DNA from: Schmidtea nova
Lineage: Eukaryota
Assembly (NCBI GenBank): GCA_044892505.1
Contig: CM097883.1
Span: 93,868,001-93,932,000 of the forward strand
DNA: 64,000 bases
Direction: 5' to 3'
The notes under the pieces: generated by a model
The model's input: only the letters and a program-made list of their open reading frames with translations
Databases searched by the model: none
Told to the model about the DNA's origin: nothing
Position numbers and translations under genes: made by a program
In this document: positions 1 through 64,000 of the stretch, one piece after another
Numbering within the stretch: the stretch's first letter is position 1
Layout of the letters: each line of letters starts with the position of its first letter

Positions 1-1615
1 ACGTAGCTTTTTAAAAAAGTAATTAAAATTTCTTAATTAACAAAGCATAATAGAAAAATAGAACAAAATTATCGAAATATGCAAATTGTTTAAGTATATT
101 ACACTCTTCTCTTAAATGCAGTACTTGTTTACATATTAGGTTATTTGTTGAGTAAGTAACTTTCATTATTTGGCTATATTCAGATTTTTTAATAATGCCC
201 AATAGTCATAAAACCATCTTAAGTTATTTAAATTAAAATTCGTTAATTTTGATTTTTGATATATTACAATTATATTCCATGTTCTATTTAATTATTGAAG
301 ATTATTTCCAATTCTGGATTTAGTGTGATATTAAGTAATTTTGTACAAAAATAAGTGAATTTGTTTGCTAATTATGTGATTAATTATCTGAAAAAATAAT
401 CTTGTGAATAGAATATAATATCATTTAATGTTTAAGACTTTGTTTATAAATATTTTTTTATTAATTAAAAAAATTATAAATGTTTTTTAGATTTAATATT
501 TCAGATTTAAAAGTATAAATTTTACAGATATTTTTTGAAATAATTAAAATAAAGAAATAAACATGCAATTTTGTTTTGTAAGAAAACTAAACATTTTTTC
601 TAAACATGTTTTGGATAATGAAAGAACAGCAGTGGGTTCTTTTTAAAGTAAGTGTCTATCGTATATCACTAGCAAGTCTTCATACAATTTCTGATAATCG
701 TAACTATCCATCGCAGATGTTGAATGTATGTTCGACGAAAAATCTTGTTAACAGAAAGTTAAACTTTTACAAATAATTCAATTTTACTTTGAATTAATGA
801 TGTTTTAAGATATCAGGCATGATCTCATTATAATATATTGAATACGAATAGTACTTTTTACGTTTAGTACGGAAAGTTTTGAAAACTGGAAGCAGATGTC
901 ATAACACAATAGTTATGTTAAAAATTAACCAAAGTGAGTTTTAGGAGCAACATCAAGTCTTTTGCACTTATGTCATCTGAATCTCTGACAATTTTTAGTT
1001 TTATTTTTGATGGTATCTTTATATTATTGTTGTCCAAATTCTTAAGATATTACAACTTCAAAGTCAAATGTTTATATGTTCAAATATTATTGACACATTA
1101 ACAGTTTGTGATGTAAGCATTCCAAAATTGAAAAATACATGAATTAATAGTAACTCTAGCCGGAGTGTAAAAAATTCGTCCATGCGGAATCTGCCTGATC
1201 GATTGTCCCCGGTTGAAAATTAATCGAATCGATTGTCTTGATGTTAGGTAATCGTTTAGAAATTCTCTTCGGGAGCTTAAATTGAAAATTTCCACACAGG
1301 TCTGCTTAAAGAAAATTTTCACCACTTGGAGTCGCAAAATTCTAATAATTATGATTTTGATGGCGGTATATATAGTAGGTTTTGGTGTTGTTTTCGTCGA
1401 TGCATTATAACAAATTGTTCTAGAAGAAATTACCGATTCTTCCAAAATTACGCAAGATAAGATTATTATTTTTGTAAAAAATTTTAATAACACTAATTTA
1501 TTTTTATCCAAAATTTTACTTTTGAATTAAAGTTTTTTCTAATTTAATTTAATTTACAAAATTTTTAACTAAAACAATTTTTTTTCATACTTTGAGTTTT
1601 TAGGGTTCATTTCTA

Positions 1616-3926
1616 TGGGAGAAAATATGTGCTCTCCAGCTCCAGTAACCTATTTTTGAGTCACCATTCTATTTCTCGGTTCTCCGCCTCTCACTGTCGT
1701 GAACATTAACACGAATGAATGTTCTTCCCGTTTATTTCTCGCGACATAAATTGGATGATGACTTCTAAAGGAAAACGAAAAATTACTCAATACATAATAA
1801 CTATCGTATGGGCGATATATTGTTCAACTTAAAAAGTTCATCGACCAGGCATAAGATTTATCCCTCGCTCGGCTAGCTGAACTAGATTTGAACATTCTTC
1901 ATCCCTTAATTGTCGTCGTTTACGTGATATTGTTATTATTAACTTTGTTTAAAATTTACCACATCTCCTTTCGGCTGCTCTATGAAATACTCTAAATTAA
2001 CAATCCAAATCAAAGTCATAATCTTAATCAAGTTCTATCTCAAGCGATCCCATTTCGCACACTATTGACAAAACAATAATAACAATTCAAACACAACTAA
2101 AATACGTTTATTAAATAATACAAAAATTCACTGGAGTAGGATAATCAAATGTTAATCGACATTGGTTCGTCATTATTTTCAATCTTCTTTCTTGGCTTTC
2201 GTCGTAGAAAAACGAATCATCCCATATCGCGGAATTCTTATGGTGGGATTTCTTCGTAGCTGATCTCTCAGTAGCCAGGTGGTGTACTCGGCTTCACTAG
2301 GAAATAATTCTGAAGGTTCCTACTTCCTTTGTCCACATTAATGGGTAATTTGTGACTTCTTCGCCAGACTGTTTCTACGTGGCCCAACTCATACCGCCTG
2401 GGCACAGTGTTCGTCGCTTTGTCCTCATTCTGGCGCATAAGTCTCCAACTTGTCCTCTAAAACCCACGGAACTGATTTTATTAGGCGAACTTTAATTACT
2501 GGAATGCTATTGATAATTGTCGTTATGGATCGTTGTCTACGACGCTTGTTTCCTCCTTTAGGTATAGAAAGTTTTCCATCTATTATTTTTATTACGGAAA
2601 CGTCAAGCTATATTGATTAACCAAGTTTTTCTTATACTTACTAAAATGTTGTAATTGTAGCAATTTTATTTCAACTGAATTAGTGGAATTTTCCTAGGTA
2701 TTTGTTTTATGGTTCTATCAACCACTTATCCAGTTTCTGGGTAAAATTTTTCTTACGTCAATTTCTTAAAGTTCTGTCCACCTACGCTAATAATTGTTAT
2801 ACTGGAGTCTGTAGAAATACTGCTAAAGAATTTTCTTGTCCATTATCCCGGCCAGATTTTCTAACTATTTATTTGCTTGTTAAGAATTTCATTTATTCCG
2901 AACCATATGTAGTAATGCTAAAACGATTGGCTTGGTTTTTCTTCCTTTAATCCTGTCCGACATTTAGTACGAATAATACCCTAATGGTTTTCTCCATGAA
3001 CTTCGTCAACATCTGTGACTCTTATGAAATCCATTCTCAATGTATCATTTATATTCATTACATGTAACAATATTTTATTTATTTGCCTTCCCGTGCAACT
3101 AGCAGTGTAATTAATAATGAAACTATAATTAAAAATTACCTCCTGAGAATGTTCAAATCACTTGACTAAATAACGAACACCGTTTTATTTTACCGTAAAA
3201 TAATTTTTGTGTTATTTGATTCCTCTAAAAATCGAGATTATGAGAAATCTTAGGGTTTTCCATGTTTCCTATTGCCCATATAATTACTCATCTATTAACT
3301 AGCCATCTTTTTTTTATTTAAAACGATGGTATGAACCCCCGTTTCGACTCTTCGGTTCGGTGACTACGACACATTGGGTATCTCGTGGTTGGGAAACCTA
3401 CAGAGCTCCTCCTAACATCATTTTATAAATAGGGTGAGACACAAATGAGAGGATAATAATTTATTACAATAAAATCAAATTAAAAATTATTTATTTTCCC
3501 AAATTACAAGTTTCAACTCCGATAACAGTTTCATAATCTCAATCTCAATATCACTGTTCGATAACGCAATGCAAAGTAATTAATCAGTTGTTAATTAAAT
3601 TTTCTAACCAATAAATTGTTGTGATTTAATTTTTTGAGAATTTTTAAAATTTTTTAATCTCCTTTTATACTAGATTTGTGTAGTACAGACAACTAATCAG
3701 AGCTGGTCTGTCCCCTCAAATTTAGTAAATAATTTACTTTATTTAGCCAATCATGGCTTTATATTTATATCCAAATATATTAGTTTATTTTTAATAAAAT
3801 ATCTAACTTTATTAAATTATTTTAATTAATTTCACTATTTATTTATTGGTTATTTCCTATTAAATTTCAAGATTTTTTGATCTTATCTCTCTTTAATTGT
3901 TTTTCTTTGCATTACAGGGTTTCTCA
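1616..3926 (-). mobile_element. Possible degraded LTR relic related to the giant-LTR family (boundaries uncertain)
   Basis: Minus-strand ATTGG...TATAAAAG promoter-like pair near 3665-3752. GC-richer decayed coding patch at 2160-2980 encodes NKRRRQR, like the SKRRRQR of LTR-ORF2. Candidate TG/CA ends have only a 3/4 flank match (TCTA vs TGTA). Confidence 0.3.
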
Positions 3927-3929
3927 TGT

Positions 3930-4030
3930 AAATTAAGAACTATTGCAAAATAATTAAGAAATATTGCAAAATAATTAAGAATTATTGCAAAACAAATAAG
4001 AGTTATTGCAAAACAAATAAGAATTTTATC
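3930..4030. repeat. ~21-bp tandem repeat (about 4.5 units), probably subterminal repeats of the adjacent Tc1/IS630 element
   Basis: AATTAAGAANTATTGCAAAAYA-like unit repeated directly downstream of the transposase stop. Confidence 0.75.
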
Positions 4031-4115
4031 AAACTAACATATATTTACAAAATATTATATCCGAGGCGAAAAGATGATTGATTTTCACAAAGTTGTATTC
4101 AATTACGGGATTTAA

Positions 4116-4982
4116 TTAAAATGGATCTCTCCGCAACGCCTTAACGGCAAACTCACGAACGTGGCGAAAATAATTACTACAATCACTGGGTGTAACCGCA
4201 GTAAACCCTTGTTCAATTGCGGCACTCAATTCTGTCACCGTGTTGGAATTTCTTCTTTTAATAACACCTTTCCACTGGGAGAATACCTCCTCAATCGCCG
4301 TCAACTGTGGAGAATATGGTGGCAAGAAAAATAAAAAGTGTCCACTTGATTCGATCAATGGTCTGACTGTTTGCACTTTATGTATAGTACGATTGTCCAT
4401 AATAAATATACTGTTTCTTAAACATTTTGATTCCAAAATTGACAAAATCTCCGCTATAAATGTGGTGTATCGCTCACCATTATACGCCCCTTCAATCGTT
4501 TTATAATAAATCAACTCATTTTTGGATACTGCTGCCGATTCGGAATAGTTCTTTGAACGTATTGACCGAATGTTTTTTCTTGGCGTGGTCCCCACCTCAC
4601 TTCTCCCATAGGCCGCTCGGATGGAACAACTACACCCAAATTCGTCGAGAAAAATTACCCGGTCTTCATCTTGTGCCAAGTAAAAGTTTGCATAATTAAA
4701 TCTTCTTTCAATGTTTTCGGTTGAATTACGAGCTTCCGGAATCAATTGCAATCGTTTGAAAGAAAAATTGAAAGAGGAAATAGCTCTATCAATAGTTGAA
4801 GTAGATGCTATAATGTTTTTTTCGGTTTTCAAACAGGCTTTTAGCGCTTGAAGTGTAATTGAGACATCTCCGTTTATTTTTTCCTTGATGAAATCAACGG
4901 ATTCTTCATCTAGAATTTTGCTTCTTCCGGTCCGCGTTGGTATTGCTTCGATTCTTCCAGTCTTGCTGTATACACTCACCAC
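4116..4982 (-). CDS. Tc1/IS630-family DD34E transposase; N-terminal HTH damaged, frame open to ~5063
   Basis: Motifs VIFLDEFG, IFIMDNRTIH and FLPPYSPQLTAIEEVFSQWK; 34 residues between the second D and the E. Confidence 0.85.
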   Translation of the reverse strand: MVSVYSKTGRIEAIPTRTGRSKILDEESVDFIKEKINGDVSITLQALKACLKTEKNIIASTSTIDRAISSFNFSFKRLQLIPEARNSTENIERRFNYANFYLAQDEDRVIFLDEFGCSCSIRAAYGRSEVGTTPRKNIRSIRSKNYSESAAVSKNELIYYKTIEGAYNGERYTTFIAEILSILESKCLRNSIFIMDNRTIHKVQTVRPLIESSGHFLFFLPPYSPQLTAIEEVFSQWKGVIKRRNSNTVTELSAAIEQGFTAVTPSDCSNYFRHVREFAVKALRRDPF

Positions 4983-5605
4983 GCTGTATACTGTTTGGTA
5001 TGGTAATTCCAGTTCAAGGGAATTTAGTGTATTTAGCTTATCGATTGTTTTATTTTTTCCTAATTATTTATTTAATCATCTTTATTTCTTTCTATTATTA
5101 ATTAATATACTATTTATTTCCATTGTGATTTCGCTGTTTATTTTAATTTCTTCAGTGTAGCTTGTGTCAGCTCAACATAAATATAAATTAAATAATAATT
5201 GTAAAACAATAAATATCAGCACAAAATAATAAATGTCAATATAATAAAAATCATTACAAATATTACCATCAAATAAAATTAATACGCAATTAATGAATTA
5301 AAATCAATAGAACACAAATTATAAATAAAAAAATCAATTTAAAATCGAATAAAATCAATTAATATATTGTCCCCATCAAATAAAAATAATCACTAATATT
5401 ATTAAATTGTCATCGTTCATACATTGTTAATAATCATCATTATCAAAAAAAGTTGGATTGTTTGTAATTTTATTGTACTCTATTTGAACATTTAGTATTA
5501 AAATGTATTTATCCCTATCGTATAATGTTTGCTGATTCTAAATATTGTCATTAATTTTTCTGTATCCAATATTGTTATAATACTGAAGAAAAAAAAGTAC
5601 CTCCG

Positions 5606-5607
<2 letters not shown>

Positions 5608-5672
<65 letters not shown>
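5608..5672. repeat. (TA)n microsatellite
   Basis: Pure TA run. Confidence 0.95.
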
Positions 5673-5679
<7 letters not shown>

Positions 5680-7777
5680 ATATATAATATATACAAAAGT
5701 AGAGTTGTTTTAATAACCAAACGCACTGGCACAATTTGGCATCAACAAAAAATGCAAAATCAAGATGGAATTCAATCAGCACAAGAAAATCGCAGCACCG
5801 ATATATTTTTTAAGCAATAAAATTTCTATTATTATTAACTCCAGTTTTATTATTTCAGTCATGAAATCAGATTATGTTTCATCGATATTTTTTCTCATTT
5901 TAGTAGCCCCCACAATTGGTGTCAGAAGTGGGATAGTTATTGGATTTAAAGTCAAATGTTAAGTTATAAACAAAGATGAATTTTAGTATATTATTCATTG
6001 ATTGCTTGGTGATTTCCGATTTTATATTGTGAATTGTTTCATTCTTCCTATCAATGAATAATCTAAGTGTATTAACAAAAAATGAGTTCAAATTAAAAAA
6101 TGGAAACTTAGAATTTGAGTTGGTCAGATAAGACAGTCATTGAATTGCAAAATGTTCAGCATGAATTGAGTTGTTTTACAAAAAAGGAAAAAGTTTACTT
6201 TGGTAATAAATGCTGTCCCACCTCAATTTCTTAGTTAAAGAAGAAAAAACTGTATTTGATAATCATAATCGATTTATTTAAAAAATATCGAATCTCAAAA
6301 CATTTAATGCTCATTCCACAAATGTTTTCAGTGAATCCATTCAATATGAACTCATAACCGTCATAAAGAATACCGTTCGCATGAACTTACCGATTTACAA
6401 TAATAAGTTGATGTCAAATACCAGAAACAATGAAAATTTGAAAAATAATAAATCTATTACTGAAGTTATGAAAGCTCAAGGCAAATGCAAAGGGCTCGAA
6501 AAATATTTATGTAATATTAATGTAAGATTTAAAAATTTGAGTGTTTTATATATGATTGTTAATTTAATATGGATCCAGTTAAAGTTTTCCGAAAGTAAAC
6601 ATAGAAAAAATAATTAGATATCATTTTGAGTAGATTAGTTCATCTATAAAGAATTATATTTGCATTCCAATGATTGTCTATGTCAGTGTTATTTATTTCA
6701 AATGAGAAAATCGTATTGGATCCAATGGAAAATTAAATAATAAAATTTATTCCTCAGCTGTCAATAAATTTAACTCTCAATTTGTAATGAAGTAAAAAGA
6801 AATCAAATGAGAAAGTATTAGTATGTTGTCAAATGATAATTCAAGGAAATTGAACTCTTTGAAAGATAAAATTATTTAAGTTAATACTAATATTTAAATT
6901 GAAAATGGTTGGAACAATGCATTTAATTACATTCCAAATTTGCAGCAGTATTGAAATGCCTAATGTATTTTGAATTTAATTGACTAAATCTTTTGAGATC
7001 GTTTTGGAAGAAAAAGAGATGAGTAAAGTTTCAAATTTCTTAAAGTAAAGGGTCAAATTCAATTTTTGATTTTACAAAGATGGATTGCCTGAATAAAATT
7101 GTTAAAATGGTAAAAGTCTGAAAATATTAAAAGCCTAACCTTTTTGAAATTTTAGTTTTGATATGTTGATGAGAACGTTGAATTAGCAAAATAAAATAAT
7201 TCATATACAGTTTGTGATACAACTGCCACTAATTTAAAATTATGTTAAATTAATAATAAGAGAGCAGAAACAATTGAAGTCAGTGCTAATCGATGTAAAA
7301 AAATATCTAAATTAGAATATCAACTACGATCAAAACAAAAGAAAATCAATAATGTAACAATCATTCTTCCTACTCACGCTCTCCGGAACCACAGACAATG
7401 ATGTGGTTAGAAACATTTGTATAGTAAGATATTATTTTCAACCAAAGTAAAATACCTGACAACGAATAATTAAAACATTCGGTAAACATAACCAAAACAT
7501 CAATCGTTTATATTGCATTTGGACTTTCAAAATCACCGAAATTTTGGAAGTAGACTTTCTCTTAAATGATATCAAATAATTTAAAAAAATCCCAACAATA
7601 TAATAATTACCAAAAATAAAACACAACACAATAAAATATCAAATTGTAGTGATAGACAATCACACCAGCTTAAACCAAATTTAAAACATTGAAAACATCA
7701 ACGAAAATAGAAAAATTACAATAGTAAGAATAACTCTATCATCACACAGATGAGTTTTGAATAAAACAATAACTCTT

Positions 7778-7870
7778 GGATTAAAAAACGCAGCAGCTAC
7801 TTTTCAATGGTTTATAGACATAATACTAGGAAATCATAAAAACAATAGTTTATTTAGATTATATTGTAAT
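7778..7870 (+). pseudogene. Small Ty3/gypsy reverse transcriptase relic
   Basis: Translates GLKNAAATFQWFIDIILG, then a frameshifted YLDYIVI; matches the RT motifs PFGLKNAxATFQR and YLDD. Confidence 0.5.
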
Positions 7871-9899
7871 AGCTTTACCAATCAATCGTCCCCTTGATCA
7901 TTTAAGTCAATTTAATTCGTCAATACATATAATAAAAATATAATCAATCAGAAATTCTATACCAGCTAAAATACAAAGATTTAACACATTAATACCTCCT
8001 ATATTCTGGGTATTCATTTTAGCTAATAATCCGGGCTGTTTGAAACCGGACTAAAGAAGGAATTAAATACATACAAAAAACGATAATTGGTTCCAAAATT
8101 TGTCTCGTTTTTCAATAAATAAAAGTCGATTAATAAATTAAAATATCTTTATTAGAAAACTTTCTAAAAAATGCATGTTTTTGGAATCATTTTTTATTCT
8201 CTAAAATTGCAATAGCGATACATGTAATTTTTTTCTTTGGCGTTTTCTTTTCATACATTTTTTTGTAGCAACGAATTGCATTATTTTTTGTTCAGCGAAT
8301 TGCAAGGCTACGTTTAATTTTAAGATCCACTTCCATAATATGTTCTGATAAAGTTTCAACCCCCCAATGATTTTTTACAGTTGTTCAACTGTTAATTCTC
8401 ATTCAGACACGTCAACTTAGTCGTCTTTGTATAAGTCTTTATAAGATTGTTTGTCGTCTATGTTAATAAGTGTTTCATTATCTAGTTCATTGGTGTTCGA
8501 TTTGATGAACTCGATTTGAATCTAACTCTTTGAAACCAATATGATTTCCAATTTCCATTAAATTATTAGTGACTTCTGCAAAATGGGGTTAAAAACCAAT
8601 GAAATCATTTACACAATGTGGTATGATATGTTTATATACTGACCTTATATTATTTGTCGTTAGTTCATGTCATGCTTTGCCTTTATTTTTGACAGCGTTT
8701 CTGATGTCTTAGTCCTTCTTAAATTCCGTTAAATTAGATGTATTTTCTCTTGTTGTAGTTTTTATGGCTTATGAAAAAGTGGCGAAAATAATAGATATTT
8801 AATGTCAGAATAACACCTTGATTCATTGGTTGCATAAACAAGGTCCTATTTGGAGGGATAAAAGTGATGGATGACGTGCTGAATTATCTAAGATTAATAA
8901 AATCTTAAACACATTTTCTCTGCAATAACGTTTTGTTGAAGGGTAAAAATAGTTGATGAATCAATTTTCAAATAAAACTTTAATGATTCATACTTATTAT
9001 CAGAAAAGGCCTAAATAAGCAGGTTTCTGAAGAATAAGTCGCAATGGAATAGGATTTATAGATCTACAAAGCTTTAGATTTGAAAACTTTTCGAAAAATA
9101 AACGCACAAAACAAATTGTTCTATCTCTCCTAATTGAGATCTCATTTTTGTACAAATTAAGTCATGCGAAGAAAGCCCACTAAGATAGCAATCATTTAGA
9201 AATCACGTGGTATTTCTTTTTTTTCTTTTTTACCAATTTCATTTTAAATAACGATTCTTAAAATAGAGGTAACGAAATAAAAATATAGAAAAGATTTTCT
9301 AAGAAAAACGAAGGCATTAAAAGCATTTATTGGGCATAAAATATTTTACGAATTAATTTTATTAAGTAGACGAATCAGCGATAATCCGTCTCCCGTACCG
9401 CTCCTCTTATTACAAAAACTGTTAAACAGGTTAAGTTCACGTTTGAATATGCTAAATTTGTTCGTACACACTATGTCATCATTTTTTGCATATGAGTTGA
9501 GAAAAAAAAGAACTCGTTAGGCCAGTTAAGAATTTGTAGTAACAATCAATAATAATTTAATCAATGATAATTTAAGTCTCTAGTACTTCCACTGCTTTTA
9601 TTTGTTTTATACAGGCACCTACATCTTTTGCTGCTGTACGAATAAAATACAGTGTTTCTCATATAAAAAACTATATTTACAAATAAAAAAAACTACATTA
9701 AACCGAAAACGCCTTGATAAAGAATATAGTGCACAGACTAGAAAGTTATTATAAAAGAAAATAATGGAATTTAACTGGCAGATCAGTTAATAATTTGTGC
9801 ATTTACAAAAATTATATATTTTAATTCTACATTTAAGCAGTTTGACAGCAAATAAAAAAATATTATGCTCACAAACTCGAATCAAACAAACTTTTTGAT

Positions 9900-10939
9900 T
9901 TATAAAAGAACAATAAAAAATTTAATCACTCCATTTTTGGTATTTAAATAAAATTCTTCGCGACGAACCGCCTTTAAAGCATACATCCTAACGTCGACAT
10001 AAAACCCCACACAGTCATTTTCCGTTACAGAAGACACTCCTCCTAGAATTGCATTTTCGAGTTCCCCAACGATATTTGAATTCATCGATTTGACATAATA
10101 CATCGATTTGCTAAAAGCTCTTCAATAGGATTCAATTGGGGGCTATATGGCGGGAGAAATAATAAACTATGTCCATATTCCTCTATAACATTATCAGCAC
10201 CTGAAACCCTGTGGAATGCCACATTATCCATTATTATCGTAAAGTTGTTCATATTCAACTCACTCATTTTCCTAAACAACTCTGTTAAAAATTGAATATA
10301 CGTTTCACCATTATAAGCATGATTTTGTGTCTTATGAAAAACGATTCCTCTTTTAGAAATCCCGACACAAGTTGAATAATTTCTAGACCTTATTGATCTT
10401 AAAACTTTCCTGACACGAGTTCCCACTAAACTTCTTCCGTAATTCAATTTAAGTGAGCAACTCACTCCCATCTCATCAACAAAAATCGTTTTTTCTTCAT
10501 TAAGTAGAAGATAATTATTCGAATAATCATATCTCTGAGTAATATTTTCGGAACTATTTCTAGCCTCTGAAATCAAGCTTACCTGTTTTAAGGAATAATT
10601 TAACTTACTCAAAGATATCTCTATCGTGGGCAACGATACAACTATTCTCTTTTCGGTGTAAATCCGATTTTTGAGAGATTTTTATGTGACAGAAACATCG
10701 TTTTCAATTTCATTAACTATAAATGCTTCGACATCAGAGTTTATTTTTCTTGCTTTCGGAACTCTTTGCTTGATAGATTTGTACCTGCCAAATCGTTTGT
10801 AAGTCAGCAAAACACTTCTAATCGTCTCGTACTTCAGCTCCAATGCCGTTGAAATTTCTTGCGGCGACTTTCCGGCTTCATACTTATTCACGATAGATTT
10901 TCTTGTTTCGTCTGATAATTGTCTTTTCCGATTGTTCAT
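9900..10939 (-). pseudogene. Second Tc1/IS630 DD34E transposase, broken into three ORFs by frameshift/deletion
   Basis: HTH N-terminus (10682-10939), IFVDEMG, IIMDNVAFH, FLPPYSPQLNPIEE (DD34E), and C-terminal YALKAVRREEF similar to the copy at 4116. Confidence 0.8.
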
Positions 10940-12021
10940 GGGCCTTTTTTAAGGATTTTAATAAAAATTTAAAATTATACAATCAATAAATTTAAAGGCT
11001 TGCGTTTTTATATACGAACCTGGTTATGTCTTTGCTTTGTTAGAGTTATTTTTTTAATATGGCTGTTTTCAATACAAAGTGTTTTTAGTGTAGTTTTTTT
11101 ATTTGTTAATATAGTTTTTTATATGAGAAACGCTGTAATACCAGTGAATTTTTATCCATGGTAACAAAAAAATTAAAATATTAAATTAGCTAAGAAGAAT
11201 GTAAATTTTAAACTATTTTTATAATAATATTAAATCAAAAAAAATAAAATAATCAAAAATTTTATTTGGTATCAAGTAACAACTAACAACATAATCTCAA
11301 AATATTGTTATTTATAGGTATATGTAATTTATTGAATTACCGTATAAATTTTAAGGTATTTCACTGACAAAACCGTTTTTTGCTACCAATCAATTACAGT
11401 AAAAATATCAAATAAATTCTATTGAAAGAATCGGAATTGTTCGGAGTAGGTTCTAGTCTTACTAAACTAAAAATGACCTTTTCAAAAAGAGATAAACTTT
11501 TATTGATATTAAAAGTTTATAATGTAAAAATAATTTGGTATAACAAAAAATTGTTGTATTGATGACATAACCTTTGAAATATTATTTCATTTATTTAATA
11601 AAGTCGTTATTGCGTTTTATGTACTTTGAATATTTTTAATGAAAAAACAATTTTGTACATGTTGGTTGTGCTTTAGAAAAATGAGAAATATTTCAATATT
11701 TGTTCAGGCTAGGGTTACACAACAACACATAAATGACTTCTGATCGATTGTCCGTTTAGATAACCATCCGTACACGTTGGTACTGCACACGTCAGTCAAA
11801 TGTAAGCTGATAGGTGAGCACCTACTTAGCACTACTCTCATTCTGATGGGTTCCTATTACTGGTAGAATGTCGCAAAAATCTTTCTTTGCCCCCTTGTTT
11901 AGATCACTCCTTCTGGATGGATTCGCCTTATACGCGTAATAAATAAGAATTCTGTACCAACTTGTTTTTACCAGAGGAATTATAATACTATTAAGGATCA
12001 CAAAAGATCACAAAAAAAACA

Positions 12022-12480
12022 TCAACAACAATAAAATACATATTTTTGATCAGTCATGACATACAAATATGTATAGTAACTATAGTCGATAACTGTTAAC
12101 GTGAATGGGAACGCGATGTTTCGTATTTTCTTTAGTCTGCGCCGTTTCTGCGCACTTAGGCGTTTACGTTTGATTGTCTTCGGTAATAGCACAGTGGGTA
12201 TAATGGGGTTTATCAGTACTGGAGGTGTCGGGGGCAATGAGTTCAACGATATGGGTCGGATTTGGTCTCTTAAATCATCGGTCGCAAATATGTGGTTTAT
12301 CACCCGCTGATAGTTTCATAGTTCTACTCTTAACGCATTGTTCTACAGTTTCAGGTCACTGAGGGCATGTTTCGCACGCAGTAACTTGTCCATCATTGCT
12401 TTCTTCGCGTGAGGCGAGAAATAGCGGCTCTCCAGTTCCATTATCCGCCTCTTAAGTTGACTTACTTGCTCTTCAGTGGA
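12022..12480 (-). pseudogene. Decayed homologue of giant-element LTR-ORF2
   Basis: Translation IMELESRYFSPHAKKAMMDKLLRAKHALSDLKL*NNALRVEL*NYQRVINHIFATDDLRDQIRPIS...KRKRLSAQKRRR aligns with IQYLRTSWFAPARMKEQMSRTERAQKTADDYRTEWEATKIELRRCLHSVTTSFIESELKAQIRPIT...KRKRIGSKRRR. Confidence 0.7.
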
Positions 12481-13966
12481 AGTAAAATTGAGTCCGGTGT
12501 TCGCCACGCAGCCTATTCATTCATGTACTGCTATTTCAAACACAATTCAAACTGAAATAAATTATTTTGTTAAATTATCACACGGTTTGGTTATCCCCAG
12601 GCAAATATTTAAGATTATTAGTCTTTCTGTCATGGATAACGAGGTCTTGCTATTACATCTAAAGAGGTCGGAACCTTTAGTTAGAGGGGACGGATTATCA
12701 ACCCTGACACTTTTGCCTTTACCACAAATCGGAGTGAGAATGAAGTAGTCCCCGTGATTAGGAATTATATTACGTGCACATGGAATTTACTGAGCTAAAT
12801 TTTACTATTCCTCCTTGTATTAATATTGAGGACTTTGTAATTTAAATGGTGTTATCGCATGCACGACTACTTCCCACATAACTAATAGTTACTTAAAATC
12901 GAAACTGGTTTTTAATAAAACAAACAAAAATAAACAGTTACGGTAAATAAATTTTATTCAGCCATAATTACAACAATTAATTTAAAATTGTCACAATAAA
13001 TAATTACAACACGATCTATACAAGAATTAGTTATCGTTGGAATTAGGCTTTACTCGGAGGGATTGAAGGGAGAGTCCGTTGGTTCGGTTGATGCTGGAGG
13101 ACCAAACACGAATCGGCCCATTTTTAAGAAATCGGTAGTGGGAATCGTTCCGGTATATTTCAGAAAATTTCGATCCGGAATGTCACTGGGCAACTCAACG
13201 AAATACTTGGGGCAACCCAGTGGATATTCAAAATCGACATCGATAGGCCAAGCCTGACTTCCATGCCAAACTATTTCGTCCGGACTGTCACGGAATATAC
13301 TAAAATATGTATTTCTCCGTTTCGAGTGAACGCCTGTTGGTGCTCCAAAATGATTTCCATCGCAAGGTCCTTCGGGATTTCTTTGATTGGCATAGGCAAG
13401 ACCAGATAATAATCGTAAATTATCGGTCCTTACTTAATTTCGGCATTGGCATTCCTGATGGGTGACTTTACTTCTGCTCCTCCGACGACGTTATTTTCAA
13501 AATAAAACATCCTAATAAAATGAGTTAAAATGATAATTTATATGGGGATGACGCCGTGCGAGTTTTCTGGGCATTTTAGGGATCTGATTTATCTTTCGTC
13601 AAAACCATTTTTTAATTTAAATTTGACTTATAATTTTTTGTAGAAATAATCATTGCTGTATTTATGATAATTTTGGATAGAATAACAAACAGGATACGAC
13701 ATTCCCGTTGAGCTTAAACAGGAAAGAAAATTTCCGGTCTACCTACATCATTTAAGTATTACCCAAAAGCTTTGTCAAAATTGAAGCGGCGCAATTAATT
13801 GAGTTTACCCATTTCCGTTCCCTTATAATGTAAAATGTTTAGTGTAACAACTCATTTCCTGTATCACGACAGTTCCACTCGAGTTTTCTTACAAGACAAA
13901 ATCTTTGGATTTTTATTCTTCATTGCGTTATTTCCTGTCAGTTTGGATAGCTTGGTAAAAAATTTG

Positions 13967-14183
13967 TATTTATAGAACAGTTACCTGATTTTTCCACTAC
14001 AATAAAAATTCAAGTTATCACTTGAAGAAAGTTAGTCAAAGGTTAGTTGATAGTAAACGTTAGGATGACACAAGTAAAACTAGTAGCCTAAAAAATTTAG
14101 TAGTAAAATTCATTCTAAACATTCGTAAAAATATTGAATTTGATTGGCCTTTATGTAGTGTTTTGATACTATTGCTAGCCAAT
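13967..14183 (-). promoter_or_regulatory. Solo-LTR promoter-like CCAAT and TATA boxes
   Basis: TATAAATA on the minus strand at 13967-13974, with CCAAT/ATTGG boxes at ~14142-14183 upstream; same layout as the giant LTR. Confidence 0.5.
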
Positions 14184-14555
14184 CAAATTTTTGCCGCCCC
14201 GTTATTCGATGGAAAAATCAAATTGATCTACCCAATTAAATTCGGACTTTTTGTCAATTGATTTTTTTTCATTTTTTATTATTTTCTTAATTATTTTTAA
14301 AATTTATTTCTAATTTATTTTTTCCCGCCTTCTTTGCTACTGTGTTTTTCATCAGAAATCGTTATTTAATTCGTTTTATTTGATTTCTTTCATGTTTCTA
14401 TTTTTCTCTTCATTTTCATTTACTCGTTTTTCTTTTGTATAATTTATCTTTTAAATTTATTTAATTTGCTGTTCTTTTTTAATTTCTTTGATGTTTATAC
14501 CTAAACTTGGGGTAGTGTCAACCCAACATACATATTTATTCATTAGATAAACAAA

Positions 14556-14559
<4 letters not shown>

Positions 14560-14598
<39 letters not shown>
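14560..14598. repeat. (TA)n microsatellite
   Basis: Pure TA run. Confidence 0.95.
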
Positions 14599-14601
<3 letters not shown>

Positions 14602-15039
14602 TTCAAAAAAAAACAGATTTCTTCGGTTTCTACAACAACTTGTTCGATTTCAGCGACAACTTCAGAGAATTCATTTTATATTTTTCGATTTGTATTAGAT
14701 TGTGTTGCTTTCTACTTTGACATTTTGAAATTGAAAATATTTTTGGAAAAGATTATATAAAAAATAAATTTAATATAATAAAAATTGACTCTAACATTAT
14801 TAAATGCGATTACCACATGTCTTTATGATCTTTATGTATGTTAAGAATGCAGATCGATAAATTTTATATGGAGATATTATACTGATATTCTTTTACTGCC
14901 AAAATACGTTTTAGAAAATATTTTTGGGCAAAGATCCGCCTTTATTTTCAAAAAACTTTTAACACCATTTACATTAATTCATGTTAGGGTTTGCAAAAAA
15001 CCGGTCTTTCTATAAACCGGTTTTTCTTTTCTTCGAATA

Positions 15040-15163
15040 CCAAAATTTATACCAAAATTTATACCAAAATTTATACCAAAAATATATACCAAAATTTAAA
15101 CCGAAATTTAAACCGAAATTTAAACCGAAATTTAAACCGAAATTTAAACTGAAATTTAAACCG
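15040..15163. repeat. hAT subterminal 12-bp tandem arrays (ATACCAAAATTT and AAACCGAAATTT units)
   Basis: Directly visible tandem units just inside the TIR. Confidence 0.85.
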
Positions 15164-15204
15164 ATGTTTTTTTTAAATAAAATAATAGTACAAAAATATA
15201 AATT

Positions 15205-17073
15205 TTATTGCTTTTTATTTAAAAAATAAAATTTCAAAAACACAAGAGCATTTAATGATTTGTCACTTAAACGGGTTCTTAATTTGTTACATATATTTCC
15301 TGAAACAGAAAATGTTCTTTCTGCATCTGTTGATGTCGGTTTGATTGTTAGCATTGCTTTATATAATTTTTCTAAATTTTTGGTATGTTTTCCTGACAGT
15401 TCAAATGCAGTATATTCTTTCTTAAATAAATTTAAAGTGACACTTTCCGCTGCTGGTACTGTTCGCAAGACTTCTTTTTCAATAGCTAAATTTAATTCGT
15501 CACCAATTGACATTTCAGAGGTATCTACAGCATCATTTTCAATATTGGAATCAGAAATTGGTGCACTTAATGTTTCATATAAATTTAATCTGTCCATTAG
15601 CTTCTTACCGAAATTCATAAACTCTGTTTTTGATAAATAAGGAAGACCCACATTTTGTTGAGGTTGACCTTGAAAGTTGTTGAAAGTATCTTTTAAAAAT
15701 TTAACCAAAGATGTTAAATTTATATTTCGCCTTTCCATTATTCTTTGTTTTAAAGCAGATAATAAATTTTTACTGATTTTTGTATTTAATAGACTAACTT
15801 TGTTAAGCATAAATAAAATAATTGTTTCTGATGTTATTAATGTAGCATTTTTTCTTCCTAAGGCTTCAATCGCTACTTTTACTGGTGAGAGTGAATCATG
15901 AATATTTTTAAGTATTATTTCAGAAACATTTTCAAGCAAATGTATTTGCTGTAAATCTTTTAATGTTATTTTTATGCAGTCTATGAGTTTCAAAAATCTT
16001 TCTATCATATGAAGTAAACTGTTCCAGCGTATTTTGCAGTCCAAAATTAATTGTAGCTCAATATTGAATTTGGCTTTCACATGTTGTTGCAAAATTGTAT
16101 TTCGAACTGGTGATCGTTTGAAAAATTTCACTACATTTCTAACTCCTTTAATACAAATATGAAGTGAAAGGTCTAAATCTGAATAACAAAGTTCAGGTTC
16201 ATCTTCTGTTTCTGTTACTTCAAAATCCTCATACTCAGATTCTTCTTCGTCTGTTTCTAGACTTTCATCTGGAATACAAGCTGCTTTATTTTTATATAAA
16301 GTATCTGTAACGGCTAAATGAATACCGTGATTTAATCAAAGAACGATTTCAGATTCAAACTCTTTACCAAATTTTACATTTACTGCGGCTCCATCACATG
16401 TTATGGCTACAATATCGTTTTTCAGATTCAAACCGAATTTTTCAAGTCTTTCCTCAATTAATTCTTTGGTTATTTGTGAATTACAACTTCCCTGTATTCG
16501 CACCAAACCTAGATTAAAATTATTTCCATTGCAATCATGAAGATTCACGTTAAGATACCTTCGTCCACGCAGACTAGTCTATTCGTCAAATGTTGCAGAA
16601 TATTTGTCATTACTGGATGAAACCAATTGAAATTTTAATTCATTTTCTTTTTTTTCAGAAAAATTTACAATTAGTTGCATAACAGAGTTTTCAGATTTTG
16701 GAAATTCGTAGCCCCGAGCACTTAAAGATTCACGTATAAAGGTTGACTTTGTAATTTGCCTCGCAGTAAGATCATCTTCTGATGCGAGTTTAGCAAGAAT
16801 TTCTTCCAAACTCGTTCGCTGTACATAATCTAAAATAGTTGTGGATCTTTGTACACATATTTTTTTTGGTGGTATAGATTCACGTTCAATATTTGAATCT
16901 CCAGTCTGTTTAGCTGTTAGATCAACATTATGCTGGCTCCTTAGATGACTTATTAAAGCTGATGTTGATCCTCTTTTACATTGCACCGTATTTTTGCAGG
17001 TCTTGCAAATTGCTCGCTCGTTATTGGGTTCTTTGTTATAATAATCCCAACATATGCTCCTTTTTGGACACAT
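15205..17073 (-). pseudogene. hAT transposase with BED zinc finger, inactivated by two in-frame nonsense codons
   Basis: BED finger WDYY...CKTC...HLRSQH; DE*TS (TAG replacing W), ITCDGAA, L*LNHGIHLAV (TGA replacing C), RWNS, and C-terminal PTSTDAERTFS...RLSDKSL dimerisation motif. All three ORFs share one frame. Confidence 0.9.
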
Positions 17074-20000
17074 CTATGTAAGGGCTACATTTTATTATAT
17101 GTTTATATAACCATTTTTATAAATAACATACCTTGTATTGTAGTTTACGTATTCTAATTATTAATCACTGAGTTTACGTATTCTAATTAATAATTTATTG
17201 AATTTTAAAAAAAAATATTGTGAAATAAATAAACCATTTTATAGTATAAATAACATACCTTGTATTGTAGATTGTAGTTTACGTATTCTAATTAGTAATT
17301 TGCTGAATTTTAAGAAAAAATATTGTGAAATAAATTCTATGTTTAAATTCCAATTATTAATTTGCTGAATTTTAAAAAAAATATTGCGAAATAAATAAAT
17401 ATTGTGAAATAAATAATGTCAAATTGACAGCAAAAACTTCTCTGTCATTTTATCTACCCACTAAACTAAAAAGCTATAAAATGTAAACTCTAACCAATGC
17501 ATTTGGTGAGTTTCGGTTGCGTGAGTTTCGATTTATAAGATAAGGTTATTATATCGACAATATAATGTATATTTTGTTTTAAAATTCAGTATAAGATTTA
17601 ATTTAAAACATTGTAAAACAATAAAAGTGTTGGTTTTTACTAAATTCCGTATTATTTCATCAAACAATTATCGAATACATCAATAAAATATTTTACAGAA
17701 TTTAACCGGTTTCCATTTTGAAAAACCGGGTTTTTCGGTTTTCAAAAATGCACCAAAAAACCGGTTTTTTTAAACCGGTATGAACCGGTTTGCAAACCCT
17801 AATTCATGTTGTGGATGAAAAATTTTTCCACACAACACATGAAATCTGAGAGCACAGCGATTGGCGTGACACGGAAAACAGTATAAATACGACGCTAAAA
17901 TCATTAATTCAACATCACAGTTGTCAGCAAACTTTACTTATCATTATTAGGCAGAAAGCTACGCAAAAAATATATGGATCAGTAAATAATATTGTTACAT
18001 AAAATCAAAAAATTGTTTCTATTATGGATTTTGAAAATTAAATTATAAAAAAAAATGATTAAGAAGTTTTATTAAAAATTAAAAAAAAATTATTAATAAA
18101 TGCTTAATAATATTTTTATCCAAAATGATTTATATTATGAATTTTGAAAATTAAATTGGTTAAGTGGTTCTTCCGAGACACTGGTAGGTTCCCATCTCCG
18201 GTGACACATTGGCGTGACTCTGCTGCAACCACATACCAACTTTTTAAAATATAAAATGAAGTTGCGAAGTCCCCGCAATTCTCTTAAGGAGGTCTTTGGA
18301 ATGTACTAAGTGTCCAATTGGATTGCCCAACTGTCACAGATAAGATAAATCATCAAAATAAAGTTCAGGGAAATTTTTACCGATTCCAGAATATAAACCG
18401 GAAAATAAATGCATATCTCTATACAAGTTTTCGTAATCATCAATGAAACTGAATTTTCAAATACAAACTCAGAATTTTCAGATGTAGCAATGCTACAAAT
18501 TCTAAAGATAAATGTGTGTATAATGTAAATGACTGGATGTAAATGCTAGGTAGTATTAGGTGATGTTTCGGAGAGTTATGAGTTGATTATCAAAGGAATT
18601 ACATAAAGATAAAGTAATGAGCAGTTTTGATAACATAGCTCATCTGCTTATTGGTTCTCATACCACTATGCACATTACCAACATAATTGTCAAGGAGATA
18701 TAGGTATACAAATGAGGATAGTCAGGGATTGTGAGTGTTAAGGTTATAGTAGTCATAGAAACGTTAAAGTTGAAACAACCTATGTAACAACACTGAATTT
18801 AAATATCGTTTTCAAAATTTTATTTTAATAAATCAATTAACAATTCAAAATATCATACTTTCATTTATTTTTCATAAACGTCTTATAATATTATTATAAG
18901 AGTTCTAATTAGTAATTTTGCATTTTGAGAACATAAAAATTATAAGTAAATAATCAAAAAATAATCAAATAAATAATCAAATAGATTAAATACTAATTAT
19001 TAATCTAAATTTTTCTAATGGAAGATGAAGTAAACGCTCCTTTATAATATTATATAAAGGATGTAATTTATATAATTATAAAAAGTACATCTTTTAGGCA
19101 AAAGCAAATTATCCTTAGACTGTATAAATTAAGTAATAATTATACAGACACCCCTAAAAATTTGAAGGAGGCTAAATTATTTACATTTCATAATACTACA
19201 ATATCAAACAATACTGTAAAATGATACAATCAATTATGTATTCGCTTATATAATATTTTATTGCCTTAACAATGACATAATATTATAAAATGACTTGAGC
19301 GATGAAGTTAGAGATGATGAAATTAATTAAATTTTAAATTTTTATTATTTTTAAAATTTTTTTATAAAAACTCGGAATTTTACAATTTGAAATTCATTCA
19401 ATAAAATCCCTCATAAAAAGGTCTACACTCCGTCGAATTCACACGTTAAAAGGGCCGAATCACACAAGTAAAAATACGCTAAAATTAACACAAAAACTCA
19501 AAAAATTTCCTAAGATTTGTAAATTAAAAGCCTCAATCAAAAACAGACAAAAAGATTCACACAAGAAATTCAAAAGTAAAAGTAGTTAATATTTATTAAC
19601 AAAAATAACAAGTATCGTCACACATTCAAAAGCTTCTAATAAAACACTCTAAATTACATATAATTTGGAATGAATCTTATTTGGAGTTATAAATATCCGA
19701 GTAGTAGGCCTTTCTCATTTCAGCCGCCAGTATGTGTACCGATTTCTCGTTTAAAATCGTGACAGTAAGCAAAACTGTTTGCGCAAGAAACTCTTAACGC
19801 ATTTTCAACGCATTTCACTCCAGCCCCAAACATCATATCACAATTCATTTTCAGAAGCTTTTCAATGTTGATACATATATATCATACACTAACAACTCGG
19901 AGCTCAATAATGCGGATTGCTTTTAATAGTTGAATATAATTCTTGATTCTTTTTAAGCATCACTTCTAATTAATTAACTAAAGAAAAAATAAAAATAACC

Positions 20001-20313
20001 AGTCTCTTAATTTTTGACATTTTCAAATTTTTACAATCAAGAAATAACAATTAATTTAAACAAAATTAATTTAATTTATTAACATATTAATTTTATTAAT
20101 AATATTTTCCACATATTTATTATATTCCAAAGTTTAAATTTTGTTGGTGTTTGGTCGAGGATCGAAAACAAATTGGCTAGGAGTAATGTCTGGCAGTAGG
20201 CAAAACCGTTGTTGCAAGAAACTCTCATTATATCCTTACATATAATACAGTTGTCAACGCATTTCATGCCAGCCCAAGCATCTTATCATAATGCATTTCC
20301 AGCAGCTTTTCAA

Positions 20314-20560
20314 NNNNNNNNNNNNNNNNNNNNNNNNNNNNNNNNNNNNNNNNNNNNNNNNNNNNNNNNNNNNNNNNNNNNNNNNNNNNNNNNNNNNNNN
20401 NNNNNNNNNNNNNNNNNNNNNNNNNNNNNNNNNNNNNNNNNNNNNNNNNNNNNNNNNNNNNNNNNNNNNNNNNNNNNNNNNNNNNNNNNNNNNNNNNNNN
20501 NNNNNNNNNNNNNNNNNNNNNNNNNNNNNNNNNNNNNNNNNNNNNNNNNNNNNNNNNNNN
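20314..20560. other. Assembly gap
   Basis: Run of N. Confidence 1.
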
Positions 20561-21084
20561 CGAATATGGAAGCCAAAAAAATAGTCGCCAAAGAAAAAAA
20601 AGCTTTAATTGGTTAAAATCGTCGCCAATGTTGAAACCCGAAAAAATTGTCGAAACTGTAATACAAAAAAATAGTGGACAATATTGAATCCTAAAAAATA
20701 GTCTAAAAAATTAGGAGCCAAAAATAATACAATTTTTTTAGAAGGGTGTTAGTTAACTGTAATAGGTAGTAAATATTCTAAATGTATTTATAATTAAATT
20801 ACCGGGGGGAGTTTTTTGTCAAAAATTAGTGTTATGAACTCAGACTGTTGTTTAAATGCCACACAAATAATAATTTTCCAATTACAAATACAAAACTTGT
20901 ATCTAAATATATTTCTATTTTTGTTATAATAATGTCTTTACAAACCCGTTAGTTATACATGGTACTTATTAAATTGGAAATGAAACAAACAGACTAAAAA
21001 TAAAATACACAAAAAATTATGCATTGGGGGGGGGGTACCAAAAAGATAGAAAAATTTTTGAAAATTTCTTTGTTATAAAAAGGA

Positions 21085-21221
21085 TGAGTCATCGATATTT
21101 TTGACATGGACACTTTGGCGCTTTTTAGAACAAAGACCATGAGTCATACAAATTCGGATGACGCATCATTTTGAAGCATGACTCACCCTCTACAAAATGC
21201 ATGACTCACCTTGATGACTCA
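21085..21221. promoter_or_regulatory. Cluster of AP-1-type TGA(C/G)TCA motifs
   Basis: Five perfect heptamers (21085, 21140, 21179, 21202, 21215), one near match (21159), and ATTGG at ~21243. Confidence 0.5.
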
Positions 21222-21298
21222 TCGCTTCACGGACGATTCTGATTGGTCTGAGCCAAAGAGCACCCTTCTCACTACTACATTTACAACTTTTATAGAAC

Positions 21299-21324
21299 TA
21301 TATATATATATATATATATATATA
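21299..21324. repeat. (TA)n microsatellite
   Basis: Pure TA run. Confidence 0.95.
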
Positions 21325-21462
21325 ACTAATATAGCTAAATATAGCTAATACAACTACACTATTTACTAACATTTAAAATTATCTAAATTAAATAAATTAA
21401 CAAATATCAAACATAATTTTTTTGTAAACATGGAACTTTTGGTATTGGTAGCTTTCTTCAAT

Positions 21463-22328
21463 TTATGGAATATAAATTTTTTGAATTGATTGAACATTGC
21501 ATTTACAAATTGGACAAGAATTGGCTGGGTTATCTTTCAAGATACCGGCACAATTGTCACAGATACACACATGGAAACAAGACACCATCATGTGGCTGAT
21601 GCGTTTAATTAGACAGATTTTACAAACAATTACAAGTGGAAGATATGTTTGCTTCTGAATGGCTTGCACACTCTCCTCTTGTTCAGCCTCCAGTGCTTCA
21701 ATTTCCTCTTGTTTTCTCATTAGGTGTTCATTTCTTTCCTCAATTTGGATCTTTTCCAAATCAGACTTAGACAGTTTAAGGTTTGAAAATTGATTTGCCA
21801 TCTGATTGATGAACTGAATTGGAGTAATTGCATGATCTCGGAGTTTTTGTTCAGCTTTGTCCATCACACGCTTTGCAAACTTAGTCTTCTTTGCCTCCTC
21901 CATTCTCACTGGCAAATTGTTCTTGATCTGAGCAATCTCAATGACAGTTGGCTCAATAACATCCCGTGTTAATTGATCTAAAAGGACCAAATTGTCACCA
22001 CATGATGAATTTTTTTGGCCATTCTGGAATGCAAGCTTTCACAATGGTTATTGGTCCTATGTTCCAGGCCATAACTGCTGATGACATCAGTTCCCACTTG
22101 CTGCATCCATTACTTCAAAAAGTACTCCTGGTGAAGGTTTTTCCACTGTCGCCGACATCTAGCACTTCTCAGCTGAGCGATTTCACCCTTGAGGACGTTT
22201 AATGTTGGAAGTATTTGGTCCGAAGGAAGTAAAGACAGGGCAAAATGTTTCCTTACAAATGTTGCAAATTCCTTATCATCTCTGAACTCAACAGCCATTG
22301 TTTCCTTCACTTTTCCGGAGTAAATCAA
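21463..22328 (-). pseudogene. Mutator (MULE)-type transposase C-terminal half fused to a C-terminal C3HC4 RING finger
   Basis: VRKHFALSLLPSDQI and EYFLK*WM...RTNNHCESLHSRM (MULE motifs), a frameshift at ~21975, then CKICLIKRISHMMVSCFHVCICDNC...CPICKCNVQSIQKIYIP. Confidence 0.75.
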
Positions 22329-22918
22329 TGAGTATTGTTATAGGTTTTTTTGTTGGTTTACGTATTGTTACTTTTGTTAAGAATTGTTATTTATTTTGTG
22401 TTTATGTATGATAGGAAGTTATTTAAGAGCCCAAGAGAGTCTTCCCGAAAACTAAATCTTGTGGGGACACTCGGGGTGCCTGTATATGTTATGTCGAATT
22501 TACAATGGATCGAATAAAAATGAAAAACAAACAATAAATTCAGAACAATAAAACTATATTTTTAAAGACAATTAAATACTACTCACGAACGTTAAGTTTT
22601 CAGCCAAAAATAGAGTTTGGTTAGATCTTGGATAGGCTTCAGTTGATTCTTGAGACTTGTCGTAATTGTGGAATTTTGTTGATTATATCCAGGAATTTAA
22701 TTTTTGTTTGCTAATTACTTCTTTTATTATTTTTCATTAACCAATCGATATCCCCAATTTGTAATTTGGCTTACTATAGCAATTTACTATAGCAAGCCAA
22801 ATTCAAATTTATTTTAAATAATAAACATAAAATTATAAAATTTATATACATAATACGTACCAATAATTGGGGGGGGGGGTTATCCGGTGTCCGCAATGAC
22901 ACACACCCTAACCGGAGC

Positions 22919-23615
22919 GGTAACCATAATAATAATAATTACAGTATGGATAATAACAATAATAAAATACGACATTAACATAATTTCCCCATTTAAAACC
23001 GGAGATTAACATTTGAACGAAAGAAAAAAAAACACTCACAGAATCACTCTCACAGGTCACACCGAATTTACATTTTTAACGATAACAGTAACTTGAAACC
23101 TTTTTTTCTGTTTTGTTTTGTTTTTTTTTGTTTTTGTTATATTTTGTTTTTTTTTGTTTTGTTTAATTACCATTTAATACAAAAAGTTGCATATTTACAA
23201 AGAAACATAAAAAATCTGTACAAATAGTTATGTTGTGCCTGTGTTTTGCTTATGTGTGTTTGTGCTTTTTTACTTGAGGCATTCGCTGTAGCGTTTTTTT
23301 TCTTGGGGTAGTTGGTGTGGGACGTTGTGTGTAATTTGATTGTAGTAATGATAGGGTTTTAATCTGCGAATGTTGACTGCACAGGTTGTAGTTTCCTTCT
23401 TTTAAAGATTGGAATAAATAACTTGGTAGCAAACTAATAATTGAACCAGAATCAACAAGAAAATTTATATTGTTGCTTTGCACTGTGAATGTTAAGTAGT
23501 CGCAAAATGTCGGTGCTGTCATTGGCGACTTTAATTGTTTCCCGGATTTTTGGGGTAACCATAATCATAATAATAACAGTATGGATAATAACAATAATAA
23601 AATATGACATTAACA
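22919..23615 (-). mobile_element. Internally deleted Ty3/gypsy-like derivative
   Basis: 62-bp direct repeats (22919-22980, 23554-23615) starting TGTTAATG on the minus strand; PPT-like AAATGGGGAAA before the left copy; retropepsin relic FLVDSGSIISLLP in ORF 23250-23522. Confidence 0.6.
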
Positions 23616-23629
23616 AGTATATTGAGAAG

Positions 23630-24089
23630 AAAATGATGAGAAATGAAAAGGGGAACTTTGTAAAACCGAATCTACAAGAAATAGTCAAGTGGATTAATGA
23701 TAATTAATGATTAATTAATGATAACTTTGTCAAAAAAGCTTTGAAGGCTGCCTATCTGGATAAGTCGGCTTCATTCGAAGAAAGCTTCGTAGCAAAAAAT
23801 GAGAGATTAGGACCACTTATCAAAGATAAACTTAATTCACAGGAATTAATTGAGAGTGTTCAAAATCTTGTTTTTTTTGAAGATGTCACAAAAAAGGACG
23901 ATTTAACTGTATTTGATTAAAATGCCTGTATCTTTTTAAAAACATTTGAAATATTATAATATTAAAATATATTATGATTTTTTAAGTAATCGGTAAAAAA
24001 AATGTAAGCGGTTCTCCAAATATAAGAGTTGCCCCACTTTTTTCGTCGGAAAATAATATTAGCGGCCGCTTATAATAGGAAAAATACGG
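23630..24089 (+). mobile_element. pogo/Tigger-like transposon 3' fragment with right TIR
   Basis: C-terminal relic EKGNFVKPNLQEIVKWI...FVKKALKAAYL. Terminus reads CCGTATTTTTCCTATTATAAGCGGCCGC on the minus strand and is followed by TA at 24090-24091. Confidence 0.6.
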
Positions 24090-24111
24090 TATAATAATTA
24101 ATTAATTAAAA

Positions 24112-24172
24112 ATGGAATTAAGAAATGACGTGGTTTATCAAATAGTAGGACCTAGCAAAAGTGGTGTTGTAG
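24112..24172 (+). pseudogene. Possible Polinton packaging-ATPase N-terminal fragment
   Basis: MELRNDVVYQIVGPSKSG resembles a truncated Walker A (GPSGSGKT); convergent with the pPolB relic. Confidence 0.4.
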
Positions 24173-24233
24173 TGTCGGGTGAGAATTGCACTGACTACTT
24201 ATCACTCAATCTTCCGAGAACCACTACGTAAAA

Positions 24234-26802
24234 TTAGTTACTTCCCCTCGACTGTATACCCGCTGTATACTGTATACCTCGACTGTATACCTCGACTGTA
24301 TACCTCGACTGTATACCTCGACTGTATATAATTGCCGGTATTTCTAAATACAATTCGATTGTGTAATCATAATCAAGCAGACTTAGATTTACCGTTGTAC
24401 ATTCAATTAATAATCTCTCTAAAGCCGTATCGTCAAAATCACCACCGGGAAGCTTTTGACTCAAAGGCCGTCCATACAGGTTGTTTATGTCAATGTACAA
24501 CAACTCTGTATTTTCATCACTACGAACGAAATGCTTATTGACAACAGTTATCCCACCTCTAATCCCAAGAAATTGTACATCTCCATGTCGATGAGAAGTA
24601 CAATAGGTTTATCAAGACTTAACAAAGCAGAACTCCAAGAAAGACCGGGGATGCCAAGAAAGTTAAGGGGCTCAAGCTTATTATGGGCAATACTCTTAGC
24701 CCGGAATTGCTGAAAAAAGTTAGCCAAGAGAAAAACATCTAGTTTCAAATAGACCATCATATAATCCAGAAGGGAATTACACGATGTCTCTTGCCATATC
24801 AATTTGACCTTATCATATTCATCTTGGGACACATCACTCCATTTTGGGGGTAATTCCAATGTCGATTTTAATACATCAAGGGATGTCGCTATATCATATG
24901 GGAATATTCCTTTACTGTTTATGATAGTGCCTCTAAACTCAGATTCCGTCAAGGGTAATGAATTTAAGTTTGACACAGCCTTTTTCAATGATGAATTTAC
25001 AAATTGGCAACTATCGATAAATTTAACTGTCAATGAATCTATATTGGCGGATAGGGTTAAAAACTTCTCACTTGTTAGCGGAATACAACTTAAATTCCAG
25101 GACTTATAATTTGACATGCCGAATTTGAGGATATGATGAAGATCATACCCTTTCAAATTGTGAAAGACTACAGGTAGTGAGTGTCGTATTTGCCTGGATA
25201 AATTACATTTGCTACAAGCAGCACCAATGAATTTGCCATTGAAGTGATTATGGTCTCTAACTTGGGTATCTAATAACTTATTACACAAATGACAGTTTGT
25301 GCTGTTACTGAAATTAATTGCGTCATCGTCGGTAAAAATAATTTTCTTGTCGAAATTTTTATAATAGTAGGGACTTACAATCTTTTTTGATATATGCTCA
25401 ATTTGATGCAAAAATTGATCTACACAAGAAAGTCCTATGAAAGATTTATAAAATTTCTCTCCCGTATAATTGTTAATACACAAAAACCCAGCCGAAATGG
25501 GTAAGTGTTTTTGATAATATCTTTCATCTTTTGGGAATATTGCCTCAAAATCGGCATAAATAACAAAAGGAGAAGTGAGGGTTTTTCTATAATCGGTAAA
25601 ATCCAATAAAGGGTTTTCGGGTAGAGTATACATTGTGGTTCCTACTTGGTTTTTCTCACAAAGACTTCTATGTCTATTAAAACTATCATCAAGTCTAAAT
25701 ACATTAAGACACCTAGGACACCACTTACATTGAATGCGAACGGAACTTATTGAAGAGTTTCGAAAATTTAGAAATACATTTAGGTTAGATATAGCGACAT
25801 AATGGTAGGTTTTTCGATTCTCCAATAATAATAAATTTAAACAAGTACCTCCTACCACCTTACTACGATAAATAATATCTATGAAGAGATGTTTCATTAT
25901 AGGGTCATTATTACTTATATCAATCAATGCATTCTCGTCGTAACTTAAGACATTAATGGCATATCCTGGGTTTTGGCTTTCAAATTTGGAAGTCTTTGAT
26001 AATTTCATTGGCATATCAGCCGGGTCATATACAAGTTGGGAAAGATTATAGGATGAAGACAGATGACGCAATTCATCGGGAGTGCTGTTATATTTTATAA
26101 GGGCCAAGATCGAATACATTAACTATACAATTTTTCCTGTTTAACGTTCTGGGGGTTTCAATATATTTGCGACCGCTCAGTCTACTAATCTCAGAGTATT
26201 TCGTGACTATAAAACTAATATGTTCAATTTTTCTGATGGTCCAATTACTCCCCTTTTCATTTATTTTACTTTTTTTCGTTTAAAAGAGAGACACCCTCGT
26301 CAATGAAAGATTCACTCCAAACACGAACAGAGTTTGAGATGACGAAAGATTGAAGTTCATCATCTTTCTCAAACTCTACTTTAATACAAAATTGTATTTT
26401 CACTGATTTCATTTTACTTACAGTTTCCAATAATTTATCAAGGAGAACGTCAGGAACAGAAAGAGTTTGACAATTTAAAGAGGATACATCAAGCTTCACA
26501 ATAACATGTGAGTTATTCAAGTCAGAAACTATATCAACTACACCACAGCCTACTTGAACCGAAAAACAATTAAGAATTTGGGGTACTACCTCGTCATCAC
26601 TAAGAATCTCGTCATCGCTAATATTTACAACATCATCACTAATATTTACAACCTCGTTATCTATAAGAACCTCGTGGTCGTCATCGTCACTTATTGTTAT
26701 AATTTCATCTATTTTAATCTTTTTTGTGGGAATATCAGTTGAAAAATCTGATTGTATTTTATTAGCTATTACATCTATTAACTTATTGATGGACTGTATC
26801 AA
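24234..26802 (-). pseudogene. Polinton/Maverick- or adintovirus-type protein-primed DNA polymerase B, fragmented
   Basis: N-terminal GSNWTI...KY...YIETP; Exo I VIYADFEA; Endo VII-like CHLC...RDHNH...C insert; Exo II FHNLKGYD; FIDS; KGIFPYD; LKLDVFLL; YIDINNLYG. Confidence 0.85.
24247..24329. repeat. 13-bp tandem repeat CTCGACTGTATAC (~6 units)
   Basis: Visible tandem units at the truncated 3' end of pPolB. Confidence 0.85.
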
Positions 26803-28298
26803 TTGTTGATTTTGTAATAAAATCTCATTGATTGTAGTTTTGTCATTATTGTTCCTATTGTTGTCAATGTGCCTATTGGTTTCAATGTTCCTATTGTTGG
26901 TTGTTGTTGTTGTCGAAGCTTTTGAGTAAGCTGTATTAAAATTGTTTTTTAGAAGGCATATATTGAGTTAAATGATTATGGTGTTTATCATAAAACTCAA
27001 TATATGTCGAAGTATCAAGGGTTTGGCATACGGGGCACAGCATGTAAGTTATATTATTATATTTATAACTATAGTATTTTTCCATAATAACGTCACAGCC
27101 ATTACGGAAAATATTATTGCAAAAAGTTGGATATTTAGAACCTATAATATATATCATTAAAATATATTATTAATATCATTAATATCTTTATAACATAAAA
27201 AATAATAACAAAAGTATTTATTTTTTATATTATGAAAATATGAAAATATTTAAAAATTTGTCATAATAGTTTTCATAATAAATATAATTCATTAAAAAAT
27301 AATTCATGAGAATATTTCATAAGTATAATTCATAAGAGTTTTCATTATAAAACATTCTTCTTCATTATCTTCGTAATTTTTCATAATAAATCATTATCCT
27401 TCATTATCTTCGTAATTTTTTTTAAGAATATTTCATATGGATAATTCATTAACAATTAATTCATAAGAATATTTCATAAAATACTTAAAAATTTGTCATA
27501 AAAGTTTTCATTATAAATCAATATACTTCATAAGAATATTTCATATGGATAATTCATTAAATATTTAAAAAAAAATTTGTGATAAAAGTTTACATAAAAG
27601 TTTTCATTATAAAACATTCTTCGTAAATTTTTCATAATAATAAATCATTTTTCATTATCTTCATAATCTTCCTAATTTTCTTTTTTTAAAATTTTTTAAA
27701 TAACTTATTAAAAACTAACATTTTGACTTCTTGCACGCGAGATTGTGCACTGCATTGTTACCGGCATTAGAATAATTCTTAGCATTAGAATTCGTGGCAT
27801 TAGAATAATTCCCAACATTATAATTCGTGGCATTTAAATTAACTGAATAATAATAATAGTAATAGTTTCAAAATTATTATTAAAAGTTACCATTATTTCT
27901 AGTTCGGTTTTCGACAGCAGATATTTGTCCGGAAATATCTAAATTTTGTTGGGCCCACCAATTGGTCTAAAAAGACAAAAATATTGTACTAATTTAAACA
28001 ATAAATACAAATAATAACCACAAAAACATTCAAAAAACCTAAATTAAAAATCAAAATCAAAATAATAAATAATAATTACTAAATTTCCAGCAAAGGAAGA
28101 AAATCAAATTGACACGGGAACGAGCAGTATGGGGGTCTGAAATAAGAAAATTACAAATAAAATCAAATAAAAGTACAATTAATTGGTTAATTACTTGAAA
28201 AAATCGGGACCACCCAGCGACAAATCTGAACCGGAAATTTAAAATGGTTTATATTAAAATAAAATAACAAAATTACTTTGATGGACGGCCTGATCCTG

Positions 28299-28333
28299 AT
28301 TGGTCAATCTGACCAACTGGATCAGTATAAATA
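28299..28333 (+). promoter_or_regulatory. LTR promoter: inverted CCAAT and TATA box
   Basis: ATTGG at 28299-28303 and TATAAATA at 28326-28333; same motifs in the 3' LTR. Confidence 0.6.
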
Positions 28334-29237
28334 CCGATCCAAAAATCATACAGATAACACCTAAAATCTTAGCTACCGAACTGATCTATAACAGTCAGTT
28401 ACATCAACTTTGATACGACAAATATTGTGTAAAATTTCGGAAAACGCTACATCTTGGATTTAAAGAGTAAATTTTGTTGTATTGTATTTGAACTAATTTT
28501 ATGATATGTTTTACATGATTCCCATTTATTTCATTTCATTTAATATAATTTATTACTATTAATTGCTCTATTTTCTTATGCCATTATTTTATGATATGAT
28601 AAATATACTTCCTCAGTAGCTCACGCTGCGAGGGAGCAAGCCGTAAATGTGGGATTTCACCGTTCCACAAGATGGTGAGCAGAGTTTTATTGGTATTTTT
28701 ATTTAATTTTTAACTTTACGGTAGAGTTGTGCAGGGACAAGGACACGGGTAAAATTAGTAGACAGTGTTTAACATTAATTAATTAACATTCAATCAGACA
28801 GGAGAGAATAAACTACAGTACTAATTATCATGTCAACTAAGTCGATTTCGCATATGCACACGATTTTTTTTGAATCCACATAGCTGATCAAAATAATGTC
28901 CGGACACACCGAGACGATTTCGACATTTCAACGATAGTTTCAATTAAGATATAAATAACAACATAATCAGATCGACACTACTGATTGAATAAGTAAAACC
29001 GTAACCTGATCGCTGTAAATAGCGCAGGTGATAATATGTAAATTTTCAATAAACGTATCCCGATCGCTGTATATAGTGACGGTGTTAATTGAATAGCTTA
29101 GAAAATTATTTTTTTTGTTCCTCCTTTTCATATTTTTTTTTGTTTTGTTGATCAACGAGAGGAACACATTTCATCAGGTCTTACCAAAATTTGGGGATTA
29201 GTCACAGTAAATTTTATTAGCATTATTATTCTCTCAG

Positions 29238-29738
29238 ATGAAATCAACGATACTGGATGAATTTCTAACAACTCAACGTCATGTGGCACGGGTCGAAAAT
29301 CCTCTAATCCGGACGCAACGGAAGAAATTGAAGTCGCTTCCACAGGAACTTCTCAGAACGCTAAATGCGTTAATGTATAAATGGAGACGGGAACTAGGAA
29401 AGAAATGTCCGTTTTCGATTTGGGCCGGTGGATTAGATACCATCATATATCGTGGAGGCCCCGGATGGGAAATTCAGGACAAAAGAGACCGGGAGACGAC
29501 AGCTCCATTCATCATAGTGGTGACAGACCGCGAAGGAAATCCAACGACAGTGATCCATTGGGGATATGTCTCACCGCTCAAGTTGCTTCACTTTGGGTTG
29601 ATTCCGAACCACTTACCGAAAACGTGCCATGGACGCCCCAAACTAAACTGTTCGATGGCTCACATCCGACGAGATCCAGTCAATCACGGGTTGCATATTA
29701 CCCCCGTTCACGGCCTCAAGCGAAGCGTTTTCCACTAA
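29238..29738 (+). CDS. LTR-ORF1, 166-aa protein of unknown function
   Basis: ATG-initiated ORF in a GC-balanced island, directly after an acceptor-like TTATTCTCTCAG; identical in the 3' LTR. Confidence 0.5.
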   Translation: MKSTILDEFLTTQRHVARVENPLIRTQRKKLKSLPQELLRTLNALMYKWRRELGKKCPFSIWAGGLDTIIYRGGPGWEIQDKRDRETTAPFIIVVTDREGNPTTVIHWGYVSPLKLLHFGLIPNHLPKTCHGRPKLNCSMAHIRRDPVNHGLHITPVHGLKRSVFH

Positions 29739-29904
29739 ACATTATATTCACATTTGTATGAACTAAACTATTTCCATAAATTAAATGGTATTGATCTGTG
29801 TTTTGCCTGTTCTTAGTTAAATTTATTTCTATTTATTTAATCATATAATTTTTACACTCGACGGATAATATTAATCGTTGGTAACATAATGGCTGCATCA
29901 TAAA

Positions 29905-30513
29905 ATGGGTTTGTTATTTAGTATGACGGAAACTAGCCAACAGCGAGAATTGGATAAGGCGTGGAGAATCCGCCGAGCCTTAGAAAAGGAGCTAAATCAG
30001 GAAAAAGCATTACGAGCCAAGGCAGAAGCTCAGATTCAGTATTTACGGACCAGCTGGTTCGCCCCAGCCCGTATGAAGGAGCAGATGAGTCGGACAGAAA
30101 GGGCTCAAAAGACAGCTGACGATTATCGCACCGAATGGGAAGCAACAAAAATTGAGTTGCGCCGATGTCTCCATTCGGTGACGACTTCATTTATCGAGTC
30201 CGAATTGAAAGCACAAATCCGACCTATCACCTACCAGAAATGGGTAGGAGAACAGAAAGTGGCCTGCTCGGTCAGTACGGACACCGATGGGCTCGAGGCA
30301 ACAACAGTGCAGAGTCGGGTGGAAACCACCACTGTACTAAACCCCGTCGAAAAAACGAACAAGCGAAAACGAATCGGCTCCAAGCGCCGTCGCCAAAGAA
30401 AGCTGTTTTCTCAACAGTTGCAGACACAAGTAACCCCTATGGCAGAAATGTCGGAAGCCGAGTGGTTATCCGAGATATTCCCTCCTGAAGGAATTTTCAA
30501 AGAATTTCTGTAG
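29905..30513 (+). CDS. LTR-ORF2, 202-aa coiled-coil protein with Arg/Lys-rich NLS-like motif
   Basis: Heptad-like N-terminus and KRKRIGSKRRRQRK motif; a protein-level homologue in the solo LTR at 12022-12480 supports coding function. Confidence 0.7.
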   Translation: MGLLFSMTETSQQRELDKAWRIRRALEKELNQEKALRAKAEAQIQYLRTSWFAPARMKEQMSRTERAQKTADDYRTEWEATKIELRRCLHSVTTSFIESELKAQIRPITYQKWVGEQKVACSVSTDTDGLEATTVQSRVETTTVLNPVEKTNKRKRIGSKRRRQRKLFSQQLQTQVTPMAEMSEAEWLSEIFPPEGIFKEFL

Positions 30514-31006
30514 CAGATAGAATCATAATATGATGTCAGATTTTGGAGTTAATTAAATCTTTGCTCGTTTTTTTTTGTGTTGTTGATTCCTAGGTATTTC
30601 TTTCGATTACATAATTCATATAATTAAATTTAAATTACACGTCACACAAACGAAAGGAGTAGCGATAAAGGATTTAAATATTATCAAATTTGTAGTTTCG
30701 TTTTGCTTGTTTTTTTTTTGTTTTTATGGTAAATACATAGCCTCACACGCACGAAATAGAACAATAATTGCGTAAGTCCTTCTACGGCCGCGTGAACCCG
30801 TAAACATAAAGGGGGAGTAGTCCTAGCAATAGTGCTCACCTGCCCCTCATTGTTTAACCACCCTGCGCATCACCAACTTGGTTATCAAGGGAAATAATCA
30901 AGGGCGCTCGAGTGTAGCTTACGATTATTTATGCATGATCATGGATGGGAGATCCCTGGCAATCATTAGAATGTTTACTACACCGTCCATGAACCCAGCA
31001 TAAATT

Positions 31007-31024
31007 TGGGGGCTCAGCCGGGAT
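31007..31024 (+). other. Primer-binding site, tRNA-Pro type
   Basis: TGGGGGCTCAGCCGGGAT, 16/18 identical to the canonical MLV tRNA-Pro PBS TGGGGGCTCGTCCGGGAT; 6 nt after the LTR end. Confidence 0.85.
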
Positions 31025-31339
31025 CAACTTCGTTTTATCGAAAAAATGTGAATGCAAAATCTGCAGAGAAGTTTAAAGTGCTCGTGTCGTGTGAATAAAT
31101 TTAATAAAAACAGAAAATTTGTAATTAAATCTAAATTATGTACAAAAATAAACAACAAACACAACAGCAAATAAAAGTAAAATTATAAAAATCGAATGCA
31201 TGCATAAATAATTTGTCGGGACGATAATTTTCGGAAACACGGGGAGAGTAAATAAATACTAAAAGATGCAAAACGAAACATATTACTACTTTAAATAAAT
31301 ATTAAAAGACACAAAACGAGATATATTACTACATTAAAA

Positions 31340-31843
31340 ATGATAAAAACAACAAAGTTAAAACGATTATTTATTCAGCAAATGGAGGAAAAACTGAAAG
31401 AAATCGAAGAATTTCTCAACACAGAAAACGAAACATTAGCAACAATTGGCAAGAAAATAAACCGATTTAGAGAAATTGAATTTCAAGAACCCACAACACA
31501 GACCGAGGAAACAGATGAATTAATAAAGATAACAGAAAGAACAAGTAAAATCGACATAAAAACCCGCTACAAATGGTACCGAGCACGACTAGAGAATGCG
31601 GAGCTAAACATTAGATGCAGACAAATAGAACAACAATTAACCCCAACATACAAGCGAGGGAGGGCGCAAGGGGTAGAAGCAGCGAAAAAATACCGACAGT
31701 GCTATATATGTGAAAACAACGAGATACAAATTATGTTTTTACCTTGCGGACATTTCCGTTTTTGTAAGATCTGTGCCAACAAGCGTGACCGGTGTCCGAT
31801 GTGCAACTTTACTGTGAATGAAAAAATTATAGTTTATTTGTAA
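31340..31843 (+). CDS. Coiled-coil plus C-terminal IAP/MDM2-type C3HC4 RING protein (putative E3 ligase)
   Basis: CYICENNEIQIMFLPCGHFRFCKICANKRDRCPMCNFTVNEKIIVYL at the extreme C-terminus; no BIR repeat seen. Confidence 0.85.
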   Translation: MIKTTKLKRLFIQQMEEKLKEIEEFLNTENETLATIGKKINRFREIEFQEPTTQTEETDELIKITERTSKIDIKTRYKWYRARLENAELNIRCRQIEQQLTPTYKRGRAQGVEAAKKYRQCYICENNEIQIMFLPCGHFRFCKICANKRDRCPMCNFTVNEKIIVYL

Positions 31844-31871
31844 TAAATGTTTAGATTTGATTAGTAAGATT

Positions 31872-31957
31872 AAATTGAGGCCAATAGAGCCGTAGGAGAT
31901 ATTAAAATGAGGCCAATAGAGCCATGTGAGATAAAAAATTGAGGCCAGAAGAGCCAT
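31872..31957 (+). repeat. Three ~31-bp tandem repeats in the internal leader
   Basis: AA(A/T)TGAGGCCA(AT/GA)AGAGCC(G/A)T three times. Confidence 0.8.
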
Positions 31958-32567
31958 AGTGAATTATAGAGATATCCGGATAAATAGTAACAGAGGGAAT
32001 ATATACCCATAGTATAATCGTCGACGAGATTTAGAGTAGTGCGCACCAGTAGTTAAGAGAATGCGAGTAAAGCTGATTATGCAACCTTAAGTAAAGCATG
32101 CAAGGAGAATAGTAGAGATTTGAGCTGACCGGAGCAACCGGCAGAATGAGTAAAACGATTGCTAGCAGGGAATAATGAATAAAGATGATAAAATAATGAT
32201 AAACGAGTCAGAAAGACTCAGGGAATTAGAGCGCTCGAGCGACCAATAAATTGGGAAACTGTGGGAAAAGTAATTGATTTGATAAAACATAGATAATTAT
32301 TACGACATAAATAGATAATTGTGACCAGTCTATAGATAATTTAAATAGACTAAAAATAAAGGGGAATCTGGGAATGGGAAATAATGAAAACCCAGTAATA
32401 AGTAATCCCGAAAGAAAGGGAATAAAAGCGCGACGATAACAATAATGTATCGTTGAGGACCTTTGTATTTTAGATATACAAATCAATCAAATCAATCAAT
32501 CAAGCAAGAAGAATCAGAACACGATAAGCGATAGGACAAGAAAATTGAGTATACAAAAGTAATCCCC

Positions 32568-35500
32568 TTGAGAAAAGGAGCAAAGATTGTCGTAGTAAAG
32601 CCAACGGAAAAGAAAGTCGGCAGCAATATTAACAAAAAAGACAAAACTAGTACTACAACAAAAACAGTAAAAAAGCAGAAAGCCGGCAAAGATAACAACA
32701 AGAACCCACAAGGGAGTAAAGCGAGAAAAATAATAAGAGATAAATCGATTATCGAAAACGATAAATTGTCAGTAGTAAGCAACAGCTCAAGTAACAAAGA
32801 AAACCAAGCAGAACCCAAGGAGAACCAAACAAGTGAAATTGAAATCGACGAAACTAACAGCGATAATATCAAAGAAATAGAACCCGAGATAGAACAAGAA
32901 GGAGAAATCGACGAAACTAACAACGATAATATCGAAGAAGTAGAAAACGAGGTAGAACCAGAGGCAGAAATCAACGAGAGTGATAACGAAAGTATAATAT
33001 CGGATAACGAAATAATAAGAGAAACTGAAAGCGATTCAAGCTCGAGTGAAACAGAAGACGAACATAACAACGAACTAGAAACAAGAGGAAACGAAAGTAA
33101 AATAACTCAAGACAGCGGAATTGAAATGGGTGAACCAAGAGAAGAAATAAAGGATAAATTTTCAGGAGAACCGTTTAACGGAGATGCGAGTAAATTAGAA
33201 ACTTTTCTAAAGGAATTTGGCATATTTGTGGAAGTATGCAAGTGGAAAGCGGAAACAACAGTAAGCAGAATTCAGTTATATTTAAAAGATAGTGCATTGG
33301 ATTTATATTTGGAAGCGAAAAATAGTACCAATCCACCTGCAAATTGGACAGCGATAAAGGATTTTTTCCAACAAACATTTGGAATAAATAAAGTGCTAAG
33401 CGAGGCATTCATAGAATTTTCAATGAGGAAACAAAAGATGAATGAATCTAATGCGGTATACGCGAGTGAACTGAAAAAATTAGCAAAATCGGTATTCAAG
33501 GATGGAGGTCCAATAAACGAGGAGTTAATGGCAGCTATCTTCATAGGAGGACTAAGAAGACCCGACATAAGAGCGCAAGTGGGATGCCAAGGATGCAAGA
33601 CCATTGATCAAGCGTTAGAAACAGCTAACAGATTCGAATTGCATATGATAGGAAGTGAGGGCAGAATTTATTTAGCCATGGACACAGCACAAACCGAACC
33701 AGAGGTAAATCTCAACAATCACATTCCAAATTCGCAACAATTAAACCGACCACCCCCTCAACGAAGGAATGAAGGAAATAAAGTGCAGAACTTTGGAAAC
33801 CAAAACAATTACAACCCTCAAGGACAAACAAGACAATGTAAAACATGTGGAAAATTGGGACACTGGCAACAAGAATGCTATCAAAATTTGAATTGCGGAA
33901 AATGTGGAGTTAAAGGACACTCGGAGAGTAGATGTTCTACGATAATCTGTTTTAATTGTGGACGACCTGGTCACTACTCAAGAAATTGCGGACAAAAAAG
34001 TAATCAGCGAGGAAACTGGCAGAGTAATGGGAACCGACAAAACTACGGAAATCAAACAAATACCGTGAACCGACAAGATTATGGAAACCAACAAGTCAAT
34101 AATAACAATAGTCAGAACAAAACTACCACCAAAGAAATACATTTGATGCAAGAAGTTCAAAGATTGACGGAACTTATAAACAATACGACGAGAGGAAATC
34201 CGCAAACCAATCAACAGCAAATTAGCATGATGAGAAAAATAGAAAGCGAAAACGAACGATTGAATCGAGAAAGTCAAGCACGACACGCTCAGGAATGGGC
34301 AAGAATACAAAGAGAGGATGAACAAAAACAGCAAGAAAGAGAGCGACAACCTCTAAGAATTAATATGCTAAGAGCAACAAACCAAACAGACACTCGCGAG
34401 AAAGAAACCACACTGGAAATGAATTCGATAGACCCGAATCCAGCCGACAACGAAAGTCGAAAAGAGACAGTACAAAAAGATGAAGAAGTAGAAAAAGAAA
34501 TAAAAAAGGAAGGGGAAACTGAGATAAACCAGGAAGAGAGAAGGGAGATTTGGAAAAGAGGAATGATGGTAATCATGCCCAACAAATCCGTGTTTAGATT
34601 CCAGTATAACGTAAAAGAAGAAGTGGGAATATTATTCAACAAAGTAAACCAGATGGTTCCAGGAGTAACGAAACTGCCCAGAGAAGCGTTTCTACAAATA
34701 GAAGGTGCGCCAAAAGTAAGGTTGGAATTAACGGATATATGGGAAAACTTGGGAGTAGTAGAAACAAAAAGAAACGTGATGATTATTAAAGAAATAGAAC
34801 CAGAAGAAATTCCACCACCAATACGTCACGAAACCCGAATCAGGCGAATATTTGAAGGGAAAATGATAAGAAGACGTTTAAAAGAGATAGACGAGTTGGG
34901 AAAGAAAATGAAAAAAGTCGAAGTAATAGAGGACAAAAATGAACAAACACCAGAAATTAGCAAAAACAAAACAAAACCAACGGAGAATATACAAGGGGAA
35001 ACGAACCAAACAGCACATATTAATATGTTAAGAAATACCACCAGAGAGTTCTCCGATGAAGAAGAAGATAGTGATATCAGTAGCCTAGCAGGAGACATAT
35101 TAAATGAATCCGAAGACGAAAATAAAGAGAGAGAAGTAATAAAGACCTCAGAACCTATACAGATAAAAGTAGATGAAATCCAGAAATTACTAGATAACTC
35201 GCTAGAAGTAATATATAACGAAGAGTTCATGGACAAGAAACAATACCGGAAATTCATGAAAGCATTATTACAAATGAACTACAAAGAATGGTTACAAGAC
35301 CGGGAAGTAGACATGTTAAACCGATACGTAGGGAAATTAATAGAGGAACCACTCCTCAATTACACCATCTCAATAATAATAAATACATCAACATCAAGAA
35401 TCTGGATCAAAACTCCATTCACAGACGATATCTACAGATGGGTAGAGGACAGGCTAGGGAGCTCATATAAAAACAAATTCATTTTCTCGCAGAATAGACT

Positions 35501-38500
35501 CGTAAAGAAAAGAACACACCTAGTAGAAACCGGTATATGGCCAGGAGAAATAACCCTGTTATCAATATGTGATGAAAAGGAAGAAGAGAACCTACAAGAA
35601 GTTGCAAAGGAAGCAAACACGTGTTTCGAAAGGAGAATAAAACCTCGGTTAGAATACGAGAAAGAACGAGTCTTACGAAAGAATCTAAATTCCCTGATAG
35701 AACAAATCATACCACAAGTCAAAAAACATAGAAAAGAGTTAATGAGAAGCGAATACGAGAAATTGAAACGATGTATTGAGTGCATACGTGACACAAGTCA
35801 CACGAGATGGTCACAGATCTCACACGACAAATTAATCGCAAAAATGGGAAAAACAATGTTTAGACAAGGGAAAATAACGGATCTAAAAATTTCAGTAGAA
35901 TTGCCTAATGAAGACACCAAAGAAATTGAAGTGGTAGCGGATTGCACCATTAAAGAATTAATAAATGTCATTAACGAGACACTAGTGCAAAGAGAACCAG
36001 AAGACGAATGGGAAGACGACATAATCATACAATACAACGAACATGTATTATGGGATCACGATGAGAGACGACTATATAAAATCGGTATATGGGATAATCA
36101 CCAAACCATCCACGTTATCAGAATGGACGATACACCCAGAGAAACTGCTAAAGATGAGAAAAGAGAACGGGAACGACGGAAAGAAGTTGTGCGCAAATTA
36201 CAACAAATAGTAGAAATTTATCGAAATTGGCGAATTTGGCCAGAGTGGGAAAATGTATTAGAAGAACTCAATCTCAACAGACGAATACGAACACCCGTAG
36301 AAAAACAATGGAACGAGAAAGGAAAATGTTGGGAACCAAAAGAAGGGGAATATGAAGAAGAATATGAAAGAGGAATGGAAGATGACTGCGAACCAGAAAT
36401 GAGAAGGGTTTGCATGGTGACAAGGAAAGCTACGCCAATAGACCTAGATGGACCAGAAACAGCGGCTATATGGTTAGAAAAGGAAAAGCAAAAAACGGAA
36501 GAATTTGTCGAAATATTAAAAACTAATGCGCACGGTAAGAGAAAAGTAATAAAAGGTCTCGCAGATTTTTTCGTGGTTAATGGAGAAGATATAACATGCT
36601 TGCGTAAAGTGGCAAAAGCAATCGCAGAATATAAAAGAGTCAACGAATGGTGTCCGGAACAACTAGACCACGTAATTAGGAAATGGAGGAATCAAGAATT
36701 CTCGCAAGAAATTCCACAAAAAGTACATTTAAGAATAATATACCCAAACAAGGATAAGGAAGAATTTTGGGTAGGAATAGCAGAAAAAATTCGAGATATT
36801 AAAAAGAAATTGAGATACGAACCACCATTCCATTTACAACACCAAGGACGAACATTAGATAACAGTTTGGAAATTGGAATAACGCCAGCACAACTAGATC
36901 TCATGAATACCTTAACAGTGGAAGCAATAGCGGGTCAACCATTGAAACGTAAAGAAGAAAACCATAAACCACACGGAAGTATAAGTACGCCGAGCCCGAT
37001 GAAATCAGTATTAACGCCAGGAACAAGTTCAAGACGATCTGAGACAACACCCAGAGGGAATAGAGAAAGGACTCCACCACAACCATATGACGTGGACGAA
37101 ATATTAACAGACAGCGACGACATGATAGAAGAGCTAACCGAATTAACAAAGGAAAAAGACGGCAACATTTTCGAAAGGATACAAGAACTACCTACGACAA
37201 TACAAGTAACTAACACCGGAGAAACAGAAGTCGAACAAGAGATAATAATAGAAGAAGTAAACGATTTGACAGAAGATGAAATAAGAGGAGTGAATGTCGA
37301 AAATGTACAATTAACCCAGGAAATGGAAAGATGGTTAGAAGAAAGAGCTAATGAACCAAGAGATGTCACAGAAGAAACCGGACGAGCAACAAGGTTTGTG
37401 GAAACAGGTACAGGAATGGATAGACGACCTCGAGGTAGACCCAAGACAGATCCAGCAAATATAGTCATCAGAAATAAGGATGAAAAGAGACAAGATCAAT
37501 GGGAATTATGCTTAAGGAAACTAAATAAAATTGCGGAGATAAAAGAAAAAGAAACAACACCAATATGTCAAGGGGAGGAATGGATATCGAAAACAATAAT
37601 GGAAATATTGGCAATAATTGATCCAGAATTGAGAAAATACTGGCGGATAACTGAGATAAGCGAAAAGGCAAAGTCATTACACAGCGCAATTGCACCCATC
37701 TTACCAGAATTCATAAAAGAAAAGACGAAATCAAATCACTTAGACTGGCAAGGAACCACTATGTTAATAAAGAAATTGACAGAAGGAGCGGAAACGGATA
37801 ACAAATATGTAATAGCCATTGCATATACGATCTACAATCTGTTGACACTGAGTAGAGGTCGACCAAAACCCACTGCATTAGAGAGACATATAAAAAATAC
37901 CGCAAAGATTATAGCTAGAGAAATAGAACCTTACGTCATTAACAAAGGAGGATGGGAAACATTTATAAAAACTAACCAGAAGAAAACACAAGCCAAGAAT
38001 ATGAAAAAGAAATTCGAAAAAATATTGGAAGAGTTAGAAAAGGAACAAACAGGAACAGGAAACGCAAAGTCATCAATGAATCTGAGTTCTATAATAATGA
38101 TGATGTTGATATGGATGATTAGCACCGATAGCGCAACAGCATTCGAAGTGTTTGATTGCGACCAAATGAAGTTAGGAGAAAAGTATTCATTGAGAGGTAC
38201 GGAGCAATGCAAAGATGCAACTCCAGTAGAGTTGCAAAAGATTAAAAAGGAACAATGGTACCACGTGTATCAAGAAGCAGAACTCATAAAGACAATGGTG
38301 AATGAATGTAAGGTGCAGAAAACGAGATTCGCATTCTACTGCGGGAGAGGACATTATTCAGCAATTGTCATGCCAGGAACGGAAAGAGAACCAATCGTGT
38401 TACAAGGAGAAGACTGCGAAGCACTGTTTAAACATGGAGAAGTAACAACAAGAGACAAAATCAAGATAAGAGGAAAGCCAGGAATGATGCTGCAACAAAC

Positions 38501-39005
38501 CTACTATGTAGCAGGACGGATTACGGGAGGAGAAGGATATTGTCAAGGAGAAACCTACCCGATGTTCGGAACACTCGCAACCAACTTAGTGGTGATGGAT
38601 ACGTATATAGTCGAACTAAAAAGCTATGAAGCATTCTTCGAACCAACAACGGGAGAAATGAAAACGTTATCCATGTGTAAAATCGACAGGAGCATGTGTC
38701 AAACGGGAATGTCAACATTAGTATACAAACCAAAGGTGAACGAATGTCAATTACAACTGCTACAAGGAGCACAGTTCGACGAAATTCAAGGAAAAACGTT
38801 CCAGGAAGAAGACGATGACGACAAAGCTAGAGCAAAGCATCTCAAGGAAGCTTTGGAGAATAAAAGACAACTGAAACCAGATCAGCGAGAAAAAAGGATA
38901 GAGATGAGAGCCACACCAACAGTGTTGATAACCACAAATCAGGATGTGGGAATGAGATTCATAAAAGGGAAAGCAACCCTTAAGTGTAGTACAACGGTAT
39001 ACTAA
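32568..39005 (+). CDS. gag: Gag - accessory domains - N-terminal part of envelope glycoprotein polyprotein (first in-frame ATG at 33126)
   Basis: Gag capsid-like EPFNGDASKLETFLKEF...; three CX2CX4HX4C knuckles (33837-33989); ubiquitin-like segments; PRGRPK AT-hook; Bcl-2-like helical domain ending NKGGWETF; internal signal peptide (38076-38141) followed by the FEVFDC glycoprotein start. Confidence 0.9.
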   Translation: MRKGAKIVVVKPTEKKVGSNINKKDKTSTTTKTVKKQKAGKDNNKNPQGSKARKIIRDKSIIENDKLSVVSNSSSNKENQAEPKENQTSEIEIDETNSDNIKEIEPEIEQEGEIDETNNDNIEEVENEVEPEAEINESDNESIISDNEIIRETESDSSSSETEDEHNNELETRGNESKITQDSGIEMGEPREEIKDKFSGEPFNGDASKLETFLKEFGIFVEVCKWKAETTVSRIQLYLKDSALDLYLEAKNSTNPPANWTAIKDFFQQTFGINKVLSEAFIEFSMRKQKMNESNAVYASELKKLAKSVFKDGGPINEELMAAIFIGGLRRPDIRAQVGCQGCKTIDQALETANRFELHMIGSEGRIYLAMDTAQTEPEVNLNNHIPNSQQLNRPPPQRRNEGNKVQNFGNQNNYNPQGQTRQCKTCGKLGHWQQECYQNLNCGKCGVKGHSESRCSTIICFNCGRPGHYSRNCGQKSNQRGNWQSNGNRQNYGNQTNTVNRQDYGNQQVNNNNSQNKTTTKEIHLMQEVQRLTELINNTTRGNPQTNQQQISMMRKIESENERLNRESQARHAQEWARIQREDEQKQQERERQPLRINMLRATNQTDTREKETTLEMNSIDPNPADNESRKETVQKDEEVEKEIKKEGETEINQEERREIWKRGMMVIMPNKSVFRFQYNVKEEVGILFNKVNQMVPGVTKLPREAFLQIEGAPKVRLELTDIWENLGVVETKRNVMIIKEIEPEEIPPPIRHETRIRRIFEGKMIRRRLKEIDELGKKMKKVEVIEDKNEQTPEISKNKTKPTENIQGETNQTAHINMLRNTTREFSDEEEDSDISSLAGDILNESEDENKEREVIKTSEPIQIKVDEIQKLLDNSLEVIYNEEFMDKKQYRKFMKALLQMNYKEWLQDREVDMLNRYVGKLIEEPLLNYTISIIINTSTSRIWIKTPFTDDIYRWVEDRLGSSYKNKFIFSQNRLVKKRTHLVETGIWPGEITLLSICDEKEEENLQEVAKEANTCFERRIKPRLEYEKERVLRKNLNSLIEQIIPQVKKHRKELMRSEYEKLKRCIECIRDTSHTRWSQISHDKLIAKMGKTMFRQGKITDLKISVELPNEDTKEIEVVADCTIKELINVINETLVQREPEDEWEDDIIIQYNEHVLWDHDERRLYKIGIWDNHQTIHVIRMDDTPRETAKDEKRERERRKEVVRKLQQIVEIYRNWRIWPEWENVLEELNLNRRIRTPVEKQWNEKGKCWEPKEGEYEEEYERGMEDDCEPEMRRVCMVTRKATPIDLDGPETAAIWLEKEKQKTEEFVEILKTNAHGKRKVIKGLADFFVVNGEDITCLRKVAKAIAEYKRVNEWCPEQLDHVIRKWRNQEFSQEIPQKVHLRIIYPNKDKEEFWVGIAEKIRDIKKKLRYEPPFHLQHQGRTLDNSLEIGITPAQLDLMNTLTVEAIAGQPLKRKEENHKPHGSISTPSPMKSVLTPGTSSRRSETTPRGNRERTPPQPYDVDEILTDSDDMIEELTELTKEKDGNIFERIQELPTTIQVTNTGETEVEQEIIIEEVNDLTEDEIRGVNVENVQLTQEMERWLEERANEPRDVTEETGRATRFVETGTGMDRRPRGRPKTDPANIVIRNKDEKRQDQWELCLRKLNKIAEIKEKETTPICQGEEWISKTIMEILAIIDPELRKYWRITEISEKAKSLHSAIAPILPEFIKEKTKSNHLDWQGTTMLIKKLTEGAETDNKYVIAIAYTIYNLLTLSRGRPKPTALERHIKNTAKIIAREIEPYVINKGGWETFIKTNQKKTQAKNMKKKFEKILEELEKEQTGTGNAKSSMNLSSIIMMMLIWMISTDSATAFEVFDCDQMKLGEKYSLRGTEQCKDATPVELQKIKKEQWYHVYQEAELIKTMVNECKVQKTRFAFYCGRGHYSAIVMPGTEREPIVLQGEDCEALFKHGEVTTRDKIKIRGKPGMMLQQTYYVAGRITGGEGYCQGETYPMFGTLATNLVVMDTYIVELKSYEAFFEPTTGEMKTLSMCKIDRSMCQTGMSTLVYKPKVNECQLQLLQGAQFDEIQGKTFQEEDDDDKARAKHLKEALENKRQLKPDQREKRIEMRATPTVLITTNQDVGMRFIKGKATLKCSTTVY

Positions 39006-40460
39006 ACGAATTATCCAGGAATATATGTGTCAAAACAAGAAGTGCCAAATGCGAAACCCAAAATCGACACAATGGATATCAAACTATACCTGTATGTGAA
39101 TAATAAAATGGATTTCCTATTCCATAGAGGACAAGCCTCATTACAAAAAGTGTACTACGATCTGATAAACAATGATTGTATACTGAATCGAGAAATATTA
39201 AAGACAAAGTTGGCCGTAGCGATTACGAATCCAGATAGCGCGATGCCATTATTACCACTGAGAGAAGGACATTTCGGAAGAGTGGTTGGAGAAGCCATGT
39301 ATGTATACATTTGTGAAAAGACACACGCGCCGCTAGCAGCAACAACGCAATTGAAACCTGGAACCTGTACAAATGAGTTAGAAATCGATTATAAAGGAAA
39401 AGTACGATACGTTCAACCGGTGACGAGAATCATCAATCCACCAGGGTTTGAACCAAATCCATTCAACTGTAGTAATGCGTACGGACCGCTTTATCAGAAA
39501 CCAGATGGTAAATGGGTTATGTTCCCAGGAAGATCCGAAGTGATAGCACCAAGAGAATTCGAGCTAATGCAGTTGTCAAAGGATAGGCAATTCAGCGACG
39601 TAGATGTCTCAAACAACGGAATATATAGTCCAAAGGATTTAGAAGCAGCAAGGCAGAATATATTATTCCCTGCGAGAAGAGAAGCATTACTGTCGAATAT
39701 CGTAACGATAACGGGAGGAACGGATTATCGAGAAGGACCGAATTATGAACTATTGTTGTCACCAGCACATTTCAAGAAAGCCACAGAAAATATGATGAAA
39801 GCAATGTGGGGAAGATTTCTGATATTCGGACAAATGATGGCCGGAATACTGGGGGTCATATTAATAATCCAAATCGTCAGAGTGATAATAACGCAAATGC
39901 TCGCGTGTTTTGACATCTACAAGAGAGAAAAGAAAGTGAATTGGAAAATGGTAGTAGGGTTTTTACCATTCCTCGCGAAGACGATGGTGTTGCATGGACA
40001 CTCAAAGGACATACATCGAATAAAGAGATTGTTGAAGATACTCGCAAAAATGAAGGGAACAGATGAAGAAGTAGGACGAAAATTTAAAAAGATAATGAAT
40101 GACGAACAAGCAAGACAACAGCTCAAGAGAGAAAGAAAAGGTTTATGGGAGAGGATGAAAGGATATAAAACCCAAAATGATTCGAGTGACGACGATGATG
40201 ACGATGACGACTATAAGGGAGGACAAGTCTATAAGAACCAAGCACCCCAATACATTGAAAAGAATCCAGCCGACGCGTGGAAATGTTACGCACCTCCACC
40301 AACCATGTATCAAGAACCACTACAAGGAGGAAGAACGACAACAATGCAAATGATGCCAATGACAAATGTATACCCCATGATACCAGAAGATTATAAAATG
40401 AGAAGATGTAGAAGCGTAGATCCACAAGGAGATACACACACGATCGCAGTAATGTCATAA
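39006..40460 (+). CDS. env: C-terminal half of chuvirus-like (gB-type, class III) envelope glycoprotein, in frame after a single TAA
   Basis: LYVNNKMDFL...YYDLINNDCILNREIL, GRVVGEAMYVYIC, CTNELEI...VQPVTRII, TM FLIFGQMMAGILGVILII and a cytoplasmic tail; the frame is continuous from 39006. Confidence 0.85.
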   Translation, partial: TNYPGIYVSKQEVPNAKPKIDTMDIKLYLYVNNKMDFLFHRGQASLQKVYYDLINNDCILNREILKTKLAVAITNPDSAMPLLPLREGHFGRVVGEAMYVYICEKTHAPLAATTQLKPGTCTNELEIDYKGKVRYVQPVTRIINPPGFEPNPFNCSNAYGPLYQKPDGKWVMFPGRSEVIAPREFELMQLSKDRQFSDVDVSNNGIYSPKDLEAARQNILFPARREALLSNIVTITGGTDYREGPNYELLLSPAHFKKATENMMKAMWGRFLIFGQMMAGILGVILIIQIVRVIITQMLACFDIYKREKKVNWKMVVGFLPFLAKTMVLHGHSKDIHRIKRLLKILAKMKGTDEEVGRKFKKIMNDEQARQQLKRERKGLWERMKGYKTQNDSSDDDDDDDDYKGGQVYKNQAPQYIEKNPADAWKCYAPPPTMYQEPLQGGRTTTMQMMPMTNVYPMIPEDYKMRRCRSVDPQGDTHTIAVMS

Positions 40461-40517
40461 AACACAGGTCCAGTATTAACCACGACAATAGAGATTAACG
40501 GAAGAGAAATCGAAGCA

Positions 40518-43500
40518 ATGATCGACACTGGAGCAAATATTTCCGCCATCGATATCAAATGGATACCACAAGAGCAAAGACGGGAAATAGAAAGGACAAA
40601 CGTCCATGTAATTGCATGTAGCAAAGAAGTTGTAGAAGTAGCAGGAAGATGGTGGGTAAAAATACGCCATTTAAATACAGAAATCGATACGTACGTAGCA
40701 GTCATACCAGCATTAAGCGTACCTTGCATTATCGGAACAGATTTGATGCCAGCGTTATTTAAAGAAATCGTAATCGATCTCGGAACAATGAGATTAAAAG
40801 ATCGCACCGGACAAATATGCGCAATAGAAGCCAAAGTGACAAGCTCAAAGCAAATGATAATACCCGCAAGAAAGGAAAAAATATGTTACGTAAAAATAGA
40901 TCCGACAATCCAAGGCGATATGATTTTCGAACCAAGTAAGAGATTCGAGAAAAGAAAAGCGTTGCCAATGGCAAGAGGACTAGTCAACATAAACGATAAT
41001 GGGGAAATCCCAATAAACGTAGTAAATTTCGACGAGGAGGATAAAATAATCTACGAAAACGAAAGACTAGGTAAACTAACCCCAATGATGGATATCGAAA
41101 TACCAATAGAAGGGGCAGAGAAAGATAAAGAACCAACCTGGAATATTGATAGTGAATTATTAAATGAGGACCAAAAGAAGCAGCTAGAAAAACTTCTGAT
41201 AGAGTATAAGGACATATTTGCAGCATCCGATTTAGATCTAGGAACATGTGATGTCACACTACATACGATACCATTAACAGATGACACACCAATTGCATTA
41301 AGGCCGTACAAATTAGCAGAAGCACAGAAAGCAGTAGCAGAAGCAGAAGTGAAGAAAATGTTGGATGCGGAAGTAATCGAACCAAGTTGCTCACCCTGGC
41401 AATTTCCAGTGGTAATGGTAAAGAAGAAAGACGGAACACAGAGATTCTGCATAGATTATCGAAGGTTGAATACGGTAACAAAACGAGACACTTACCCATT
41501 ACCGGACATCAACGAAATGCTACTAACACTACAAGGAGCAGCATATTTTACGTCGTTAGATCTAAAAAGCGGATATTGGCAAATAAAAATGAAGGAAGAA
41601 GATAAAGAGAAAACTGCCTTTACCATCGGTAGAGACCTATATCAATTTCGAAAGATGCCATTTGGATTAACGAACGCACCAGCATCATTTCAGAGATGCA
41701 TGAATTTCGTCACCCATGGAATAAAGCAGTGTATGGTCTACATAGACGACTTATTAATTTATTCTAGCACGTTTGAACAACACATACAAGATATTCGAGA
41801 TGTATTCGTTAGACTTAGACAATGGAAGTTAAAACTCAAGCCATCCAAGTGTGATTGGGCGAAAGAAAAGGTTACATTTTTAGGACATATAGTGTCAGCA
41901 AAAGGAAAAGAACCGGATCCTAGAAATATCGACAAAGTAAAAGAATGCCCAGTACCAAAAACAATAACCCAAATACAAGAATTTCTCGGACTATGTGGAT
42001 ATTATAGAAAGTTTATAAAAGATTACGCCGGAATAGCAAAACCTATACAAGAGCTGGTAAAGAAAGATGTATCATTCATATGGGGAGACGAACAGCAAAC
42101 AGCTTTCGAGACATTAAGAGATAAACTGATAACCGCACCCATATTGGTACACCCAGACTTCAAGAAGCCATTCCTACTTGCAACGGATGCAAGCGGATAT
42201 GCAGCAGGAGCAGTATTAGGACAATACGATGATGAAGGAAAAGAACGGGTAATCGGATATTATAGCCGGACATTCAAAAAGCATGAGAAAAACTACTCAG
42301 TAACCGAGCGAGAAGCATTAGCGATTATATTAGCGATTAAACATTTTAAATATTTATTATGGGGACACATCATCTGCATAACAACAGATCACCAACCGCT
42401 TGTATGGTTAGGACAGCATAAGGAAACATCCAGTAGATTAATGCGATGGGCAATGCAGTTACAGGAGTACTCACCAGACATAAAATTTAAATCAGGAAGA
42501 GCGAATGCGAATGCAGACTGTATGTCAAGACTGACATTCCCGGAATTAACCGACCCGGATGTACAACGAATTTGCGTATTAATAGCAGAAGATTTGGATT
42601 TTAGTGAATTAAAGAAAGATCAGCAGGAAGACAAAGAATTAGGACAGATCATAGAATTCCTAACATCTCGAAACATGGAAGTATTCAAAGAGAACAAGGA
42701 ATTAAAGGAACATATAGGAAAATATCAACATCGCTACATAATAAATAAAGGATGGTTGTTAATACAAGACGGGGAAAAGAGATTGATGTGCTTACCGGAA
42801 AACAGAAGGAAAGAGATAATGATCCAATACCATGATGGGAAATTAGGAGGGCATATGTCCGAGAAAAAGACAATAAATCGTATGAGACAAAAATATTATT
42901 GGCGAACAATGGAAGAAGATATCAAAGGATGGATTAAAAATTGTCTAACTTGCGCAACCGGAAAGGATAGTGGGAAGAAATGGAAAAACCTACTACAACC
43001 AATGCCGATACCAGCAGAGCCAATGACAACTATAGCAATGGACGTAATAGGGCCATTACCAGAAAGTCTAAACGGAAATATTTATATATTGGTAATAACG
43101 GATTACCTGACAAAATTCCCGGAAGCATTTGCCATGCAAGATCAAAAAGCAAAAACCGTAGCAAAAATTTTGGTAGAAGAAATATGTTGCAGATACGGAA
43201 CTCCAAAACAAATACTCACAGACCAAGGAACTAACTTTATGAGTGAGTTATTAGACGAGGTGACAAACTATTTCAGAATAGCAAAATTGAGTACTTCACC
43301 ATATCACCCACACACGAATGGACAAACAGAGAGATTCAACGGCACATTGATTAGAATGTTATCCAACTATGTCAGCAGACACCAAACTGATTGGGACGAA
43401 TACATAAAATTATGTTTAATGGCATACCGAATGTCGATACATGCAGCAACAAAACTAAGCCCGTTTCAACTTATGTATGGAAGAGAATGCAACATGCCCA

Positions 43501-46478
43501 TAGATTTAGAGTATCAACCACCATTATCGCAATATATGGAAGACGACGACTACGTAACCAAATTCAAAGAAAGAATGCAGGAAATATGGAAAACGGCAGA
43601 ACTCAACATTAAATTTTATCAGGAAAGTTATAAGGATTTACACGACCAGAAGAAAAATGTTAAAGCAAACGACCTAAAACCAGGAGATTGGGTGATAATA
43701 GAAACTCCCGAAATAATACCAGGAACGGTTAAGAAACTCCAAAGACCTGGAAGAGGACCTTATGAAATTATATACAAAAAGGACAATAATGTCAAAGTTA
43801 AGCTAGTAAATCGACCGTTAATACGATCCATATATGTAAACACATGCAGATGTAAGAAAGTGCCTAAAACAATAACTACAACACCAGAAAATCGAATAAT
43901 AACCAGATCACAAACAGCCAGGATAAATATGCTCAGAGCAAACACAACCGAAGACGACAAAGCAGAAACAAGGCATAAGGAAATCAGAAATAAAGAAATC
44001 GTATTGAAAGCAAGAGAGGTAATGGGAAGATGGCATGCCAGAGACGAAGCAAACATATTAAAAGATATACGATGGATAATTAGCGACTACGCACAAGGAC
44101 TACCAACGAAACCAATTATTTCTGAGTTGTTAGGAAAAATCCCTGAAATACTTTTATTAGAGGATGTAGGGGGACAACCCGCCTTACACAATGCGGTAAA
44201 GTGTGGAAACATAGAAAGAGCAACGGAATTCCTAAAAATTGCAAAAGAAACCAATCAACACCTAGGTTTCGGGAATCGCGAACAAGAAACCCCACTAATG
44301 ATAGCGGCAATTTACCAAGCAAACAAGGAAATGATAGACCTTTTGATAAAGGCCCGTTTCAACTGGACAGAACGAGATAGGGAAGATAAAACAGTCTTAA
44401 ATCACGTAATATGGAGTTCACACCAACTAATGCTGAAACATATAATCGCAAACGCCACATGGGAAATAGACGAATTAATAAAAGGAGACATTATCAAAGA
44501 AGCAATCAAAATTGGTAAGTGCAACACGATCCGTAAGTTAATCAAATGGAAACGACCAGAAGATGATACATGGGTTTTAGACATAAACGAAGTATACAGC
44601 GAAGGACAAAACGCACTGTTAAGATACCTTGTGAAATTTACTTGCGATCAAAAGACATTACTAACCTTATTAGACAGAGGAAACATAAACATCACAAAGA
44701 ATGAAGAAGAACACAAATTCGATAAAGAAAAAGGGGCCTTATTCAACAAGATTAGGAAATGGTGTGCGAAACCACTTGATAAACTAATAACATACAAAGA
44801 CATAAACAATTTTAACGAGAAATACCAGACGATAGTAAATGAGTATGATGAACTAGTAAAAATCCTAAACCACCCCGAAAAATGCAAACAGGTTTTGGAG
44901 AAAAAAGAAAGAGAAAGTAACAAGAAACTCACACCACTCTTCAAAGCAGAAGCACCATACCAAGCTAGACTAGATGCGATACAAGAAAAAGCAAAAGAAT
45001 TGTTACCGGAATTCGAGAATAGTAAACATGCACTGGAAATACTCGGCGCATTAGTTGAAAAAGTACACGCATACGCAAAAGGAACATACAATAGTAACGA
45101 CATAACGACTATAAAAAAGGAGATGCCAGTAACATTTTTACTACCAAAGGACGGAATAATGCCCATACATAGAGCTTTACGAAATGGCAAAGATAGAAAA
45201 GTAATGGAAATCGCAAGAGTAATGTTAAATTGCGGAAGCAACATGAATATGATAGACGAGAAAGGAGATACACTTATGGTATTTGCAGCAAGGGCTAAAA
45301 CGAAAACAAAGGTGTTGGAAGAACTATACAAAGCAGGTGCAGGACTTACAGGAAAGACAGATAAAGATAATTCAATTTTGGATGTAGCATTACTAACACA
45401 TAATTGGGAAATGGTCAACTTCATTAAAACAATCGCAAATCAGGAAGAAATAGATTACCTAACTGATACGGTTAAGAAACCCAGTGTACTAACAATGATG
45501 CATAATGTCGAACTAACAGAAGCAATACTTACGTGGATAAATCCGAATACTAACGAACCAGCATTCAGGATTAATGAGTTTACAGAACATAACCAAAACT
45601 GGTGTATAAGAAGTGCCTTAATAACGTATAAATGGCCAGAGATATTGAAGATGTTTATGGAAAGAAAGGATATAAGAATCACAAACAATCCGAAAGAAGA
45701 GAAATACACAGGCAAATGGAAAGAATTAATGAAGACATACATCAACAACTGGATCAAGGCCAAAAAGGAAATTGTGGAATATAAATCCACCAACAAAGTA
45801 ATACCGGAGCACTTAGAAACACAAGAATTTGAGGCAAGTAATCTAACGACATTAGCATATGCAAAATTGATAGAAGAAATCAATGTCGAGGACGACATTT
45901 TCAACGAGCCAGGGGGAGATGACAATACAGATAGTGACGACGGTAACAACTCAGAAAATTCAAACGATCACGAACCACCCGATAAAGAGGAAAACGAGAA
46001 AAAAGACAAGAAACGAGTCAAAGAAGAAAAGAAAAATGAAGACGAAAAACAAAGAAATGAAGAGGGAGAACAAAGAGACCAAGGAATTAAAAATGACACC
46101 CAAAGAACAGGTTATAAATCAACCATAAAACCATTCTTCAAACCAGAATTACTATTATTAACAGTGATTTTAACGTTAATTAACCCAAGTCAAGGAATGA
46201 CATGTGAAGAAAGGGCAATAATACAAATAAAAAACGCAAAAGGAATCGAACGAGTATGTTGGTCGAAAAAGGACAAAATCACGGAACAAAATAGCCCGAT
46301 GGATTGCAGAATCTCAAAACACGAGCAAGAGATCATAGAGATCAATGACTTAGATCTAAATACCTGGTACAAAATATGCACCGTTAGAAAACAAAAGCAT
46401 CCAAGATCACACAACACAATCGCATGTGCAAAATACCAAACACCTAAAGCAGCCATGACAATACAACAGTCACCCTAA
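40518..46478 (+). CDS. pol: Pol polyprotein (PR-RT-RNase H-IN) extended by ankyrin repeats and a signal peptide/FN3-like module; frame open from 40461
   Basis: IDTGANISAI protease; CIDYRRLN, MPFGLTNAP and YIDD (41739-41750) RT; TDASG...TDHQPL RNase H; HHCC, TDQGTNF, TERFN and GPY integrase; GQPALHNAV, ETPLMIAA, GIMPIHRAL and GDTLMVFAA ankyrin motifs. Confidence 0.95.
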   Translation: MIDTGANISAIDIKWIPQEQRREIERTNVHVIACSKEVVEVAGRWWVKIRHLNTEIDTYVAVIPALSVPCIIGTDLMPALFKEIVIDLGTMRLKDRTGQICAIEAKVTSSKQMIIPARKEKICYVKIDPTIQGDMIFEPSKRFEKRKALPMARGLVNINDNGEIPINVVNFDEEDKIIYENERLGKLTPMMDIEIPIEGAEKDKEPTWNIDSELLNEDQKKQLEKLLIEYKDIFAASDLDLGTCDVTLHTIPLTDDTPIALRPYKLAEAQKAVAEAEVKKMLDAEVIEPSCSPWQFPVVMVKKKDGTQRFCIDYRRLNTVTKRDTYPLPDINEMLLTLQGAAYFTSLDLKSGYWQIKMKEEDKEKTAFTIGRDLYQFRKMPFGLTNAPASFQRCMNFVTHGIKQCMVYIDDLLIYSSTFEQHIQDIRDVFVRLRQWKLKLKPSKCDWAKEKVTFLGHIVSAKGKEPDPRNIDKVKECPVPKTITQIQEFLGLCGYYRKFIKDYAGIAKPIQELVKKDVSFIWGDEQQTAFETLRDKLITAPILVHPDFKKPFLLATDASGYAAGAVLGQYDDEGKERVIGYYSRTFKKHEKNYSVTEREALAIILAIKHFKYLLWGHIICITTDHQPLVWLGQHKETSSRLMRWAMQLQEYSPDIKFKSGRANANADCMSRLTFPELTDPDVQRICVLIAEDLDFSELKKDQQEDKELGQIIEFLTSRNMEVFKENKELKEHIGKYQHRYIINKGWLLIQDGEKRLMCLPENRRKEIMIQYHDGKLGGHMSEKKTINRMRQKYYWRTMEEDIKGWIKNCLTCATGKDSGKKWKNLLQPMPIPAEPMTTIAMDVIGPLPESLNGNIYILVITDYLTKFPEAFAMQDQKAKTVAKILVEEICCRYGTPKQILTDQGTNFMSELLDEVTNYFRIAKLSTSPYHPHTNGQTERFNGTLIRMLSNYVSRHQTDWDEYIKLCLMAYRMSIHAATKLSPFQLMYGRECNMPIDLEYQPPLSQYMEDDDYVTKFKERMQEIWKTAELNIKFYQESYKDLHDQKKNVKANDLKPGDWVIIETPEIIPGTVKKLQRPGRGPYEIIYKKDNNVKVKLVNRPLIRSIYVNTCRCKKVPKTITTTPENRIITRSQTARINMLRANTTEDDKAETRHKEIRNKEIVLKAREVMGRWHARDEANILKDIRWIISDYAQGLPTKPIISELLGKIPEILLLEDVGGQPALHNAVKCGNIERATEFLKIAKETNQHLGFGNREQETPLMIAAIYQANKEMIDLLIKARFNWTERDREDKTVLNHVIWSSHQLMLKHIIANATWEIDELIKGDIIKEAIKIGKCNTIRKLIKWKRPEDDTWVLDINEVYSEGQNALLRYLVKFTCDQKTLLTLLDRGNINITKNEEEHKFDKEKGALFNKIRKWCAKPLDKLITYKDINNFNEKYQTIVNEYDELVKILNHPEKCKQVLEKKERESNKKLTPLFKAEAPYQARLDAIQEKAKELLPEFENSKHALEILGALVEKVHAYAKGTYNSNDITTIKKEMPVTFLLPKDGIMPIHRALRNGKDRKVMEIARVMLNCGSNMNMIDEKGDTLMVFAARAKTKTKVLEELYKAGAGLTGKTDKDNSILDVALLTHNWEMVNFIKTIANQEEIDYLTDTVKKPSVLTMMHNVELTEAILTWINPNTNEPAFRINEFTEHNQNWCIRSALITYKWPEILKMFMERKDIRITNNPKEEKYTGKWKELMKTYINNWIKAKKEIVEYKSTNKVIPEHLETQEFEASNLTTLAYAKLIEEINVEDDIFNEPGGDDNTDSDDGNNSENSNDHEPPDKEENEKKDKKRVKEEKKNEDEKQRNEEGEQRDQGIKNDTQRTGYKSTIKPFFKPELLLLTVILTLINPSQGMTCEERAIIQIKNAKGIERVCWSKKDKITEQNSPMDCRISKHEQEIIEINDLDLNTWYKICTVRKQKHPRSHNTIACAKYQTPKAAMTIQQSP

Positions 46479-46628
46479 GGAGATTACATCATCGGAAAAT
46501 GTGGAAGAACAGAGACACAGGAAACAGAAAACAAAAAATCCCAGGCAGCAGATAAGCAAACAACACCAACCCTACGAATTACAATAGAGAGGCCCGAAAC
46601 AAGAGTTGCCACAAACGAAACCGAAAGA

Positions 46629-49607
46629 GTGTCTTACCAAATGGAAGTGTTATGTTTAGCACTCATACTAATAATAATAAAACGACTAGAGGAAGGGACG
46701 GAAATCGAAACTATGACAATAACAGAAGTTGAAGATACACAGAATACTAACATAAAATGTTGGGCGAGGAATAACGAGGAAATCGGCGTAAATGAAATAA
46801 GGAAAAGTCGAAAACCAACAACAAGTAAAGTAATTAAAGTATCCGAAGTAAGAGCAGACAAAATGTACAAACTATGCCTACTAGAAAAAGAGAGAAACAA
46901 GAAAGGTACCACAAAAATTAAAACATTCCAAACTGGAGAAGTAATAAAGTTCAGAAGGAGAACGAGGAGGAGAAATAAACAAATCAAGCAGAAAGTAAAC
47001 ATAACATTAGAAATAAAAGAGATAGAACCAAACGTGAAAGGAGTATGCTGGAGGAAGTACGAAAAGAAAACAAATAAAAGAATGACACCACAATGCCGAA
47101 CAAGCACAGGAGCAACGACGATTCAAATAAAAGGTTTAGAAAGTAAACAAACCTACGAAATATGTTTGGTAAAGAAAAATGATCAGATAACGATAAACGA
47201 CCTAGAATGCGGAATACATACAACTTCATCCGGAACAAGAACCAAAACGTTAACACGGAAAAATAAAAGGAAACAACGAAACAAAGGAAAACCGAAGTAC
47301 ACCACTACCTTTAAAAACAATAAACAACCAATAAGCCAGGAAGTTACGACAAAACCCGAGAGAAAGACATCAGCAACTCTAACATTATGGAAAATAGAGA
47401 ATAAAACATTGGAAATATGTTGGATAATAGTCCAGAAACATATAAGAAGACAATCAAGAGAGTGCAGAAAAACAAATAAAGAAATCAGGATCGAAAAACT
47501 ACAATTTAATAGCGAGTATGAAGTATGTACAATAGAAAAAATGGACGCACTAGGAAACCAACAAGAAAGATGCGAAACCTACTATACACCAGCAAACGCG
47601 ACATCAAAAGGAGTAGCAAGGAAACTCGAATTCAAGGAACTAAGCCAAACGAATGAACAAATGGACGCAGAAAAAATAATAACCGATCCTCAAGCAAAAT
47701 GGACACCTGAAGAAGTTATCAAAGAAGTCAAAAGAAAGCAAGAGGAACGGGAACAATTAAGGAGAAAACTAAAAGGACAATATGGAATAATGTTCAACCA
47801 AAGCGAATCTATACCAACAGACGAGAATAAGGAAATTAAAGAACTAATTGGCTTAGGAATTTTAACAGCGACCATACCAGTAATAATCGCGTTATCAGCT
47901 ATATGGATACGCAAGATAAATCCCAGAAAATCAACAACCAAATGGCCAAATATAGACAGTACAAGCCACGGAGTTGAAATACTAGAAGAAAAAGCAAGAG
48001 AAGAACCAAAACCGACCAGGAATAAGAAAGAAGCAAAAATCGCAAAACTAGGAATGAACAACAAAGACAAGGAAATAAAAGAGATTAAAGGAGAAGAGAA
48101 AAAATATGAAAGGCGAACCAGAAGCCTACCGCAGAGTTCAAAATGGTTGGGTCTAACAATAATATTGACATTAATCAATAGGGAAGAAGCAACAAACCTA
48201 CAAGCAGGGATAAAAATAGTAAATGTCCAGGAGGTCGAGAAAATATGCTGGAATAGAGAGGATGAACCAATTGGGAAAGATAACCCACTAAAATGCATAA
48301 TCAGAAAATCCGACCAGGATATAGTACGAATAGAAGGGATGGATAGAGGAATCATGCATCGAATATGCATAATAGGAAAGGAAAGGAAGTCGGGGCTACC
48401 TAAGACAGTCGTATGCCAAAAATACGAAACGCCTAGACTTGAATGGTATAGAGTAAAACCAACAAAGAAAGAAATCAAAAACACAATAGATCAACCAGCA
48501 ACTCAGATAAGAAACACAACGGATAAACCAGGAGAAGGGGAGAGAAGCACCAATAACACGAGAGAAAGAATATCACCCCAACAAGAGTGCGTATGCATAG
48601 CATTAATAATAGCAATGTCCAAACGTTTTGACAGAGGAATAATAATAGAACAAATGGCCATAACAATAAGAAAAACAAGCAGCAACAAACTATGCTGGGG
48701 AACATACAACGAACCAAGGAAGGAATACCAAGTTCAGACAAGCGACGAATCACGAACAAACAAGGAAATCGAAATACAAGAAATACAAATGAACGAAGAA
48801 GGAAGTATATGTATATGGGAGAAAGGAACCCAAGAGGATCAACCCGGAATAGAGCATTGCAAGACATTCCAAAAAGGAGAGACACTGAACTTCGACGAAG
48901 AAGGGTTAACCAAGACAGAAAGAACTCTGACATTAACAGGACTCGATCAGACAGTTAAAGGAATATGTTGGACAAAGTACAACCCAGAAGTGGAAGAAGA
49001 CAACCTAACCCACTGTAAAGAAATAAAGAATAAAGAAAAAGTCGAATTAAAGAAAATCGAAGTAAATAGGACATACGCGATATGTACCTTCACCAGAAAA
49101 GGTTCAGAAAAACCAGAATGCGGATTATATCAGATCTCAGAGAAACTACAACAACAGATCGAACCAGGAAACGTGGAAAACCGAACAAAAGAAAATAACG
49201 TCAAACAACTACTAAACCGCCATTGGTCTACACAAGAAGTAATGAACCAAGTCAAGAGTCAAGTGCAGAAGGAGAAGAGGCCAGAGGCTCAAACGCAAAA
49301 TGAGATAAAAGTAAATCGGAATAAAAACAAAGAAACAAACATGGGAAAAGCAGTAATAGGATTGATCAGTATGGGAATATTAATAGCGTATGGAATACTG
49401 ACTACCAGCATGATAGTATACTGGAAATACAGGAAGAGAAACAAAGCGACAGCCATACAATGGCCAGATATCAAAATTATGAAACAAGGAATAGAAATAC
49501 CAGAAGAAATACAGAAAGAATTTCAAAGAAGAACGAAAGGTAAAGAATTCTGGAAACAAATAGAAGATGAAGAAAGATACGACAGAAGGACAATAATGAA
49601 TGTATAG
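46629..49607 (+). CDS. Multi-pass membrane protein with repeated Cys-containing FN3-like modules (first ATG 46641; in frame with pol)
   Basis: Six modules with CW and I..L.....Y.IC-like motifs, signal/TM segments, and internal duplication of a cassette. Confidence 0.8.
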   Translation: MSYQMEVLCLALILIIIKRLEEGTEIETMTITEVEDTQNTNIKCWARNNEEIGVNEIRKSRKPTTSKVIKVSEVRADKMYKLCLLEKERNKKGTTKIKTFQTGEVIKFRRRTRRRNKQIKQKVNITLEIKEIEPNVKGVCWRKYEKKTNKRMTPQCRTSTGATTIQIKGLESKQTYEICLVKKNDQITINDLECGIHTTSSGTRTKTLTRKNKRKQRNKGKPKYTTTFKNNKQPISQEVTTKPERKTSATLTLWKIENKTLEICWIIVQKHIRRQSRECRKTNKEIRIEKLQFNSEYEVCTIEKMDALGNQQERCETYYTPANATSKGVARKLEFKELSQTNEQMDAEKIITDPQAKWTPEEVIKEVKRKQEEREQLRRKLKGQYGIMFNQSESIPTDENKEIKELIGLGILTATIPVIIALSAIWIRKINPRKSTTKWPNIDSTSHGVEILEEKAREEPKPTRNKKEAKIAKLGMNNKDKEIKEIKGEEKKYERRTRSLPQSSKWLGLTIILTLINREEATNLQAGIKIVNVQEVEKICWNREDEPIGKDNPLKCIIRKSDQDIVRIEGMDRGIMHRICIIGKERKSGLPKTVVCQKYETPRLEWYRVKPTKKEIKNTIDQPATQIRNTTDKPGEGERSTNNTRERISPQQECVCIALIIAMSKRFDRGIIIEQMAITIRKTSSNKLCWGTYNEPRKEYQVQTSDESRTNKEIEIQEIQMNEEGSICIWEKGTQEDQPGIEHCKTFQKGETLNFDEEGLTKTERTLTLTGLDQTVKGICWTKYNPEVEEDNLTHCKEIKNKEKVELKKIEVNRTYAICTFTRKGSEKPECGLYQISEKLQQQIEPGNVENRTKENNVKQLLNRHWSTQEVMNQVKSQVQKEKRPEAQTQNEIKVNRNKNKETNMGKAVIGLISMGILIAYGILTTSMIVYWKYRKRNKATAIQWPDIKIMKQGIEIPEEIQKEFQRRTKGKEFWKQIEDEERYDRRTIMNV

Positions 49608-49732
49608 GGGCGGATTATGACTGTAAATAATAGTGTAAATAACAAAGCATTACCGTAATAGTATGGGTATCGATATTATAAAAATTGTAAAAAGATAGAA
49701 AAGCAAAGTAAATGATGTATATAATTTAGAAA

Positions 49733-50089
49733 ATGACCGAACAGGACGAAACAACTGAAATAACTATGGCTATGAGATGGAAAGCGCAATGCGATTTATT
49801 AGTACGAACAGTCAACTCATTACAGAACCAATTAGCAGAAAAACAAATGTTACTATCAGAAAGCTATAACAATTGTTTCGAACAATTACACAGAATAGAG
49901 GAACAACAAAGAGCGATAACTGAACTCACCAGAGAAAATCAAACGATAAGCAACACCAATCAAAGACAAGCAATAGAAATAAACCATTTAACACGAGGAG
50001 AAAGAGAAGGATCCGAAGAAGGATGGATGAGTTGGGTAATAAATAGATTAAACAACGAAGCGGAACCAGATTCAACGAATGAGCCATAG
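49733..50089 (+). CDS. Small coiled-coil protein, unknown function
   Basis: ATG ORF preceded by TAGAAA; heptad pattern. Confidence 0.65.
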   Translation: MTEQDETTEITMAMRWKAQCDLLVRTVNSLQNQLAEKQMLLSESYNNCFEQLHRIEEQQRAITELTRENQTISNTNQRQAIEINHLTRGEREGSEEGWMSWVINRLNNEAEPDSTNEP

Positions 50090-50181
50090 ATAAATAAAGC
50101 GGAAAACTGTAAATATGTAAAAATAAAAACAAGAAAAACCAAAAATAAATGACAGGTCGAATGTATATATTATTGTAGAAA

Positions 50182-51558
50182 ATGGACCGAGATGAACGAG
50201 TAATCGAAATCTTGAGATTAGAAAACAGAAAATGGAGCAAGAGGCTCACATGCGGAAAATGTAATAATTTACTACGAGAACCCAGACAAACGATATGTGG
50301 ATGTAGAATATGTACAAAATGTATACAAGAATTAGTTGCAACAGGAATAACAACATGCCCAGAATGTAAGGAAGGAAGAATAGTGTTGAACGAAACCAGA
50401 ACGGACAAAGCAACCCAGAGAGAAATTATGAGCACCATAACGAAGTGCGTAAATACACCTTGTACATGGCAAGGACAAATAAGTAATCTAGGAAATCATA
50501 TGGAAAAGTGCGAGGAGAAAAGAGCCGAATGCGAGAAGTGCCAACAGACAATAATTCTAAAGAAGAGAGAACAACACAAGGACGAATGTAAAGAAGAAGA
50601 AATCGCATGCGAGTATTGTGAAACTCGAGAAACGAGGAGAAAAATCGAAGAAGAACACTTGAATATAACAGAGGAGAAAGTATGCGGACAATATGTAAGC
50701 AAATGTCCAAACAATTGTGGAATAACAGAAGAAATAAAGTTACATGAACATTGGAAAGTATGTACCGAAAGGCCAAGAGAATGCCCATATAACAAGCAGG
50801 GATGCAAGGAGAAGCGAACGCGGCAAACAATGAAACAGCATCTAGAAGAAGCAGCATTAATGCATGTGGAGATGACAAACGAAGCGGCAAAAGAAACGGA
50901 ACAGACAATCCAGAAACTGGAAAAGGAAGTAGAATCACATAAAATAATGATGAGTTTACTACTAGAAACAAGAGAGCAGTTTGAACTAACTCGCGAAAGA
51001 ATGGAAGAAAAAATAATAGCCATAGAAGAATTGGGAAAAGGAATGAAAATACAATATAATCAATTAATACGAGAAATTGACGAAAGAAGGGACTTACCAA
51101 TCGCACCTTACCTATGGAAAATAACAGATTTTAGAGACAAACTAGCAGAAGCCAGAAATATGACGAAAACAGCAGTAATAAGCCCACCATTTTATTTATG
51201 GAAAAATGGGGTTAAAATAAGATTAAAGGTATACCCAAATGGAGACGGAAGAGGACAAGGAACACACGTGTCAATATTTTTCTCGTTATGTAAAGGAGAA
51301 TACGATGACCTAATAGAATGGCCCTTAAAAGTAGGAGTCATTATAAGAATCAAAAGTATAGGAAAACCAGTGGAAAAGTTCTTTGAAACAGACAAACATA
51401 CGAGTACAAGTGAAAAACCAACAACAGAATGCGGACTAGCAGCAGGAGAACCAATGTTTATAAGGAAAGAAAACCTATGGGAGCGACTATATGCAGACAC
51501 ACTATACATAGAGATGGAGAGGCATGAGAAAACGGATAGAAAAGGATGGTTGGCGTAA
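50182..51558 (+). CDS. Intronless TRAF-family protein (RING - TRAF zinc fingers - coiled coil - MATH)
   Basis: LTCGKCNNLLREPRQTICGCRICTKC...CPEC RING; multiple CX2-3C/H zinc fingers; MATH YLWKITDF...SPPFY...KVYPNGDGRGQGTHVSIFFSLCKGEYDDLIEWP. Confidence 0.93.
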   Translation: MDRDERVIEILRLENRKWSKRLTCGKCNNLLREPRQTICGCRICTKCIQELVATGITTCPECKEGRIVLNETRTDKATQREIMSTITKCVNTPCTWQGQISNLGNHMEKCEEKRAECEKCQQTIILKKREQHKDECKEEEIACEYCETRETRRKIEEEHLNITEEKVCGQYVSKCPNNCGITEEIKLHEHWKVCTERPRECPYNKQGCKEKRTRQTMKQHLEEAALMHVEMTNEAAKETEQTIQKLEKEVESHKIMMSLLLETREQFELTRERMEEKIIAIEELGKGMKIQYNQLIREIDERRDLPIAPYLWKITDFRDKLAEARNMTKTAVISPPFYLWKNGVKIRLKVYPNGDGRGQGTHVSIFFSLCKGEYDDLIEWPLKVGVIIRIKSIGKPVEKFFETDKHTSTSEKPTTECGLAAGEPMFIRKENLWERLYADTLYIEMERHEKTDRKGWLA

Positions 51559-51671
51559 TGAAGGAAGTAACCATGTAAATAAACTGTATAGAACAATATG
51601 AATTAACAAATAATCAAAAACAATAAAAATAAAAAAATGATTAAATATTCTTTTTATCTGTAATTATAGAA

Positions 51672-52568
51672 ATGGGAAATATAGAAGTAACCTTACAAGA
51701 AGTAACCGTACATCAAGACGAAATGATCAGAAATCACATGGAGCGGATTGGGATATGGATTCATGCCTATTATCGAAAACAGGAGGAATTGGAAAGACAA
51801 ACCCAAGCACTAAGAGAAGCCGAGAAAACGAATCAAAGAAGTCGAGAAAAAATAGAAGAAGTCTACAAACTGCTAAGACAACAAAACGAATACTACAAAG
51901 AGATGATGAAAGAGCGACGAGAGGATAGGGATAGACAACAGATAAAAACAGACCATAAGATTCAGTCAATCACAGAACAAGCAAGATATTGGAAAAAAGA
52001 GGCAAAAGACTCTTACAAGGAAGCAAGGGAGATAATAGAACAAACAGCGTACAGCGATGATTGGAAACTGTTTAAAGAGATCGATGAATTAAAAGAAGAA
52101 TTAGGGAAAAAGATCAGTCAGGAAGCGTCAAATAAAGTATGGAGTAAGAAAAGACAACAATTCATTAGGGAACAAGCCAAGAAAATCAAAGAATTAACTT
52201 ATCAAGTACAAAGAATGGGAGAAGATTTAGCCAATCAAGAACAATTAAAAGGTATGCTGACCGGAATGTGGAATCACAAGGAAGAAAACATGAAAAGAGA
52301 CATAAATGGATATCAAGGAGTGATTACCCAGAAGAAAATAGAATTAAAAAGAACTAAAGAAAGACTGGAAGAAACGAGGCAGAGTTATGAAGAGAACATA
52401 ACCAATTTGACAAAAGAAAACGAAGAACTGAGGAAAAAGCTGACAGAAAAACCAATACCAGCAAAGGAAACAAGTATTACAGCAGCAGTAACGGAAATGA
52501 TGGAGAAAGAAGAGAGAGAGAAAAGATTAATGGAACTAGAAAGACAAATTGAAACCCTAACAGAGTAG
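51672..52568 (+). CDS. Long coiled-coil protein, unknown function
   Basis: 298 aa rich in E/K/Q/R with heptads; preceded by TAGAA-ATG. Confidence 0.7.
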   Translation: MGNIEVTLQEVTVHQDEMIRNHMERIGIWIHAYYRKQEELERQTQALREAEKTNQRSREKIEEVYKLLRQQNEYYKEMMKERREDRDRQQIKTDHKIQSITEQARYWKKEAKDSYKEAREIIEQTAYSDDWKLFKEIDELKEELGKKISQEASNKVWSKKRQQFIREQAKKIKELTYQVQRMGEDLANQEQLKGMLTGMWNHKEENMKRDINGYQGVITQKKIELKRTKERLEETRQSYEENITNLTKENEELRKKLTEKPIPAKETSITAAVTEMMEKEEREKRLMELERQIETLTE

Positions 52569-52812
52569 GCAAACTACCTGGAATACTTATTAGATGAAGA
52601 GATCCAGATATCCCACACATACCGAGAGGAAGTGGAAATGTGGAGGAGTACGGTAATATGGATGCCGCTCCCCATAAACCAAGTGGAACCTCAAGACGAA
52701 GGTTTTCACGAACCTAACGAAACCCTCGTGTAAATGAGCGGAAACCAATTGTAAATAGATGATGTAAAATAAAAAGCGTCAAGCTGTATTGACTCCTATG
52801 TAAAGATAGAAA

Positions 52813-53373
52813 ATGAGAAAGCTCGCAATACCAATACTCCTATGGTTAATAACCATCACCCTACAGAGAGAAGATCTACAACTTACCGAAACCCAATTAC
52901 GAGTCCTACCCGACAAAACCTACCAAAAAGTAGACAGCCTAATCGAGGAAGTAATTAAAGAAATCAACGAATTCCGACAGAAATATCCCCACAATCAAGA
53001 TCATCAAATCCAACAAATCTTAGATAACCAACAACTGAAACTAAAAGAAACCCGAAAAACCCTGAAAGAAGGTAGAGAGCCCATAAAAAGCCTAGCCCAA
53101 GCTGAAATAGAATATCAAGAGAAATGGATCATAGCAATCATCATAATCCTTTCAATCAGCGTAACTATCATTGCAATCACAATCCTGATTGCCTCCTACC
53201 GGATAAAAATCCTCAAACAGAAACAAACCATCGTCAATCAAACATCAAGGCGAGACAACCGAACCCAAAGACGTATGAGAAACCATCTAGATCGAATTCA
53301 GACCCACTACGAATTAGCTACAAGCAATGAGAGAACTCAAACCCAACCCAATGCGAGCCGGAGGATCGAATAG
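52813..53373 (+). CDS. Small type I membrane protein (signal peptide, helical ectodomain, TM, basic tail)
   Basis: N-terminal MRKLAIPILLWLITITL; TM WIIAIIIILSISVTIIAITILIA; preceded by TAGAAA-ATG. Confidence 0.7.
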   Translation: MRKLAIPILLWLITITLQREDLQLTETQLRVLPDKTYQKVDSLIEEVIKEINEFRQKYPHNQDHQIQQILDNQQLKLKETRKTLKEGREPIKSLAQAEIEYQEKWIIAIIIILSISVTIIAITILIASYRIKILKQKQTIVNQTSRRDNRTQRRMRNHLDRIQTHYELATSNERTQTQPNASRRIE

Positions 53374-53561
53374 ACTTTGTGAACATTTCTGATGAACCTT
53401 TGACTATCCTATGACAATAATCTGATAATATTCAACTATCCTATGACAAATCTTATGATGTATATAAATTCTATCACCTTAAGTGATTTTCCTTGTGTTT
53501 ATGTGTATATCTGTAAAACTTTTTATGTATGATGTTATAAGTAGATATGTATAATTAATTG

Positions 53562-53591
53562 CGGGACGCAATTTTAGGGGTCCCCGAGTGA
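53562..53591 (+). other. Non-canonical polypurine-tract region
   Basis: CGGGACGCAATTTTAGGGGTCCCCGAGTGA immediately before the 3' LTR. Confidence 0.5.
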
Positions 53592-54881
53592 TGTTGGGCC
53601 CACCAATTGGTCTAAAAAGACAAAAATATTGTACTAATTTAAACAATAAATACAAATAATAACCACAAAAACATTCAAAAAACCTAAATTAAAAATCAAA
53701 ATAAAATAATAAATAATAATTACTAAATTTCCAGCAAAGGAAGAAAATCAAATTGACACGGGAACGAGCAGTATGGGGGTCTGAAATAAGAAAATTACAA
53801 ATAAAATCAAATAAAAGTACAATTAATTGGTTAATTACTTGAAAAAATCGGGACCACCCAGCGACAAATCTGAACCGGAAATTTAAAATGGTTTATATTA
53901 AAATAAAATAACAAAATTACTTTGATGGACGGCCTGATCCTGATTGGTCAATCTGACCAACTGGATCAGTATAAATACCGATCCAAAAATCATACAGATA
54001 ACACCTAAAATCTTAGCTACCGAACTGATCTATAACAGTCAGTTACATCAACTTTGATACGACAAATATTGTGTAAAATTTCGGAAAACGCTACATCTTG
54101 GATTTAAAGAGTAAATTTTGTTGTATTGTATTTGAACTAATTTTATGATATGTTTTACATGATTCCCATTTATTTCATTTCATTTAATATAATTTATTAC
54201 TATTAATTGCTCTATTTTCTTATGCCATTATTTTATGATATGATAAATATACTTCCTCAGTAGCTCACGCTGCGAGGGAGCAAGCCGTAAATGTGGGATT
54301 TCACCGTTCCACAAGATGGTGAGCAGAGTTTTATTGGTATTTTTATTTAATTTTTAACTTTACGGTAGAGTTGTGCAGGGACAAGGACACGGGTAAAATT
54401 AGTAGACAGTGTTTAACATTAATTAATTAACATTCAATCAGACAGGAGAGAATAAACTACAGTACTAATTATCATGTCAACTAAGTCGATTTCGCATATG
54501 CACACGATTTTTTTTGAATCCACATAGCTGATCAAAATAATGTCCGGACACACCGAGACGATTTCGACATTTCAACGATAGTTTCAATTAAGATATAAAT
54601 AACAACATAATCAGATCGACACTACTGATTGAATAAGTAAAACCGTAACCTGATCGCTGTAAATAGCGCAGGTGATAATATGTAAATTTTCAATAAACGT
54701 ATCCCGATCGCTGTATATAGTGACGGTGTTAATTGAATAGCTTAGAAAATTATTTTTTTTGTTCCTCCTTTTCATATTTTTTTTTGTTTTGTTGATCAAC
54801 GAGAGGAACACATTTCATCAGGTCTTACCAAAATTTGGGGATTAGTCACAGTAAATTTTATTAGCATTATTATTCTCTCAG

Positions 54882-55382
54882 ATGAAATCAACGATACTGG
54901 ATGAATTTCTAACAACTCAACGTCATGTGGCACGGGTCGAAAATCCTCTAATCCGGACGCAACGGAAGAAATTGAAGTCGCTTCCACAGGAACTTCTCAG
55001 AACGCTAAATGCGTTAATGTATAAATGGAGACGGGAACTAGGAAAGAAATGTCCGTTTTCGATTTGGGCCGGTGGATTAGATACCATCATATATCGTGGA
55101 GGCCCCGGATGGGAAATTCAGGACAAAAGAGACCGGGAGACGACAGCTCCATTCATCATAGTGGTGACAGACCGCGAAGGAAATCCAACGACAGTGATCC
55201 ATTGGGGATATGTCTCACCGCTCAAGTTGCTTCACTTTGGGTTGATTCCGAACCACTTACCGAAAACGTGCCATGGACGCCCCAAACTAAACTGTTCGAT
55301 GGCTCACATCCGACGAGATCCAGTCAATCACGGGTTGCATATTACCCCCGTTCACGGCCTCAAGCGAAGCGTTTTCCACTAA
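54882..55382 (+). CDS. LTR-ORF1 (3' LTR copy)
   Basis: Translation identical to 29238-29738. Confidence 0.5.
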   Translation: MKSTILDEFLTTQRHVARVENPLIRTQRKKLKSLPQELLRTLNALMYKWRRELGKKCPFSIWAGGLDTIIYRGGPGWEIQDKRDRETTAPFIIVVTDREGNPTTVIHWGYVSPLKLLHFGLIPNHLPKTCHGRPKLNCSMAHIRRDPVNHGLHITPVHGLKRSVFH

Positions 55383-55548
55383 ACATTATATTCACATTTG
55401 TATGAACTAAACTATTTCCATAAATTAAATGGTATTGATCTGTGTTTTGCCTGTTCTTAGTTAAATTTATTTCTATTTATTTAATCATATAATTTTTACA
55501 CTCGACGGATAATATTAATCGTTGGTAACATAATGGCTGCATCATAAA

Positions 55549-56157
55549 ATGGGTTTGTTATTTAGTATGACGGAAACTAGCCAACAGCGAGAATTGGATA
55601 AGGCGTGGAGAATCCGCCGAGCCTTAGAAAAGGAGCTAAATCAGGAAAAAGCATTACGAGCCAAGGCAGAAGCTCAGATTCAGTATTTACGGACCAGCTG
55701 GTTCGCCCCAGCCCGTATGAAGGAGCAGATGAGTCGGACAGAAAGGGCTCAAAAGACAGCTGACGATTATCGCACCGAATGGGAAGCAACAAAAATTGAG
55801 TTGCGCCGATGTCTCCATTCGGTGACGACTTCATTTATCGAGTCCGAATTGAAAGCACAAATCCGACCTATCACCTACCAGAAATGGGTAGGAGAACAGA
55901 AAGTGGCCTGCTCGGTCAGTACGGACACCGATGGGCTCGAGGCAACAACAGTGCAGAGTCGGGTGGAAACCACCACTGTACTAAACCCCGTCGAAAAAAC
56001 GAACAAGCGAAAACGAATCGGCTCCAAGCGCCGTCGCCAAAGAAAGCTGTTTTCTCAACAGTTGCAGACACAAGTAACCCCTATGGCAGAAATGTCGGAA
56101 GCCGAGTGGTTATCCGAGATATTCCCTCCTGAAGGAATTTTCAAAGAATTTCTGTAG
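55549..56157 (+). CDS. LTR-ORF2 (3' LTR copy)
   Basis: Translation identical to 29905-30513. Confidence 0.7.
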   Translation: MGLLFSMTETSQQRELDKAWRIRRALEKELNQEKALRAKAEAQIQYLRTSWFAPARMKEQMSRTERAQKTADDYRTEWEATKIELRRCLHSVTTSFIESELKAQIRPITYQKWVGEQKVACSVSTDTDGLEATTVQSRVETTTVLNPVEKTNKRKRIGSKRRRQRKLFSQQLQTQVTPMAEMSEAEWLSEIFPPEGIFKEFL

Positions 56158-57087
56158 CAGATAGAATCATAATATGATGTCAGATTTTGGAGTTAATTAA
56201 ATCTTTGCTCGTTTTTTTTTGTGTTGTTGATTCCTAGGTATTTCTTTCGATTACATAATTCATATAATTAAATTTAAATTACACGTCACACAAACGAAAG
56301 GAGTAGCGATAAAGGATTTAAATATTATCAAATTTGTAGTTTCGTTTTGCTTATTTTTTTTTGTTTTTATGGTAAATACATAGCCTCACACGCACGAAAT
56401 AGAACAATAATTGCGTAAGTCCTTCTACGGCCGCGTGAACCCGTAAACATAAAGGGGGAGTAGTCCTAGCAATAGTGCTCACCTGCCCCTCATTGTTTAA
56501 CCACCCTGCGCATCACCAACTTGGTTATCAAGGGAAATAATCAAGGGCGCTCGAGTGTAGCTTACGATTATTTATGCATGATCATGGATGGGAGATCCCT
56601 GGCAATCATTAGAATGTTTACTACACCGTCCATGAACCCAGCAATTTACTAAATAATAATAATTTAAATGATAATATTTAAAAAAAATTACAATTATTTC
56701 CAATTGTTCTTTCATCTTGATTCGCCATGTTGTTGTTGGAAATATTTGTTCCTATAAAACAAAATAATAAAAAAAAAATTATAAATTTACTCATAATTCG
56801 AGATCCGTTAAAGATACCATTTTGAAAATTGTTGTACATATTTTTTTTTAATATTAGAAAATTTTAAGATTTGAAAATTTTTGTAAAAGTGAATAAAAAA
56901 TGAGAGTATAGACTATATAAAGGAGGTTTTATTAACCGTCCAATCAGAGACGAGATAACTACATGTTTATATATGTGTGCATCGTTTTCACACCGAGTAT
57001 GTATGTTAAAAATCACTCACCAAGTATGTCTTTGTAAAGTCTGCCTGATGCATGTTCGATGCAATATAATAAAGCCACTAAGTGACT

Positions 57088-57161
57088 GATTTACTTATGG
57101 GTGTACACGCGGATATGAAAATAACTCGATTTACTGATGGGTGTACACGCAGATGTGAAAA
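57088..57161. repeat. Two 40-bp-period direct repeats
   Basis: GATTTACT(T/G)ATGGGTGTACACGC(G/A)GAT(A/G)TGAAAA twice. Confidence 0.7.
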
Positions 57162-57282
57162 CACCCAAATAAATTTATATGTGAAATAATTGAGTGTCTG
57201 CATGTGTGTCTGCATGCAATTTCTTTATGATTATCGAAAAGTATGTAAATATTGCTAGTTGGATGTTAATTCTGCAAATTGG

Positions 57283-57422
57283 NNNNNNNNNNNNNNNNNN
57301 NNNNNNNNNNNNNNNNNNNNNNNNNNNNNNNNNNNNNNNNNNNNNNNNNNNNNNNNNNNNNNNNNNNNNNNNNNNNNNNNNNNNNNNNNNNNNNNNNNNN
57401 NNNNNNNNNNNNNNNNNNNNNN
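57283..57422. other. Assembly gap
   Basis: Run of N. Confidence 1.
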
Positions 57423-57536
57423 CGAACTTCGGGTATTAATTGTGTCTATCATTAAATAATTAATTAATTTAACAAAATTTCAAAAGTGTATTTTTACAAC
57501 AATTATTAAAACAACGTTAGGAGATTCCAATAAATA

Positions 57537-57818
57537 TGTAATTTTTCTTGACAGAATTTTCATACAGAACATTCATACAATACATTCAACATACGATTTT
57601 TAATTAATTTCAGCTATATTTTAATAAACCTATATATTTAATAAAAACTGTAATAATACTTTTTTATAGTACATTTTAAATTTAATTTTAAATATTCTAA
57701 TTATTAAAATCTTTACTGATAATCATTTTTATTTTAAACGAGATGTTTTCTTTGCAAAATACTTTTTTTATTAAAATAATTTTATAAAAATCTTTAGAGT
57801 ATTTTTAAACATCTTACA
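57537..57818 (-). repeat. Probable 3' LTR (~282 bp) of the second gypsy element
   Basis: The minus strand reads PPT AAAAAGAGGGGAA (57819-57833), then TGTAAG...TTACA. Confidence 0.55.
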
Positions 57819-57843
57819 TTCCCCTCTTTTTAAAAATCTTTAG

Positions 57844-60800
57844 TCATGCGATGTTTCGTAATACGTTCTTCCCATTTTGCATTTTTACTTCAAAACTTCT
57901 ATCATGTGTTTGATTAATAATTTCACCCGGACCTTCGTATCTATCGTCATCTTTCTTTCGAATATCCTTTTTTATTAGTACTATATCTCCTATATTAAAC
58001 CTTCTGATATTTGTATGGTTTTCTTTTAATCTTTTTGTTGGATCTACACCGCTCCATTCTAATATTATCTTTTTACCGGAAACCATCTCAGTCGGTGTTT
58101 TACTAATTGTTTTCTGATACGTCGAATTTAACATGAATTCCACCTCTGGGAGTACTTCTACCCAACTTTTATGTAATTTATCTTTTAAAGTTATGTGAAG
58201 TGCATCACGTATCGTCCTGAACTGACGTTCAATCTGTCCATTTGCAGCATGATGATATGGACTTGAAAAATTCATCCTTGATTTATATCTTTGACACAAT
58301 TCTTTTATCATGGAACTTTCAAAAGATTTGCCTCTGTCTGTATTGATTATTCTAGGTGCTCCATACTTTAATATCCATTGATTTAATATTGATGCTGTTG
58401 TTTATTCACCTTGAGAATTAGTGGCATGTAATGAAACATATTTGCTATATTGATCAATTATTGCTAATATATATTTCTTGTTGTATATATTGTTCCCGAA
58501 AGGTCCACAATAGTCTATAAAGATTGACTCAAATAATTAAACTTTCTCTAGGGTTTTTATATCTTCCTTAGTTCTCTCAGTAACAACTTTTCTCCTTTGA
58601 CAATTTTCATAGCTTTGAATTACCTCTTTTATTATATTCGACATATATTTCATTGCAAAGTTGTTTTCTATGTATTTAATTACTTTATTATATCCCGCAT
58701 GACATAATCTTTTGTGATAATTCAAAAATAAATTCTTCTCTTTTGTTTTCTGGCATCCATATTTTATCATTATCAGTTTTTACAATTCCATTTTCTGTGT
58801 AAAATTTGAAATTCCCGATTTTACTTATTTTACCATTTAGTATATCTGTTATCTCGATTGACTGGTTTTACCATACGTTTTCACTGACCTCGACCATCAT
58901 CGAAAGTATTCTCGTCTTAAGTTTCCCTATTTTTGGATCACCATGTATCATTTGGCATTGTATACATGTTGTAGATTCACTTCTTGACATGGCATCCGCA
59001 TTTGTGTGAATATCGCCCTTTCTGTACTGTAAATCGATATCCAGACTGCTTAAATAATTTATCCACGTTTGAAATTGTGGGGTTAATGGTTTCTTGGTTT
59101 TCATCATGAGCGTTATTGTTTTGTGATCTGTTCTTAATGTTTATCATATAAATAATGCTTAAAATGATTCGTAAAATAATAAATGGCAAGCAATTCTTTC
59201 CTCGTTATACAATATCCAATTTCATGTTTACTCATTGCATGTGAACCATGCGCTACTACTTTTTCTTTACCATTTTCTTGCTTTTGGGAGAGGACAGCTA
59301 CAATTATATCAAAACTTGCATCTGTATCCAATATAAATGTCTTTTGGAAATCTGGATATGCCAGTACGGCCGTTGTACTCAGTTTATCTTTTAAATTTTT
59401 AAAACTTTCTTCACAATCTTCTGTCCATATTAGTTTCTTTTGATTGCTTCCACAAAGACCTTCTAAGACTTTTGCATGTTTGGTATAATCGTGAATGAAT
59501 TTCCTGTAATAATTGGCTAGTCCCAAGAAACTTCTTAATTTTTTAAGCATTTCGGTCTATCAAATTCTTTTATTGCATTAATTTTATTAGGATCCGTTTG
59601 AATGCCTTCTTCATTTATTATATGCCCCACAAATTTAATTTCTTTTCTTTTAAAATAGCACTTTTCTGGGCTGATTTTTAATCCCGCTTTTTTAATCTTC
59701 AGAAATACTTTTTCTATCGATCTATAATGCTCATCTAATGTTTTTGAGAAAATCAGAATATCATCTAAGTATACTACCGCTTCTATCCAATTCAATTCTC
59801 CAAGTACTCTATTCATGAGTTTCTGAAATGTACCTGGTGCTGCTGCAATTCCGAAAGGCATTCTATTAAAACAATACTGCTTATTTTTAGTTGAAAATGC
59901 CGTTTTAATTTTAGACTCTTCTTCTAGTTCAACTTGACAATATGCATTTCCCAGATCGATTGTTGAAAAATACTTTGATCCATTCAAAACATCTAGTAAT
60001 TCATTCATGTTTGGCATTGGGAATACCGGTCTTTCTGCTACGTTATTTAGCGCTCTAAATTCTAAGCATATTCTAATATCATCTTTCCCTTTTTTCTTTA
60101 CACATACTAATGGTGTATTCCATGGTGATTCACATTCCTTGATAATGCCAAACCTTTCCATTTCTTTTATTTGTTCATCGATTTTATCCAGTAGATGAGC
60201 CGGTTGTCTTCTTGGATTGAGTGCTATAGGTTTGCTAGCAGTAATTATTTCGTGTTTCATTAAGTCAGTTTTCCCCACATCCCATTTGTGTTTCATAAAA
60301 ACATTGTCGTATTTGTTTATTAGGTTATTAATTGCCATATCTTCAACTTTCCTTTCAATAAATCCTTCTTCTATGAAATTCACCGATAATTTCGATAACT
60401 TTGTCTCACGAATCAGACTATCATTTATACAATCATCGATATTCAACCGGATACAAACTTCATCCAGAAAGTTCATTCCACCAATTAGTTGAGGTCTAAT
60501 TTCATCTGCTATATAAAATTGTATATCTTTACTTTCTTTTATTCCTTGAATTTTAATGTTTATCATAATAGTTCCAACAATATTAAGGGGACTGTCATTT
60601 GCACATTTTACTTTCATATTACTCTTTTTGACATTATTCATATAACATTTCTCAATCATATCGCGGTCTATGACGCTGATTTTTGCTCCTGTGTCAAGCA
60701 AACATCTTAAACATCTACCATTCATAGTAACATTAACGCTCGGTCTGCCTCCCATAGCATCATATCTGATAATTGAATCCCTGTCATTCATCAAACACAT

Positions 60801-61028
60801 ACTTGAATCAATTGTTAGTAATCTTTCTTCACTACTACTTCCACTTGCATCATAGTGGCTGTTAATTTCATTTATTAAACTTATACATTCGCTATTTTGA
60901 AAGTTATATTCAGATATACTATTTCTATTTAATTCACAAATATTATTTATATTAAAAAAATTATTATTTAAATATTTACTATTAAAATCACAAGAATCAA
61001 ACATACAATCACAATCATTCGCATACAT
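57844..61028 (-). pseudogene. pol: Degraded Ty3/gypsy pol (PR-RT-RH-IN)
   Basis: LLDTGAKISV, MPFGIAAAPGTFQ, YLDDIL, LDTDASF, YRKGDIHTNADAMSR, YHHAANGQIER and YEGP; broken by frameshifts and stops. Confidence 0.9.
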
Positions 61029-61188
61029 ACAGTTTCTGTCAAGAATATTACATACTTTTAGTCCTGTGCTTTTGTGCTCTCCTCCATCACAAAAGCTTTG
61101 GCATTTGGGGTCGGTATCTGGTCCTCGTAGTTGTCATCCACATAGTCTTCTTCCGTACCGGCAACCTGTCCTCTGGATCTGATGTTAT

Positions 61189-62094
61189 TCATTGCAAAAC
61201 ATTGATGTTTGAAAGGTCCTTGTTTATGGCAGTGTGTACATTGTACATTTGGACATTCGTGCCTTCTATGGCCCCATTCTCTGCATGCCCAGCACTGGTA
61301 TTTTCTCGGTTGGCCAGCTTCCTCATCTTTATATTGTTTTCTTTTCTGGTCGTTGCTATATCTGTTGTAGTTATATCCTTTATATTGATTATCTTATACC
61401 CGATTTCCTTGGCGTAAACCATTTGTCCTAGGGTAAAAACTTTGTTTATTACCCTCCCAGCGTTTAGATTCATGTCGAATGACGTTTTGATTTGAAAAAT
61501 ACTTCTTGCACCAGGCATTTTGTTTTCCATATTCTGAATTTTAACGGTATCAGCAAATGTTCTCCTTGAAATCACTGCAATTGGTCTGTAAGTTTCGTTT
61601 AACTCGTCTTTAATCTTTTCTAATTTCTCCATTCTCGCTTTTATTTCTCCGATAGGCTTTATGTCTTGGATTTTGAGATCGTATTTCATCTCCTTATCAT
61701 CCAATGTGTGGATCAGTAGAAACTTCATTAACGTATCTTTATCCATCTTATGTTTGAGGATACCATCTGTTAATTTTTCCAGCTTCCTCCCATAATCGTT
61801 AACTCAATCTCCTTTCGTATAATTCAGGGCTTCTTGTAGATCTTCGATTAACGTTGATGGTTTTGAAAACGCCCTAATAAGTTTTTCTTTATATACCATT
61901 TTTGATGTTATCTCATCATATAGTTCGATGGCTTTTCCGGATAAAAATGCTCTCACAAAGTTATTTCTTAATCTGCCTTCGATATTTAATATCTCGAAGA
62001 AACGTTCGATGTCTGCTATGAACTTGTGGATATCTTGGCCCATTTCAAACTGTTTCGGTTGTTCGACAAAATTTGCCAAAAGCGTGGTAGCCAT
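61189..62094 (-). pseudogene. gag: Degraded gag of the second gypsy element; 5' LTR absent
   Basis: Gag-like EQPKQFEMGQDIHKFIADIERFF; zinc knuckles CWACREWGHRRHEC and CTHC... in a shifted frame near 61200-61310. Confidence 0.7.
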
Positions 62095-62133
62095 GTTAGT
62101 ATCTTCTTTTCCCGAACTTAATATTTATATCCC

Positions 62134-62720
62134 ATGAAAAGAAGGTCGTACAGTACAAAAGAAAAGCTAGAAACACTCGAAATTTTAAGAAAAAACAACA
62201 ACAACATAGGCAAAACAGCGAGGGACTGTGGAATGACAAAAAAATGGTGCGGGATTGGAAAATGAAGGAGAATAAAATATGCGAAGTAAAATAAAATCAA
62301 CAACCTTTCGCATAGGATCCGGTAGAAAGGCGTTTTTTCCTGAGTTAGAAGAGAAGCTAAAGGTTTGGTTGGCCTTTGAGCGAAAAACAAATAAACGGCT
62401 AATTTCTTACAACACCCTGCGTGAGCAAGCAAAAAAAATTGCAGCTTCTTTATCATTAAATGATTTCATAGGAAGTAATTGCTGGATTGAGAACTTAATG
62501 AATAGAAATGAATTATCGGTCAGAAAAATCACTAGCGTTGGACAAGAAGACAATCGCTCAATTGATGAAACTAGGTCGGTTATCAATAACTATTTTGAAG
62601 TTTTAAAGTTAAAAGCAACAAATATTTCATCTATGAATATATATATAATATGGATGAAACACCGATGTATATTGACATGATGAACTCAAGAACAATATTA
62701 TTCAAAGGTGAGAAAAATAC
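62134..62720 (+). pseudogene. pogo/Tigger-like transposase 5' fragment
   Basis: MKRRSYSTKEKL Psq-type HTH; CENP-B-type HTH FPELEEKLKVW...LREQAKKIA...SNCWIENLMNR; first catalytic motif MDETPMY; then truncated. Confidence 0.8.
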
Positions 62721-64000
62721 CGATATTTTTGCAATTCTTCATACTGGAGTTGATACATCCTAAGTTTCGATAAATCTAAAAGTGATTTACCTATATAACT
62801 CGGTCTGTCTAAACACACAGAGTCTTTATTTAAAAGAACAGAAATCAAGTCATCATCTATCCTATAAGTTTTCCTGAAAGTTGGTTTCGATGAATAAGTA
62901 ATTAGTTTCGATGCAGAGTTGCATAGCCTTAAATTTAATCTTTTCTTAAGGTTTTCGACAGTTTTTCCGTAAAGACTGTTATTTAACAGCTTATAAAAAT
63001 CTTTATCTAAAACAAACGATGAAGCTGCCCTAAGTCGTGTATTCGTATCTATATAATCATTAAATATAGATTTCTGCTTATATTGAACAGCTCTATGAAT
63101 CTTTGTTATTTTAACTCCTAAAGAAAGAAATAGTTTTAAAAGTCTCCAATGAAGAACATAGTTGAACTTTGGATAATGTGTCAACATTAACTTTTCAACT
63201 TTAGACCCGGGAGCACATATTCTTTCTGCCGCTACTGGAAAGTCATTTAATTTATCATGAATTTCAACTGGGATTTCCAAGTCAACCTCAAATGTTACAC
63301 CGATTGTTAAAAGTTCTAAGTCGGCATCCATCAAATTAATTAATTTATTTAATTTATTCTCATCAGTGATCCATTTAAATTTACCACAAGGTAATTTTTG
63401 GCTTAAGGCCCAACCGTACAAATTATTAATGTCGATGTAGAGTAGTTCAGTCGTTTCGGAGGATACTACGTGATGTTTGTTGACAAATGTCTAACCACCA
63501 CGGATCCCCCCTTCGAAAAAATTATACATCTCCATATCCTGGAGCAACTCAATCGGTTCATCCATGGTAATAAGCGCAGAAGCCCACGACATACCTGGAA
63601 TACCCAAGAAATTCAAAGGTTCTAACCTATTATGAGAAATTGACTTGGCTCTAAACTGTTGAAAGAAGTCAGCAAGAAGAAAGACGTCAAGTTTTAAGTA
63701 TATCATCATGTAGTCACAAAGAGTTTGACAATTAGTTTCCCTCCAAATAACTAAAGCCTTATCGTATTCAGCCTGCTTCACACCCTCCCAGATTGGTGGT
63801 AATTCATATGTTTCATTCAAGACTTCCAACGATGTCGCAAAATTATAACGAAAAATACCCTTACAATTAACAATAGTACCAGTGAATTCTGATCGCGTTA
63901 AAGGTAAAGAAGTCAATGTTTTAACCGCATCATTTAAACTGGAGTTAATAAACTGACAAGAGTCAATGAATTTAATTGTTAAATCACCGACTCTTGCAGA
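62702..64000 (-). pseudogene. Second Polinton-type protein-primed DNA polymerase B fragment (runs off the window)
   Basis: KFIDSCQF, YLKLDVFLLADFFQQFR, GGIRGG*, YIDINNLYGWALSQKLP, KLLNNSLYGKT and PSYIG; clearly paralogous to 24234-26802. Confidence 0.88.

Follow-up and report, generated by a model that had tools for sequence, protein, structure and literature searches.

Two genes under purifying selection lie inside the long terminal repeats of a giant retrotransposon of Schmidtea nova

The window that we analysed, a stretch of 64,000 nucleotides of Schmidtea nova DNA (contig CM097883.1), contains a giant retroelement of 28.7 kb with an internal region of 22.6 kb. The two long terminal repeats (LTRs) of the element are 99.9% identical, differing by one substitution and two one-base indels, and ATTT is found at both ends of the element, in the outer flanks. 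Each of these 3-kb LTRs holds two open reading frames (ORF1 and ORF2), as a preliminary description of this DNA had stated, and the encoded proteins are identical between the two LTRs. The coordinates of the features are summarized in Table 1.

Table 1. Features of the window, in positions of the 64,000-nucleotide stretch.
Feature	Position	Strand	Basis or remark
Old solo LTR, family C, 2,869 bp	11660..14528	-	TGTA target duplication, TG...CA ends
Broken ORF2 homologue in solo LTR	12121..12477	-	stops at 12345 and 12318
Broken ORF1 homologue in solo LTR	about 13510-13056	-	one stop and one frameshift
5' LTR, family A, 3,054 bp	27947..31000	+	LTR self-match
Predicted promoter: CCAAT box 28299, TATA box 28326-28333	28299..28333	+	LTR positions 353 and 380
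Predicted non-coding exon 1, donor GT 28467-28468	28355..28468	+	conserved donor-like sequence
Twin RNA hairpin, predicted first intron	28608..28678	+	z -4.4 on + strand, -0.4 on - strand
Bulged stem-loop, copy 1	29006..29030	+	2-nt bulge, 4-bp covarying stem, GUANAU loop
Bulged stem-loop, copy 2	29060..29085	+	
ORF1, 166 aa	29238..29738	+	AG acceptor directly before ATG
Candidate poly(A) site after ORF1	29780..29815	+	ATTAAA and GU-rich tract
ORF2, 196 aa	29923..30513	+	AG acceptor 1 nt before ATG
Candidate poly(A) site after ORF2	30552..30590	+	ATTAAA and U/GU-rich tract
Primer-binding site	31007..31024	+	same motif 3' of 5' LTR in A', B, E and F
RING-finger accessory ORF	31382..31843	+	acceptor 3 nt before ATG
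Gag, mononegavirus-type fusion protein, protease/RT/RNase H/integrase, ankyrin polyprotein region	33126..49607	+	
Four 3' accessory ORFs, including TRAF-like protein (50182-51558)	49733..53373	+	AG 2-3 nt before each ATG
Purine-tract-like motif 5' of 3' LTR	53572..53591	+	same motif in B and F elements
3' LTR	53592..56643	+	carries ORF1 54882-55382 and ORF2 55567-56157

The primer-binding site is probably tRNA-Pro-like. A tRNA gene search returned no tRNA gene. The polyprotein region is split in the window into four frames, with breaks near 39005, 40460 and 46478, and is unbroken in a related copy as one frame of 5,488 aa. A mononegavirus-type env domain (PF24664) is positioned between the zinc knuckle and the protease, and the Pfam domains follow the order protease, reverse transcriptase (RT), RNase H, integrase. 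The size, this domain order, the location of env within the polyprotein and the ankyrin, TRAF and RING cargo fit a Burro-like giant Ty3/gypsy element. The planarian Burro/GYPSM1 elements are described as gypsy-like, near 30 kb in size and encoding Gag-Env-Pol in one polyprotein of about 5,000 aa; they resemble the window element in the fusion protein of mononegavirus type that separates gag from pol, in their cargo of ankyrin, TRAF/MATH and RING domains, and in having accessory ORFs (PMC6431247). The window element differs from Burro in that TRAF is a separate downstream ORF. Searches for BIR, BCL2-like, SUMO-like and dUTPase-like motifs gave no Pfam match at E 0.01 in the element; some motifs of this set are reported in Burro as detected only by HHpred (PMC6431247). 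The polyprotein ends in a 988-aa frame (46641-49607) with repeated Cys/Trp modules, hydrophobic segments and a weak Fn3-like match.

The preliminary description had also proposed that ORF2 aligns with a decayed ORF in a distant solo LTR. The local alignment score is 92, compared with 28.6 +/- 4.5 for shuffled sequences, and in each of three shuffling schemes none of 5,000 shuffles reached it. Without the basic tail, the helical core of ORF2 still scores 81, which was not reached by any of 5,000 shuffles under two schemes. The match therefore stands (tblastn E 7e-6 within the window), but the decayed ORF, previously placed at 12022-12480, corresponds to a minus-strand frame at 12130-12462 that is interrupted by two stops (Table 1). 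The surrounding DNA has indeed diverged, the coding parts of the LTRs having no DNA match (best 45 nt, E 0.02), and the assignment as a solo LTR is borne out by TG...CA ends like those of family B (families are defined below), by TGTA on both sides and by the lack of an adjoining primer site or purine tract. The ORF1 homologue of the solo LTR matches ORF1 of family B with E 1.5e-25. Its direct similarity to ORF1 of the window element is weak (score 43, reached by 20 of 2,000 shuffles), and the link between the two passes through intermediate families. Among the family C loci read, we found no full-length element with this LTR type; the nearest full elements belong to family B (ORF2 38% identical, same termini). 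A second, more decayed LTR-like fragment on the minus strand at about 1550-2500 contains ORF1- and ORF2-like remnants (E 8e-8 to ORF1 of family B).

We searched the genome with the ORF1 or ORF2 proteins of several families, including ORF1 of the old family; the counts obtained are 'at least' values. Among the matches listed, ORF2 is present in six LTR families, which we call A (the family in the window), A', B, C (the old family of the solo LTR), E and F, and ORF1 is present in five, being absent from family F. ORF2 is 25-61% identical between families and gag 52-97% among the five families with gag; the LTR ORFs diverge faster than gag. The non-redundant real copies, 37 of ORF1 and 42 of ORF2, form coherent alignments. 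We read complete elements of A', B (three) and F, and family E was tied to the primer site, RING and gag at one locus. RT, RNase H and integrase are missing from two of the three B elements and from the one F element read, all of which retain gag, env, ankyrin, TRAF and LTR ORFs. In the one RT-less B element that was scanned the protease is fused to ankyrin; a pol-bearing B element also exists.

ORF1 and ORF2 are under purifying selection. We calculated dN/dS, a check that the preliminary description had suggested, with a pairwise transition-weighted Nei-Gojobori method on real copies, pooled with near-identical copies collapsed; the pairs are not independent. Among the matches listed, 44 of 49 rows were used for A, 33 of 46 for A', 37 of 49 for B, 24 of 29 for E and 29 of 33 for F, and 12 and 10 of the 24 loci listed, with the window copy, for C. 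In all six families the ratio is far below 1, overall 0.12-0.5. Across divergence bins in family A it is 0.26-0.52 for ORF1 and 0.12-0.20 for ORF2. The corresponding values are 0.15-0.26 for both ORFs in A', 0.17-0.30 (ORF1) and 0.17-0.24 (ORF2) in B, and 0.28-0.41 (ORF1) and 0.13-0.25 (ORF2) in E, with 0.84 in a one-pair bin; ORF2 of family F has 0.16, and pooled ORF2 of A, A' and B spans 0.12-0.26. Shifted-frame controls gave 1.07-4.6, with 0.44 in the one-pair bin of family E. Values above 1 in shifted frames also rule out the overlapping frames 29381-29761 and 30165-30488 as genes. Picking a family by the similarity of one ORF lowers dN of that ORF; the value for the other ORF is less biased, and it too is well below 1. 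Two signals in ORF1 of family A run counter to constraint, namely shared frameshifts in the last eight codons and dN near dS across the first 25 codons.

The selection acts during replication of the elements and not on settled solo LTRs, since it is seen in variants shared by at least two copies (pN/pS 0.12-0.31) and far less in single-copy variants (0.37-1.18), among which most stop codons are found. The two classes differ in all ten family-ORF tests (Fisher p 7e-3 to 3e-19). Both ORFs are open in 12 of 15 solo LTRs of A and A', which were defined by target duplication in a sample picked via one ORF. The earlier suggestion that solo LTRs would scatter the ORFs across the genome is thus retained as far as carriage of the two-gene cassette is concerned; a role for the scattered solos is not supported, since single-copy variants are near neutrality and include stops, and the solo LTR in the window is broken in both ORFs. 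The private ORF2 changes of this solo (10 synonymous, 6 non-synonymous and 2 stops) do not look neutral, although the numbers are small. Selection is steady in every lineage, RT-less forms included, which suggests that mainly the copy that encodes the proteins, or the cell that harbours it, profits from them; this argues against a freely shared, family-wide factor.

The LTR has the features of a predicted transcription unit. The promoter boxes are nearly invariant among 20 A copies and 90% identical to those of A', and transcription is predicted to start at about 28355. The ORFs occupy LTR positions 1,292-2,567, downstream of the TATA box, with RNA structure of the plus strand between. The predicted exon 1 region (28355-28600) is far more variable among copies than the promoter, with an abrupt transition at the predicted start. 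A GT donor-like site lies about 140 nt past the TATA box in A, A', B, F and two of three clean C rows; it reads GTAA in the A subtypes shown and in A' (24 of 24 loci), GTAAGT in seven of eight B rows and CAG/GTATGG in F. In 14 of 28 A loci an automatic donor scan stopped at a GTGG further upstream; in the alignment these loci have GTAA a few bases on. At the other end of the predicted intron, an AG precedes the start codon in every family A copy among the matches listed (ORF1 47/47, ORF2 48/48). The counts for ORF1 and ORF2 are 45/45 and 45/45 in A', 32/32 and 38/45 in B, and 25/25 and 28/28 in E, with 29/29 in F; the dinucleotides neighbouring the AG are kept at only 0.41-0.94. In family B the acceptors lie 12-14 nt before the ATGs, and one B ORF has no acceptor within 40 nt. 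In the window element, a YAG lies no more than 3 nt ahead of the start codon in all seven accessory ORFs, compared with 14% of 314 background ATGs, and gag has a YAG 10 nt before its ATG. ORF2 probably starts at its second ATG (29923), where its homologues start; the ATG at 29905 is ruled out because the acceptor is downstream of it.

These signals suggest that exon 1 is likely joined to alternative terminal exons, and that both LTR genes are likely expressed by alternative splicing from the promoter of the LTR itself. We also considered spliced-leader trans-splicing, but the conserved donor makes cis-splicing the simpler explanation. The hexamer that trails ORF2 is present in 27 of 27 distinct A and 21 of 21 distinct A' copies among the matches listed, and since AT-rich DNA makes hexamers common, such poly(A)-like motifs are weak evidence. 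Four sequencing runs of unrecorded kind covered all 30 bins, with no joint at the predicted splice sites among the joints listed, which indicates nothing either way. In family B LTRs, 5 of 14 loci checked have a GC-rich box and a TATA-like motif about 45 nt upstream of the ORF1 acceptor, possibly an internal promoter.

If the predicted start is right, R and U5 together span about 2.6 kb and hold both genes, and any LTR, solos too, would hold a promoter, an exon, the genes and a poly(A) signal. The preliminary description had compared the ORFs to the LTR-overlapping genes sag, nef and bel of complex retroviruses. Foamy virus bel is a coding sequence located in the LTR and expressed from spliced RNA. 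MMTV sag and rem and HIV nef are likewise described as LTR coding sequence, expressed from spliced RNA and read from the 3' LTR (PMC12789967). The positional analogy is not supported: those genes lie in U3 (PMC12789967), whereas the ORFs described here are downstream of the TATA box and, with the start site as predicted, in R/U5. Retroviral R is given as 15-250 nt (PMC12789967). The window proteins also differ from Sag and from FAST-like fusogens in lacking a membrane segment; the maximal 19-residue hydropathy is 1.11 among the 42 ORF2 proteins and 1.23 among the 37 ORF1 proteins.

A predicted model of ORF2 (pLDDT 81, pTM 0.36) consists of long helices (residues 3-115), a disordered linker, a Lys/Arg-rich helix at about 147-162 and short acidic-hydrophobic tail helices. 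The basic motif noted in the preliminary description, with 11 Lys/Arg in 20 residues, is aligned in all six families. The acidic-hydrophobic tail is present in A, A', E and F, and ORF2 of family B has no acidic tail. The CRM1-type leucine-rich pattern of export signals is absent from ORF2 of A, A' and F and found C-terminal to the basic motif in 4 of 42 ORF2 proteins; non-classical export signals fall outside this pattern. Pfam matches of ORF2 to REV (3 of 42, E 0.004 or weaker; the two that were located fall on the helical part and not on the basic motif) and to bZIP_1 (1 of 42, a family E protein, E 1.7e-4) were rejected as under the cut-off, as were sub-threshold matches of ORF1 to Flexi_CP_N in one to three members. 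The order of segments in ORF2 is not that of bZIP proteins, the helices being N-terminal to the basic region. ORF1 is modelled with low confidence (pLDDT 57) as a helix with a small sheet, and would be an alpha/beta protein of no known family. Fold searches gave a best Z of 2.9 for this low-confidence ORF1 model, BFVD E values above 0.1, and no match for ORF2. Sequence homologues outside the genome were not found in alignments, a 5.8-billion set, an atlas at 0.9, PDB sequences, phages and viral contigs; one match to a bacterial repeat protein was rejected as helical-repeat chance. An internal accessory control protein was likewise unmatched, so these blanks say little. The linker of family E ORF2 contains a conserved GVQTD word, which presumably resembles the binding motifs of dynein light chain LC8.

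Two kinds of RNA hairpin lie in the predicted intron. The twin hairpin has counterparts in A', B and C, with two-sided changes in 2 of 24, 4 of 37 and 8 of 37 pairs; these are related copies, and the events are not independent. It resembles the foamy-virus dumbbell pri-miRNA cassette, which is made by Pol III from the LTR U3 (PMC7693620), in lying in the LTR and in being followed by a U-run in A' and B. It differs in being downstream of the TATA box, in its short first hairpin and in the inconstancy of the U-run. An Rfam search gave no match. The second kind is a bulged hairpin that, among the matches listed, lies just upstream of the first acceptor in two copies in A (55 of 58 loci), in three in F (30 of 31) and in up to four in A' (four in 41 of 54). 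Although the search pattern makes no demand on the upper stem, 386 of 403 instances pair there at all four positions and the other 17 at three of four, with 18 distinct stems showing compensatory and G-U pairs. Within the 64 kb the bulged hairpin occurs only in the two LTRs, on the plus strand, compared with 0.007 per shuffled LTR. This putative RNA element, covarying and repeated two to four times in the predicted intron, is new here. Among the loci listed it is absent from all 48 of B and all 59 of C, though both families have ORF2, and present in 1 of 30 of E (F-type copies, probably nested). Family F lacks ORF1, and its one element that was read also lacks RT and integrase, yet the family has three bulged hairpins and an ORF2 under selection. 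Its predicted intron also contains three near-identical perfect hairpins.

We compared 11 A and 10 A' elements segment by segment. Gag, RT, integrase and TRAF differ by about 5% between A and A', the same as within each type, and their trees intermix. The LTRs are far apart: the difference between the types is 30% in U3, 52% in ORF1, 40% in ORF2, 12% in the core promoter and 17% at the LTR end, with synonymous sites of the LTR ORFs saturated. Within types the LTRs differ by 2-8%, in narrow ranges, and at segment level there is no mosaic among the 21 LTRs; linkage to the LTR type weakens across RING and the last 3' ORF. Two deeply diverged LTR types thus share one recombining gag-pol pool, which is also new here. 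An exchange of R/U5 alone is ruled out, since U3 is likewise 30% apart. Either diverged LTRs fail to template-switch, or proteins and sites must match. The idea of a family-wide regulator is not supported: ORF2 proteins are specific to their families, at the identities given above, and each is inherited together with its own LTR as one block.

We tentatively hypothesize that ORF2 is a nuclear regulator of its own element's RNA that acts through its basic helix, a reading that we hold at somewhat less than even confidence. A short non-coding exon 1 would be joined to ORF1, ORF2 or one of the other accessory ORFs; each of these would have a poly(A) site of its own, and the default products would be short mRNAs. 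As the splice and poly(A) sites precede gag, the full-length RNA for Gag-Env-Pol and packaging must escape them. The long helices of ORF2 would let it form oligomers, and its Lys/Arg-rich helix would bind the hairpins repeated in the intron, which only unspliced RNA would retain. Binding would shift the balance to full-length RNA, a logic like that of Rev/Rex, from which Tat-like read-through is not separable. ORF1 would be a second, dispensable accessory protein, and solo LTRs would keep the cassette for a time and then decay. Several observations weigh against this reading. The acidic tail is absent from ORF2 of B, and the acceptor layout is blurred by the YAG before gag and by the looser spacing in B. 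The hairpins may instead serve Gag as packaging signals or bind a host protein, the bulged hairpin is missing from the ORF2-bearing families B and C, the CRM1-type export pattern is lacking in A, A' and F, and the LTR block may persist merely because diverged LTRs cannot template-switch.

Both proteins might instead act on the host cell (on silencing, the cell cycle or apoptosis) in the manner of the RING, TRAF and ankyrin cargo, the basic motif being a mere nuclear import signal and the LTR a capture site. We consider this unlikely, although the layout with an acceptor before the ATG is the same as in the host-derived cargo ORFs and the rapid divergence relative to gag fits it. Burro cargo has been proposed to meddle with apoptosis and ubiquitination (PMC6431247), and Burro is described as a PIWI target (PMC8532177). 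However, no likeness to host or viral proteins was found, the repeated intronic hairpins are left unexplained, and motif spacing and small residues are, in our judgement, kept beyond what a plain import signal needs.

Rather unlikely, too, is a role of ORF2 as a DNA-binding or cofactor-recruiting activator of its own LTR promoter, like Tas or Tax, in which the basic helix would contact DNA and the acidic tail would serve for activation. The basic helix with an acidic-hydrophobic tail in A, A', E and F, the bZIP match of one E protein and the inheritance of U3 and ORFs as one block are all compatible with such an activator. Yet the helices precede the basic region across a disordered linker, the reverse of bZIP, and the single match is one among 42 proteins; moreover, ORF2 of family B does without the acidic tail, and the core promoters of A, A' and F are almost identical though their ORF2s are only 40-61% identical. 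A structural or RNA-packaging component of the particle, as a matrix or nucleocapsid helper, would also account for long helices with a basic patch and for retention of ORF2 in RT-less forms that keep gag and env; it is very improbable, as ORF2s with only 61% identity share a Gag pool that is 97% identical and Gag has zinc knuckles of its own. The possibility that the ORFs have no function and are open only because they were copied recently has practically nothing left in its favour: the near-identity of the window LTRs makes identity alone uninformative, but it is refuted by a dN/dS that stays far below 1 in all six families, by values above 1 in shifted frames and by the invariant acceptors.

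The tentative reading of ORF2 as an RNA regulator has parallels in known systems. Rev-like systems work with a small nuclear protein that is basic and with structured sites repeated in an intron (PMC3856414). ORF2 shares with Rev, Rex, Rem and Rej a small, here predicted, spliced gene, an Arg/Lys-rich segment, predicted oligomerising helices and, as a candidate, structured RNA in the predicted intron (PMC3856414); it is unlike them in having no sequence homology and, in A, A' and F, no CRM1-type pattern, and because of this result on the export signal we do not file it as a member of the Rev group. In the Drosophila MDG1 group, two small ORFs under selection precede gag, with alternative poly(A) after the first and one nuclear product (PMC11952523). 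These sORF1 and sORF2 are described as upstream of gag and not in the LTR, on unspliced transcripts, with a membrane sORF2 (PMC11952523), whereas the window ORFs are inside both LTRs, with acceptors and without membrane segments. In its section on these elements, the Burro account names no LTR-internal genes, splicing programme or RNA elements, unlike what is found or predicted here (PMC6431247). In the literature on ORFs inside the LTRs of retrotransposons and of Burro we found this arrangement nowhere; the primary description of Burro may draw LTR ORFs. The type of element is already known, and for genes inside the LTRs of Burro or other retrotransposons we found no description.

LTRs are usually treated as non-coding control regions, and here they contain two genes under selection. 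If the start site is right, reverse transcription would first copy a stretch of about 2.6 kb, and each solo LTR would amount to a complete gene unit; if ORF2 binds the hairpins, a retrotransposon would possess a circuit like those of Rev and Tat, in which both the protein and its 25-nt target are named. We speculate that an invertebrate Ty3/gypsy lineage independently evolved a cognate pair of regulator and RNA element in a giant R/U5, with the LTR as an exchangeable two-gene switch expressed from hundreds of solos, a proposal that goes further and is doubtful. The presence of two LTR types on one gag-pol pool means that an RT-based classification misses the main difference between the families.

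Elsewhere in the window, fragments of B-family DNA polymerases (a polymerase class, not LTR family B) are located at 24548-26119 (minus strand) and 62702-63982, with DNA 65% alike, and an unrelated gypsy-like pol at 57844-62094 (minus strand). A broken hAT transposase (15205-17073) and a RING ORF (21463-21903) are both on the minus strand. Two short transposase-like fragments lie at 4116-4400 and, recognised by eye, at 10082-10471 (minus strand).

Follow-up and report, generated by a model that had tools for sequence, protein, structure and literature searches.

The stretch of Schmidtea nova DNA analyzed here (the window, 64,000 nt of contig CM097883.1) raises the question of what three stop codons are doing in a reading frame of 17 kb. 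As the sequence-only reading of this locus had claimed, an ORF scan of the plus strand finds a single frame of 5,691 codons from 32535 to 49607, closing at the TAG at 49605, that is broken only by TAA codons at 39003, 40458 and 46476. Four stop-to-stop ORFs (32535-39005, 39006-40460, 40461-46478 and 46479-49607) abut in this frame, the spacer after each TAA is open up to the next ATG (39072, 40518 and 46641, respectively), and the first ATG of the frame is found only at 33126, 197 codons in; the other two plus-strand frames hold 632 and 356 stops when that interval is widened by 600 nt at each end. The window copy contains no frameshift in 17 kb, and the chance of three breaks all keeping frame is 1 in 27; homology across each break is stronger evidence for one frame than this kept phase. 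The earlier reading proposed that the ancestral or functional product is a single polyprotein of ~5,690 aa, and left the stops as either leaky regulators or nonsense mutations.

The frame lies within an LTR element of 28.7 kb (27947-56643), with 3.05-kb LTRs set 25.6 kb apart and the 4-nt word ATTT on both outer flanks. The features of the element are as follows.

27947..31000, + strand: 5' LTR, TG...CA, 3,054 nt (differs from the 3' LTR by 1 mismatch and 2 gaps)
31007..31024, + strand: primer-binding-site-like 18-mer, from its position after the 5' LTR; putatively of tRNA-Pro type
31382..31843, + strand: accessory ORF with a C-terminal RING finger (PF13920, E 1e-11; RING in 5/6 sister ORFs scanned)
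32461..32473, + strand: putative, conserved splice-acceptor-like word ending TTTTAG (identical in 25/26 sisters, AG in 26/26)
32544..33125, + strand: likely AUU-initiated Gag extension, 194 codons, basic then acidic (pN/pS, frame conservation, ATT, no ATG)
33126..34100, + strand: Gag capsid region opening at the first ATG, followed by three CCHC knuckles (PF03732, E 2e-4, a sub-cutoff match; PF00098; CCHC in translation)
34101..38075, + strand: in-frame cargo, with possible ubiquitin-like (PF18036) and Bcl-2-like parts (both matches weak)
38076..40457, + strand: Env, with signal-like segment, mononegavirus-like fusion ectodomain, anchor (39816-39908) and tail (PF24664, E 8e-19 and 3e-45; hydropathy)
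39003..39005, + strand: private stop 1, inside the Env ectodomain (open in 29/29 sisters; 21-mer once in the assembly)
40458..40460, + strand: private stop 2, Env/protease border (open in 29/29 sisters; 21-mer once in the assembly)
40461..43880, + strand: Pol, with protease, 115-aa spacer, RT, RNase H and integrase (Pfam)
44100..45860, + strand: ankyrin-repeat region (PF12796, E 4e-12, three stretches)
46137..48113, + strand: tail module 1, with hydrophobic segments, four FN3/Ig-like repeats and anchor 47841-47912 (homologous to module 2; repeats aligned)
46476..46478, + strand: private stop 3, inside tail module 1 (open in 29/29 sisters; 21-mer once in the assembly)
48114..49607, + strand: tail module 2, with three FN3/Ig-like repeats, anchor 49341-49421 and the terminal stop (beta model, fold ranking)
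49733..50089, + strand: accessory ORF, no clear family (pN/pS 0.11; ATG in 25/25)
50182..51558, + strand: accessory TRAF-like ORF with RING, zf-TRAF and MATH (PF22486, E 4e-21; pN/pS 0.12)
51672..52733, + strand: accessory ORF, broken in the window copy by a stop at 52566 (ORF ends at 52731 in 25/25 sisters)
52813..53373, + strand: accessory ORF with signal-like and membrane segments (hydropathy; pN/pS 0.26)
53592..56643, + strand: 3' LTR, 3,052 nt (LTR comparison)

The position of each stop was examined against the domains around it. The PF24664 match continues on both sides of stop 1 (profile positions 5-209 before it, 278-579 after it), bearing out the suggestion that this codon is a lesion within the glycoprotein ectodomain. 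Stop 2 is located two codons past a conserved cleavage-like word, and stop 3 splits one module, the tandem copy of which is continuous; module 1 matches module 2 on both sides of the break (E 2e-20 and 1e-23). The proposal that stops 2 and 3 lie at functional boundaries thus holds for stop 2, on the Env/protease border (though open in all sisters), and fails for stop 3. A fourth stop private to the window copy, at 52566 in the downstream accessory ORF, occurs in 0/25 sisters.

Sister copies read through all three positions, and the family product is about 5,500-5,700 aa, in agreement with the single polyprotein first proposed. The 24 near-complete sisters carry 31 stops, from none to four each, with at least three in 4/24 and neither stop nor frameshift in 4/24; their terminal stop is common to 24/24. 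Across all 28 copies there are 42 stop positions, one of which is common to more than one copy, and copies with more divergent LTRs tend to carry more stops (rho 0.50, p 0.022, n = 21). Five diverged elements, representing about three lineages, extend the comparison: junction 1 is open in 5/5, junction 2 lies in one frame in 5/5 (a stop interrupts the 402 nt of the span in one of them) and junction 3 is open in 3/3. In the relative P0023 a single protein holds Env, protease, RT and RNase H and is continuous across stops 1 and 2. The frame order in the family is Gag-cargo-Env-PR-RT-RH-IN-ankyrin-membrane-tail. We therefore consider it highly probable that the three TAA codons are nonsense lesions in a single Gag-cargo-Env-Pol-ankyrin-membrane-tail frame of a Burro-like Ty3/gypsy LTR element, with a likely AUU start and predicted post-translational cutting. 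The element protease would free Gag, the cargo and the pieces of Pol by cutting at a cleavage-like word that recurs, with six such candidates; the window copy would yield only a protein truncated inside Env and could not copy itself.

When the lesions arose is a separate matter. At the LTR divergence of the window copy (0.03%), its four stops plus nine private core-domain amino-acid changes compare with a prediction of 2.9 (P 0.003, post hoc, for 1 of 25 copies); this excess of damage over LTR age means that plain decay after insertion is not the full explanation of the stops. The lesions may instead predate the last integration, as when a defective RNA relies on helper proteins to be copied, or gene conversion may later have equalized the LTRs, a reading to which we give substantial weight while stopping short of favoring it. 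An intercept of 0.30 in the regression of stops on LTR divergence is consistent with it, as is the presence in the assembly of a relative that lacks Pol and has its protease joined to ankyrins; against it, the assembly contains no parent or sibling copy having the same stops, and three stops are not rare across the family (P 0.14 at a mean of 1.29). This reading alters the timing of the stops, not their nature.

It is very unlikely that errors of base calling or polishing in a high-copy repeat produced the stops at a locus that is really open. Four stops next to near-identical LTRs do exceed expectation, as such errors would have it, but the window copy has kept its frame over 17 kb, its 78 private substitutions share the spectrum of the pooled set, and the stop load is equal in sisters. 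Among contigs assembled from four public read runs (one study), none matching the window exactly spanned stop 2; since contigs drop rare variants, this counts neither for nor against the stops.

Programmed leakage at one or more of the three TAA, setting a Gag:Env:Pol:tail ratio, has next to no chance of being correct: all three are in phase, stop 2 sits on a domain border and synonymous divergence around stop 3 is low (pS 0.033 and 0.056 vs a median of 0.144), but the stops are common to 0/29 sisters at each site, each stop-bearing 21-mer gives one match in the 1.25-Gb assembly, the junctions are open in diverged elements, and stops 1 and 3 cut through domains. Folding 3' of stops 1, 2 and 3 (without pseudoknots) found no structure (z = -1.23, -0.89 and -0.24). 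The sequence-only reading had named sense codons in most copies as the outcome that would speak against programmed readthrough, and sense codons are what the alignment of genomic copies gives, in 29/29 sisters; programmed readthrough is refuted within this assembly. An RNA element in the low-pS stretch around stop 3 was rejected, as there is no fold and total variation is not reduced. Ratio control by -1 frameshifting was likewise rejected: of 11 slippery heptamers in frame, not one combines conservation with a structure after it (best z = -1.74). A search for 2A-like motifs found none that was real.

Purifying selection acts across the entire frame, including Env and the tail. From shared variants, dN/dS is 0.00-0.05 for Pol, 0.02-0.05 for Env and 0.17-0.31 for the tail; for the cargo region it is 0.06-0.18. 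Env is therefore under strong purifying selection, which the main texts searched do not report for Burro-like elements. The Env piece gave no meaningful match to PDB sequences. A search for the BCL2-, SUMO- and dUTPase-like motifs of Burro/GYPSM1 elements returned a weak Bcl-xL match (E 1.6), a ubiquitin-like match (E 0.087) and, between protease and RT, a spacer with no Pfam match. The apparent absence of the RING ORF from half of the copies was an alignment artefact.

A tandemly duplicated FN3/Ig-like membrane module closes the frame. The predicted model of module 2 is a six-strand beta structure (pLDDT 81) for which FN3/Ig folds rank first, none at E <= 0.001. No homologue of module 2 was found among 3,975 candidates of 273-870 aa, nothing in the Atlas reached 0.9 or more, the tail repeat profile gave no match to PDB sequences, and a membrane tail of this kind is not described in the main texts searched. 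Entry of Env and the FN3/Ig-like modules into the ER would rely on signal-like and anchor segments inside the polyprotein. An independent start of the tail, by splicing ahead of ATG 46641, was rejected, since no AG precedes that codon.

The 194 codons ahead of the capsid ATG are under coding constraint: pN/pS over the extension is 0.35 in frame vs 1.16 and 0.59 in the other frames, and 1/26 copies is frame-shifted within it vs 15/26 upstream of it. The ATT at 32544 is kept in 26/26 sisters. It is in frame, and its context is strong, with a purine at position -3 and G at +4. The word AAA-ATT-GA occurs in frame in the window, in 24/26 sisters and in 5/5 diverged elements, and nowhere among the 5,493 other in-frame codons. 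The extension is free of ATG in every frame in the window (mean over shuffles 4.87; 0/500 shuffles ATG-free), in 5/5 diverged elements and in 21/24 sisters, against an ATG density elsewhere of 11-14 per 600 nt. Together, the conserved in-frame word and the lack of any ATG point to a likely AUU start with leaky scanning, and from these sequence patterns the frame likely starts at AUU 32544. Scanning ribosomes would start partly at this codon, giving 5,687 aa with an extended Gag, and others would start at AUG 33126, giving 5,493 aa. Neither an AUU start nor an AUG-free extension is described for these elements in the main texts searched.

That the extension is translated through an upstream exon joined by splicing, from the AUG of a trans-spliced leader or from UUG 32568, and not from AUU 32544, we regard as rather unlikely. 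The TTG at 32568 is as invariant among sisters as the ATT (26/26), flatworm spliced leaders can supply an AUG that opens frames (PMC9851317), and acceptor-like AG words precede the ATG of accessory ORFs. However, the acceptor-like word at 32473, though strong, has the wrong phase, for which reason a leader AUG spliced onto it was rejected, and the stretch 3' of it tolerates 1-nt indels; AAA-ATT-GA stays in frame even where the extension gives no tblastn match to that of the window, and the disappearance of ATG from every frame is consistent with ribosomes scanning across the extension. Returning to the AUU start, we lean, by a little, toward a broader proposal: Burro-like elements would translate a ~5,700-aa Gag-Env-Pol polyprotein from a conserved AUU, and leaky scanning across 350-580 nt that lack AUG would yield two Gag isoforms. 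Selection would maintain in them a functional fusogen together with FN3/Ig-like membrane proteins, so that they would behave like an infectious invertebrate retrovirus whose control point is initiation and not a stop or frameshift.

Burro/GYPSM1 elements of planarians are giant gypsy-like LTR elements with a single-ORF layout (PMC6431247). The present element resembles their description in its multi-kb LTRs and total length near 30 kb, in its single very large ORF, which carries a Gag with CCHC knuckles (Retrotrans_gag plus 2-3 knuckles in Burro elements), cargo, PR-RT-RH-IN and ankyrins, in a mononegavirus-like Env in frame between gag and pol, and in MATH/TRAF cargo, here a separate downstream ORF (PMC6431247). 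The Burro frames are 4,873 and 5,140 aa vs 5,493-5,687 aa here, and that account, in the portion available, is silent on both a membrane tail of FN3/Ig-like type and a start other than AUG (PMC6431247). Burro1 has BIR cargo; here there is RING only, with no BIR match in the 11 ORFs scanned. We therefore class the element as Burro-like and not Burro1, its likeness to the named elements Burro1-4 being judged by description; the Burro-type single ORF of about 5,000 aa is present in the family and broken in the window copy. Errantiviruses with a GAG-ENV-POL order and HSV/gB-type Env are known from Nematoda, Bryozoa and Platyhelminthes (PMC13524379), and likewise place Env ahead of a Ty3/gypsy Pol. 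They were selected as LTR pairs 5-14 kb apart, and Burro is unnamed in the portion of that source available (PMC13524379); unlike them, the element here has all parts in one frame and much cargo.

Near-cognate starts have precedents in the CUG of murine leukemia virus (MLV) glyco-Gag and the AUU of rice tungro bacilliform virus ORF I (PMC3542737). The former shares a strong context and a position upstream of the Gag AUG, the latter the AUU itself and a long AUG-free stretch permitting leaky scanning. The putative extension here differs in having no hydrophobic signal segment by hydropathy, in being basic then acidic, and in that it would lengthen a Gag-Env-Pol polyprotein. The planarian secretory cell nidovirus (PMC6211748) also has a giant single ORF with ankyrin and fibronectin-type domains, but is an unrelated RNA virus with FN2 domains; in the present element, no slippery site combined conservation with structure downstream.

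The flagged stops are most likely ordinary damage, and the single-polyprotein layout is already in print (PMC6431247). The AUU start, if true, adds about 120-190 residues to the Gag-Env-Pol of giant elements, makes annotations that open at the first ATG too short, and would be a Ty3/gypsy counterpart of MLV glyco-Gag. Constraint on the Env ectodomain near that on Pol, in many young and diverse copies, lends sequence support to the published hypothesis of a Burro-like provirus, and with the FN3/Ig-like membrane tail, surface proteins join a cargo hitherto described as regulators of apoptosis and ubiquitin.

The long frame proposed in the sequence-only reading stood on re-reading: it runs from 32535 to 49607 (5,691 codons), is broken only by the TAA codons at 39003, 40458 and 46476 (stops 1, 2 and 3) and ends at TAG 49605. 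Pfam places CCHC knuckles, a Monjiviricetes-type fusion glycoprotein (matched both before and after stop 1), protease, RT, RNase H, integrase and ankyrins along it, in that order, within the following element:

5' LTR, 27947-31000
RING ORF, upstream of the long frame (Pfam)
TRAF-like ORF, downstream of the long frame (Pfam)
Acceptor-like AG words at accessory ATGs, resembling a row of splice acceptors, 49724-49735, 50173-50184, 51663-51674 and 52804-52815
3' LTR, 53592-56643

The LTR-bounded element is flanked by a 4-nt duplication, and its two LTRs are one mismatch and two gaps apart. ORFs of 175 and 207 codons lie within each LTR (29238-29738 and 29905-30513, repeated at 54855-56157), for which a Pfam scan gave no convincing match. 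The 20 nt before the 3' LTR (53572-53591) hold no plain polypurine tract; a short GGGG-T-CCCC palindrome is found there. The window also holds two open frames beyond the element, at 59535-61133 and 24548-26122 (minus strand), which are 532 and 524 codons long, respectively.

To compare the stops across copies, the 1.25-Gb assembly was searched with 38800-40700 for stops 1 and 2 (best 30 of 40 listed matches from 862 candidates, window included) and with 45900-47100 for stop 3 (best 30 of 40 listed from 390 candidates); the resulting sets of sister copies overlap in part. Among these best matches, stops 1 and 2 are open in 29/29 sisters, as is stop 3 in its own 29/29, and each stop, taken as the middle of an exact 21-mer, is found in the assembly once, in the window itself. 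Sense codons thus occupy all three positions in the aligned copies, the outcome named beforehand as refuting programmed readthrough, and the suggestion that the stops are leaky regulators is not supported, the stops being private to the window copy (0/29 sisters each). Folding gave no RNA structure 3' of any of the three.

The full frame was compared in 28 of the 29 sisters from the 38800-40700 search (one tandem neighbour omitted), with counts taken from the 24 near-complete copies, those spanning 99% or more of the frame from 33126 onward, and four partial copies kept out. These 24 carry 31 stops (0-4 apiece, at least three in 4/24); all share the terminal stop, and 4/24 have neither a stop nor a frameshift. 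Across all 28 copies there are 42 stop positions, one of them common to two copies, and 28 of 29 classified stop variants in the 24 sisters plus the window are singletons. In the 21 copies whose LTR pair could be measured, those with more divergent LTRs tend to carry more stops (rho 0.50, p 0.022). A fourth stop private to the window copy, at 52566-52568, breaks the accessory ORF from 51672, which ends at 52731 in 25/25 sisters. Most likely, the three TAA codons are ordinary lesions of one copy, as read in the assembly.

Homology spanning the breaks further supports the claim of a single ancestral or functional polyprotein, already favored by the open sisters. Stop 1 cuts the Pfam Env profile match, confirming its predicted position within the glycoprotein ectodomain, and the relative protein P0023 (32-40% identical) is one chain from Env through protease and RT to RNase H, spanning stops 1 and 2. 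Stop 3 had been placed at a plausible functional boundary; instead, it splits the first of two tandem tail modules (46137-48113 and 48114-49607), the second of which is continuous. Before stop 3, module 1 aligns with residues 12-108 of module 2 (E 2e-20); after it, with residues 127-342 (E 1e-23). Five diverged elements elsewhere in the assembly, which represent about three lineages and whose capsids are 64-90% identical, are open at junction 1 (5/5) and keep a single frame across junction 2 (5/5; one of them has a stop within the 402 nt compared), and junction 3 is open in 3/3. One relative, L161 (3791-6094), has protease then ankyrins in one frame, without RT, RNase H or integrase.

Calculated from variants common to at least two copies (24 sisters plus the window), dN/dS is 0.00-0.05 for Pol, 0.02-0.05 for Env, 0.05-0.16 for Gag and cargo, 0.11 for the ankyrins and 0.17-0.31 for the tail. 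These analyses demonstrate one frame with open junctions under purifying selection, and constraint on the ectodomain suggests that Env may be used as a fusogen. Synonymous divergence is lowest in the whole frame around stop 3 (46335-46694; pS 0.035-0.066 vs median 0.144), where no fold, overlapping open frame or lowered total variation was found. Copies differ by 2.5-6.4% (median 4.9%) but LTR pairs within a copy by only 0-0.38%, indicating that many distinct lineages inserted recently. In the diverged element L146 (3998-5869; capsid 64%, integrase 81% and RT 92% identical to the window's), Env is 96-98% identical, above its RT, which suggests recent Env exchange between lineages.

One observation counts against a simple reading of the stops as lesions acquired after insertion: on top of its four stops, the window copy has 9 amino-acid changes of its own in core domains, compared with 2.9 predicted from LTR age (P 0.003, post hoc). 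This leaves two accounts: the lesions are older than the last integration, or the two LTRs became alike afterwards.

The capsid region opens with the earliest ATG of the frame, at 33126, yet the 197 codons upstream of this ATG vary in the manner of coding sequence. Their pN/pS is 0.35 in frame, against 1.16 and 0.59 when read in the two alternative frames; a net shift occurs across them in 1/26 copies vs 15/26 in the 634 nt upstream, and 8/9 distinct indels keep the frame vs 2/23 upstream (p 4e-5, with indels grouped by our own judgement). In-frame ATGs before 33126 are absent from the window and present in only one copy. ATT 32544 is retained in 26/26 sisters and its +4 G in 22/26. In the window, 24/26 sisters and 5/5 diverged elements, the 800 nt leading up to the capsid ATG contain the word AAA-ATT-GA once, in frame and 117-194 codons upstream of that ATG; the remaining 5,493 codons have no in-frame occurrence. 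Between word and capsid ATG the window has no ATG in any frame (shuffle mean 4.87; none ATG-free in 500), as do 21/24 sisters and 5/5 diverged elements (ATG-free shuffles 41, 1, 0, 1 and 4 of 500), vs 11-14 ATGs per 600 nt elsewhere. As tblastn with the window's extension (AUU 32544 to the capsid ATG) found no match in two diverged elements, the word outlasts the surrounding protein sequence; in one diverged element the extension is interrupted by a stop. Translation is therefore likely to start at AUU 32544, a near-cognate codon in strong context, with leaky scanning of the kind reviewed in PMC3542737. Splicing, or TTG 32568, which is likewise invariant among sisters, could supply the start instead of the AUU. 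Within the extension, a 63-nt tandem repeat (32841-32966) lacks one unit in many sisters, always with the frame kept. Two stretches, 32290-32499 around an acceptor-like word and 33015-33164 around the capsid ATG, are ~99% identical among copies vs 92-97% nearby; the folding z for 32300-32500 is -2.0.

The tail comprises seven ~80-aa repeats with a common Cys-Trp word and a later Cys. One repeat was modelled as a six-strand beta domain (pLDDT 81), for which FN3 and Ig domains were the best fold matches, none at E ≤ 0.001; a repeat profile matched 52 proteins at E ≤ 0.001, with fn3 carried by 8 of the 10 scanned. The repeats are likely, on this weak support, to be FN3/Ig-like. Four diverged elements reaching the tail have one module, and the window's subfamily has two.

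Expression of the polyprotein would involve two translation starts, membrane insertion via hydrophobic segments at 38076, 39816, 46137, 46629, 47841 and 49341, and cutting by the element's protease at a recurring word. This cleavage-like word occurs 6 times vs 0.63 in shuffles, an enrichment overstated because the pattern was widened after the sequence was seen, and is kept in 26-28 of 27-28 copies. Neither a frameshift nor a 2A signal that might control the ratio of Gag, Env and Pol was found in the element. Three accessory ATGs follow acceptor-like AG words that 23-25 of 24-25 copies retain, which suggests that these three ORFs may be expressed from spliced messages. At every accessory ATG downstream of the long frame, AG and two or three A stand just before the start codon, and nearly all covering sisters retain that AG.

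The single polyprotein is already known: Burro/GYPSM1 has one ORF of 4,873 or 5,140 aa (PMC6431247) and, like the window's element, places Env between gag and pol in the same reading frame. PMC13524379 describes flatworm errantiviruses with GAG-ENV-POL order, and PMC13465017 cites a Burro1 regeneration study. None of the papers listed by literature searches on Burro, planarians and non-AUG initiation deals with this start site. Within that literature, what is likely new here, on this known layout, is the probable AUU start together with the duplicated FN3/Ig-like membrane tail.

Follow-up and report, generated by a model that had tools for sequence, protein, structure and literature searches.

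A giant Burro-type Ty3/gypsy element of Schmidtea nova carries, in one frame with gag and pol, an env predicted to encode a class III fusogen

The window analysed here, a single stretch of 64,000 nt from Schmidtea nova, contains a Ty3/gypsy LTR retrotransposon of 28.7 kb with 3-kb LTRs. The two LTRs are 99.9% identical (1 mismatch and 2 single-base gaps), and the insertion is therefore young. The DNA flanking the element is AT-rich and contains, by eye, DNA-transposon-like and other gypsy fragments. The features of the element are as follows (positions in the window):

27947-31000, + strand: 5' LTR, 3,054 nt, TG...CA ends, with the 4-nt target duplication ATTT just before it
31007-31024, + strand: primer-binding-site-like stretch, 6 nt downstream of the 5' LTR
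31295-31843, + strand: RING accessory ORF (IAP-type; zf-C3HC4_3, E 1.2e-11)
32535-49607, + strand: single polyprotein frame, 5,690 codons, first ATG at 33126, three in-frame TAA in this copy
33126-33990, + strand: Gag, with a capsid-like domain and three CCHC zinc knuckles (zf-CCHC, E 1.9e-7)
34560-36959, + strand: accessory region in which up to four ubiquitin-like units can be made out by eye, one of them with a weak Pfam match
37620-37991, + strand: likely Bcl-2-like domain with a BH2-type GGW motif at its end, directly upstream of env
38076-38141, + strand: predicted internal signal peptide of env (hydrophobic core 2.52 by hydropathy)
38142-39812, + strand: predicted class III (gB/chuvirus-type) fusogen ectodomain, beginning FEVFDC, 557 codons, 14 cysteines, one N-glycosylation sequon
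38886-38897, + strand: furin-type motif REKR, within a loop that is variable and modelled with low confidence
39003-39005, + strand: in-frame TAA inside the ectodomain, private to this copy
39834-39890, + strand: predicted env transmembrane anchor (Kyte-Doolittle 2.55 in a 19-residue stretch); a basic stretch and a second, less strongly hydrophobic helix come after it
39891-40457, + strand: predicted cytosolic tail and linker to protease (pN/pS 0.08)
40458-40460, + strand: in-frame TAA separating the env tail from protease, again private to this copy
40482-43310, + strand: pol (Pfam), with protease 40482-40754, RT 41418-41894, RNase H 42156-42470 and integrase 42795-43310
44184-45600 (end approximate), + strand: ankyrin repeats downstream of integrase (Ank_2, E 3.6e-12, three stretches)
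46125-47910, + strand: module A, in which a signal-like stretch and four FN3-like repeats precede a transmembrane segment
46476-46478, + strand: third in-frame TAA, within module A, private to this copy
48144-49410, + strand: module B, a duplicate of A in which three FN3-like repeats precede the transmembrane segment
50179-51558, + strand: separate TRAF-like ORF with RING, zinc fingers and MATH (MATH_2, E 4.2e-21)
53592-56643, + strand: 3' LTR, 3,052 nt, ATTT directly after

The primer-site stretch presumably corresponds to the complement of the 3' end of tRNA-Pro, which it resembles. The order protease-RT-RNase H-integrase is that of Ty3/gypsy, and the Pfam matches listed for the element ORFs include gypsy-type families and no BEL/Pao family, which upholds the assignment of the host element to Ty3/gypsy in the first-pass annotation of this DNA. 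The capsid-like domain of Gag matched Retrotrans_gag at E 1.6e-4, below the cut-off. Approximately 1,350 accessory codons separate the zinc knuckles from the env signal peptide. Among the ubiquitin-like pieces in this region one of four matched Ubiquitin_4, weakly (E 0.063), and the other three had no match. The final part, directly before env, is likely a Bcl-2-like domain on weak but consistent evidence: the best match in a profile search was Bax (E 0.0027) and all 60 rows listed belonged to the Bcl-2 family; the relative P0008 has a Bcl-2 Pfam match (E 9.6e-4), while the piece from this copy alone has no Pfam match; and a GGW lies 49-79 residues upstream of env in this element and in 6 of 17 relatives. 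The stretch between protease and RT, checked for a dUTPase-like unit, gave no Pfam match. Outside the polyprotein frame, pN/pS is 0.21 for the RING accessory ORF and 0.12 for the TRAF-like ORF.

The env segment (38076-40457) lies upstream of protease in the gag and pol frame and consists of a 557-residue ectodomain preceded by an internal signal peptide and followed by a membrane anchor and a tail, with signal peptide and anchor called by hydropathy only. All of these, together with the FEVFDC start, the motif ECKVQKTRFAFYCG in the ectodomain and the REKR site, lie where the first-pass annotation had put them. Its statement that env lies between gag and pol is correct in order and frame, but Gag is not the immediate neighbour of env, the accessory codons lying between. 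A hydrophobic core with a small-residue end also precedes the env start in 14/14 relatives (two of them near-identical). The furin-type site is a different matter: R-x-K/R-R is found in the REKR loop in 17 of 18 copies of the element's own family and in none of 17 relatives, so it is specific to this family and is not a trait of the wider group.

Homology and structure prediction agree on the class of the env protein. With the in-frame stop read as X, the ectodomain matches PF24664 (Monjiviricetes_fusion) at E 1.6e-57 and no other Pfam family at E up to 1; the halves on either side of the stop at 39003 each match the same family (E 7.6e-19 and 2.8e-45). The match exceeds what chance would give, and the same family was found in 0 of 14 control genomes. 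None of the 14 ectodomain cysteines varies among the relatives covering it, which number 14-17 for each. In a profile search of PDB sequences 43 of 44 rows were herpesvirus gB, with a best E of 8.8e-5. An AlphaFold2 model of the single ectodomain, built from 117 sequences (pLDDT 88.7, pTM 0.70), is rich in beta structure and has a central helix of 48 residues (315-362). The predicted viral structures that match it best are glycoproteins of chuvirus type or related to them, for example those of Tacheng tick virus 4 (E 1.5e-34, TM 0.65) and Wenling crustacean virus 14 (TM 0.70), and the PDB structure matches listed are all herpesvirus gB (best E 8.9e-14, TM 0.21-0.44). Structural alignments with the model give 16-20% identity to chuvirus-type G and 9-13% to herpesvirus gB, with a predicted class III fold common to all three. 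The ectodomain is thus predicted to adopt a class III (gB/chuvirus-type) fold, as the first-pass annotation had claimed from the motif pattern. Chuvirus or Monjiviricetes G and herpesvirus gB are stand-alone virus genes, whereas this env is part of a retroelement polyprotein.

As written, this copy cannot make an intact Gag-Env-Pol polyprotein, since the frame is interrupted by three in-frame TAA codons, two of them in the env segment; these two had been overlooked when an intact polyprotein was proposed. Sister copies, however, are open at these places. The stops at 39003 and 40458 are sense codons in all 19 of the best other copies, and the stop at 46476 is absent from 18/18 anchored copies, while the terminal stop of the frame is common to 16/16 anchored copies. 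Over 36.4-42.5 kb (register of the 64-kb stretch), 14 of the 19 other copies are stop-free, and five of the 19 carry private stops elsewhere; 4/19 are open throughout the four stretches that were examined separately. In a genome search with the env region 40 of 896 candidates were scored; all of these have env and protease in the same order, the 39 other copies with 96-97% identity. A second search, in which the query was the end of the polyprotein, gave 150 scored matches out of 3,290 candidates, and 30 of these 150 copies have one open frame exceeding 5,600 codons. The element is thus of high copy number (at least 150 genome matches), and its family has one giant ORF of which the present copy is a broken member; at the level of the family, env, gag and pol do share one frame. 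Env is under purifying selection as strong as that on protease: comparing copies in pairs gives a pN/pS of 0.07 for signal and ectodomain and 0.08 for anchor and tail, against 0.06 for protease and 0.02 for RT-RNase H, in a set of copies chosen by env likeness, a choice that may explain an env pS of 0.086 versus 0.14-0.19. The codons just upstream of the signal peptide have a pN/pS of 0.09.

We consider it likely that this is the env of a giant Burro-type Ty3/gypsy element which lies in one frame with gag and pol, encodes a predicted class III fusogen and would be made as part of a polyprotein threaded through the ER membrane. By hydropathy there is no strong hydrophobic stretch upstream of the env signal, one strong anchor follows the ectodomain, and in pol no stretch as strong as that anchor occurs until 46125. 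The simplest topology would place Gag and the accessory domains in the cytosol, env in the lumen and pol again in the cytosol, and the ER-threading model is on this basis a sound inference. In intact copies the ribosome would first make Gag and the accessory domains, in the cytosol; translocation would start at the internal signal peptide, which signal peptidase would cut; and the ectodomain would fold and gain its disulfides in the ER lumen. The env anchor would stop transfer, returning the chain to the cytosol for synthesis of protease, RT, RNase H, integrase and ankyrins, and the element's own protease would free the cytosolic parts. An I-x-M-L/R-like motif is repeated at several domain borders, including one just upstream of protease, and may mark the cleavage sites for this enzyme. 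By analogy with other class III fusogens, Env trimers in the membrane where Gag particles bud could then drive fusion of the particles with neighbouring cells.

The final 1,100 codons of the polyprotein encode two related membrane modules, A and B. Their FN3-like repeats carry an invariant C-W pair, and both modules are under selection (pN/pS 0.26 and 0.33). The FN3 identity of the repeats is a lead, drawn from Atlas fn3 clusters that were recognised weakly (one scoring high and one lower) and from weak Pfam hints; searches with the modules found no homologue and no PDB match. Each module also has a short additional hydrophobic stretch after the first repeat, which makes its topology tentative. 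Herpes gB has gD and gH/gL as partners with an attachment or trigger role. By a speculative extension, which we think has a small chance of being correct, one polyprotein would be the source of three membrane glycoproteins: besides the gB-type fusogen, two type I proteins with FN3-like repeats, cut from its far end, that would act on the same particle as attachment or trigger partners. If so, the element would amount to an enveloped virus whose entry machinery is made up of several proteins, all derived from one ER-threaded polyprotein, and the modules are in any case candidate partners for the fusogen.

Equal amounts of Gag, Env and Pol would be unusual, which favours an arrangement with the same gene order in which splicing or a separate env message sets the amounts of env and pol and the full polyprotein is a minor product. 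A TAG lies 2-3 nt upstream of the ATG in four downstream accessory ORFs, and these acceptor-like sites suggest that the element likely uses splicing. No splice-acceptor-like site was found before the env ATG, however; the preceding 60 nt are purine-rich with no pyrimidine-rich acceptor, the codons directly before the signal peptide are under selection and the frame is continuous in most copies. We therefore regard this arrangement as unlikely, if somewhat better placed than the other alternatives. Rather less probable is that the class III fold has been kept while particle entry was lost, the protein now holding Pol at the membrane or taking part in the fusion of host cells or in interference. 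In the first candidate fusion loop (approximately ectodomain residues 68-72) this env carries small or charged residues at positions that are hydrophobic in 9-11 of 16 relatives, and herpes gB requires partner proteins (as described in PMC13524379), yet the whole ectodomain, all its cysteines and the central helix are under strong selection, none of which an anchor alone would need. We favour a fusogen made within the threaded polyprotein over both readings.

The first-pass annotation had proposed that this lineage captured its env independently, from a chuvirus-type glycoprotein gene, on the premise that env of Ty3/gypsy elements always follows pol; this premise is not supported, elements with env before pol having been described (PMC6431247; PMC13524379). 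The nearest named viral relatives are indeed chuvirus-type, both by fold and by sequence (Wufeng shrew chuvirus 2 glycoprotein, approximately 27% identity). A search among 1.84 billion representatives, however, gave 801 matches of which the closest, at 30-47% identity, are retroelement polyproteins. When the 14 long top matches were scanned, protease or RT was found downstream of env in 10 and pol upstream of env in none. Two further env families in the same genome have RT downstream of env in 30/30 loci, in the same frame in 26. In a FastTree phylogeny of 115 ectodomains (midpoint root; 42 short rows dropped), this env falls inside a 20-row clade (SH-like support 100) with all env-before-pol rows; the BEL-type row P0072, the stand-alone glycoproteins and the named chuvirus protein lie outside this clade. 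Env is therefore not nested among chuvirus G outside the retroelement clade, the position by which a chuvirus endogenous viral element would be recognised. For seven elements with both genes, the env and RT-RNase H trees share both strongly supported splits. Nesting in the env-before-pol clade argues for inheritance and not a fresh chuvirus capture, and the data fit an env inherited with pol from an old env-before-pol lineage with long co-inheritance; an ancient acquisition is also argued in the relevant passages of PMC13524379. A recent, independent capture by this element is refuted as such and we hold it to be very improbable. Least probable of all, and largely refuted, is programmed read-through at 39003 and 40458, by which the stops would tune Env and Pol levels: all three internal stops are TAA in a young insertion and one lies exactly at the env/protease border, but none is found in the sister copies compared, five of which carry private stops elsewhere, and one divides the ectodomain.

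The feature is thus real and its fold class was correctly named, and its layout is already published. The present analysis adds a further family of this layout, a model-backed class III assignment and, from the comparison of copies, evidence that selection on env is as strong as on protease. With a high-copy and recently active family, RNA, proteomic and microscopy work in the host is practical, and could address how a single ER-threaded polyprotein is processed and whether such elements spread between cells.

An env between gag and pol is not new and has been reported twice. According to its passages on these elements, PMC13524379 describes GAG-ENV-POL elements with a gB-type env in Nematoda, Bryozoa and Platyhelminthes, including nine from flatworms, six of them from Schmidtea mediterranea (Platyhelminthes_Rhabditophora_Smed_errantivirus_1-6). 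They share with the present element the gene order, the gB-type env, the signal peptide and anchor, and the cysteine pattern; the domain I-II rows of the six match this env motif for motif by eye, numbers 5 and 6 looking closest, and as here the furin site is not always retained. This likeness and the AT-richness of the DNA also point to a planarian as the likely host. The same passages link the gB-type env to Chuviridae glycoproteins, state that the entry mechanism of the gB-carrying elements is unknown, and describe no accessory cargo. The words 'polyprotein', 'single ORF', 'fused' and 'readthrough' are absent from the main text, and a single-frame, membrane-threading reading is not discussed in it. 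The non-canonical nematode endogenous retroviruses cited there (Sacco et al., 2022) are likewise metaviruses with an RNA-virus glycoprotein before pol, but come from another host phylum and, per PMC13524379, from other pol clades. Anakin and other BEL/Pao elements (PMC7642597) carry a glycoprotein of the same family (PF24664) on a BEL/Pao backbone with env behind pol, in contrast to the Ty3/gypsy backbone and env before pol seen here; in the BEL-type row P0072, which is far from this env in the tree, DUF5641 lies upstream of env.

The closest descriptions are those of the planarian Burro elements (Burro1-4/GYPSM1 of Schmidtea mediterranea and a Burro-like element of Dugesia tigrina). The Burro section of PMC6431247 (2019) reported env in frame between BCL2 and protease, called it the first case of env between gag and pol, and likened it to gypsy Env (class I relatives), yet noted matches to mononegavirus glycoproteins; the env described here is instead predicted to be class III. 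That section makes no mention of FN3-like membrane modules, and a literature search on such modules gave no relevant title; they are less covered than the env layout and may be new. Burro elements and this element are alike in giant size, multi-kb LTRs and high copy number, and the Burro-type traits are present here: a giant ORF with env in frame between a Bcl-2-like motif and protease, and ankyrin and MATH/TRAF cargo. Burro elements also have ubiquitin/SUMO-like and dUTPase-like units, for which the present element gave one weak Ubiquitin_4 match and nothing between protease and RT. The ORF has approximately 5,650-5,690 codons versus 4,873 and 5,140 in the Burro section, and MATH/TRAF lies in a separate downstream ORF, unlike the description there. 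Burro1 has an IAP-like cargo with BIR, whereas this element has RING only, with no BIR among the 10 ORFs scanned with Pfam. Because it has no BIR domain the element is Burro-like and not Burro1, a likeness drawn to Burro1-4 by their descriptions.

In many copies of the Burro-like element, the polyprotein frame is open upstream of its first ATG (window 32535-33125) for up to 197 codons. This stretch, in which a basic part is followed by an acidic one, contains no Met in 18 out of 19 copies and has a pN/pS of 0.41. It is possible that the polyprotein is initiated at a non-AUG start or through a spliced leader. Further downstream, a motif resembling I-x-M-L/R recurs at domain borders between 34137 and 43940 (three times as INMLR, elsewhere as variants). 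The protease that the element encodes may cut at this motif. At the C-terminal end of the polyprotein lies the following feature:

46125-49410, two duplicated modules, each with a signal-like stretch, three to four FN3-like repeats and a transmembrane segment

Both modules are under purifying selection, and a homologue search with them found none. Beyond the polyprotein, a TAG lies 2-3 nt upstream of each of the four downstream accessory ATGs (49733, 50182, 51672 and 52813), three of them in a T-rich context; judged by sequence, these TAGs look like splice acceptors.

The LTRs carry ORFs on both strands, and a Pfam scan of the 207-codon ORF gave no match:

29890-30513 and 55534-56157, plus strand, LTR ORF of 207 codons
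29211-29738 and 54855-55382, minus strand, LTR ORF of 175 codons

The insertion (27947-56643) is very young, with a single mismatch between its LTRs, and it already has three nonsense codons, all TAA, that occur in this copy alone. Its template may already have been broken when it was copied, with help supplied in trans. Other repeats surround the insertion and were recognized by eye:

57844-61803, minus strand, second gypsy element, decayed, directly 3' of the 3' LTR
4116-5063, 10082-10681, 15205-17073, 24548-26122 and 62702-63490, all minus strand, flanking DNA-transposon-like and Polinton/DNA-polymerase-like fragments

The same genome harbors two more families with env before pol (loci L021-L050), whose open frames are near 3,400 codons and whose env is about 36% identical to that of the window. 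Among the relatives, P0153, P0005, P0006 and P0007 have several aspartic-protease-like domains in tandem downstream of env. Another relative, P0009, is an env-protease-RT-integrase polyprotein filed under Flavobacteriaceae in a metagenome-assembled genome, and its source is probably animal DNA mis-binned into a bacterial genome.

Follow-up and report, generated by a model that had tools for sequence, protein, structure and literature searches.

We found that a giant gypsy-type LTR retroelement in the window (the whole 64,000-nt stretch of DNA analyzed here) carries, between its Gag and Env regions, a segment that almost certainly adopts an eight-helix Bcl-2 fold around helix 5, as judged from a structural model (positions 37560 to 37976). 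BCL2 cargo ahead of env has already been published for the Burro elements of planarians, and the discovery as such is not new; the window domain is a strongly diverged addition to this Burro-type cargo. What is added here is fold-level support, a fixed pre-Env place in seven families and subfamilies, loss of the NWGR motif throughout, and a probable single capture. A 140-residue construct makes the question testable, namely, whether a retrotransposon manipulates apoptosis in a regenerating animal.

The element is 28.7 kb long with LTRs of 3.05 kb, and its features are listed in Table 1. A single Gag-Env-Pol frame spans positions 32535 to 49607, with stops at 39003, 40458, and 46476 in the window copy, and the Bcl-2-fold domain lies in frame within the 2,156-aa open frame from 32535 to 39005, at aa 1676 to 1814; the RING and TRAF ORFs are separate from the polyprotein frame. 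An earlier note on this DNA had described the domain as embedded in Gag. It does share the polyprotein frame; however, it lies about 1,200 aa past the zinc knuckles and thus belongs to the Gag-Env-Pol polyprotein, not to Gag proper. The placement just before the Env signal segment, also proposed there, was borne out by the PF24664 Env match together with hydropathy, the domain ending about 40 residues ahead of the hydrophobic segment that opens Env. A motif scan returned seven protease-site-like words in the polyprotein frame. The ubiquitin-like domain (UBL) was matched equally weakly in two of four sister fragments.

Table 1. Coordinates of the retroelement and of its Bcl-2-fold domain in the window
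Feature	Position	Strand	Basis or remark
5' LTR	27947..31000	+	TG...CA ends; preceded by target-site copy ATTT
RING-finger accessory ORF	31295..31843	+	PF13920, E 1.2e-11
Gag capsid region and CCHC knuckles	33276..33989	+	PF03732, E 1.8e-4, under cut-off; PF00098
Weak ubiquitin-like domain (UBL)	35886..36095	+	PF18036, E 0.055, under cut-off
RVCMV, final protease-site-like word ahead of the Bcl-2-fold domain	36405..36419	+	Motif scan; putative cleavage
Extra helix N-terminal to the Bcl-2-fold domain	37500..37545	+	BH3-like in families B to D by eye, weaker in the window's family
Bcl-2-fold domain, helices 1 to 8	37560..37976	+	AF2 model, Foldseek, VIA
BH1-equivalent turn, TDNK replacing NWGR	37794..37805	+	Profile-profile alignment
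BH2 motif YVINKGGWETF	37932..37964	+	Six-frame motif scan; PDB sequence match; GGW invariance
Charged linker past BH2, least conserved part	37980..38069	+	40% aa identity with subfamily A2
Hydrophobic segment, likely Env signal peptide; would double as Bcl-2 tail anchor	38076..38141	+	Hydropathy; putative cleavage site
Env, gB-type/Monjiviricetes fusion glycoprotein	38142..39923	+	PF24664, E 7.6e-19 and 2.8e-45; stop at 39003 in the window copy
PR-RT-RNase H-IN plus ankyrin repeats, same frame	40461..46478	+	Pfam-type domain matches
Frame end: weak FN3-like match, three hydrophobic segments	46479..49607	+	Domain matches, hydropathy
TRAF-like accessory ORF (RING, zf-TRAF, MATH)	50179..51558	+	Domain matches
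3' LTR	53592..56643	+	TG...CA ends; followed by ATTT; 1 mismatch in 3,052 aligned bases with the 5' LTR

The domain proved to have relatives in other element families of the same genome. Families B to F were found by a PF00452 genome search, whose matches comprised short-frame Bcl-2 genes and many long-frame sequences scoring close to the cut-off, followed by a search for the env family; subfamily A2, with about 74% DNA identity to the window's subfamily A1, came from an Env-based search. The domains of families B to F are only 15 to 25% identical to that of the window. Nevertheless, the same order is seen in each of the seven families and subfamilies: GGW closes the domain, a charged linker comes next, and the start of Env comes after a hydrophobic helix that begins 30 to 48 residues past GGW. 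Purifying selection has kept the domain at this pre-Env place in all families and subfamilies examined.

The domain segment includes LIKKLTEGAETDNKYVIAIAY and terminates in EPYVINKGGWETFIK. Among the 127,996 translated positions of the window in six frames, the BH2-like word was the sole pattern match and GGW occurred nowhere else; the motifs stand where the earlier note had placed them. Searches with single sequences were less informative. PF00452 (gathering cut-off, 31.4 bits) did not match the window domain alone or an A2 copy, phmmer against the PDB gave a match to Bcl-xL over BH2 only (E 1.8), and the ESM Atlas, three word-index searches, and a search of 1.84 billion representatives returned no recognizable relatives with the single sequence; thus, no relative from outside the source genome was obtained. 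The Pfam check that the earlier note had proposed therefore fails for the window domain by itself and succeeds for its sister families. PF00452 matched 9 of the 13 rows of alignment A1 (best E 1.9e-8), the window row being without a match, and these nine rows would be those of families B to D. The E values for families E and F were 9e-5 and 6e-4, and some family B and C copies narrowly passed the gathering cut-off.

It was through the sister families that sequence homology over BH1 to BH2 was found. A first sister-profile scan, run on whole ORFs, missed the domain, and a chunked scan with two more families detected it: with the window's family left out, the profile of families B to F matched only the domain segment among 1,074 window chunks (E 1e-8). 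The real domain scored 33.1 bits, compared to 10.3 bits for the best of 1,991 scored shuffles; the best of 2,000 shuffles that kept the BH2 tail reached 18.7 bits, and the real sequence without BH2 reached 17.7 bits. Profile-profile alignment with Bcl-2 genes of the same genome (95.9%, E 5.9e-9) covered helices 4 to 8 only. Element profiles that included the window row matched Bcl-xL at E 2.5e-8 and 1e-8, the latter alignment again being confined to helices 4 to 8.

An eight-helix Bcl-2 bundle had been named as the outcome on which the earlier proposal would stand or fall, and the AlphaFold model of the 142-aa core, Foldseek, and VIA all agreed on it. The core model, for which, as for the longer construct, the alignment was built from element sequences only, has eight helices with a pLDDT of 81.3 and a pTM of 0.81; three of the five models scored 79 to 81 and two were poor (56 and 50). 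Adding the upstream helix gave a 176-aa model of low confidence (pLDDT 55, extra helix under 50), and all 40 of the matches listed for it were Bcl-2-family proteins at E 0.015 to 0.07. For the core model, all 45 among the PDB matches listed by Foldseek were Bcl-2-family proteins (probability, 1.00; TM, 0.52 to 0.72), and no row of the PDB and viral libraries reached E 0.001, the best being 0.006 and 0.05, respectively. VIA, which re-ranks Foldseek's own matches, placed Bfl-1/A1 and Hydra HyBcl-2-4 at Z 14.4, with an rmsd of 2.4 to 2.6 Å over 132 to 137 residues, and Bak at Z 12.6. Since unrelated helical bundles can attain Z 13 to 14 by arrangement alone, we base the Bcl-2 assignment on fold, whole-domain coverage, and sequence profile taken together. 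No more than about 2 Z units separate Bak from the top pro-survival matches, in effect a tie, and the ranking reflects PDB content.

The well-studied viral mimics of Bcl-2 are those of large DNA viruses; among retroelements, the Burro elements are the case that we found in print. In the viral fold library, herpesvirus proteins, adenovirus E1B-19K, and the ASFV vBcl-2 came near the top, with an F1L homologue at rank 47; by Foldseek, the core model is closer to cellular Bcl-2 proteins than to poxviral ones. With the Bcl-2-fold proteins lying at an rmsd of about 2.5 Å, the modelled domain shares eight helices, BH2, and a C-terminal hydrophobic helix. It differs from them in its low identity (12 to 17%), in TDNK for NWGR, in a helix 2 without BH3, in being part of a polyprotein, and in its longer linker to the anchor.

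The BH1 motif was placed by profile-profile alignment with the Bcl-2 genes of the same genome, in which TDNK falls on NWGR; hence, BH1 stands at the expected spacing and, as had been noted, without its NWGR. The equivalents in the other families read TDSK, DKDK, NRDR (NWDR in one copy), DENR, DKEV, and NREV, such that no element family retains the BH1 glycine, and A to D keep a basic residue. In contrast, all 27 rows of alignment A3, drawn from the seven families and subfamilies, share GGW, Tyr91, and Leu75. Helix 2/3 reads EKAKSLHSAIAPILPEFIKEK, with no BH3 motif in helix 2, and the helix 5-6 hairpin is not hydrophobic (means of 0.38 and −0.6); together these features argue against a pore-forming effector of the Bax/Bak type. 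Between A1 and A2, conservation was 0.98 for loop 3-4, 0.82 for helix 4, and 0.79 for helix 5, versus 0.54 for helix 6, all from small numbers. The extra N-terminal helix, judged by eye against the BH3 consensus, is BH3-like without Gly-Asp in families B to D and differs in A, E, and F; it could dock in the domain's own groove.

To place the element domains among Bcl-2 loci, we used a tree of 75 columns with 7 element rows and 10 rows from non-element loci, the latter being putative host Bcl-2 genes. The element domains formed one side of a branch with support of 96/98. Their nearest group was L036, L038, and L050, although the joining branch was weak (78/81) and the branches were long; these three loci also scored highest against the element domains (34, 26, and 25 bits, versus 12 to 23 bits for the others). 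Of 14 non-element loci, 6, among them L036, have a GT directly after the GGW codons, whereas none of the 7 element rows has it; this pattern fits one capture from a spliced transcript. The branch and the distribution of this GT accord with the captured module of the earlier proposal, and these sequence patterns make a single capture from a host Bcl-2 transcript likely. Separately, L036, L038, L042, L050, L056, and L059 are multi-copy, short-frame Bcl-2-like genes, some with stops, that score closest to the element domains.

We counted at least 150 genomic copies of the domain with 95 to 100% identity (150 scored of 989 candidates), and many copies have open frames of 5,640 to 5,690 aa. The stop at 39003 was shared by none of 28 other in-register copies; thus, the polyprotein is normally one frame and the window copy is broken, and programmed read-through of this stop was rejected on the same count. 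The domain is uninterrupted in 27 of 29 subfamily A1 copies, and one of the 29 is without part of it. One copy, L122, lacks about 1,050 bases corresponding to window positions 36622 to 37670, including the start of the domain. The LTRs of the window element differ at a single position, yet the element has three stops and about 95% identity to its sibling copies; it may have inserted recently, from a template that was itself defective.

Against 17 A2 copies (18 were supplied, and one was dropped for two stops), the domain showed 72% identity, with a pN of 0.15 and a saturated pS of 0.78, whereas the next linker showed 40%. Because dS between A1 and A2 is saturated over the domain, no dN/dS is quoted. 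Mismatches with an A2 copy fell at codon positions 1, 2, and 3 in the numbers 24, 22, and 71. Among 28 A1 copies, chosen on Env, the shared domain variants comprised 55 synonymous and 11 nonsynonymous changes, a ratio of 0.05, compared to 0.11 in the upstream acidic linker and 0.04 in the UBL-like stretch. The domain is therefore under purifying selection, which is not specific to it, as most of the polyprotein is constrained too. The Env N terminus (38142 to 38561) had 99% protein identity to the A2 copies L131 to L150, with a pS of 0.36 versus 0.56 to 0.78 upstream; this difference suggests a more recent env exchange between the two subfamilies, and the Env-N ratios are biased by the choice of copies on Env.

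The closest known system is that of the planarian Burro elements. As described in the Burro section of PMC6431247 (Arkhipova and Yushenova 2019), these carry a BCL2-like motif preceded by a Ubi2/SUMO-like domain, with env in frame between the motif and PR; the section calls the link to apoptosis worth testing, names Grohme et al. 2018 as the source of the BCL2 observation, cites that work and Jurka 2007 on the Burro / GYPSM1 elements, and gives the motif alone, with no fold, selection, or mechanism. We call the window element Burro-type by its layout and the published description, and the same layout makes a planarian host probable. Like Burro in that section, it is about 29 kb long, with 3-kb LTRs, a single Gag-Env-Pol frame, and hundreds of copies; its Bcl-2-like domain immediately precedes a mononegavirus-like env in the same frame, and it has a weak ubiquitin-like domain upstream, ankyrin repeats, and MATH/TRAF cargo. 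Unlike Burro, it has TRAF as a separate downstream ORF, it gave no BIR or dUTPase match in the ORFs scanned, and the domain of its family is too diverged for Pfam. In the literature searched, which did not extend to Grohme et al. 2018 and the supplements, we found no functional test of the Burro BCL2-like domain.

Gene order and env class are also those of the platyhelminth GAG-ENV-POL errantiviruses with an HSV/gB-type Env treated in PMC13524379, which likewise covers GAG-ENV-POL elements of nematodes and bryozoans; in that source, "bcl" is absent from the main text and occurs in the supplement solely in an unrelated assembly name. With poxviral M11L and F1L (apoptosis) and A52, B14, and N1 (NF-κB), as presented in sections of PMC3847314 and PMC11209288, the window domain shares a virus-borne fold and eroded BH motifs. 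Unlike the window domain, those proteins are the products of stand-alone DNA-virus genes, and M11L, F1L, and N1 have seven helices, whereas the window domain keeps helix 7 and BH2. PMC11209288 reviews viral Bcl-2 proteins in DNA viruses, and the word retrotransposon is absent from its available text.

An anti-apoptotic role for the domain is plausible. The reading we prefer, at what we regard as an even chance, is that a captured host Bcl-2 domain in a Burro-type Gag-Env-Pol frame would be anchored in the ER via the Env signal segment and would serve as a pro-survival decoy. The element protease would cut at the RVCMV word and signal peptidase before Env; these cuts would leave a product of about 575 aa with the Bcl-2 domain, linker, and hydrophobic helix at its C-terminal end, facing the cytosol on the ER, which would be the layout of a tail-anchored Bcl-2 protein. 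The domain would bind BH3 helices through a noncanonical groove like that of M11L or F1L, and as a decoy for host death effectors it may delay the death of the particle-making cell. In all seven families and subfamilies, the hydrophobic helix past the domain is likely the Env signal segment, which may stay with the Bcl-2 piece as its C-terminal anchor. A crude scan for acceptor-like sites with a nearby ATG found none upstream of the domain within the frame, so joint production with Env is likely. The same scan lent no support to a spliced transcript for the domain alone; it is a weak scan, since it also missed some accessory ORFs.

We count the RING and TRAF cargo elsewhere in the element in favor of the pro-survival decoy. 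Against it stand the replacement of NWGR and the loss of its glycine in every element family. The arginine-aspartate bridge is described as a hallmark of BH3 binding in the relevant part of PMC5691656, where mouse Boo, with SWSQ at BH1, is said to engage no pro-apoptotic partner; M11L, according to a section of PMC3847314, binds the Bak BH3 without the canonical salt bridge. In addition, an ER anchor would hold the domain away from mitochondrial Bax/Bak. A passage of PMC8532177 reports BURRO1 RNA in differentiated planarian cells after smedwi-2 RNAi. By analogy, such cells could be a setting where blocking death pays, as context for Burro rather than for the window family.

A possible but clearly less probable account is that the domain is a nonapoptotic binding scaffold, comparable to vaccinia A52 and B14 or to the NF-κB face of N1, which would dampen innate or stress signaling together with the TRAF, RING, and ankyrin cargo. 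The loss of NWGR in all families would suit such a scaffold, as would the TRAF and RING ORFs and ankyrin repeats of the same element, and A52 and B14 share the fold and act on NF-κB, not on apoptosis, in the account of PMC3847314. However, A52, B14, and N1 are without a membrane anchor in the parts of PMC3847314 and PMC11209288 that deal with them, whereas a hydrophobic helix follows the domain here; the model keeps eight helices and BH2 and is nearer to cellular than to poxviral proteins; and the parts best kept between A1 and A2, in small numbers, are loop 3-4, helix 4, and helix 5 on the groove side.

Rather doubtful is a further reading in which the captured Bcl-2 has become an ER-anchored leader for the envelope protein, the signal helix of Env also acts as the Bcl-2 tail anchor, perhaps being descended from it, and the domain neutralizes Bok-like effectors of the ER or serves as a matrix-like tether. 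With the signal helix shared in this way, each Env made would leave behind one membrane-bound Bcl-2-fold protein; if true, this would be a new coupling of envelope synthesis to cell-death control in a retroelement.

A purely structural part, namely, a cytosolic, membrane-proximal bundle on the Env signal anchor that would act like a matrix or as an Env-biogenesis tether to the upstream polyprotein, seems unlikely. The pre-Env place is fixed in all seven families and subfamilies despite their low identity, the acceptor scan points to synthesis with Env, and TRAF, by contrast, lies in the polyprotein or in a separate ORF depending on the element (Burro section of PMC6431247). Nonetheless, the need for a tail anchor accounts equally well for the fixed position, and protease-site-like words lie between Gag and the domain. 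We consider it very unlikely that the domain is pro-death or membrane-permeabilizing (Bok/Bax-like, or a sensitizer via the extra BH3-like helix) and aids particle release: the BH3-like helix seen by eye ahead of the domain in families B to D and the match to Bak would fit, but a BH3 motif is missing from helix 2, the 5-6 hairpin lacks hydrophobicity, and the extra helix, which has no BH3 Gly-Asp, is different in families A, E, and F. That the domain is a functionless relic in a frame kept open between Gag and Env is scarcely credible, despite the degraded BH1, the missing Pfam match for the window's family, and the one copy without part of it, given a pN much lower than pS, the codon-position bias of mismatches, the better conservation than in the next linker, and the invariant GGW, Tyr91, and Leu75.

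Several further features of the element and its surroundings were recorded. Upstream of the domain, a second ubiquitin-like stretch was seen by eye at 36690 to 36950, strongly constrained at a ratio of 0.04 and with no ubiquitin-family Pfam match. The acidic linker contains a stretch (37320 to 37425) that is near-identical in protein between A1 and A2 and is possibly a linear motif, and just 5' of the domain lies an AT-hook-like word, RPRGRPK (37425 to 37445), also present in subfamily A2 and family B. Past the ankyrin repeats, positions 46131 to 49400 encode four hydrophobic segments and repeated, Cys-containing, weakly FN3-like units, which suggests membrane-bound ectodomains. The TRAF-like and RING ORFs are intronless within the element, and such copies may inflate host TRAF gene counts. 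Beside the element, on the minus strand at 57844 to 61133, is a second, broken gypsy-type pol with pieces of protease, RT, RNase H, and integrase identified by eye. Finally, a stretch just past the 5' LTR (31007 to 31024) resembles the complement of the 3' end of tRNA-Pro and may be the primer-binding site.

Follow-up and report, generated by a model that had tools for sequence, protein, structure and literature searches.

Inspection of the spacers preceding four accessory open reading frames (ORFs) in a giant Burro-like retroelement reveals that they hold two separable signals: a TAG triplet just before each start codon and a TGTAHATA pair after each upstream stop codon. Judged from its sequence context, the TAG is most plausibly a weak 3' splice acceptor, and the TGTAHATA pair is a predicted site that probably recruits a host RNA-binding regulator. 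The initial annotation had grouped TGTAAA and TAG into one common signal. That joint reading does not hold, as the TGTA sites are anchored to the upstream stop, form a Pumilio 8-mer and recur after a pol stop with no following ORF.

The element lies in the window, that is, the whole 64-kb stretch of DNA analyzed, and is flanked by a 4-bp target-site duplication (ATTT). Its major features are as follows.

27947..56643, plus strand: whole Burro-like Gypsy LTR element, 28.7 kb, delimited by LTR pair, flanks and domains
27947..31000, plus strand: 5' LTR, 3,054 nt, with T-rich intron-like stretches
28326, plus strand: TATA-like box in the 5' LTR, a putative promoter
28675 (GTGAG) and 30772 (GTAAGT), plus strand: candidate splice donors in the 5' LTR
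29014..29110, plus strand: LTR cluster of TGTAAATA, TGTAAAT, AATAAA (29048) and TGTATATA
31340..31843, plus strand: upstream accessory ORF with a C-terminal C3HC4 RING (PF13920, E 1e-11)
32535..49607, plus strand: polyprotein in a single frame, from domain searches
53592..56643, plus strand: 3' LTR, 99.9% identical to the 5' LTR

With an internal region of 22.6 kb, the element is close to the Burro size class but slightly smaller than the type elements, for which PMC6431247 describes internal regions of up to 25 kb and totals above 30 kb. It has the Gypsy order PR-RT-RH-IN with an N-terminal Gag and CCHC knuckles; in full, the polyprotein runs from Gag/CCHC through a Monjiviricetes-type fusion protein, PR-RT-RH-IN and ankyrins to Fn3-like and hydrophobic repeats. 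The mononegavirus-like env sits in frame between gag and pol (PF24664, E 7e-19 and 4e-43). In-frame stops at 39003-5, 40458-60 and 46476-8 break the polyprotein frame, and this copy, which holds five in-frame stops, may be inactive. Ankyrin, MATH/TRAF and RING modules were all found, and Pfam and PDB sequence searches of the element returned no match to BIR, BCL2-like, ubiquitin-like or dUTPase-like modules. Unlike this sequence-only search, the Burro module survey described in PMC6431247 relied on HHpred. BH2-like and ubiquitin-like stretches were noticed by eye only. The flanks, at 20-37% GC, are compatible with a planarian host and not diagnostic of one, and Rfam gave no matches across 27000-57000.

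The LTR cluster at 29014..29110 folds at z -2.64 and is possibly an LTR 3'-end signal. A copy of this TGTA/AATAAA cluster begins at 54658 in the 3' LTR. The LTR also contains AGTTTTATTGG, which resembles the schistosome Sm site (PMC12582326). An SL-RNA-like unit (ATG-GT at 28672-6, with AGTTTTATTGG 8 nt on) was considered here and not accepted, the spacing being too short.

Downstream of the polyprotein, spacers and accessory ORFs alternate.

49608..49732, plus strand: spacer 1, 125 nt, with TGTAAATA at +15 and +27 from the stop, TGTATATA at -17 and TAG at 49727
49733..50089, plus strand: accessory ORF A1, 118 aa, soluble, with a coding-like codon score
50090..50181, plus strand: spacer 2, 92 nt, with TGTAAATA at +19, TGTA at +27, TGTATATA at -20 and TAG at 50176
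50182..51558, plus strand: accessory TRAF (RING, zf-TRAF, MATH), 458 aa, PF22486 (E 4e-21) and PF02176
51559..51671, plus strand: spacer 3, 113 nt, with TGTAAATA at +16, TGTA at +27 and at -13, and TAG at 51667
51672..52733, plus strand: accessory ORF A3, 298 aa, with its stop at 52566-8
52734..52812, plus strand: spacer 4, 79 nt, with TGTAAATA at +17, TGTA at +30 and at -14, and TAG at 52807
52813..53373, plus strand: accessory ORF A4, 186 aa, with a hydrophobic N-terminus and one strong transmembrane segment by hydropathy
53374..53591, plus strand: last 3' non-coding stretch, T-rich (39%), with five TGTA including one TGTATATA

The four downstream accessory proteins share no similarity with one another. 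A search with the TRAF protein returned 11 matches, all distant TRAF-family proteins at 23-28% identity, a Pfam search with A1 gave no informative match, and A3 had no homologue among 2,360 candidates. By eye, A1 looks coiled-coil-like. The A3 frame stays coding-like for 54 codons beyond its stop, to 52733, and the start of spacer 4 at 52734, chosen after seeing the data, counts this extension with A3. The description of all spacers as short and AT-rich is therefore conditional for spacer 4, which as originally listed spans 244 nt at 59% AT and is short (79 nt) only if the A3 frame runs to 52733.

The shared TAG-start motif proposed in the initial annotation is present as described and lies far above chance, with TAGAAAATG at 49727, 50176 and 52807 and TAGAAATG at 51667. 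Across both strands of the window, TAGAAAATG occurs at those three sites only, and TAGAAATG occurs twice on each strand. Among the 482 ATGs in 32535-53373, TAGAA(A) directly precedes four, which are the four accessory starts. Since AAA often precedes start codons in general, only the TAG carries weight. When the last 40 nt of each spacer were shuffled, none of 200,000 trials placed a TAG 2-3 nt ahead of every one of the four ATGs, any shared low-A trinucleotide appeared in 0.1%, and a shared word of at least five letters appeared in 1 of 40,000.

Each spacer contains three to four upstream decoy ATGs (15 over the four, the nearest at -15 to -35), none of which opens into the downstream ORF, and simple scanning therefore fails. 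The first ATG downstream of each TAG is the ORF start in all four cases and also for gag, and each triplet conforms to YAG. Compared with 1,928 AGs, the 25-nt tracts leading up to the four sites fall in the top 7.6, 3.3, 0.05 and 7.6% for T content, a modest enrichment that is partly due to the spacers being non-coding. Spacer 3 includes a 78-nt stretch without AG, and site 4 has a further AG 4 nt upstream of its TAG. The TAG portion of the earlier proposal of acceptors yielding nested mRNAs thus fits the decoy ATGs, the T-richer tract, the gag site and the candidate donors; against it, only two of four sites fit UUNYAG, a consensus derived from parasitic flatworms (PMC12582326). Neither the TAG nor the TGTA motif occurs in the gaps after the polyprotein's three internal stops, and the TAG motif is absent before the upstream RING ORF (no TAG in 31001-31339). 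We take the RING of that ORF to be IAP-like.

A comparable arrangement is seen in the gag leader.

31864, plus strand: candidate donor between the RING ORF and gag
32445..32473, plus strand: candidate gag acceptor TTTGTATTTTAG, with a similar TAG

Thirteen ATGs in 31844-32447 are followed by this T-rich TAG and then by 652 nt free of ATG, to 33126, a stretch found in 0 of 20,000 base shuffles and with P 0.003 in codon shuffles. Together with those of the LTR, the leader offers three candidate donors (28675, 30772 and 31864).

The listed TGTAAA sites are likewise present, with three displaced by one base (50108, 50116 and 51574, rather than 50107, 50117 and 51573). The spacers contain 16 TGTA against 5.3 expected and 13 TGTAWA against 2.1, neither count being reached in 20,000 dinucleotide shuffles, and both TGTA and TGTAAA hold after best-word correction (0 of 1,000). 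The motif extends to the 8-mer TGTAHATA at 7 of 15 TGTA sites (binomial p 7e-6), where 0.31 are expected and 20,265 coding nt contain none. Position 5 is free, position 6 is A in 13 of the 15 and position 8 is A in 14. This corresponds to the Pumilio-element consensus, UGUAHAUA (PMC4995099, PMC5758885). In each spacer the pair sits +15-19 and +27-30 after the upstream stop, with the main pair varying in position by 4 nt from that stop versus 48 nt from the ATG. The clusters occur on the plus strand only, and the spacers have no structure beyond shuffles (z -0.85 to +1.12). With position windows set from the window's own spacers, the post-stop module is found after 4 of 355 frames in the window, which are the four spacers, and after 2 of 47 pol ends in other Gypsy-like loci, where 0.002 are expected. 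The last non-coding stretch (53374..53591) lacks the +15-19 module.

Those pol ends come from a profile search of genome contigs that yielded 77 Gypsy-like loci, none carrying this env or these accessory ORFs. Two of them, L002 and L007, have the stop-anchored TGTA pair after the pol stop, ~300-400 nt upstream of a purine tract and the LTR start, and no ORF before the LTR. Its presence there assigns the pair to the upstream gene and not to the acceptor. L002 and L007 come from a single assembly, are sister elements and stand far from the window element, such that this outside replication counts as one event. In three other loci (L001, L012 and L059) the apparent LTR opens with TGTA after a purine tract. 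In a quick RT tree, the window element groups with P0016, P0018, P0021 and P0030 (SH-aLRT 95 and 98), which carry env to RT within one protein. Exact look-up of 10 element proteins found none, a single-protein search of genome contigs gave no match, and neither did phage blastn with the spacer region.

To account for both signals, we favor, with somewhat better than even confidence, a two-part RNA cassette in each spacer that would generate nested, 3'-coterminal spliced mRNAs bearing a PUF-bound pair. Transcription would start in the 5' LTR. The 3' part of the cassette would be a deliberately weak TAG acceptor 2-3 nt before an A-rich start context, and splicing at one acceptor would discard all upstream sequence, decoy ATGs included. 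The expected outcome is a separate mRNA for gag and for each accessory ORF, every one of them with its 3' end in the 3' LTR, and unspliced RNA would remain as genome. A 5' exon supplied in cis from a leader donor is a tentative choice, slightly preferred over one supplied in trans from a host spliced leader, which we regard as rather doubtful. In the 5' part of the cassette, a PUF/Pumilio-type protein may bind the UGUA(H)AUA pair, 15-30 nt past the upstream stop and within the upstream cistron's 3' UTR, to tune translation or stability. Planarian neoblasts require Pumilio (PMC3552358), which speaks in favor of this part. Junctions are predicted after 49729, 50178, 51669, 52809 and 32473.

Several other explanations address parts of these data. 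Operon-type processing, in which each spacer would end the upstream gene at a poly(A) site, UGUA serving as CFIm sites ahead of AAUAAA, and then provide an SL acceptor to release monocistronic mRNAs, seems unlikely. AATAAA does occur in spacers 2-4, the hexamer lies 17-20 nt from TGTA in three spacers (2, 3 with ATTAAA, and 4) as well as in the LTR cluster, and a leader with a terminal AUG would match the reading frame at three of four sites (3-nt versus 2-nt spacing; chance 0.11); gaps in flatworm operons are also near 100 nt (PMC8629364, PMC12582326). However, AATAAA is not enriched (7 versus 4.5, p 0.15), which together with the A-rich context weakens the CFIm/poly(A) reading of UGUA. None of the five hexamers that Schmidtea is reported to use is present in spacer 1, and genomic RNA would be cut at four internal sites. 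The spacers contain 22-29% T, whereas planarian cleavage sites are described as U-rich in PMC5068929, which saw neither UGUA upstream of the signal nor CFIm59/68. Less probable again would be a compact internal promoter in each spacer (forkhead-like GTAAATA plus GGAA), on the model of Oikopleura Tor elements, which use non-LTR internal promoters (PMC5240408). RYAAAYA is in excess (7 versus 2.7, p 0.018) and GCGGA or AGGAA stands before the first site in all four spacers. Yet the distance is fixed to the upstream stop and not to the ATG, the clusters keep to one strand, and the TGTATATA sites retain the PUF pattern but break the forkhead pattern. Decoy ATGs would additionally confine start sites to the last 15-35 nt, and the TAG would be left unexplained.

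Control at the level of translation from one polycistronic RNA, by reinitiation or internal entry in unstructured A-rich spacers, is a shade more improbable still. Here the TAG would act as a uORF stop or guard against N-terminal extension, and in spacers 1 and 2 it does terminate in-frame uORFs that are 4-9 codons long; uORFs in spacers 3 and 4 end at -9 and -10, and the lack of spacer structure is also compatible. Nevertheless, spacer 3 keeps its TAG out of frame with the ORF, closing no uORF, and an acceptor-like site opens the ATG-free gag leader. None of the 120-nt stretches preceding the four starts contains TGGGA, the calicivirus reinitiation motif. Least probable of all is a historical relic: the spacers would now be without function, having arisen by duplication of a single gene border or from the ends of LTRs, which in many Gypsy elements begin with TGTA. 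A motif order common to the spacers and the TGTA that opens the apparent LTR in L001, L012 and L059 would agree with such descent. Against this, sequence between the motifs is poorly alignable across the spacers (mean column identity 59%, at an AT content of about 75%), the accessory proteins lack mutual similarity, this element's own LTR begins with TGTT and does not resemble the spacers, and the L002/L007 pair is hundreds of nucleotides removed from the LTR start. Mononegavirus-type gene-end/gene-start signals were also considered, on account of the env's origin, and rejected by inference, given a Pol II LTR unit, no RNA polymerase and a motif with no U-tract counterpart.

A broader version of the cassette, which we consider improbable and put forward as speculation, is that the element runs its captured genes like a host operon. 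SL trans-splicing at serial TAG-AAA-ATG acceptors would give nidovirus-like nested mRNAs with a host leader, and the stop-anchored Pumilio pair (+16/+27), also found in a distant Gypsy lineage, would be a general retroelement device coupling termination to mRNA fate in Pumilio-rich stem cells. That fate could be repression, its degree set by how many sites remain in a given nested 3' UTR, or protection against decay. Burro-type elements carry apoptosis and ubiquitin genes, and Burro1 is reported to protect planarian stem cells (cited in PMC13465017). If the splice and regulator readings are true, they would explain how captured genes are expressed in giant retroelements, and the stop-anchored Pumilio-type module may be common across Gypsy lineages. 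The junction predictions are base-exact for five sites.

Use of multiple acceptors is familiar from HIV and foamy virus. As in rotifer ORF3 (PMC5408684) and C. elegans Cer1 CERV (PMC10309623), in which the LTR transcript yields a subgenomic mRNA through an acceptor located just ahead of the initiator ATG, the candidate acceptors here lie close before start codons. The window element differs from those cases in having a series of four near-identical candidate acceptor/start junctions, the farthest about 22 kb away from the leader, and in matching each junction with a UGUA pair anchored to the stop. Neighboring genes of SL-resolved flatworm operons likewise share a strand, are separated by about 100 nt and have an AG immediately ahead of the start, and flatworm acceptors are common to cis- and trans-splicing (PMC12582326, PMC8629364); here, however, the arrangement is within a retroelement, internal poly(A) signals are unsupported and UUNYAG fits half of the sites. 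The predicted Pumilio sites resemble the paired elements of the hunchback 3' UTR (PMC4995099) in being exact UGUAHAUA 8-mers, often paired, in single-stranded non-coding RNA after a stop, and differ in their fixed 15-30 nt stop distance in each of four cistrons. Burro/GYPSM1 (PMC6431247) is of similar size and shares the single giant frame, in which a mononegavirus-like env separates Gag-CCHC from PR-RT-RH-IN, as well as ankyrins, MATH/TRAF, RING and accessory ORFs, and the Burro section of that paper is silent on how the latter are expressed. It differs in that no BIR was found here and Fn3-like membrane repeats end the polyprotein. Finally, TRAF is here a full-length separate ORF downstream of the polyprotein, whereas in Burro it lies inside it in S. 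mediterranea and upstream in D. tigrina (PMC6431247).

The window contains a complete LTR element of the Gypsy class on the forward strand, the features of which are as follows.

27947-56643, + strand: complete LTR element, recognized by its LTR pair and a 4-bp flanking duplication
32535-49607, + strand: single polyprotein reading frame, interrupted by three in-frame stops
Downstream of the polyprotein, + strand: A1, 118 aa
Downstream of the polyprotein, + strand: full TRAF, 458 aa
Downstream of the polyprotein, + strand: A3, 298 aa
Downstream of the polyprotein, + strand: A4, 186 aa, a membrane protein

The LTRs (3,054 and 3,052 nt) are 99.9% identical, and a RING ORF lies upstream of the polyprotein frame, which encodes Gag with CCHC knuckles, a Monjiviricetes-type fusion protein, PR-RT-RH-IN, ankyrins and Fn3-like hydrophobic repeats. 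A primer-binding-site-like stretch at 31007-31024, 6 nt past the 5' LTR, is a candidate that resembles a tRNA-Pro site. LTR ORFs of 166, 126 and 202 aa at 29238-30513 (and 54882-56157) are accompanied by T-rich acceptor-like sites, and the two scanned gave no convincing Pfam match. The window copy carries five in-frame stops (32532-4, 39003-5, 40458-60, 46476-8, 52566-8) and no frameshifts, its LTRs differ at only 3 positions, and several relatives keep an uninterrupted frame through env and env-to-RT; the stops may be inherited defects or programmed read-through. An env-region search returned 596 matches at E <=0.001 and 18 at E <=1e-30, and in some of these relatives a single protein joins env to PR-RT-IN. 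A quick RT tree of 73 rows, from which short matches (10 of 77 outside loci and 2 proteins) were removed, places the window element with the env-fused relatives (SH-aLRT 95 and 98). The flanks hold pieces of other mobile elements, all on the - strand (24548-26119, 62702-63331, 15205-16008, 59535-61028), that encode protein-primed DNA polymerase B (Polinton-like, two), a hAT dimerisation domain and a Gypsy-type PR-RT.

Inspection of the non-coding spacers ahead of A1, TRAF, A3 and A4 (spacers 1-4) confirms the initial annotation, which had placed TAG-AA(A)-ATG at 49727, 50176, 51667 and 52807 amid TGTAAA-rich sequence; the observation is real. TAGAAAATG is absent from the rest of the window, TAGAA(A) directly precedes only 4 of 482 ATGs in the element's coding region, and the shared TAG was reproduced in 0 of 200,000 shuffles (any comparable shared trinucleotide, 0.1%). 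Neither the TAG nor the TGTA motif occurs in the gaps that follow the three internal stops of the polyprotein; these gaps serve as an internal negative control. Ahead of its TAG, each spacer contains three or four decoy ATGs (15 in total, the nearest at -18, -21, -35 and -15), none of which opens into the downstream ORF, and the ORF start is the first ATG after the TAG. Because an mRNA begun or scanned further upstream would hit these decoys, a 5' boundary is expected in the last 15-35 nt. With regard to the proposal that the TAGs are 3' splice acceptors, T content in the 25 nt ahead of each of the four AGs exceeds that at 92-99.9% of 1,928 AGs tested, and three of the four lack another AG within 20 nt (one of them within 78 nt). 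Counting against it, the T-rich stretches are short, another AG lies just 4 nt ahead of the one in spacer 4, and UUNYAG, the consensus given for spliced-leader (SL) acceptors of parasitic flatworms in PMC12582326, is matched at only 2 of 4 sites.

To keep unspliced RNA, a retroelement needs weak acceptors, as is established for retroviruses. TGTA is itself enriched in the spacers (16 versus 5.3 expected; 0 of 20,000 dinucleotide shuffles), a result that survives word-choice correction. Seven of 15 spacer sites extend to TGTAHATA, with position 5 variable and positions 6 and 8 being A (binomial p 7e-6; Fisher p 9e-7 against the window's other TGTA sites), and the element's 20,265 nt of coding sequence contain none. 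At the level of sequence, this 8-mer matches the published definition of the Pumilio response element (PMC4995099, PMC5758885). Its placement is anchored to the upstream stop: the first 8-mer lies at +15, +19, +16 and +17 and a second TGTA at +27, +27, +27 and +30, where spacer 4 is counted from 52733, since the A3 frame stays coding-like beyond its stop for another 54 codons. The 4-nt range of the first distance has P 0.0004, or 0.005 leaving out spacer 4. Of 355 stop-to-stop frames in the window, this post-stop module comes after four, precisely those preceding the four spacers. From the end of the polyprotein to the 3' LTR there are eight TGTAHATA-type sites, one of them after A4, the last ORF, which lacks the +15-19 module. 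A further TGTA sits 13-20 nt before each ATG, within the presumed acceptor tract.

Outside the window, 77 Gypsy-like loci from genome contigs provided 47 pol ends with at least 150 nt downstream, and two carry the module (0.002 expected), both in a distant Gypsy lineage.

L002, 5113-5145: TGTAHATA pair after the pol stop, +16 and +24
L007, 6202-6236: TGTAHATA pair after the pol stop, +16 and +27

Over all 4,693 frames of these loci the module occurs four times, always in L002 or L007. Both come from a single assembly and are sister loci only distantly related to the window element, so the replication counts as one independent event. The other 45 of 47 pol ends lack the module. In both loci the pair stands in plain 3' UTR ahead of a purine tract and LTR, with no ORF to express, which detaches the TGTA motif from the acceptor signal to which the initial annotation had assigned it. 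L002 also forms a tandem 6.8-kb unit in which a TTTTCTAACAG acceptor-like site precedes an additional ORF of 275 aa (5951-6778). The 134 Gypsy-like matches from which the 77 loci were kept come from contigs whose titles name bacterial or archaeal genomes, probably through eukaryotic contamination of those bins.

The gag leader independently repeats the spacer logic: 13 ATGs in 600 nt precede TTTGTATTTTAG at 32473, followed by 652 nt without ATG (base shuffles mean 8.8, 0 of 20,000 match; codon shuffles P 0.003). Within that stretch, 32474-33125, a coding-like frame of 197 codons stays open and runs on into Gag, which suggests either that the leader is scanned or that Gag has an extended N-terminus. 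With candidate splice donors at 28675, 30772 and 31864, a single LTR transcript could be spliced inefficiently to any of five acceptors, yielding nested mRNAs that would all end in the 3' LTR. A PUF-type pair would come shortly after the first ORF of each, and the number of sites would rise with mRNA length. We lean slightly toward this combination of nested spliced mRNAs and predicted PUF-type pairs. Flatworm leaders end in AUG, and acceptors are common to SL and cis-splicing, according to PMC12582326. If the leader here ended in AUG, that codon would be in frame with the ORF at 3 of 4 sites; chance gives this with probability 0.11, so it does not separate cis from trans.

Several other processes could act in the spacers. 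Internal polyadenylation is rendered less likely by the lack of AATAAA enrichment (7 versus 4.5, p 0.15), by spacer 1, which has none of the five hexamers given for Schmidtea, by spacers that are not U-rich, and by Schmidtea 3P-seq work, which found neither UGUA ahead of the signal nor CFIm59/68 (PMC5068929). An LTR cluster at 29014-29110 nevertheless combines these ingredients around an AATAAA. Internal promoters are possible, given a forkhead-like word (p 0.018) and precedent in Tor elements (PMC5240408), yet they leave the anchoring to the stop unexplained. Translation reinitiation is compatible in part, fitting the short uORFs and unstructured spacers but not spacer 3.

Planarian neoblasts require Pumilio (PMC3552358), and Burro1 is expressed and PIWI-controlled in planarian cells (PMC8532177). 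The portions of the Burro literature covered do not describe these signals; transcript structure may already be documented in figures or supplements of the two primary Burro papers. PMC11410931, in the text covered, mentions Burro once. Likewise, no description was found in the portions covered on LTR elements with SL trans-splicing. The element type is already known, as are spliced accessory mRNAs of LTR elements (PMC5408684, PMC10309623). By description, the architecture agrees with that of planarian Burro/GYPSM1 elements (PMC6431247). Internally repeated Fn3-like modules (E 4e-13) with hydrophobic segments occupy the polyprotein end at 46140-49607; these are not among the domains that the review's section on Burro gives for such elements.

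Follow-up and report, generated by a model that had tools for sequence, protein, structure and literature searches.

Burro-like retroelements in the genome of Schmidtea nova carry a full-length TRAF gene that purifying selection has kept in four element families and that is likely expressed from a spliced RNA of its own; the reading towards which we lean, from sequence comparison, is that the product is a signalling adaptor that joins host TRAF/receptor complexes and, as long as the element is active, biases the cell towards survival. The gene lies in a stretch of 64,000 nucleotides (the window, to which all plain positions refer) and encodes 458 aa with zero internal stops in the ORF reading of the window. 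Its predicted parts are:

50182..51558, + strand: TRAF gene, a single frame from the ATG at 50182 to the TAA ending at 51558
50251..50367, + strand: RING (aa 24-62), with eight Cys ligands, Cys41 replacing His
50446..50865, + strand: five TRAF-type zinc fingers (aa 89-228), 20 ligands conserved across all four families
50854..51090, + strand: coiled coil, a helix predicted by AlphaFold2 at aa 225-303
51109..51516, + strand: MATH/TRAF-C domain (aa 310-445), from Pfam, PDB and Foldseek

Sequence and model comparisons confirmed that the predicted product is of TRAF2/3/5 type, with a RING, five zinc fingers, a coiled coil and a MATH domain, as an initial annotation had proposed for a gene inside a retroelement, and the gene indeed sits between LTRs. 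Pfam matched MATH_2 at residues 310-445 (4e-21) and zf-TRAF at 166-220 (1e-8), with a weak match to TRAF3_RING at 24-62 (0.008); a PDB sequence search led from the MATH part to the MATH domains of TRAF3/5/2/1 (3e-23) and from the N-terminal part to the RING-zinc-finger regions of TRAF6/5/2. The AlphaFold2 model (mean pLDDT 93, from a 37-row alignment) shows five hairpin-helix fingers, the one helix 225-303 and a beta-sandwich, and its best Foldseek matches are TRAF3, TRAF1, TRAF2 and TRAF5 (2e-16). The RING reads C-G-C where TRAF2, TRAF3, TRAF5 and TRAF6 have C-G-H; its eight Cys are present in 27/27 family-A copies and in all four families, and, of the 29 Cys/His in residues 1-231, 28 are common to all four families, all 28 zinc ligands among them.

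The element bearing this gene is Burro-like, env-bearing, LTR-bounded and 28.7 kb long, with a 4-bp target duplication, ATTT, flanking both ends. Outside the TRAF region it comprises:

27947..31000, + strand: 5' LTR, 3054 bp, TG...CA
29238-29738 and 29905-30513, + strand: two ORFs per LTR, of 166 aa and 202 aa (ORF list), repeated in the 3' LTR
31007..31024, + strand: primer-binding-site-like stretch, its sequence identical in family B
31340..31843, + strand: 167-aa ORF with a C-terminal C3HC4_3 RING and no BIR match
33126..49607, + strand: polyprotein in one reading frame (ORF list, Pfam), broken here by three stops
53592..56643, + strand: 3' LTR (LTR pair comparison)

The primer-binding-site-like stretch at 31007..31024 presumably has a likeness to tRNA-Pro, and a search of the 64-kb window for tRNA genes found none; the 167-aa RING ORF we take to resemble the IAP type. 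The first LTR ORF (29238-29738) has an acceptor-like CAG immediately ahead of its ATG and two TGTAHATA motifs upstream. Along the polyprotein follow gag (with a zinc knuckle), a Monjiviricetes-type fusion glycoprotein, protease, RT, RNase H, integrase, ankyrin repeats and FN3-like membrane repeats, the env between gag and protease being marked by PF24664 matches inside the gag frame (7e-19 and 4e-43 in Pfam) and the ankyrin repeats coming after the integrase. The FN3-like part (46641-49607) is built of repeated domains bearing hydrophobic segments, after which come short W-P-x-I tails; in the tails we presume a loose likeness to cytokine-receptor Box1; its atlas matches are FN3 proteins at 0.81-0.83, a lead only. 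In-frame stops interrupt the polyprotein at 39003, 40458 and 46476, and all three sites are open in 17/17 copies that cover them (the region is missing from 3 of the 20 fetched); programmed readthrough was ruled out, the stops being private to the window copy. Because its LTRs are 99.9% identical (1 mismatch and 2 gaps in 3054 bp) and the stops are private, this copy was likely made in trans from an already defective template. The TRAF of this copy is intact despite the broken polyprotein.

An A-rich strand bias runs through the whole element interior, TRAF included, in keeping with the codon style that the initial annotation had assigned to gene and element alike: third-position A is 0.55 in TRAF and 0.48-0.50 in pol and gag, against 0.26-0.37 in host-type TRAF frames, and AT skew is 0.44 in TRAF and 0.31-0.41 in pol and gag, against -0.03 to 0.18 in host-type TRAF frames.

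Downstream of the polyprotein, TRAF is the second of four same-strand ORFs, the spacers of this cassette region measuring 125, 92, 113 and 244 nt. The cassette and its putative signals, apart from TRAF itself, are:

49733..50089, + strand: 118-aa coiled-coil-like ORF, the first cassette gene, with homologues in four families (41-64%)
50108..50115, + strand: TGTAHATA motif, 19 nt past the upstream stop, in 26/26 copies
50162..50178, + strand: second TGTAHATA motif, T-rich tract and TAG, a predicted 3' splice acceptor 3 nt ahead of the TRAF ATG (acceptor in 26/26, motif in 22/26)
51574..51581, + strand: TGTAHATA motif, 16 nt past the TRAF stop, with a counterpart at +16 or +17 in each of the four families
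51672..52568, + strand: 298-aa ORF with no Pfam match, an acceptor-like site ahead of its ATG and homologues in four families
52813..53373, + strand: 186-aa ORF with hydrophobic segments and an acceptor-like site ahead of its ATG

The order small coiled-coil ORF, TRAF, long ORF is conserved in all four families. The pattern YAG-A(1-3)-ATG, defined after the sites had been seen, stands at 4/4 cassette ORFs, each with two or three A; among the 521 ATGs of the interior it occurs at 29. Around TRAF the acceptors are conserved in 26/26 family-A and 22/22 family-B copies, and the spacers differ between copies by 2.4-2.9% as against 9.2% at third codon positions. All 12 sense TGTA[ACT]ATA motifs of the element fall in spacers (8 in the five 3' spacers of 49608-53591 and 2 per LTR, for example at 29014 and 29068), none occurring in its 20,178 coding bases; shuffling predicts about 0.03 per spacer, and 4 antisense copies lie elsewhere. 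Across the four families the motif, which we take to be Pumilio-type, follows at +15 to +20 after 13 of the 17 stops read, and after TRAF in 4/4. AATAAA showed no significant enrichment in the cassette spacers. Complex retroviruses splice in cis to a leader. A comparison of families A and B found no conserved splice donor, a candidate at 30772 being rejected as not conserved in family B, and, among the joints listed for four contig runs of unrecorded kind that cover the whole window, none is GT..AG. Spliced-leader trans-splicing is known in planarians, where operons have been defined at <=300 bp in the portion of the source available (PMC12582326); the cassette has this spacing (same strand, <=300 bp apart), which is necessary and not sufficient. 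We infer that TRAF would be expressed through the acceptor at its ATG, and either cis-splicing to a leader or spliced-leader trans-splicing would fit.

That the gene is in use, and has been for a long time, follows from purifying selection, which indicates use and not which use. The main sample comprised 30 copies chosen by the DNA adjoining the gene; TRAF is present over its whole length in 30/30, unbroken in 21 and with a stop or frameshift in 9. By pairwise Nei-Gojobori on related copies (not tree-based), with 3 tandem near-duplicates removed, family-A TRAF gave a dN/dS of 0.12 (RING 0.13, fingers 0.14, coil 0.10, MATH 0.08), the coiled coil and MATH domain being its most constrained parts; an earlier value of 0.105 was replaced, its copies having been ranked by protein score. 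Measured on 20 copies of the main sample, dN/dS was 0.114 for TRAF (codon bootstrap 0.083-0.154), 0.007 for RT, 0.010 for RNase H, 0.016 for integrase, 0.046 for env, 0.108 for the ankyrin region and 0.294, the highest of any part measured, for the FN3-like repeats. Family B gave 0.10 (23 copies chosen by protein score), pairs inside C and D gave 0.21-0.23, and comparisons between families gave 0.15-0.26 at a dS of 1.2-2.3, near saturation; among copies, dS is 0.15-0.19. The comparison among copies that the initial annotation had called for thus came out at about 0.11, which excludes neutral decay.

TRAF is the cargo of element families, not a one-off. In a protein search with the family-A sequence, 92 of 3716 candidates were scored, a sample that favours intact copies, and 92/92 were full-length and 95-100% identical, 83 of them without a stop; element flanks were present at 30/30 fetched TRAF loci. 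Between the four families (A-D) TRAF identity is 44-70%. Family B, which surfaced with an oyster TRAF query, encodes a protein of 470 aa that is 52-53% identical to A and has the same neighbour genes, while the database protein P0234 as query brought up family C (69-70% identical to A) and family D (44-47% identical to A and B). Copies were counted with one 20-mer per family at <=1 mismatch, the reversed control giving 0 each time: 240 places for family A (191 with a second pattern), 140 for B, 79 for C and 13 for D, the sum of 472 being a lower bound whose genomic context was read at a minority of places. In all five copies read from families C and D, TRAF is whole although RT, RNase H and integrase are missing: aligned to pol, these copies break off near residue 112-135 and resume near 1122-1126, a pattern that detects a YxDD motif in the window and in family B detects none in them, and the deletion is in frame in at least one copy of each family. 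These RT-less families retain env and gag; family D additionally lacks the FN3-like part and gave no match to the 167-aa RING ORF within the stretches read. The deletion borders of C and D are similar, yet the two are not sisters in the TRAF tree. Among individual loci, a family-B copy at L167:6027-9938 carries an internal deletion across which the beginning of pol is joined in frame to the MATH domain of TRAF, and four near-identical family-A copies lie in tandem, about 33 kb apart, at C1:590.84-590.94 Mb.

Published accounts describe an expansion of planarian TRAF/MATH genes, on other data sets than ours: 121 domains and 99 transcripts in one (PMC6109357, consulted in part) and 282 contigs in another (PMC7586133), the available text of which contains neither transpos- nor intron. 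In this genome, a MATH profile gave 150 scored rows, of which 58 count as host-type, judged by frame length and place, and 49 of those 58 fall in a cluster at C2:405-455 Mb, from which 30 rows were fetched together with a few others; several members of the cluster have RING and MATH in two nearby frames, and some form tandem arrays. The suggestion that elements inflate TRAF counts therefore stands in part: with 472 element places against the 58 host-type rows seen, TRAF tallies taken from the genomes of such animals can consist mostly of element copies, but the expansion on the host side exists independently of them. Two further points of the initial annotation were accurate as observations and not in what they were held to signify. 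A Cys-for-His RING occurs in 16/16 distinct host-type RINGs read from this genome, in named Dendrocoelum TRAFs and in 18/137 matchable database RINGs; being common to host TRAFs, it is no mark of adaptation to the element. The single frame, too, is there, and nine host-type genes hold RING and MATH in one frame, so that lack of introns is not diagnostic of mRNA capture.

In the final tree (32 rows, LG+G4, with 6 outgroup-side rows of an earlier tree left out), in which the element rows have an unusual letter make-up, the TRAFs of the four families form one clade (100/99) inside the triclad clade (100/100), in which every subclade contains both genes of this genome and Dendrocoelum or Dugesia proteins. 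The basal fork, with the element clade nested in or sister to all host triclad TRAFs, is weakly placed, as a tree that groups all host genes is not rejected (p-AU 0.12; 0.27 in a previous test). The closest host-type genes are 26-31% identical to the element TRAFs; one host-type TRAF from this genome shares 70% identity with a protein of Dugesia japonica, which, together with the Burro-type layout of the element, makes a triclad planarian the likely host. One clade inside the triclad TRAFs at some 30% identity to the closest host genes means that the capture is old, as had been supposed, and the simplest reading is a single ancient capture with the triclad CGC-RING TRAF clade as its source, while flow in reverse, from element TRAF to host TRAFs, is possible. 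The element clade joins two database proteins (98/98), P0105 and P0122, its nearest outside relatives; these and P0234 group with the element TRAFs and share P-I-x-P before MATH, and they are possibly element-borne TRAFs of other species, metagenome scans having turned up no genomic context for P0105 and P0122.

TRAF proteins trimerise through the coiled coil and MATH domain and bind receptor tails by MATH. On the reading that we favour, TRAF mRNA would be made by splicing at the acceptor ahead of its ATG, the protein would enter host TRAF/receptor complexes as an adaptor, and the host cell would be pushed towards survival during element activity. Conservation over the whole length points to a working multi-domain adaptor, the upkeep of all RING and finger ligands is more than a receptor-blocking stub needs, and the intactness of TRAF in the RT-less families C and D was counted on the same side. 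As background, planarian TRAF-like genes regulate cell survival (PMC7586133, in the part available), and the captured IAP of Burro1 is described as protecting planarian stem cells from apoptosis (Lee et al., 2026, as reported in excerpts of PMC13465017). TRAF6 Ile72 belongs to the E2 contact according to the sections consulted of PMC5702613. At the corresponding position families A and B have Lys, C has Tyr and D has Ile, and 14/16 host RINGs have a hydrophobic residue; since the position varies by family, ligase activity may differ by family, and loss of the contact residue as a trait of all families was rejected because D keeps Ile. In the MATH groove, position 410 is S/Y/S/H in A/B/C/D against F/Y in others, and position 423 is E/E/E/N against C/S/Q. 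With such a groove, binding of host receptors is not assured, and the groove and the variable E2-contact residue together suggest that partner choice has likely shifted.

We rank an adaptor that tilts the cell towards survival ahead of a pure decoy, which is unlikely, and of a role internal to the element, which we hold to be somewhat less likely again. A decoy would occupy receptor tails, or poison host TRAF trimers or RING dimers, without signalling, and thereby weaken a response, immune or stress-related, that is aimed at the element. The Lys that the two largest families have at the E2 contact, the altered groove residues and the strongest constraint falling on coiled coil and MATH would suit a decoy, but family D keeps Ile, mammalian TRAF3 (P0035) likewise has Lys there, and no zinc ligand has been lost. 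TRAF RINGs, moreover, dimerise both with themselves and with one another, and TRAF5, though E2-poor, can still sustain activity when paired with TRAF6, as stated in the same sections of PMC5702613. The constant order of small coiled-coil ORF, TRAF and long ORF in four families, a MATH groove unlike that of host TRAFs and the retention of env and gag by RT-less families would instead accord with a TRAF that partners its own cassette coiled-coil ORFs, ankyrin/membrane proteins or Gag in assembly, trafficking or turnover and not in host signalling; against this, family D keeps TRAF without the FN3-like part or a match to the 167-aa RING ORF in the stretches read, and Burro1, in the available part of its description (PMC6431247), has nothing more of a TRAF than a MATH domain, which lies within the polyprotein.

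Selection at the level of the host, which would tolerate or exploit the elements as a dispersed, inducible source of TRAF with only indirect gain to the element, appears very improbable: the Burro1 IAP offers a precedent (PMC13465017, in excerpt) and TRAF persists where RT is lost, but a dS of 0.15-0.19 between copies with amino acids held is the pattern expected from selection during element replication, and 9/30 copies are already broken. As for a passive passenger, recently transduced host sequence without function, we give it almost no credence: identity to the closest host genes is about 30%, the families are four and diverged, dN/dS is far below 1 and the codon style is that of the element. 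The cases that would have spoken against the initial annotation, namely a TRAF unique to one copy, a near-identical host gene and neutral decay, are thereby excluded. More ambitious than the adaptor reading, and improbable, if well above host-level selection in our estimate and just below the element-internal role, is a captured signalling operon, in which the host spliced-leader machinery, guided by an acceptor and UGUAHAUA in each spacer, would cut element RNA into separate mRNAs, a working TRAF among them; the elements would then account for the majority of TRAF gene copies in the genome and fix the thresholds of stem-cell survival and of immunity, and the host single-exon TRAF clade may itself have been seeded by the retro-route.

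Burro (GYPSM1), for which >30 kb, long LTRs and one huge frame are quoted in the consulted part of PMC6431247, shares with the present element, here slightly shorter, a size of about 30 kb, long LTRs, Gag, a mononegavirus-like fusion protein between gag and protease, RT-RH-IN, ankyrin repeats and TRAF-type cargo. In that account the cargo is a MATH_TRAF_C domain inside the Schmidtea mediterranea polyprotein and, in D. tigrina, in an upstream accessory ORF whose full length is not stated; here the TRAF is complete from RING to MATH and has a gene to itself, which follows the polyprotein as part of a four-gene cassette, and the element has FN3-like repeats, RT-less sister families and no BIR match. 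Since Pfam matched neither BIR nor MATH in the polyprotein pieces or the 167-aa ORF, we file the element as Burro-like and not as Burro1, the likeness being one of described layout. The B-IAP of Burro1 (Lee et al., 2026, per the excerpts of PMC13465017) is likewise a captured host cell-death regulator on such an element, a BIR plus RING protein with function shown, whereas the TRAF is known from its sequence.

With triclad host TRAF2-like proteins (D. japonica TRAF2-like A, Dendrocoelum TRAF-2/-4/-5) the element TRAF shares the clade (100/100), the Cys-for-His RING, the domain order and, in this genome, the often single-exon structure, and from them it differs in its roughly 30% identity, A-rich codons, long stem branch, altered groove and hundreds of dispersed copies. 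Vertebrate TRAF2/3/5 (PDB 1kzz, 1ca9, 4gjh, 3knv, 7l3l) have the same fold and architecture, and the groove residues matching R/K-x-Y-x-x-G-D are kept as in them; the His-to-Cys RING and the changed serine-rich groove positions set the element TRAF apart.

A MATH domain in Burro polyproteins and one accessory ORF is already in print (PMC6431247, as far as consulted). A literature search found no description of a full-length element-borne TRAF or of the spacer motif, which does not establish absence from print, and what we did not find there is the complete TRAF gene, its selection, its four families, RT-less ones included, and the spacer grammar. With a full-length putative signalling adaptor under selection in a transposon, and in animals that serve as a tractable model group for regeneration, manipulation of host death and immune pathways by giant elements becomes testable beyond one IAP case, and the conserved spacer grammar yields a prediction of how cargo is expressed by retroelements with several genes. 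Outside the element, a second, broken gypsy-like element, pieces resembling a B-type DNA polymerase and a hAT-like transposase were picked out by eye from the ORF list, in which the following regions were read:

57844-61746, 24548-26119, 62702-63331 and 15205-17073, - strand: ORF regions outside the element
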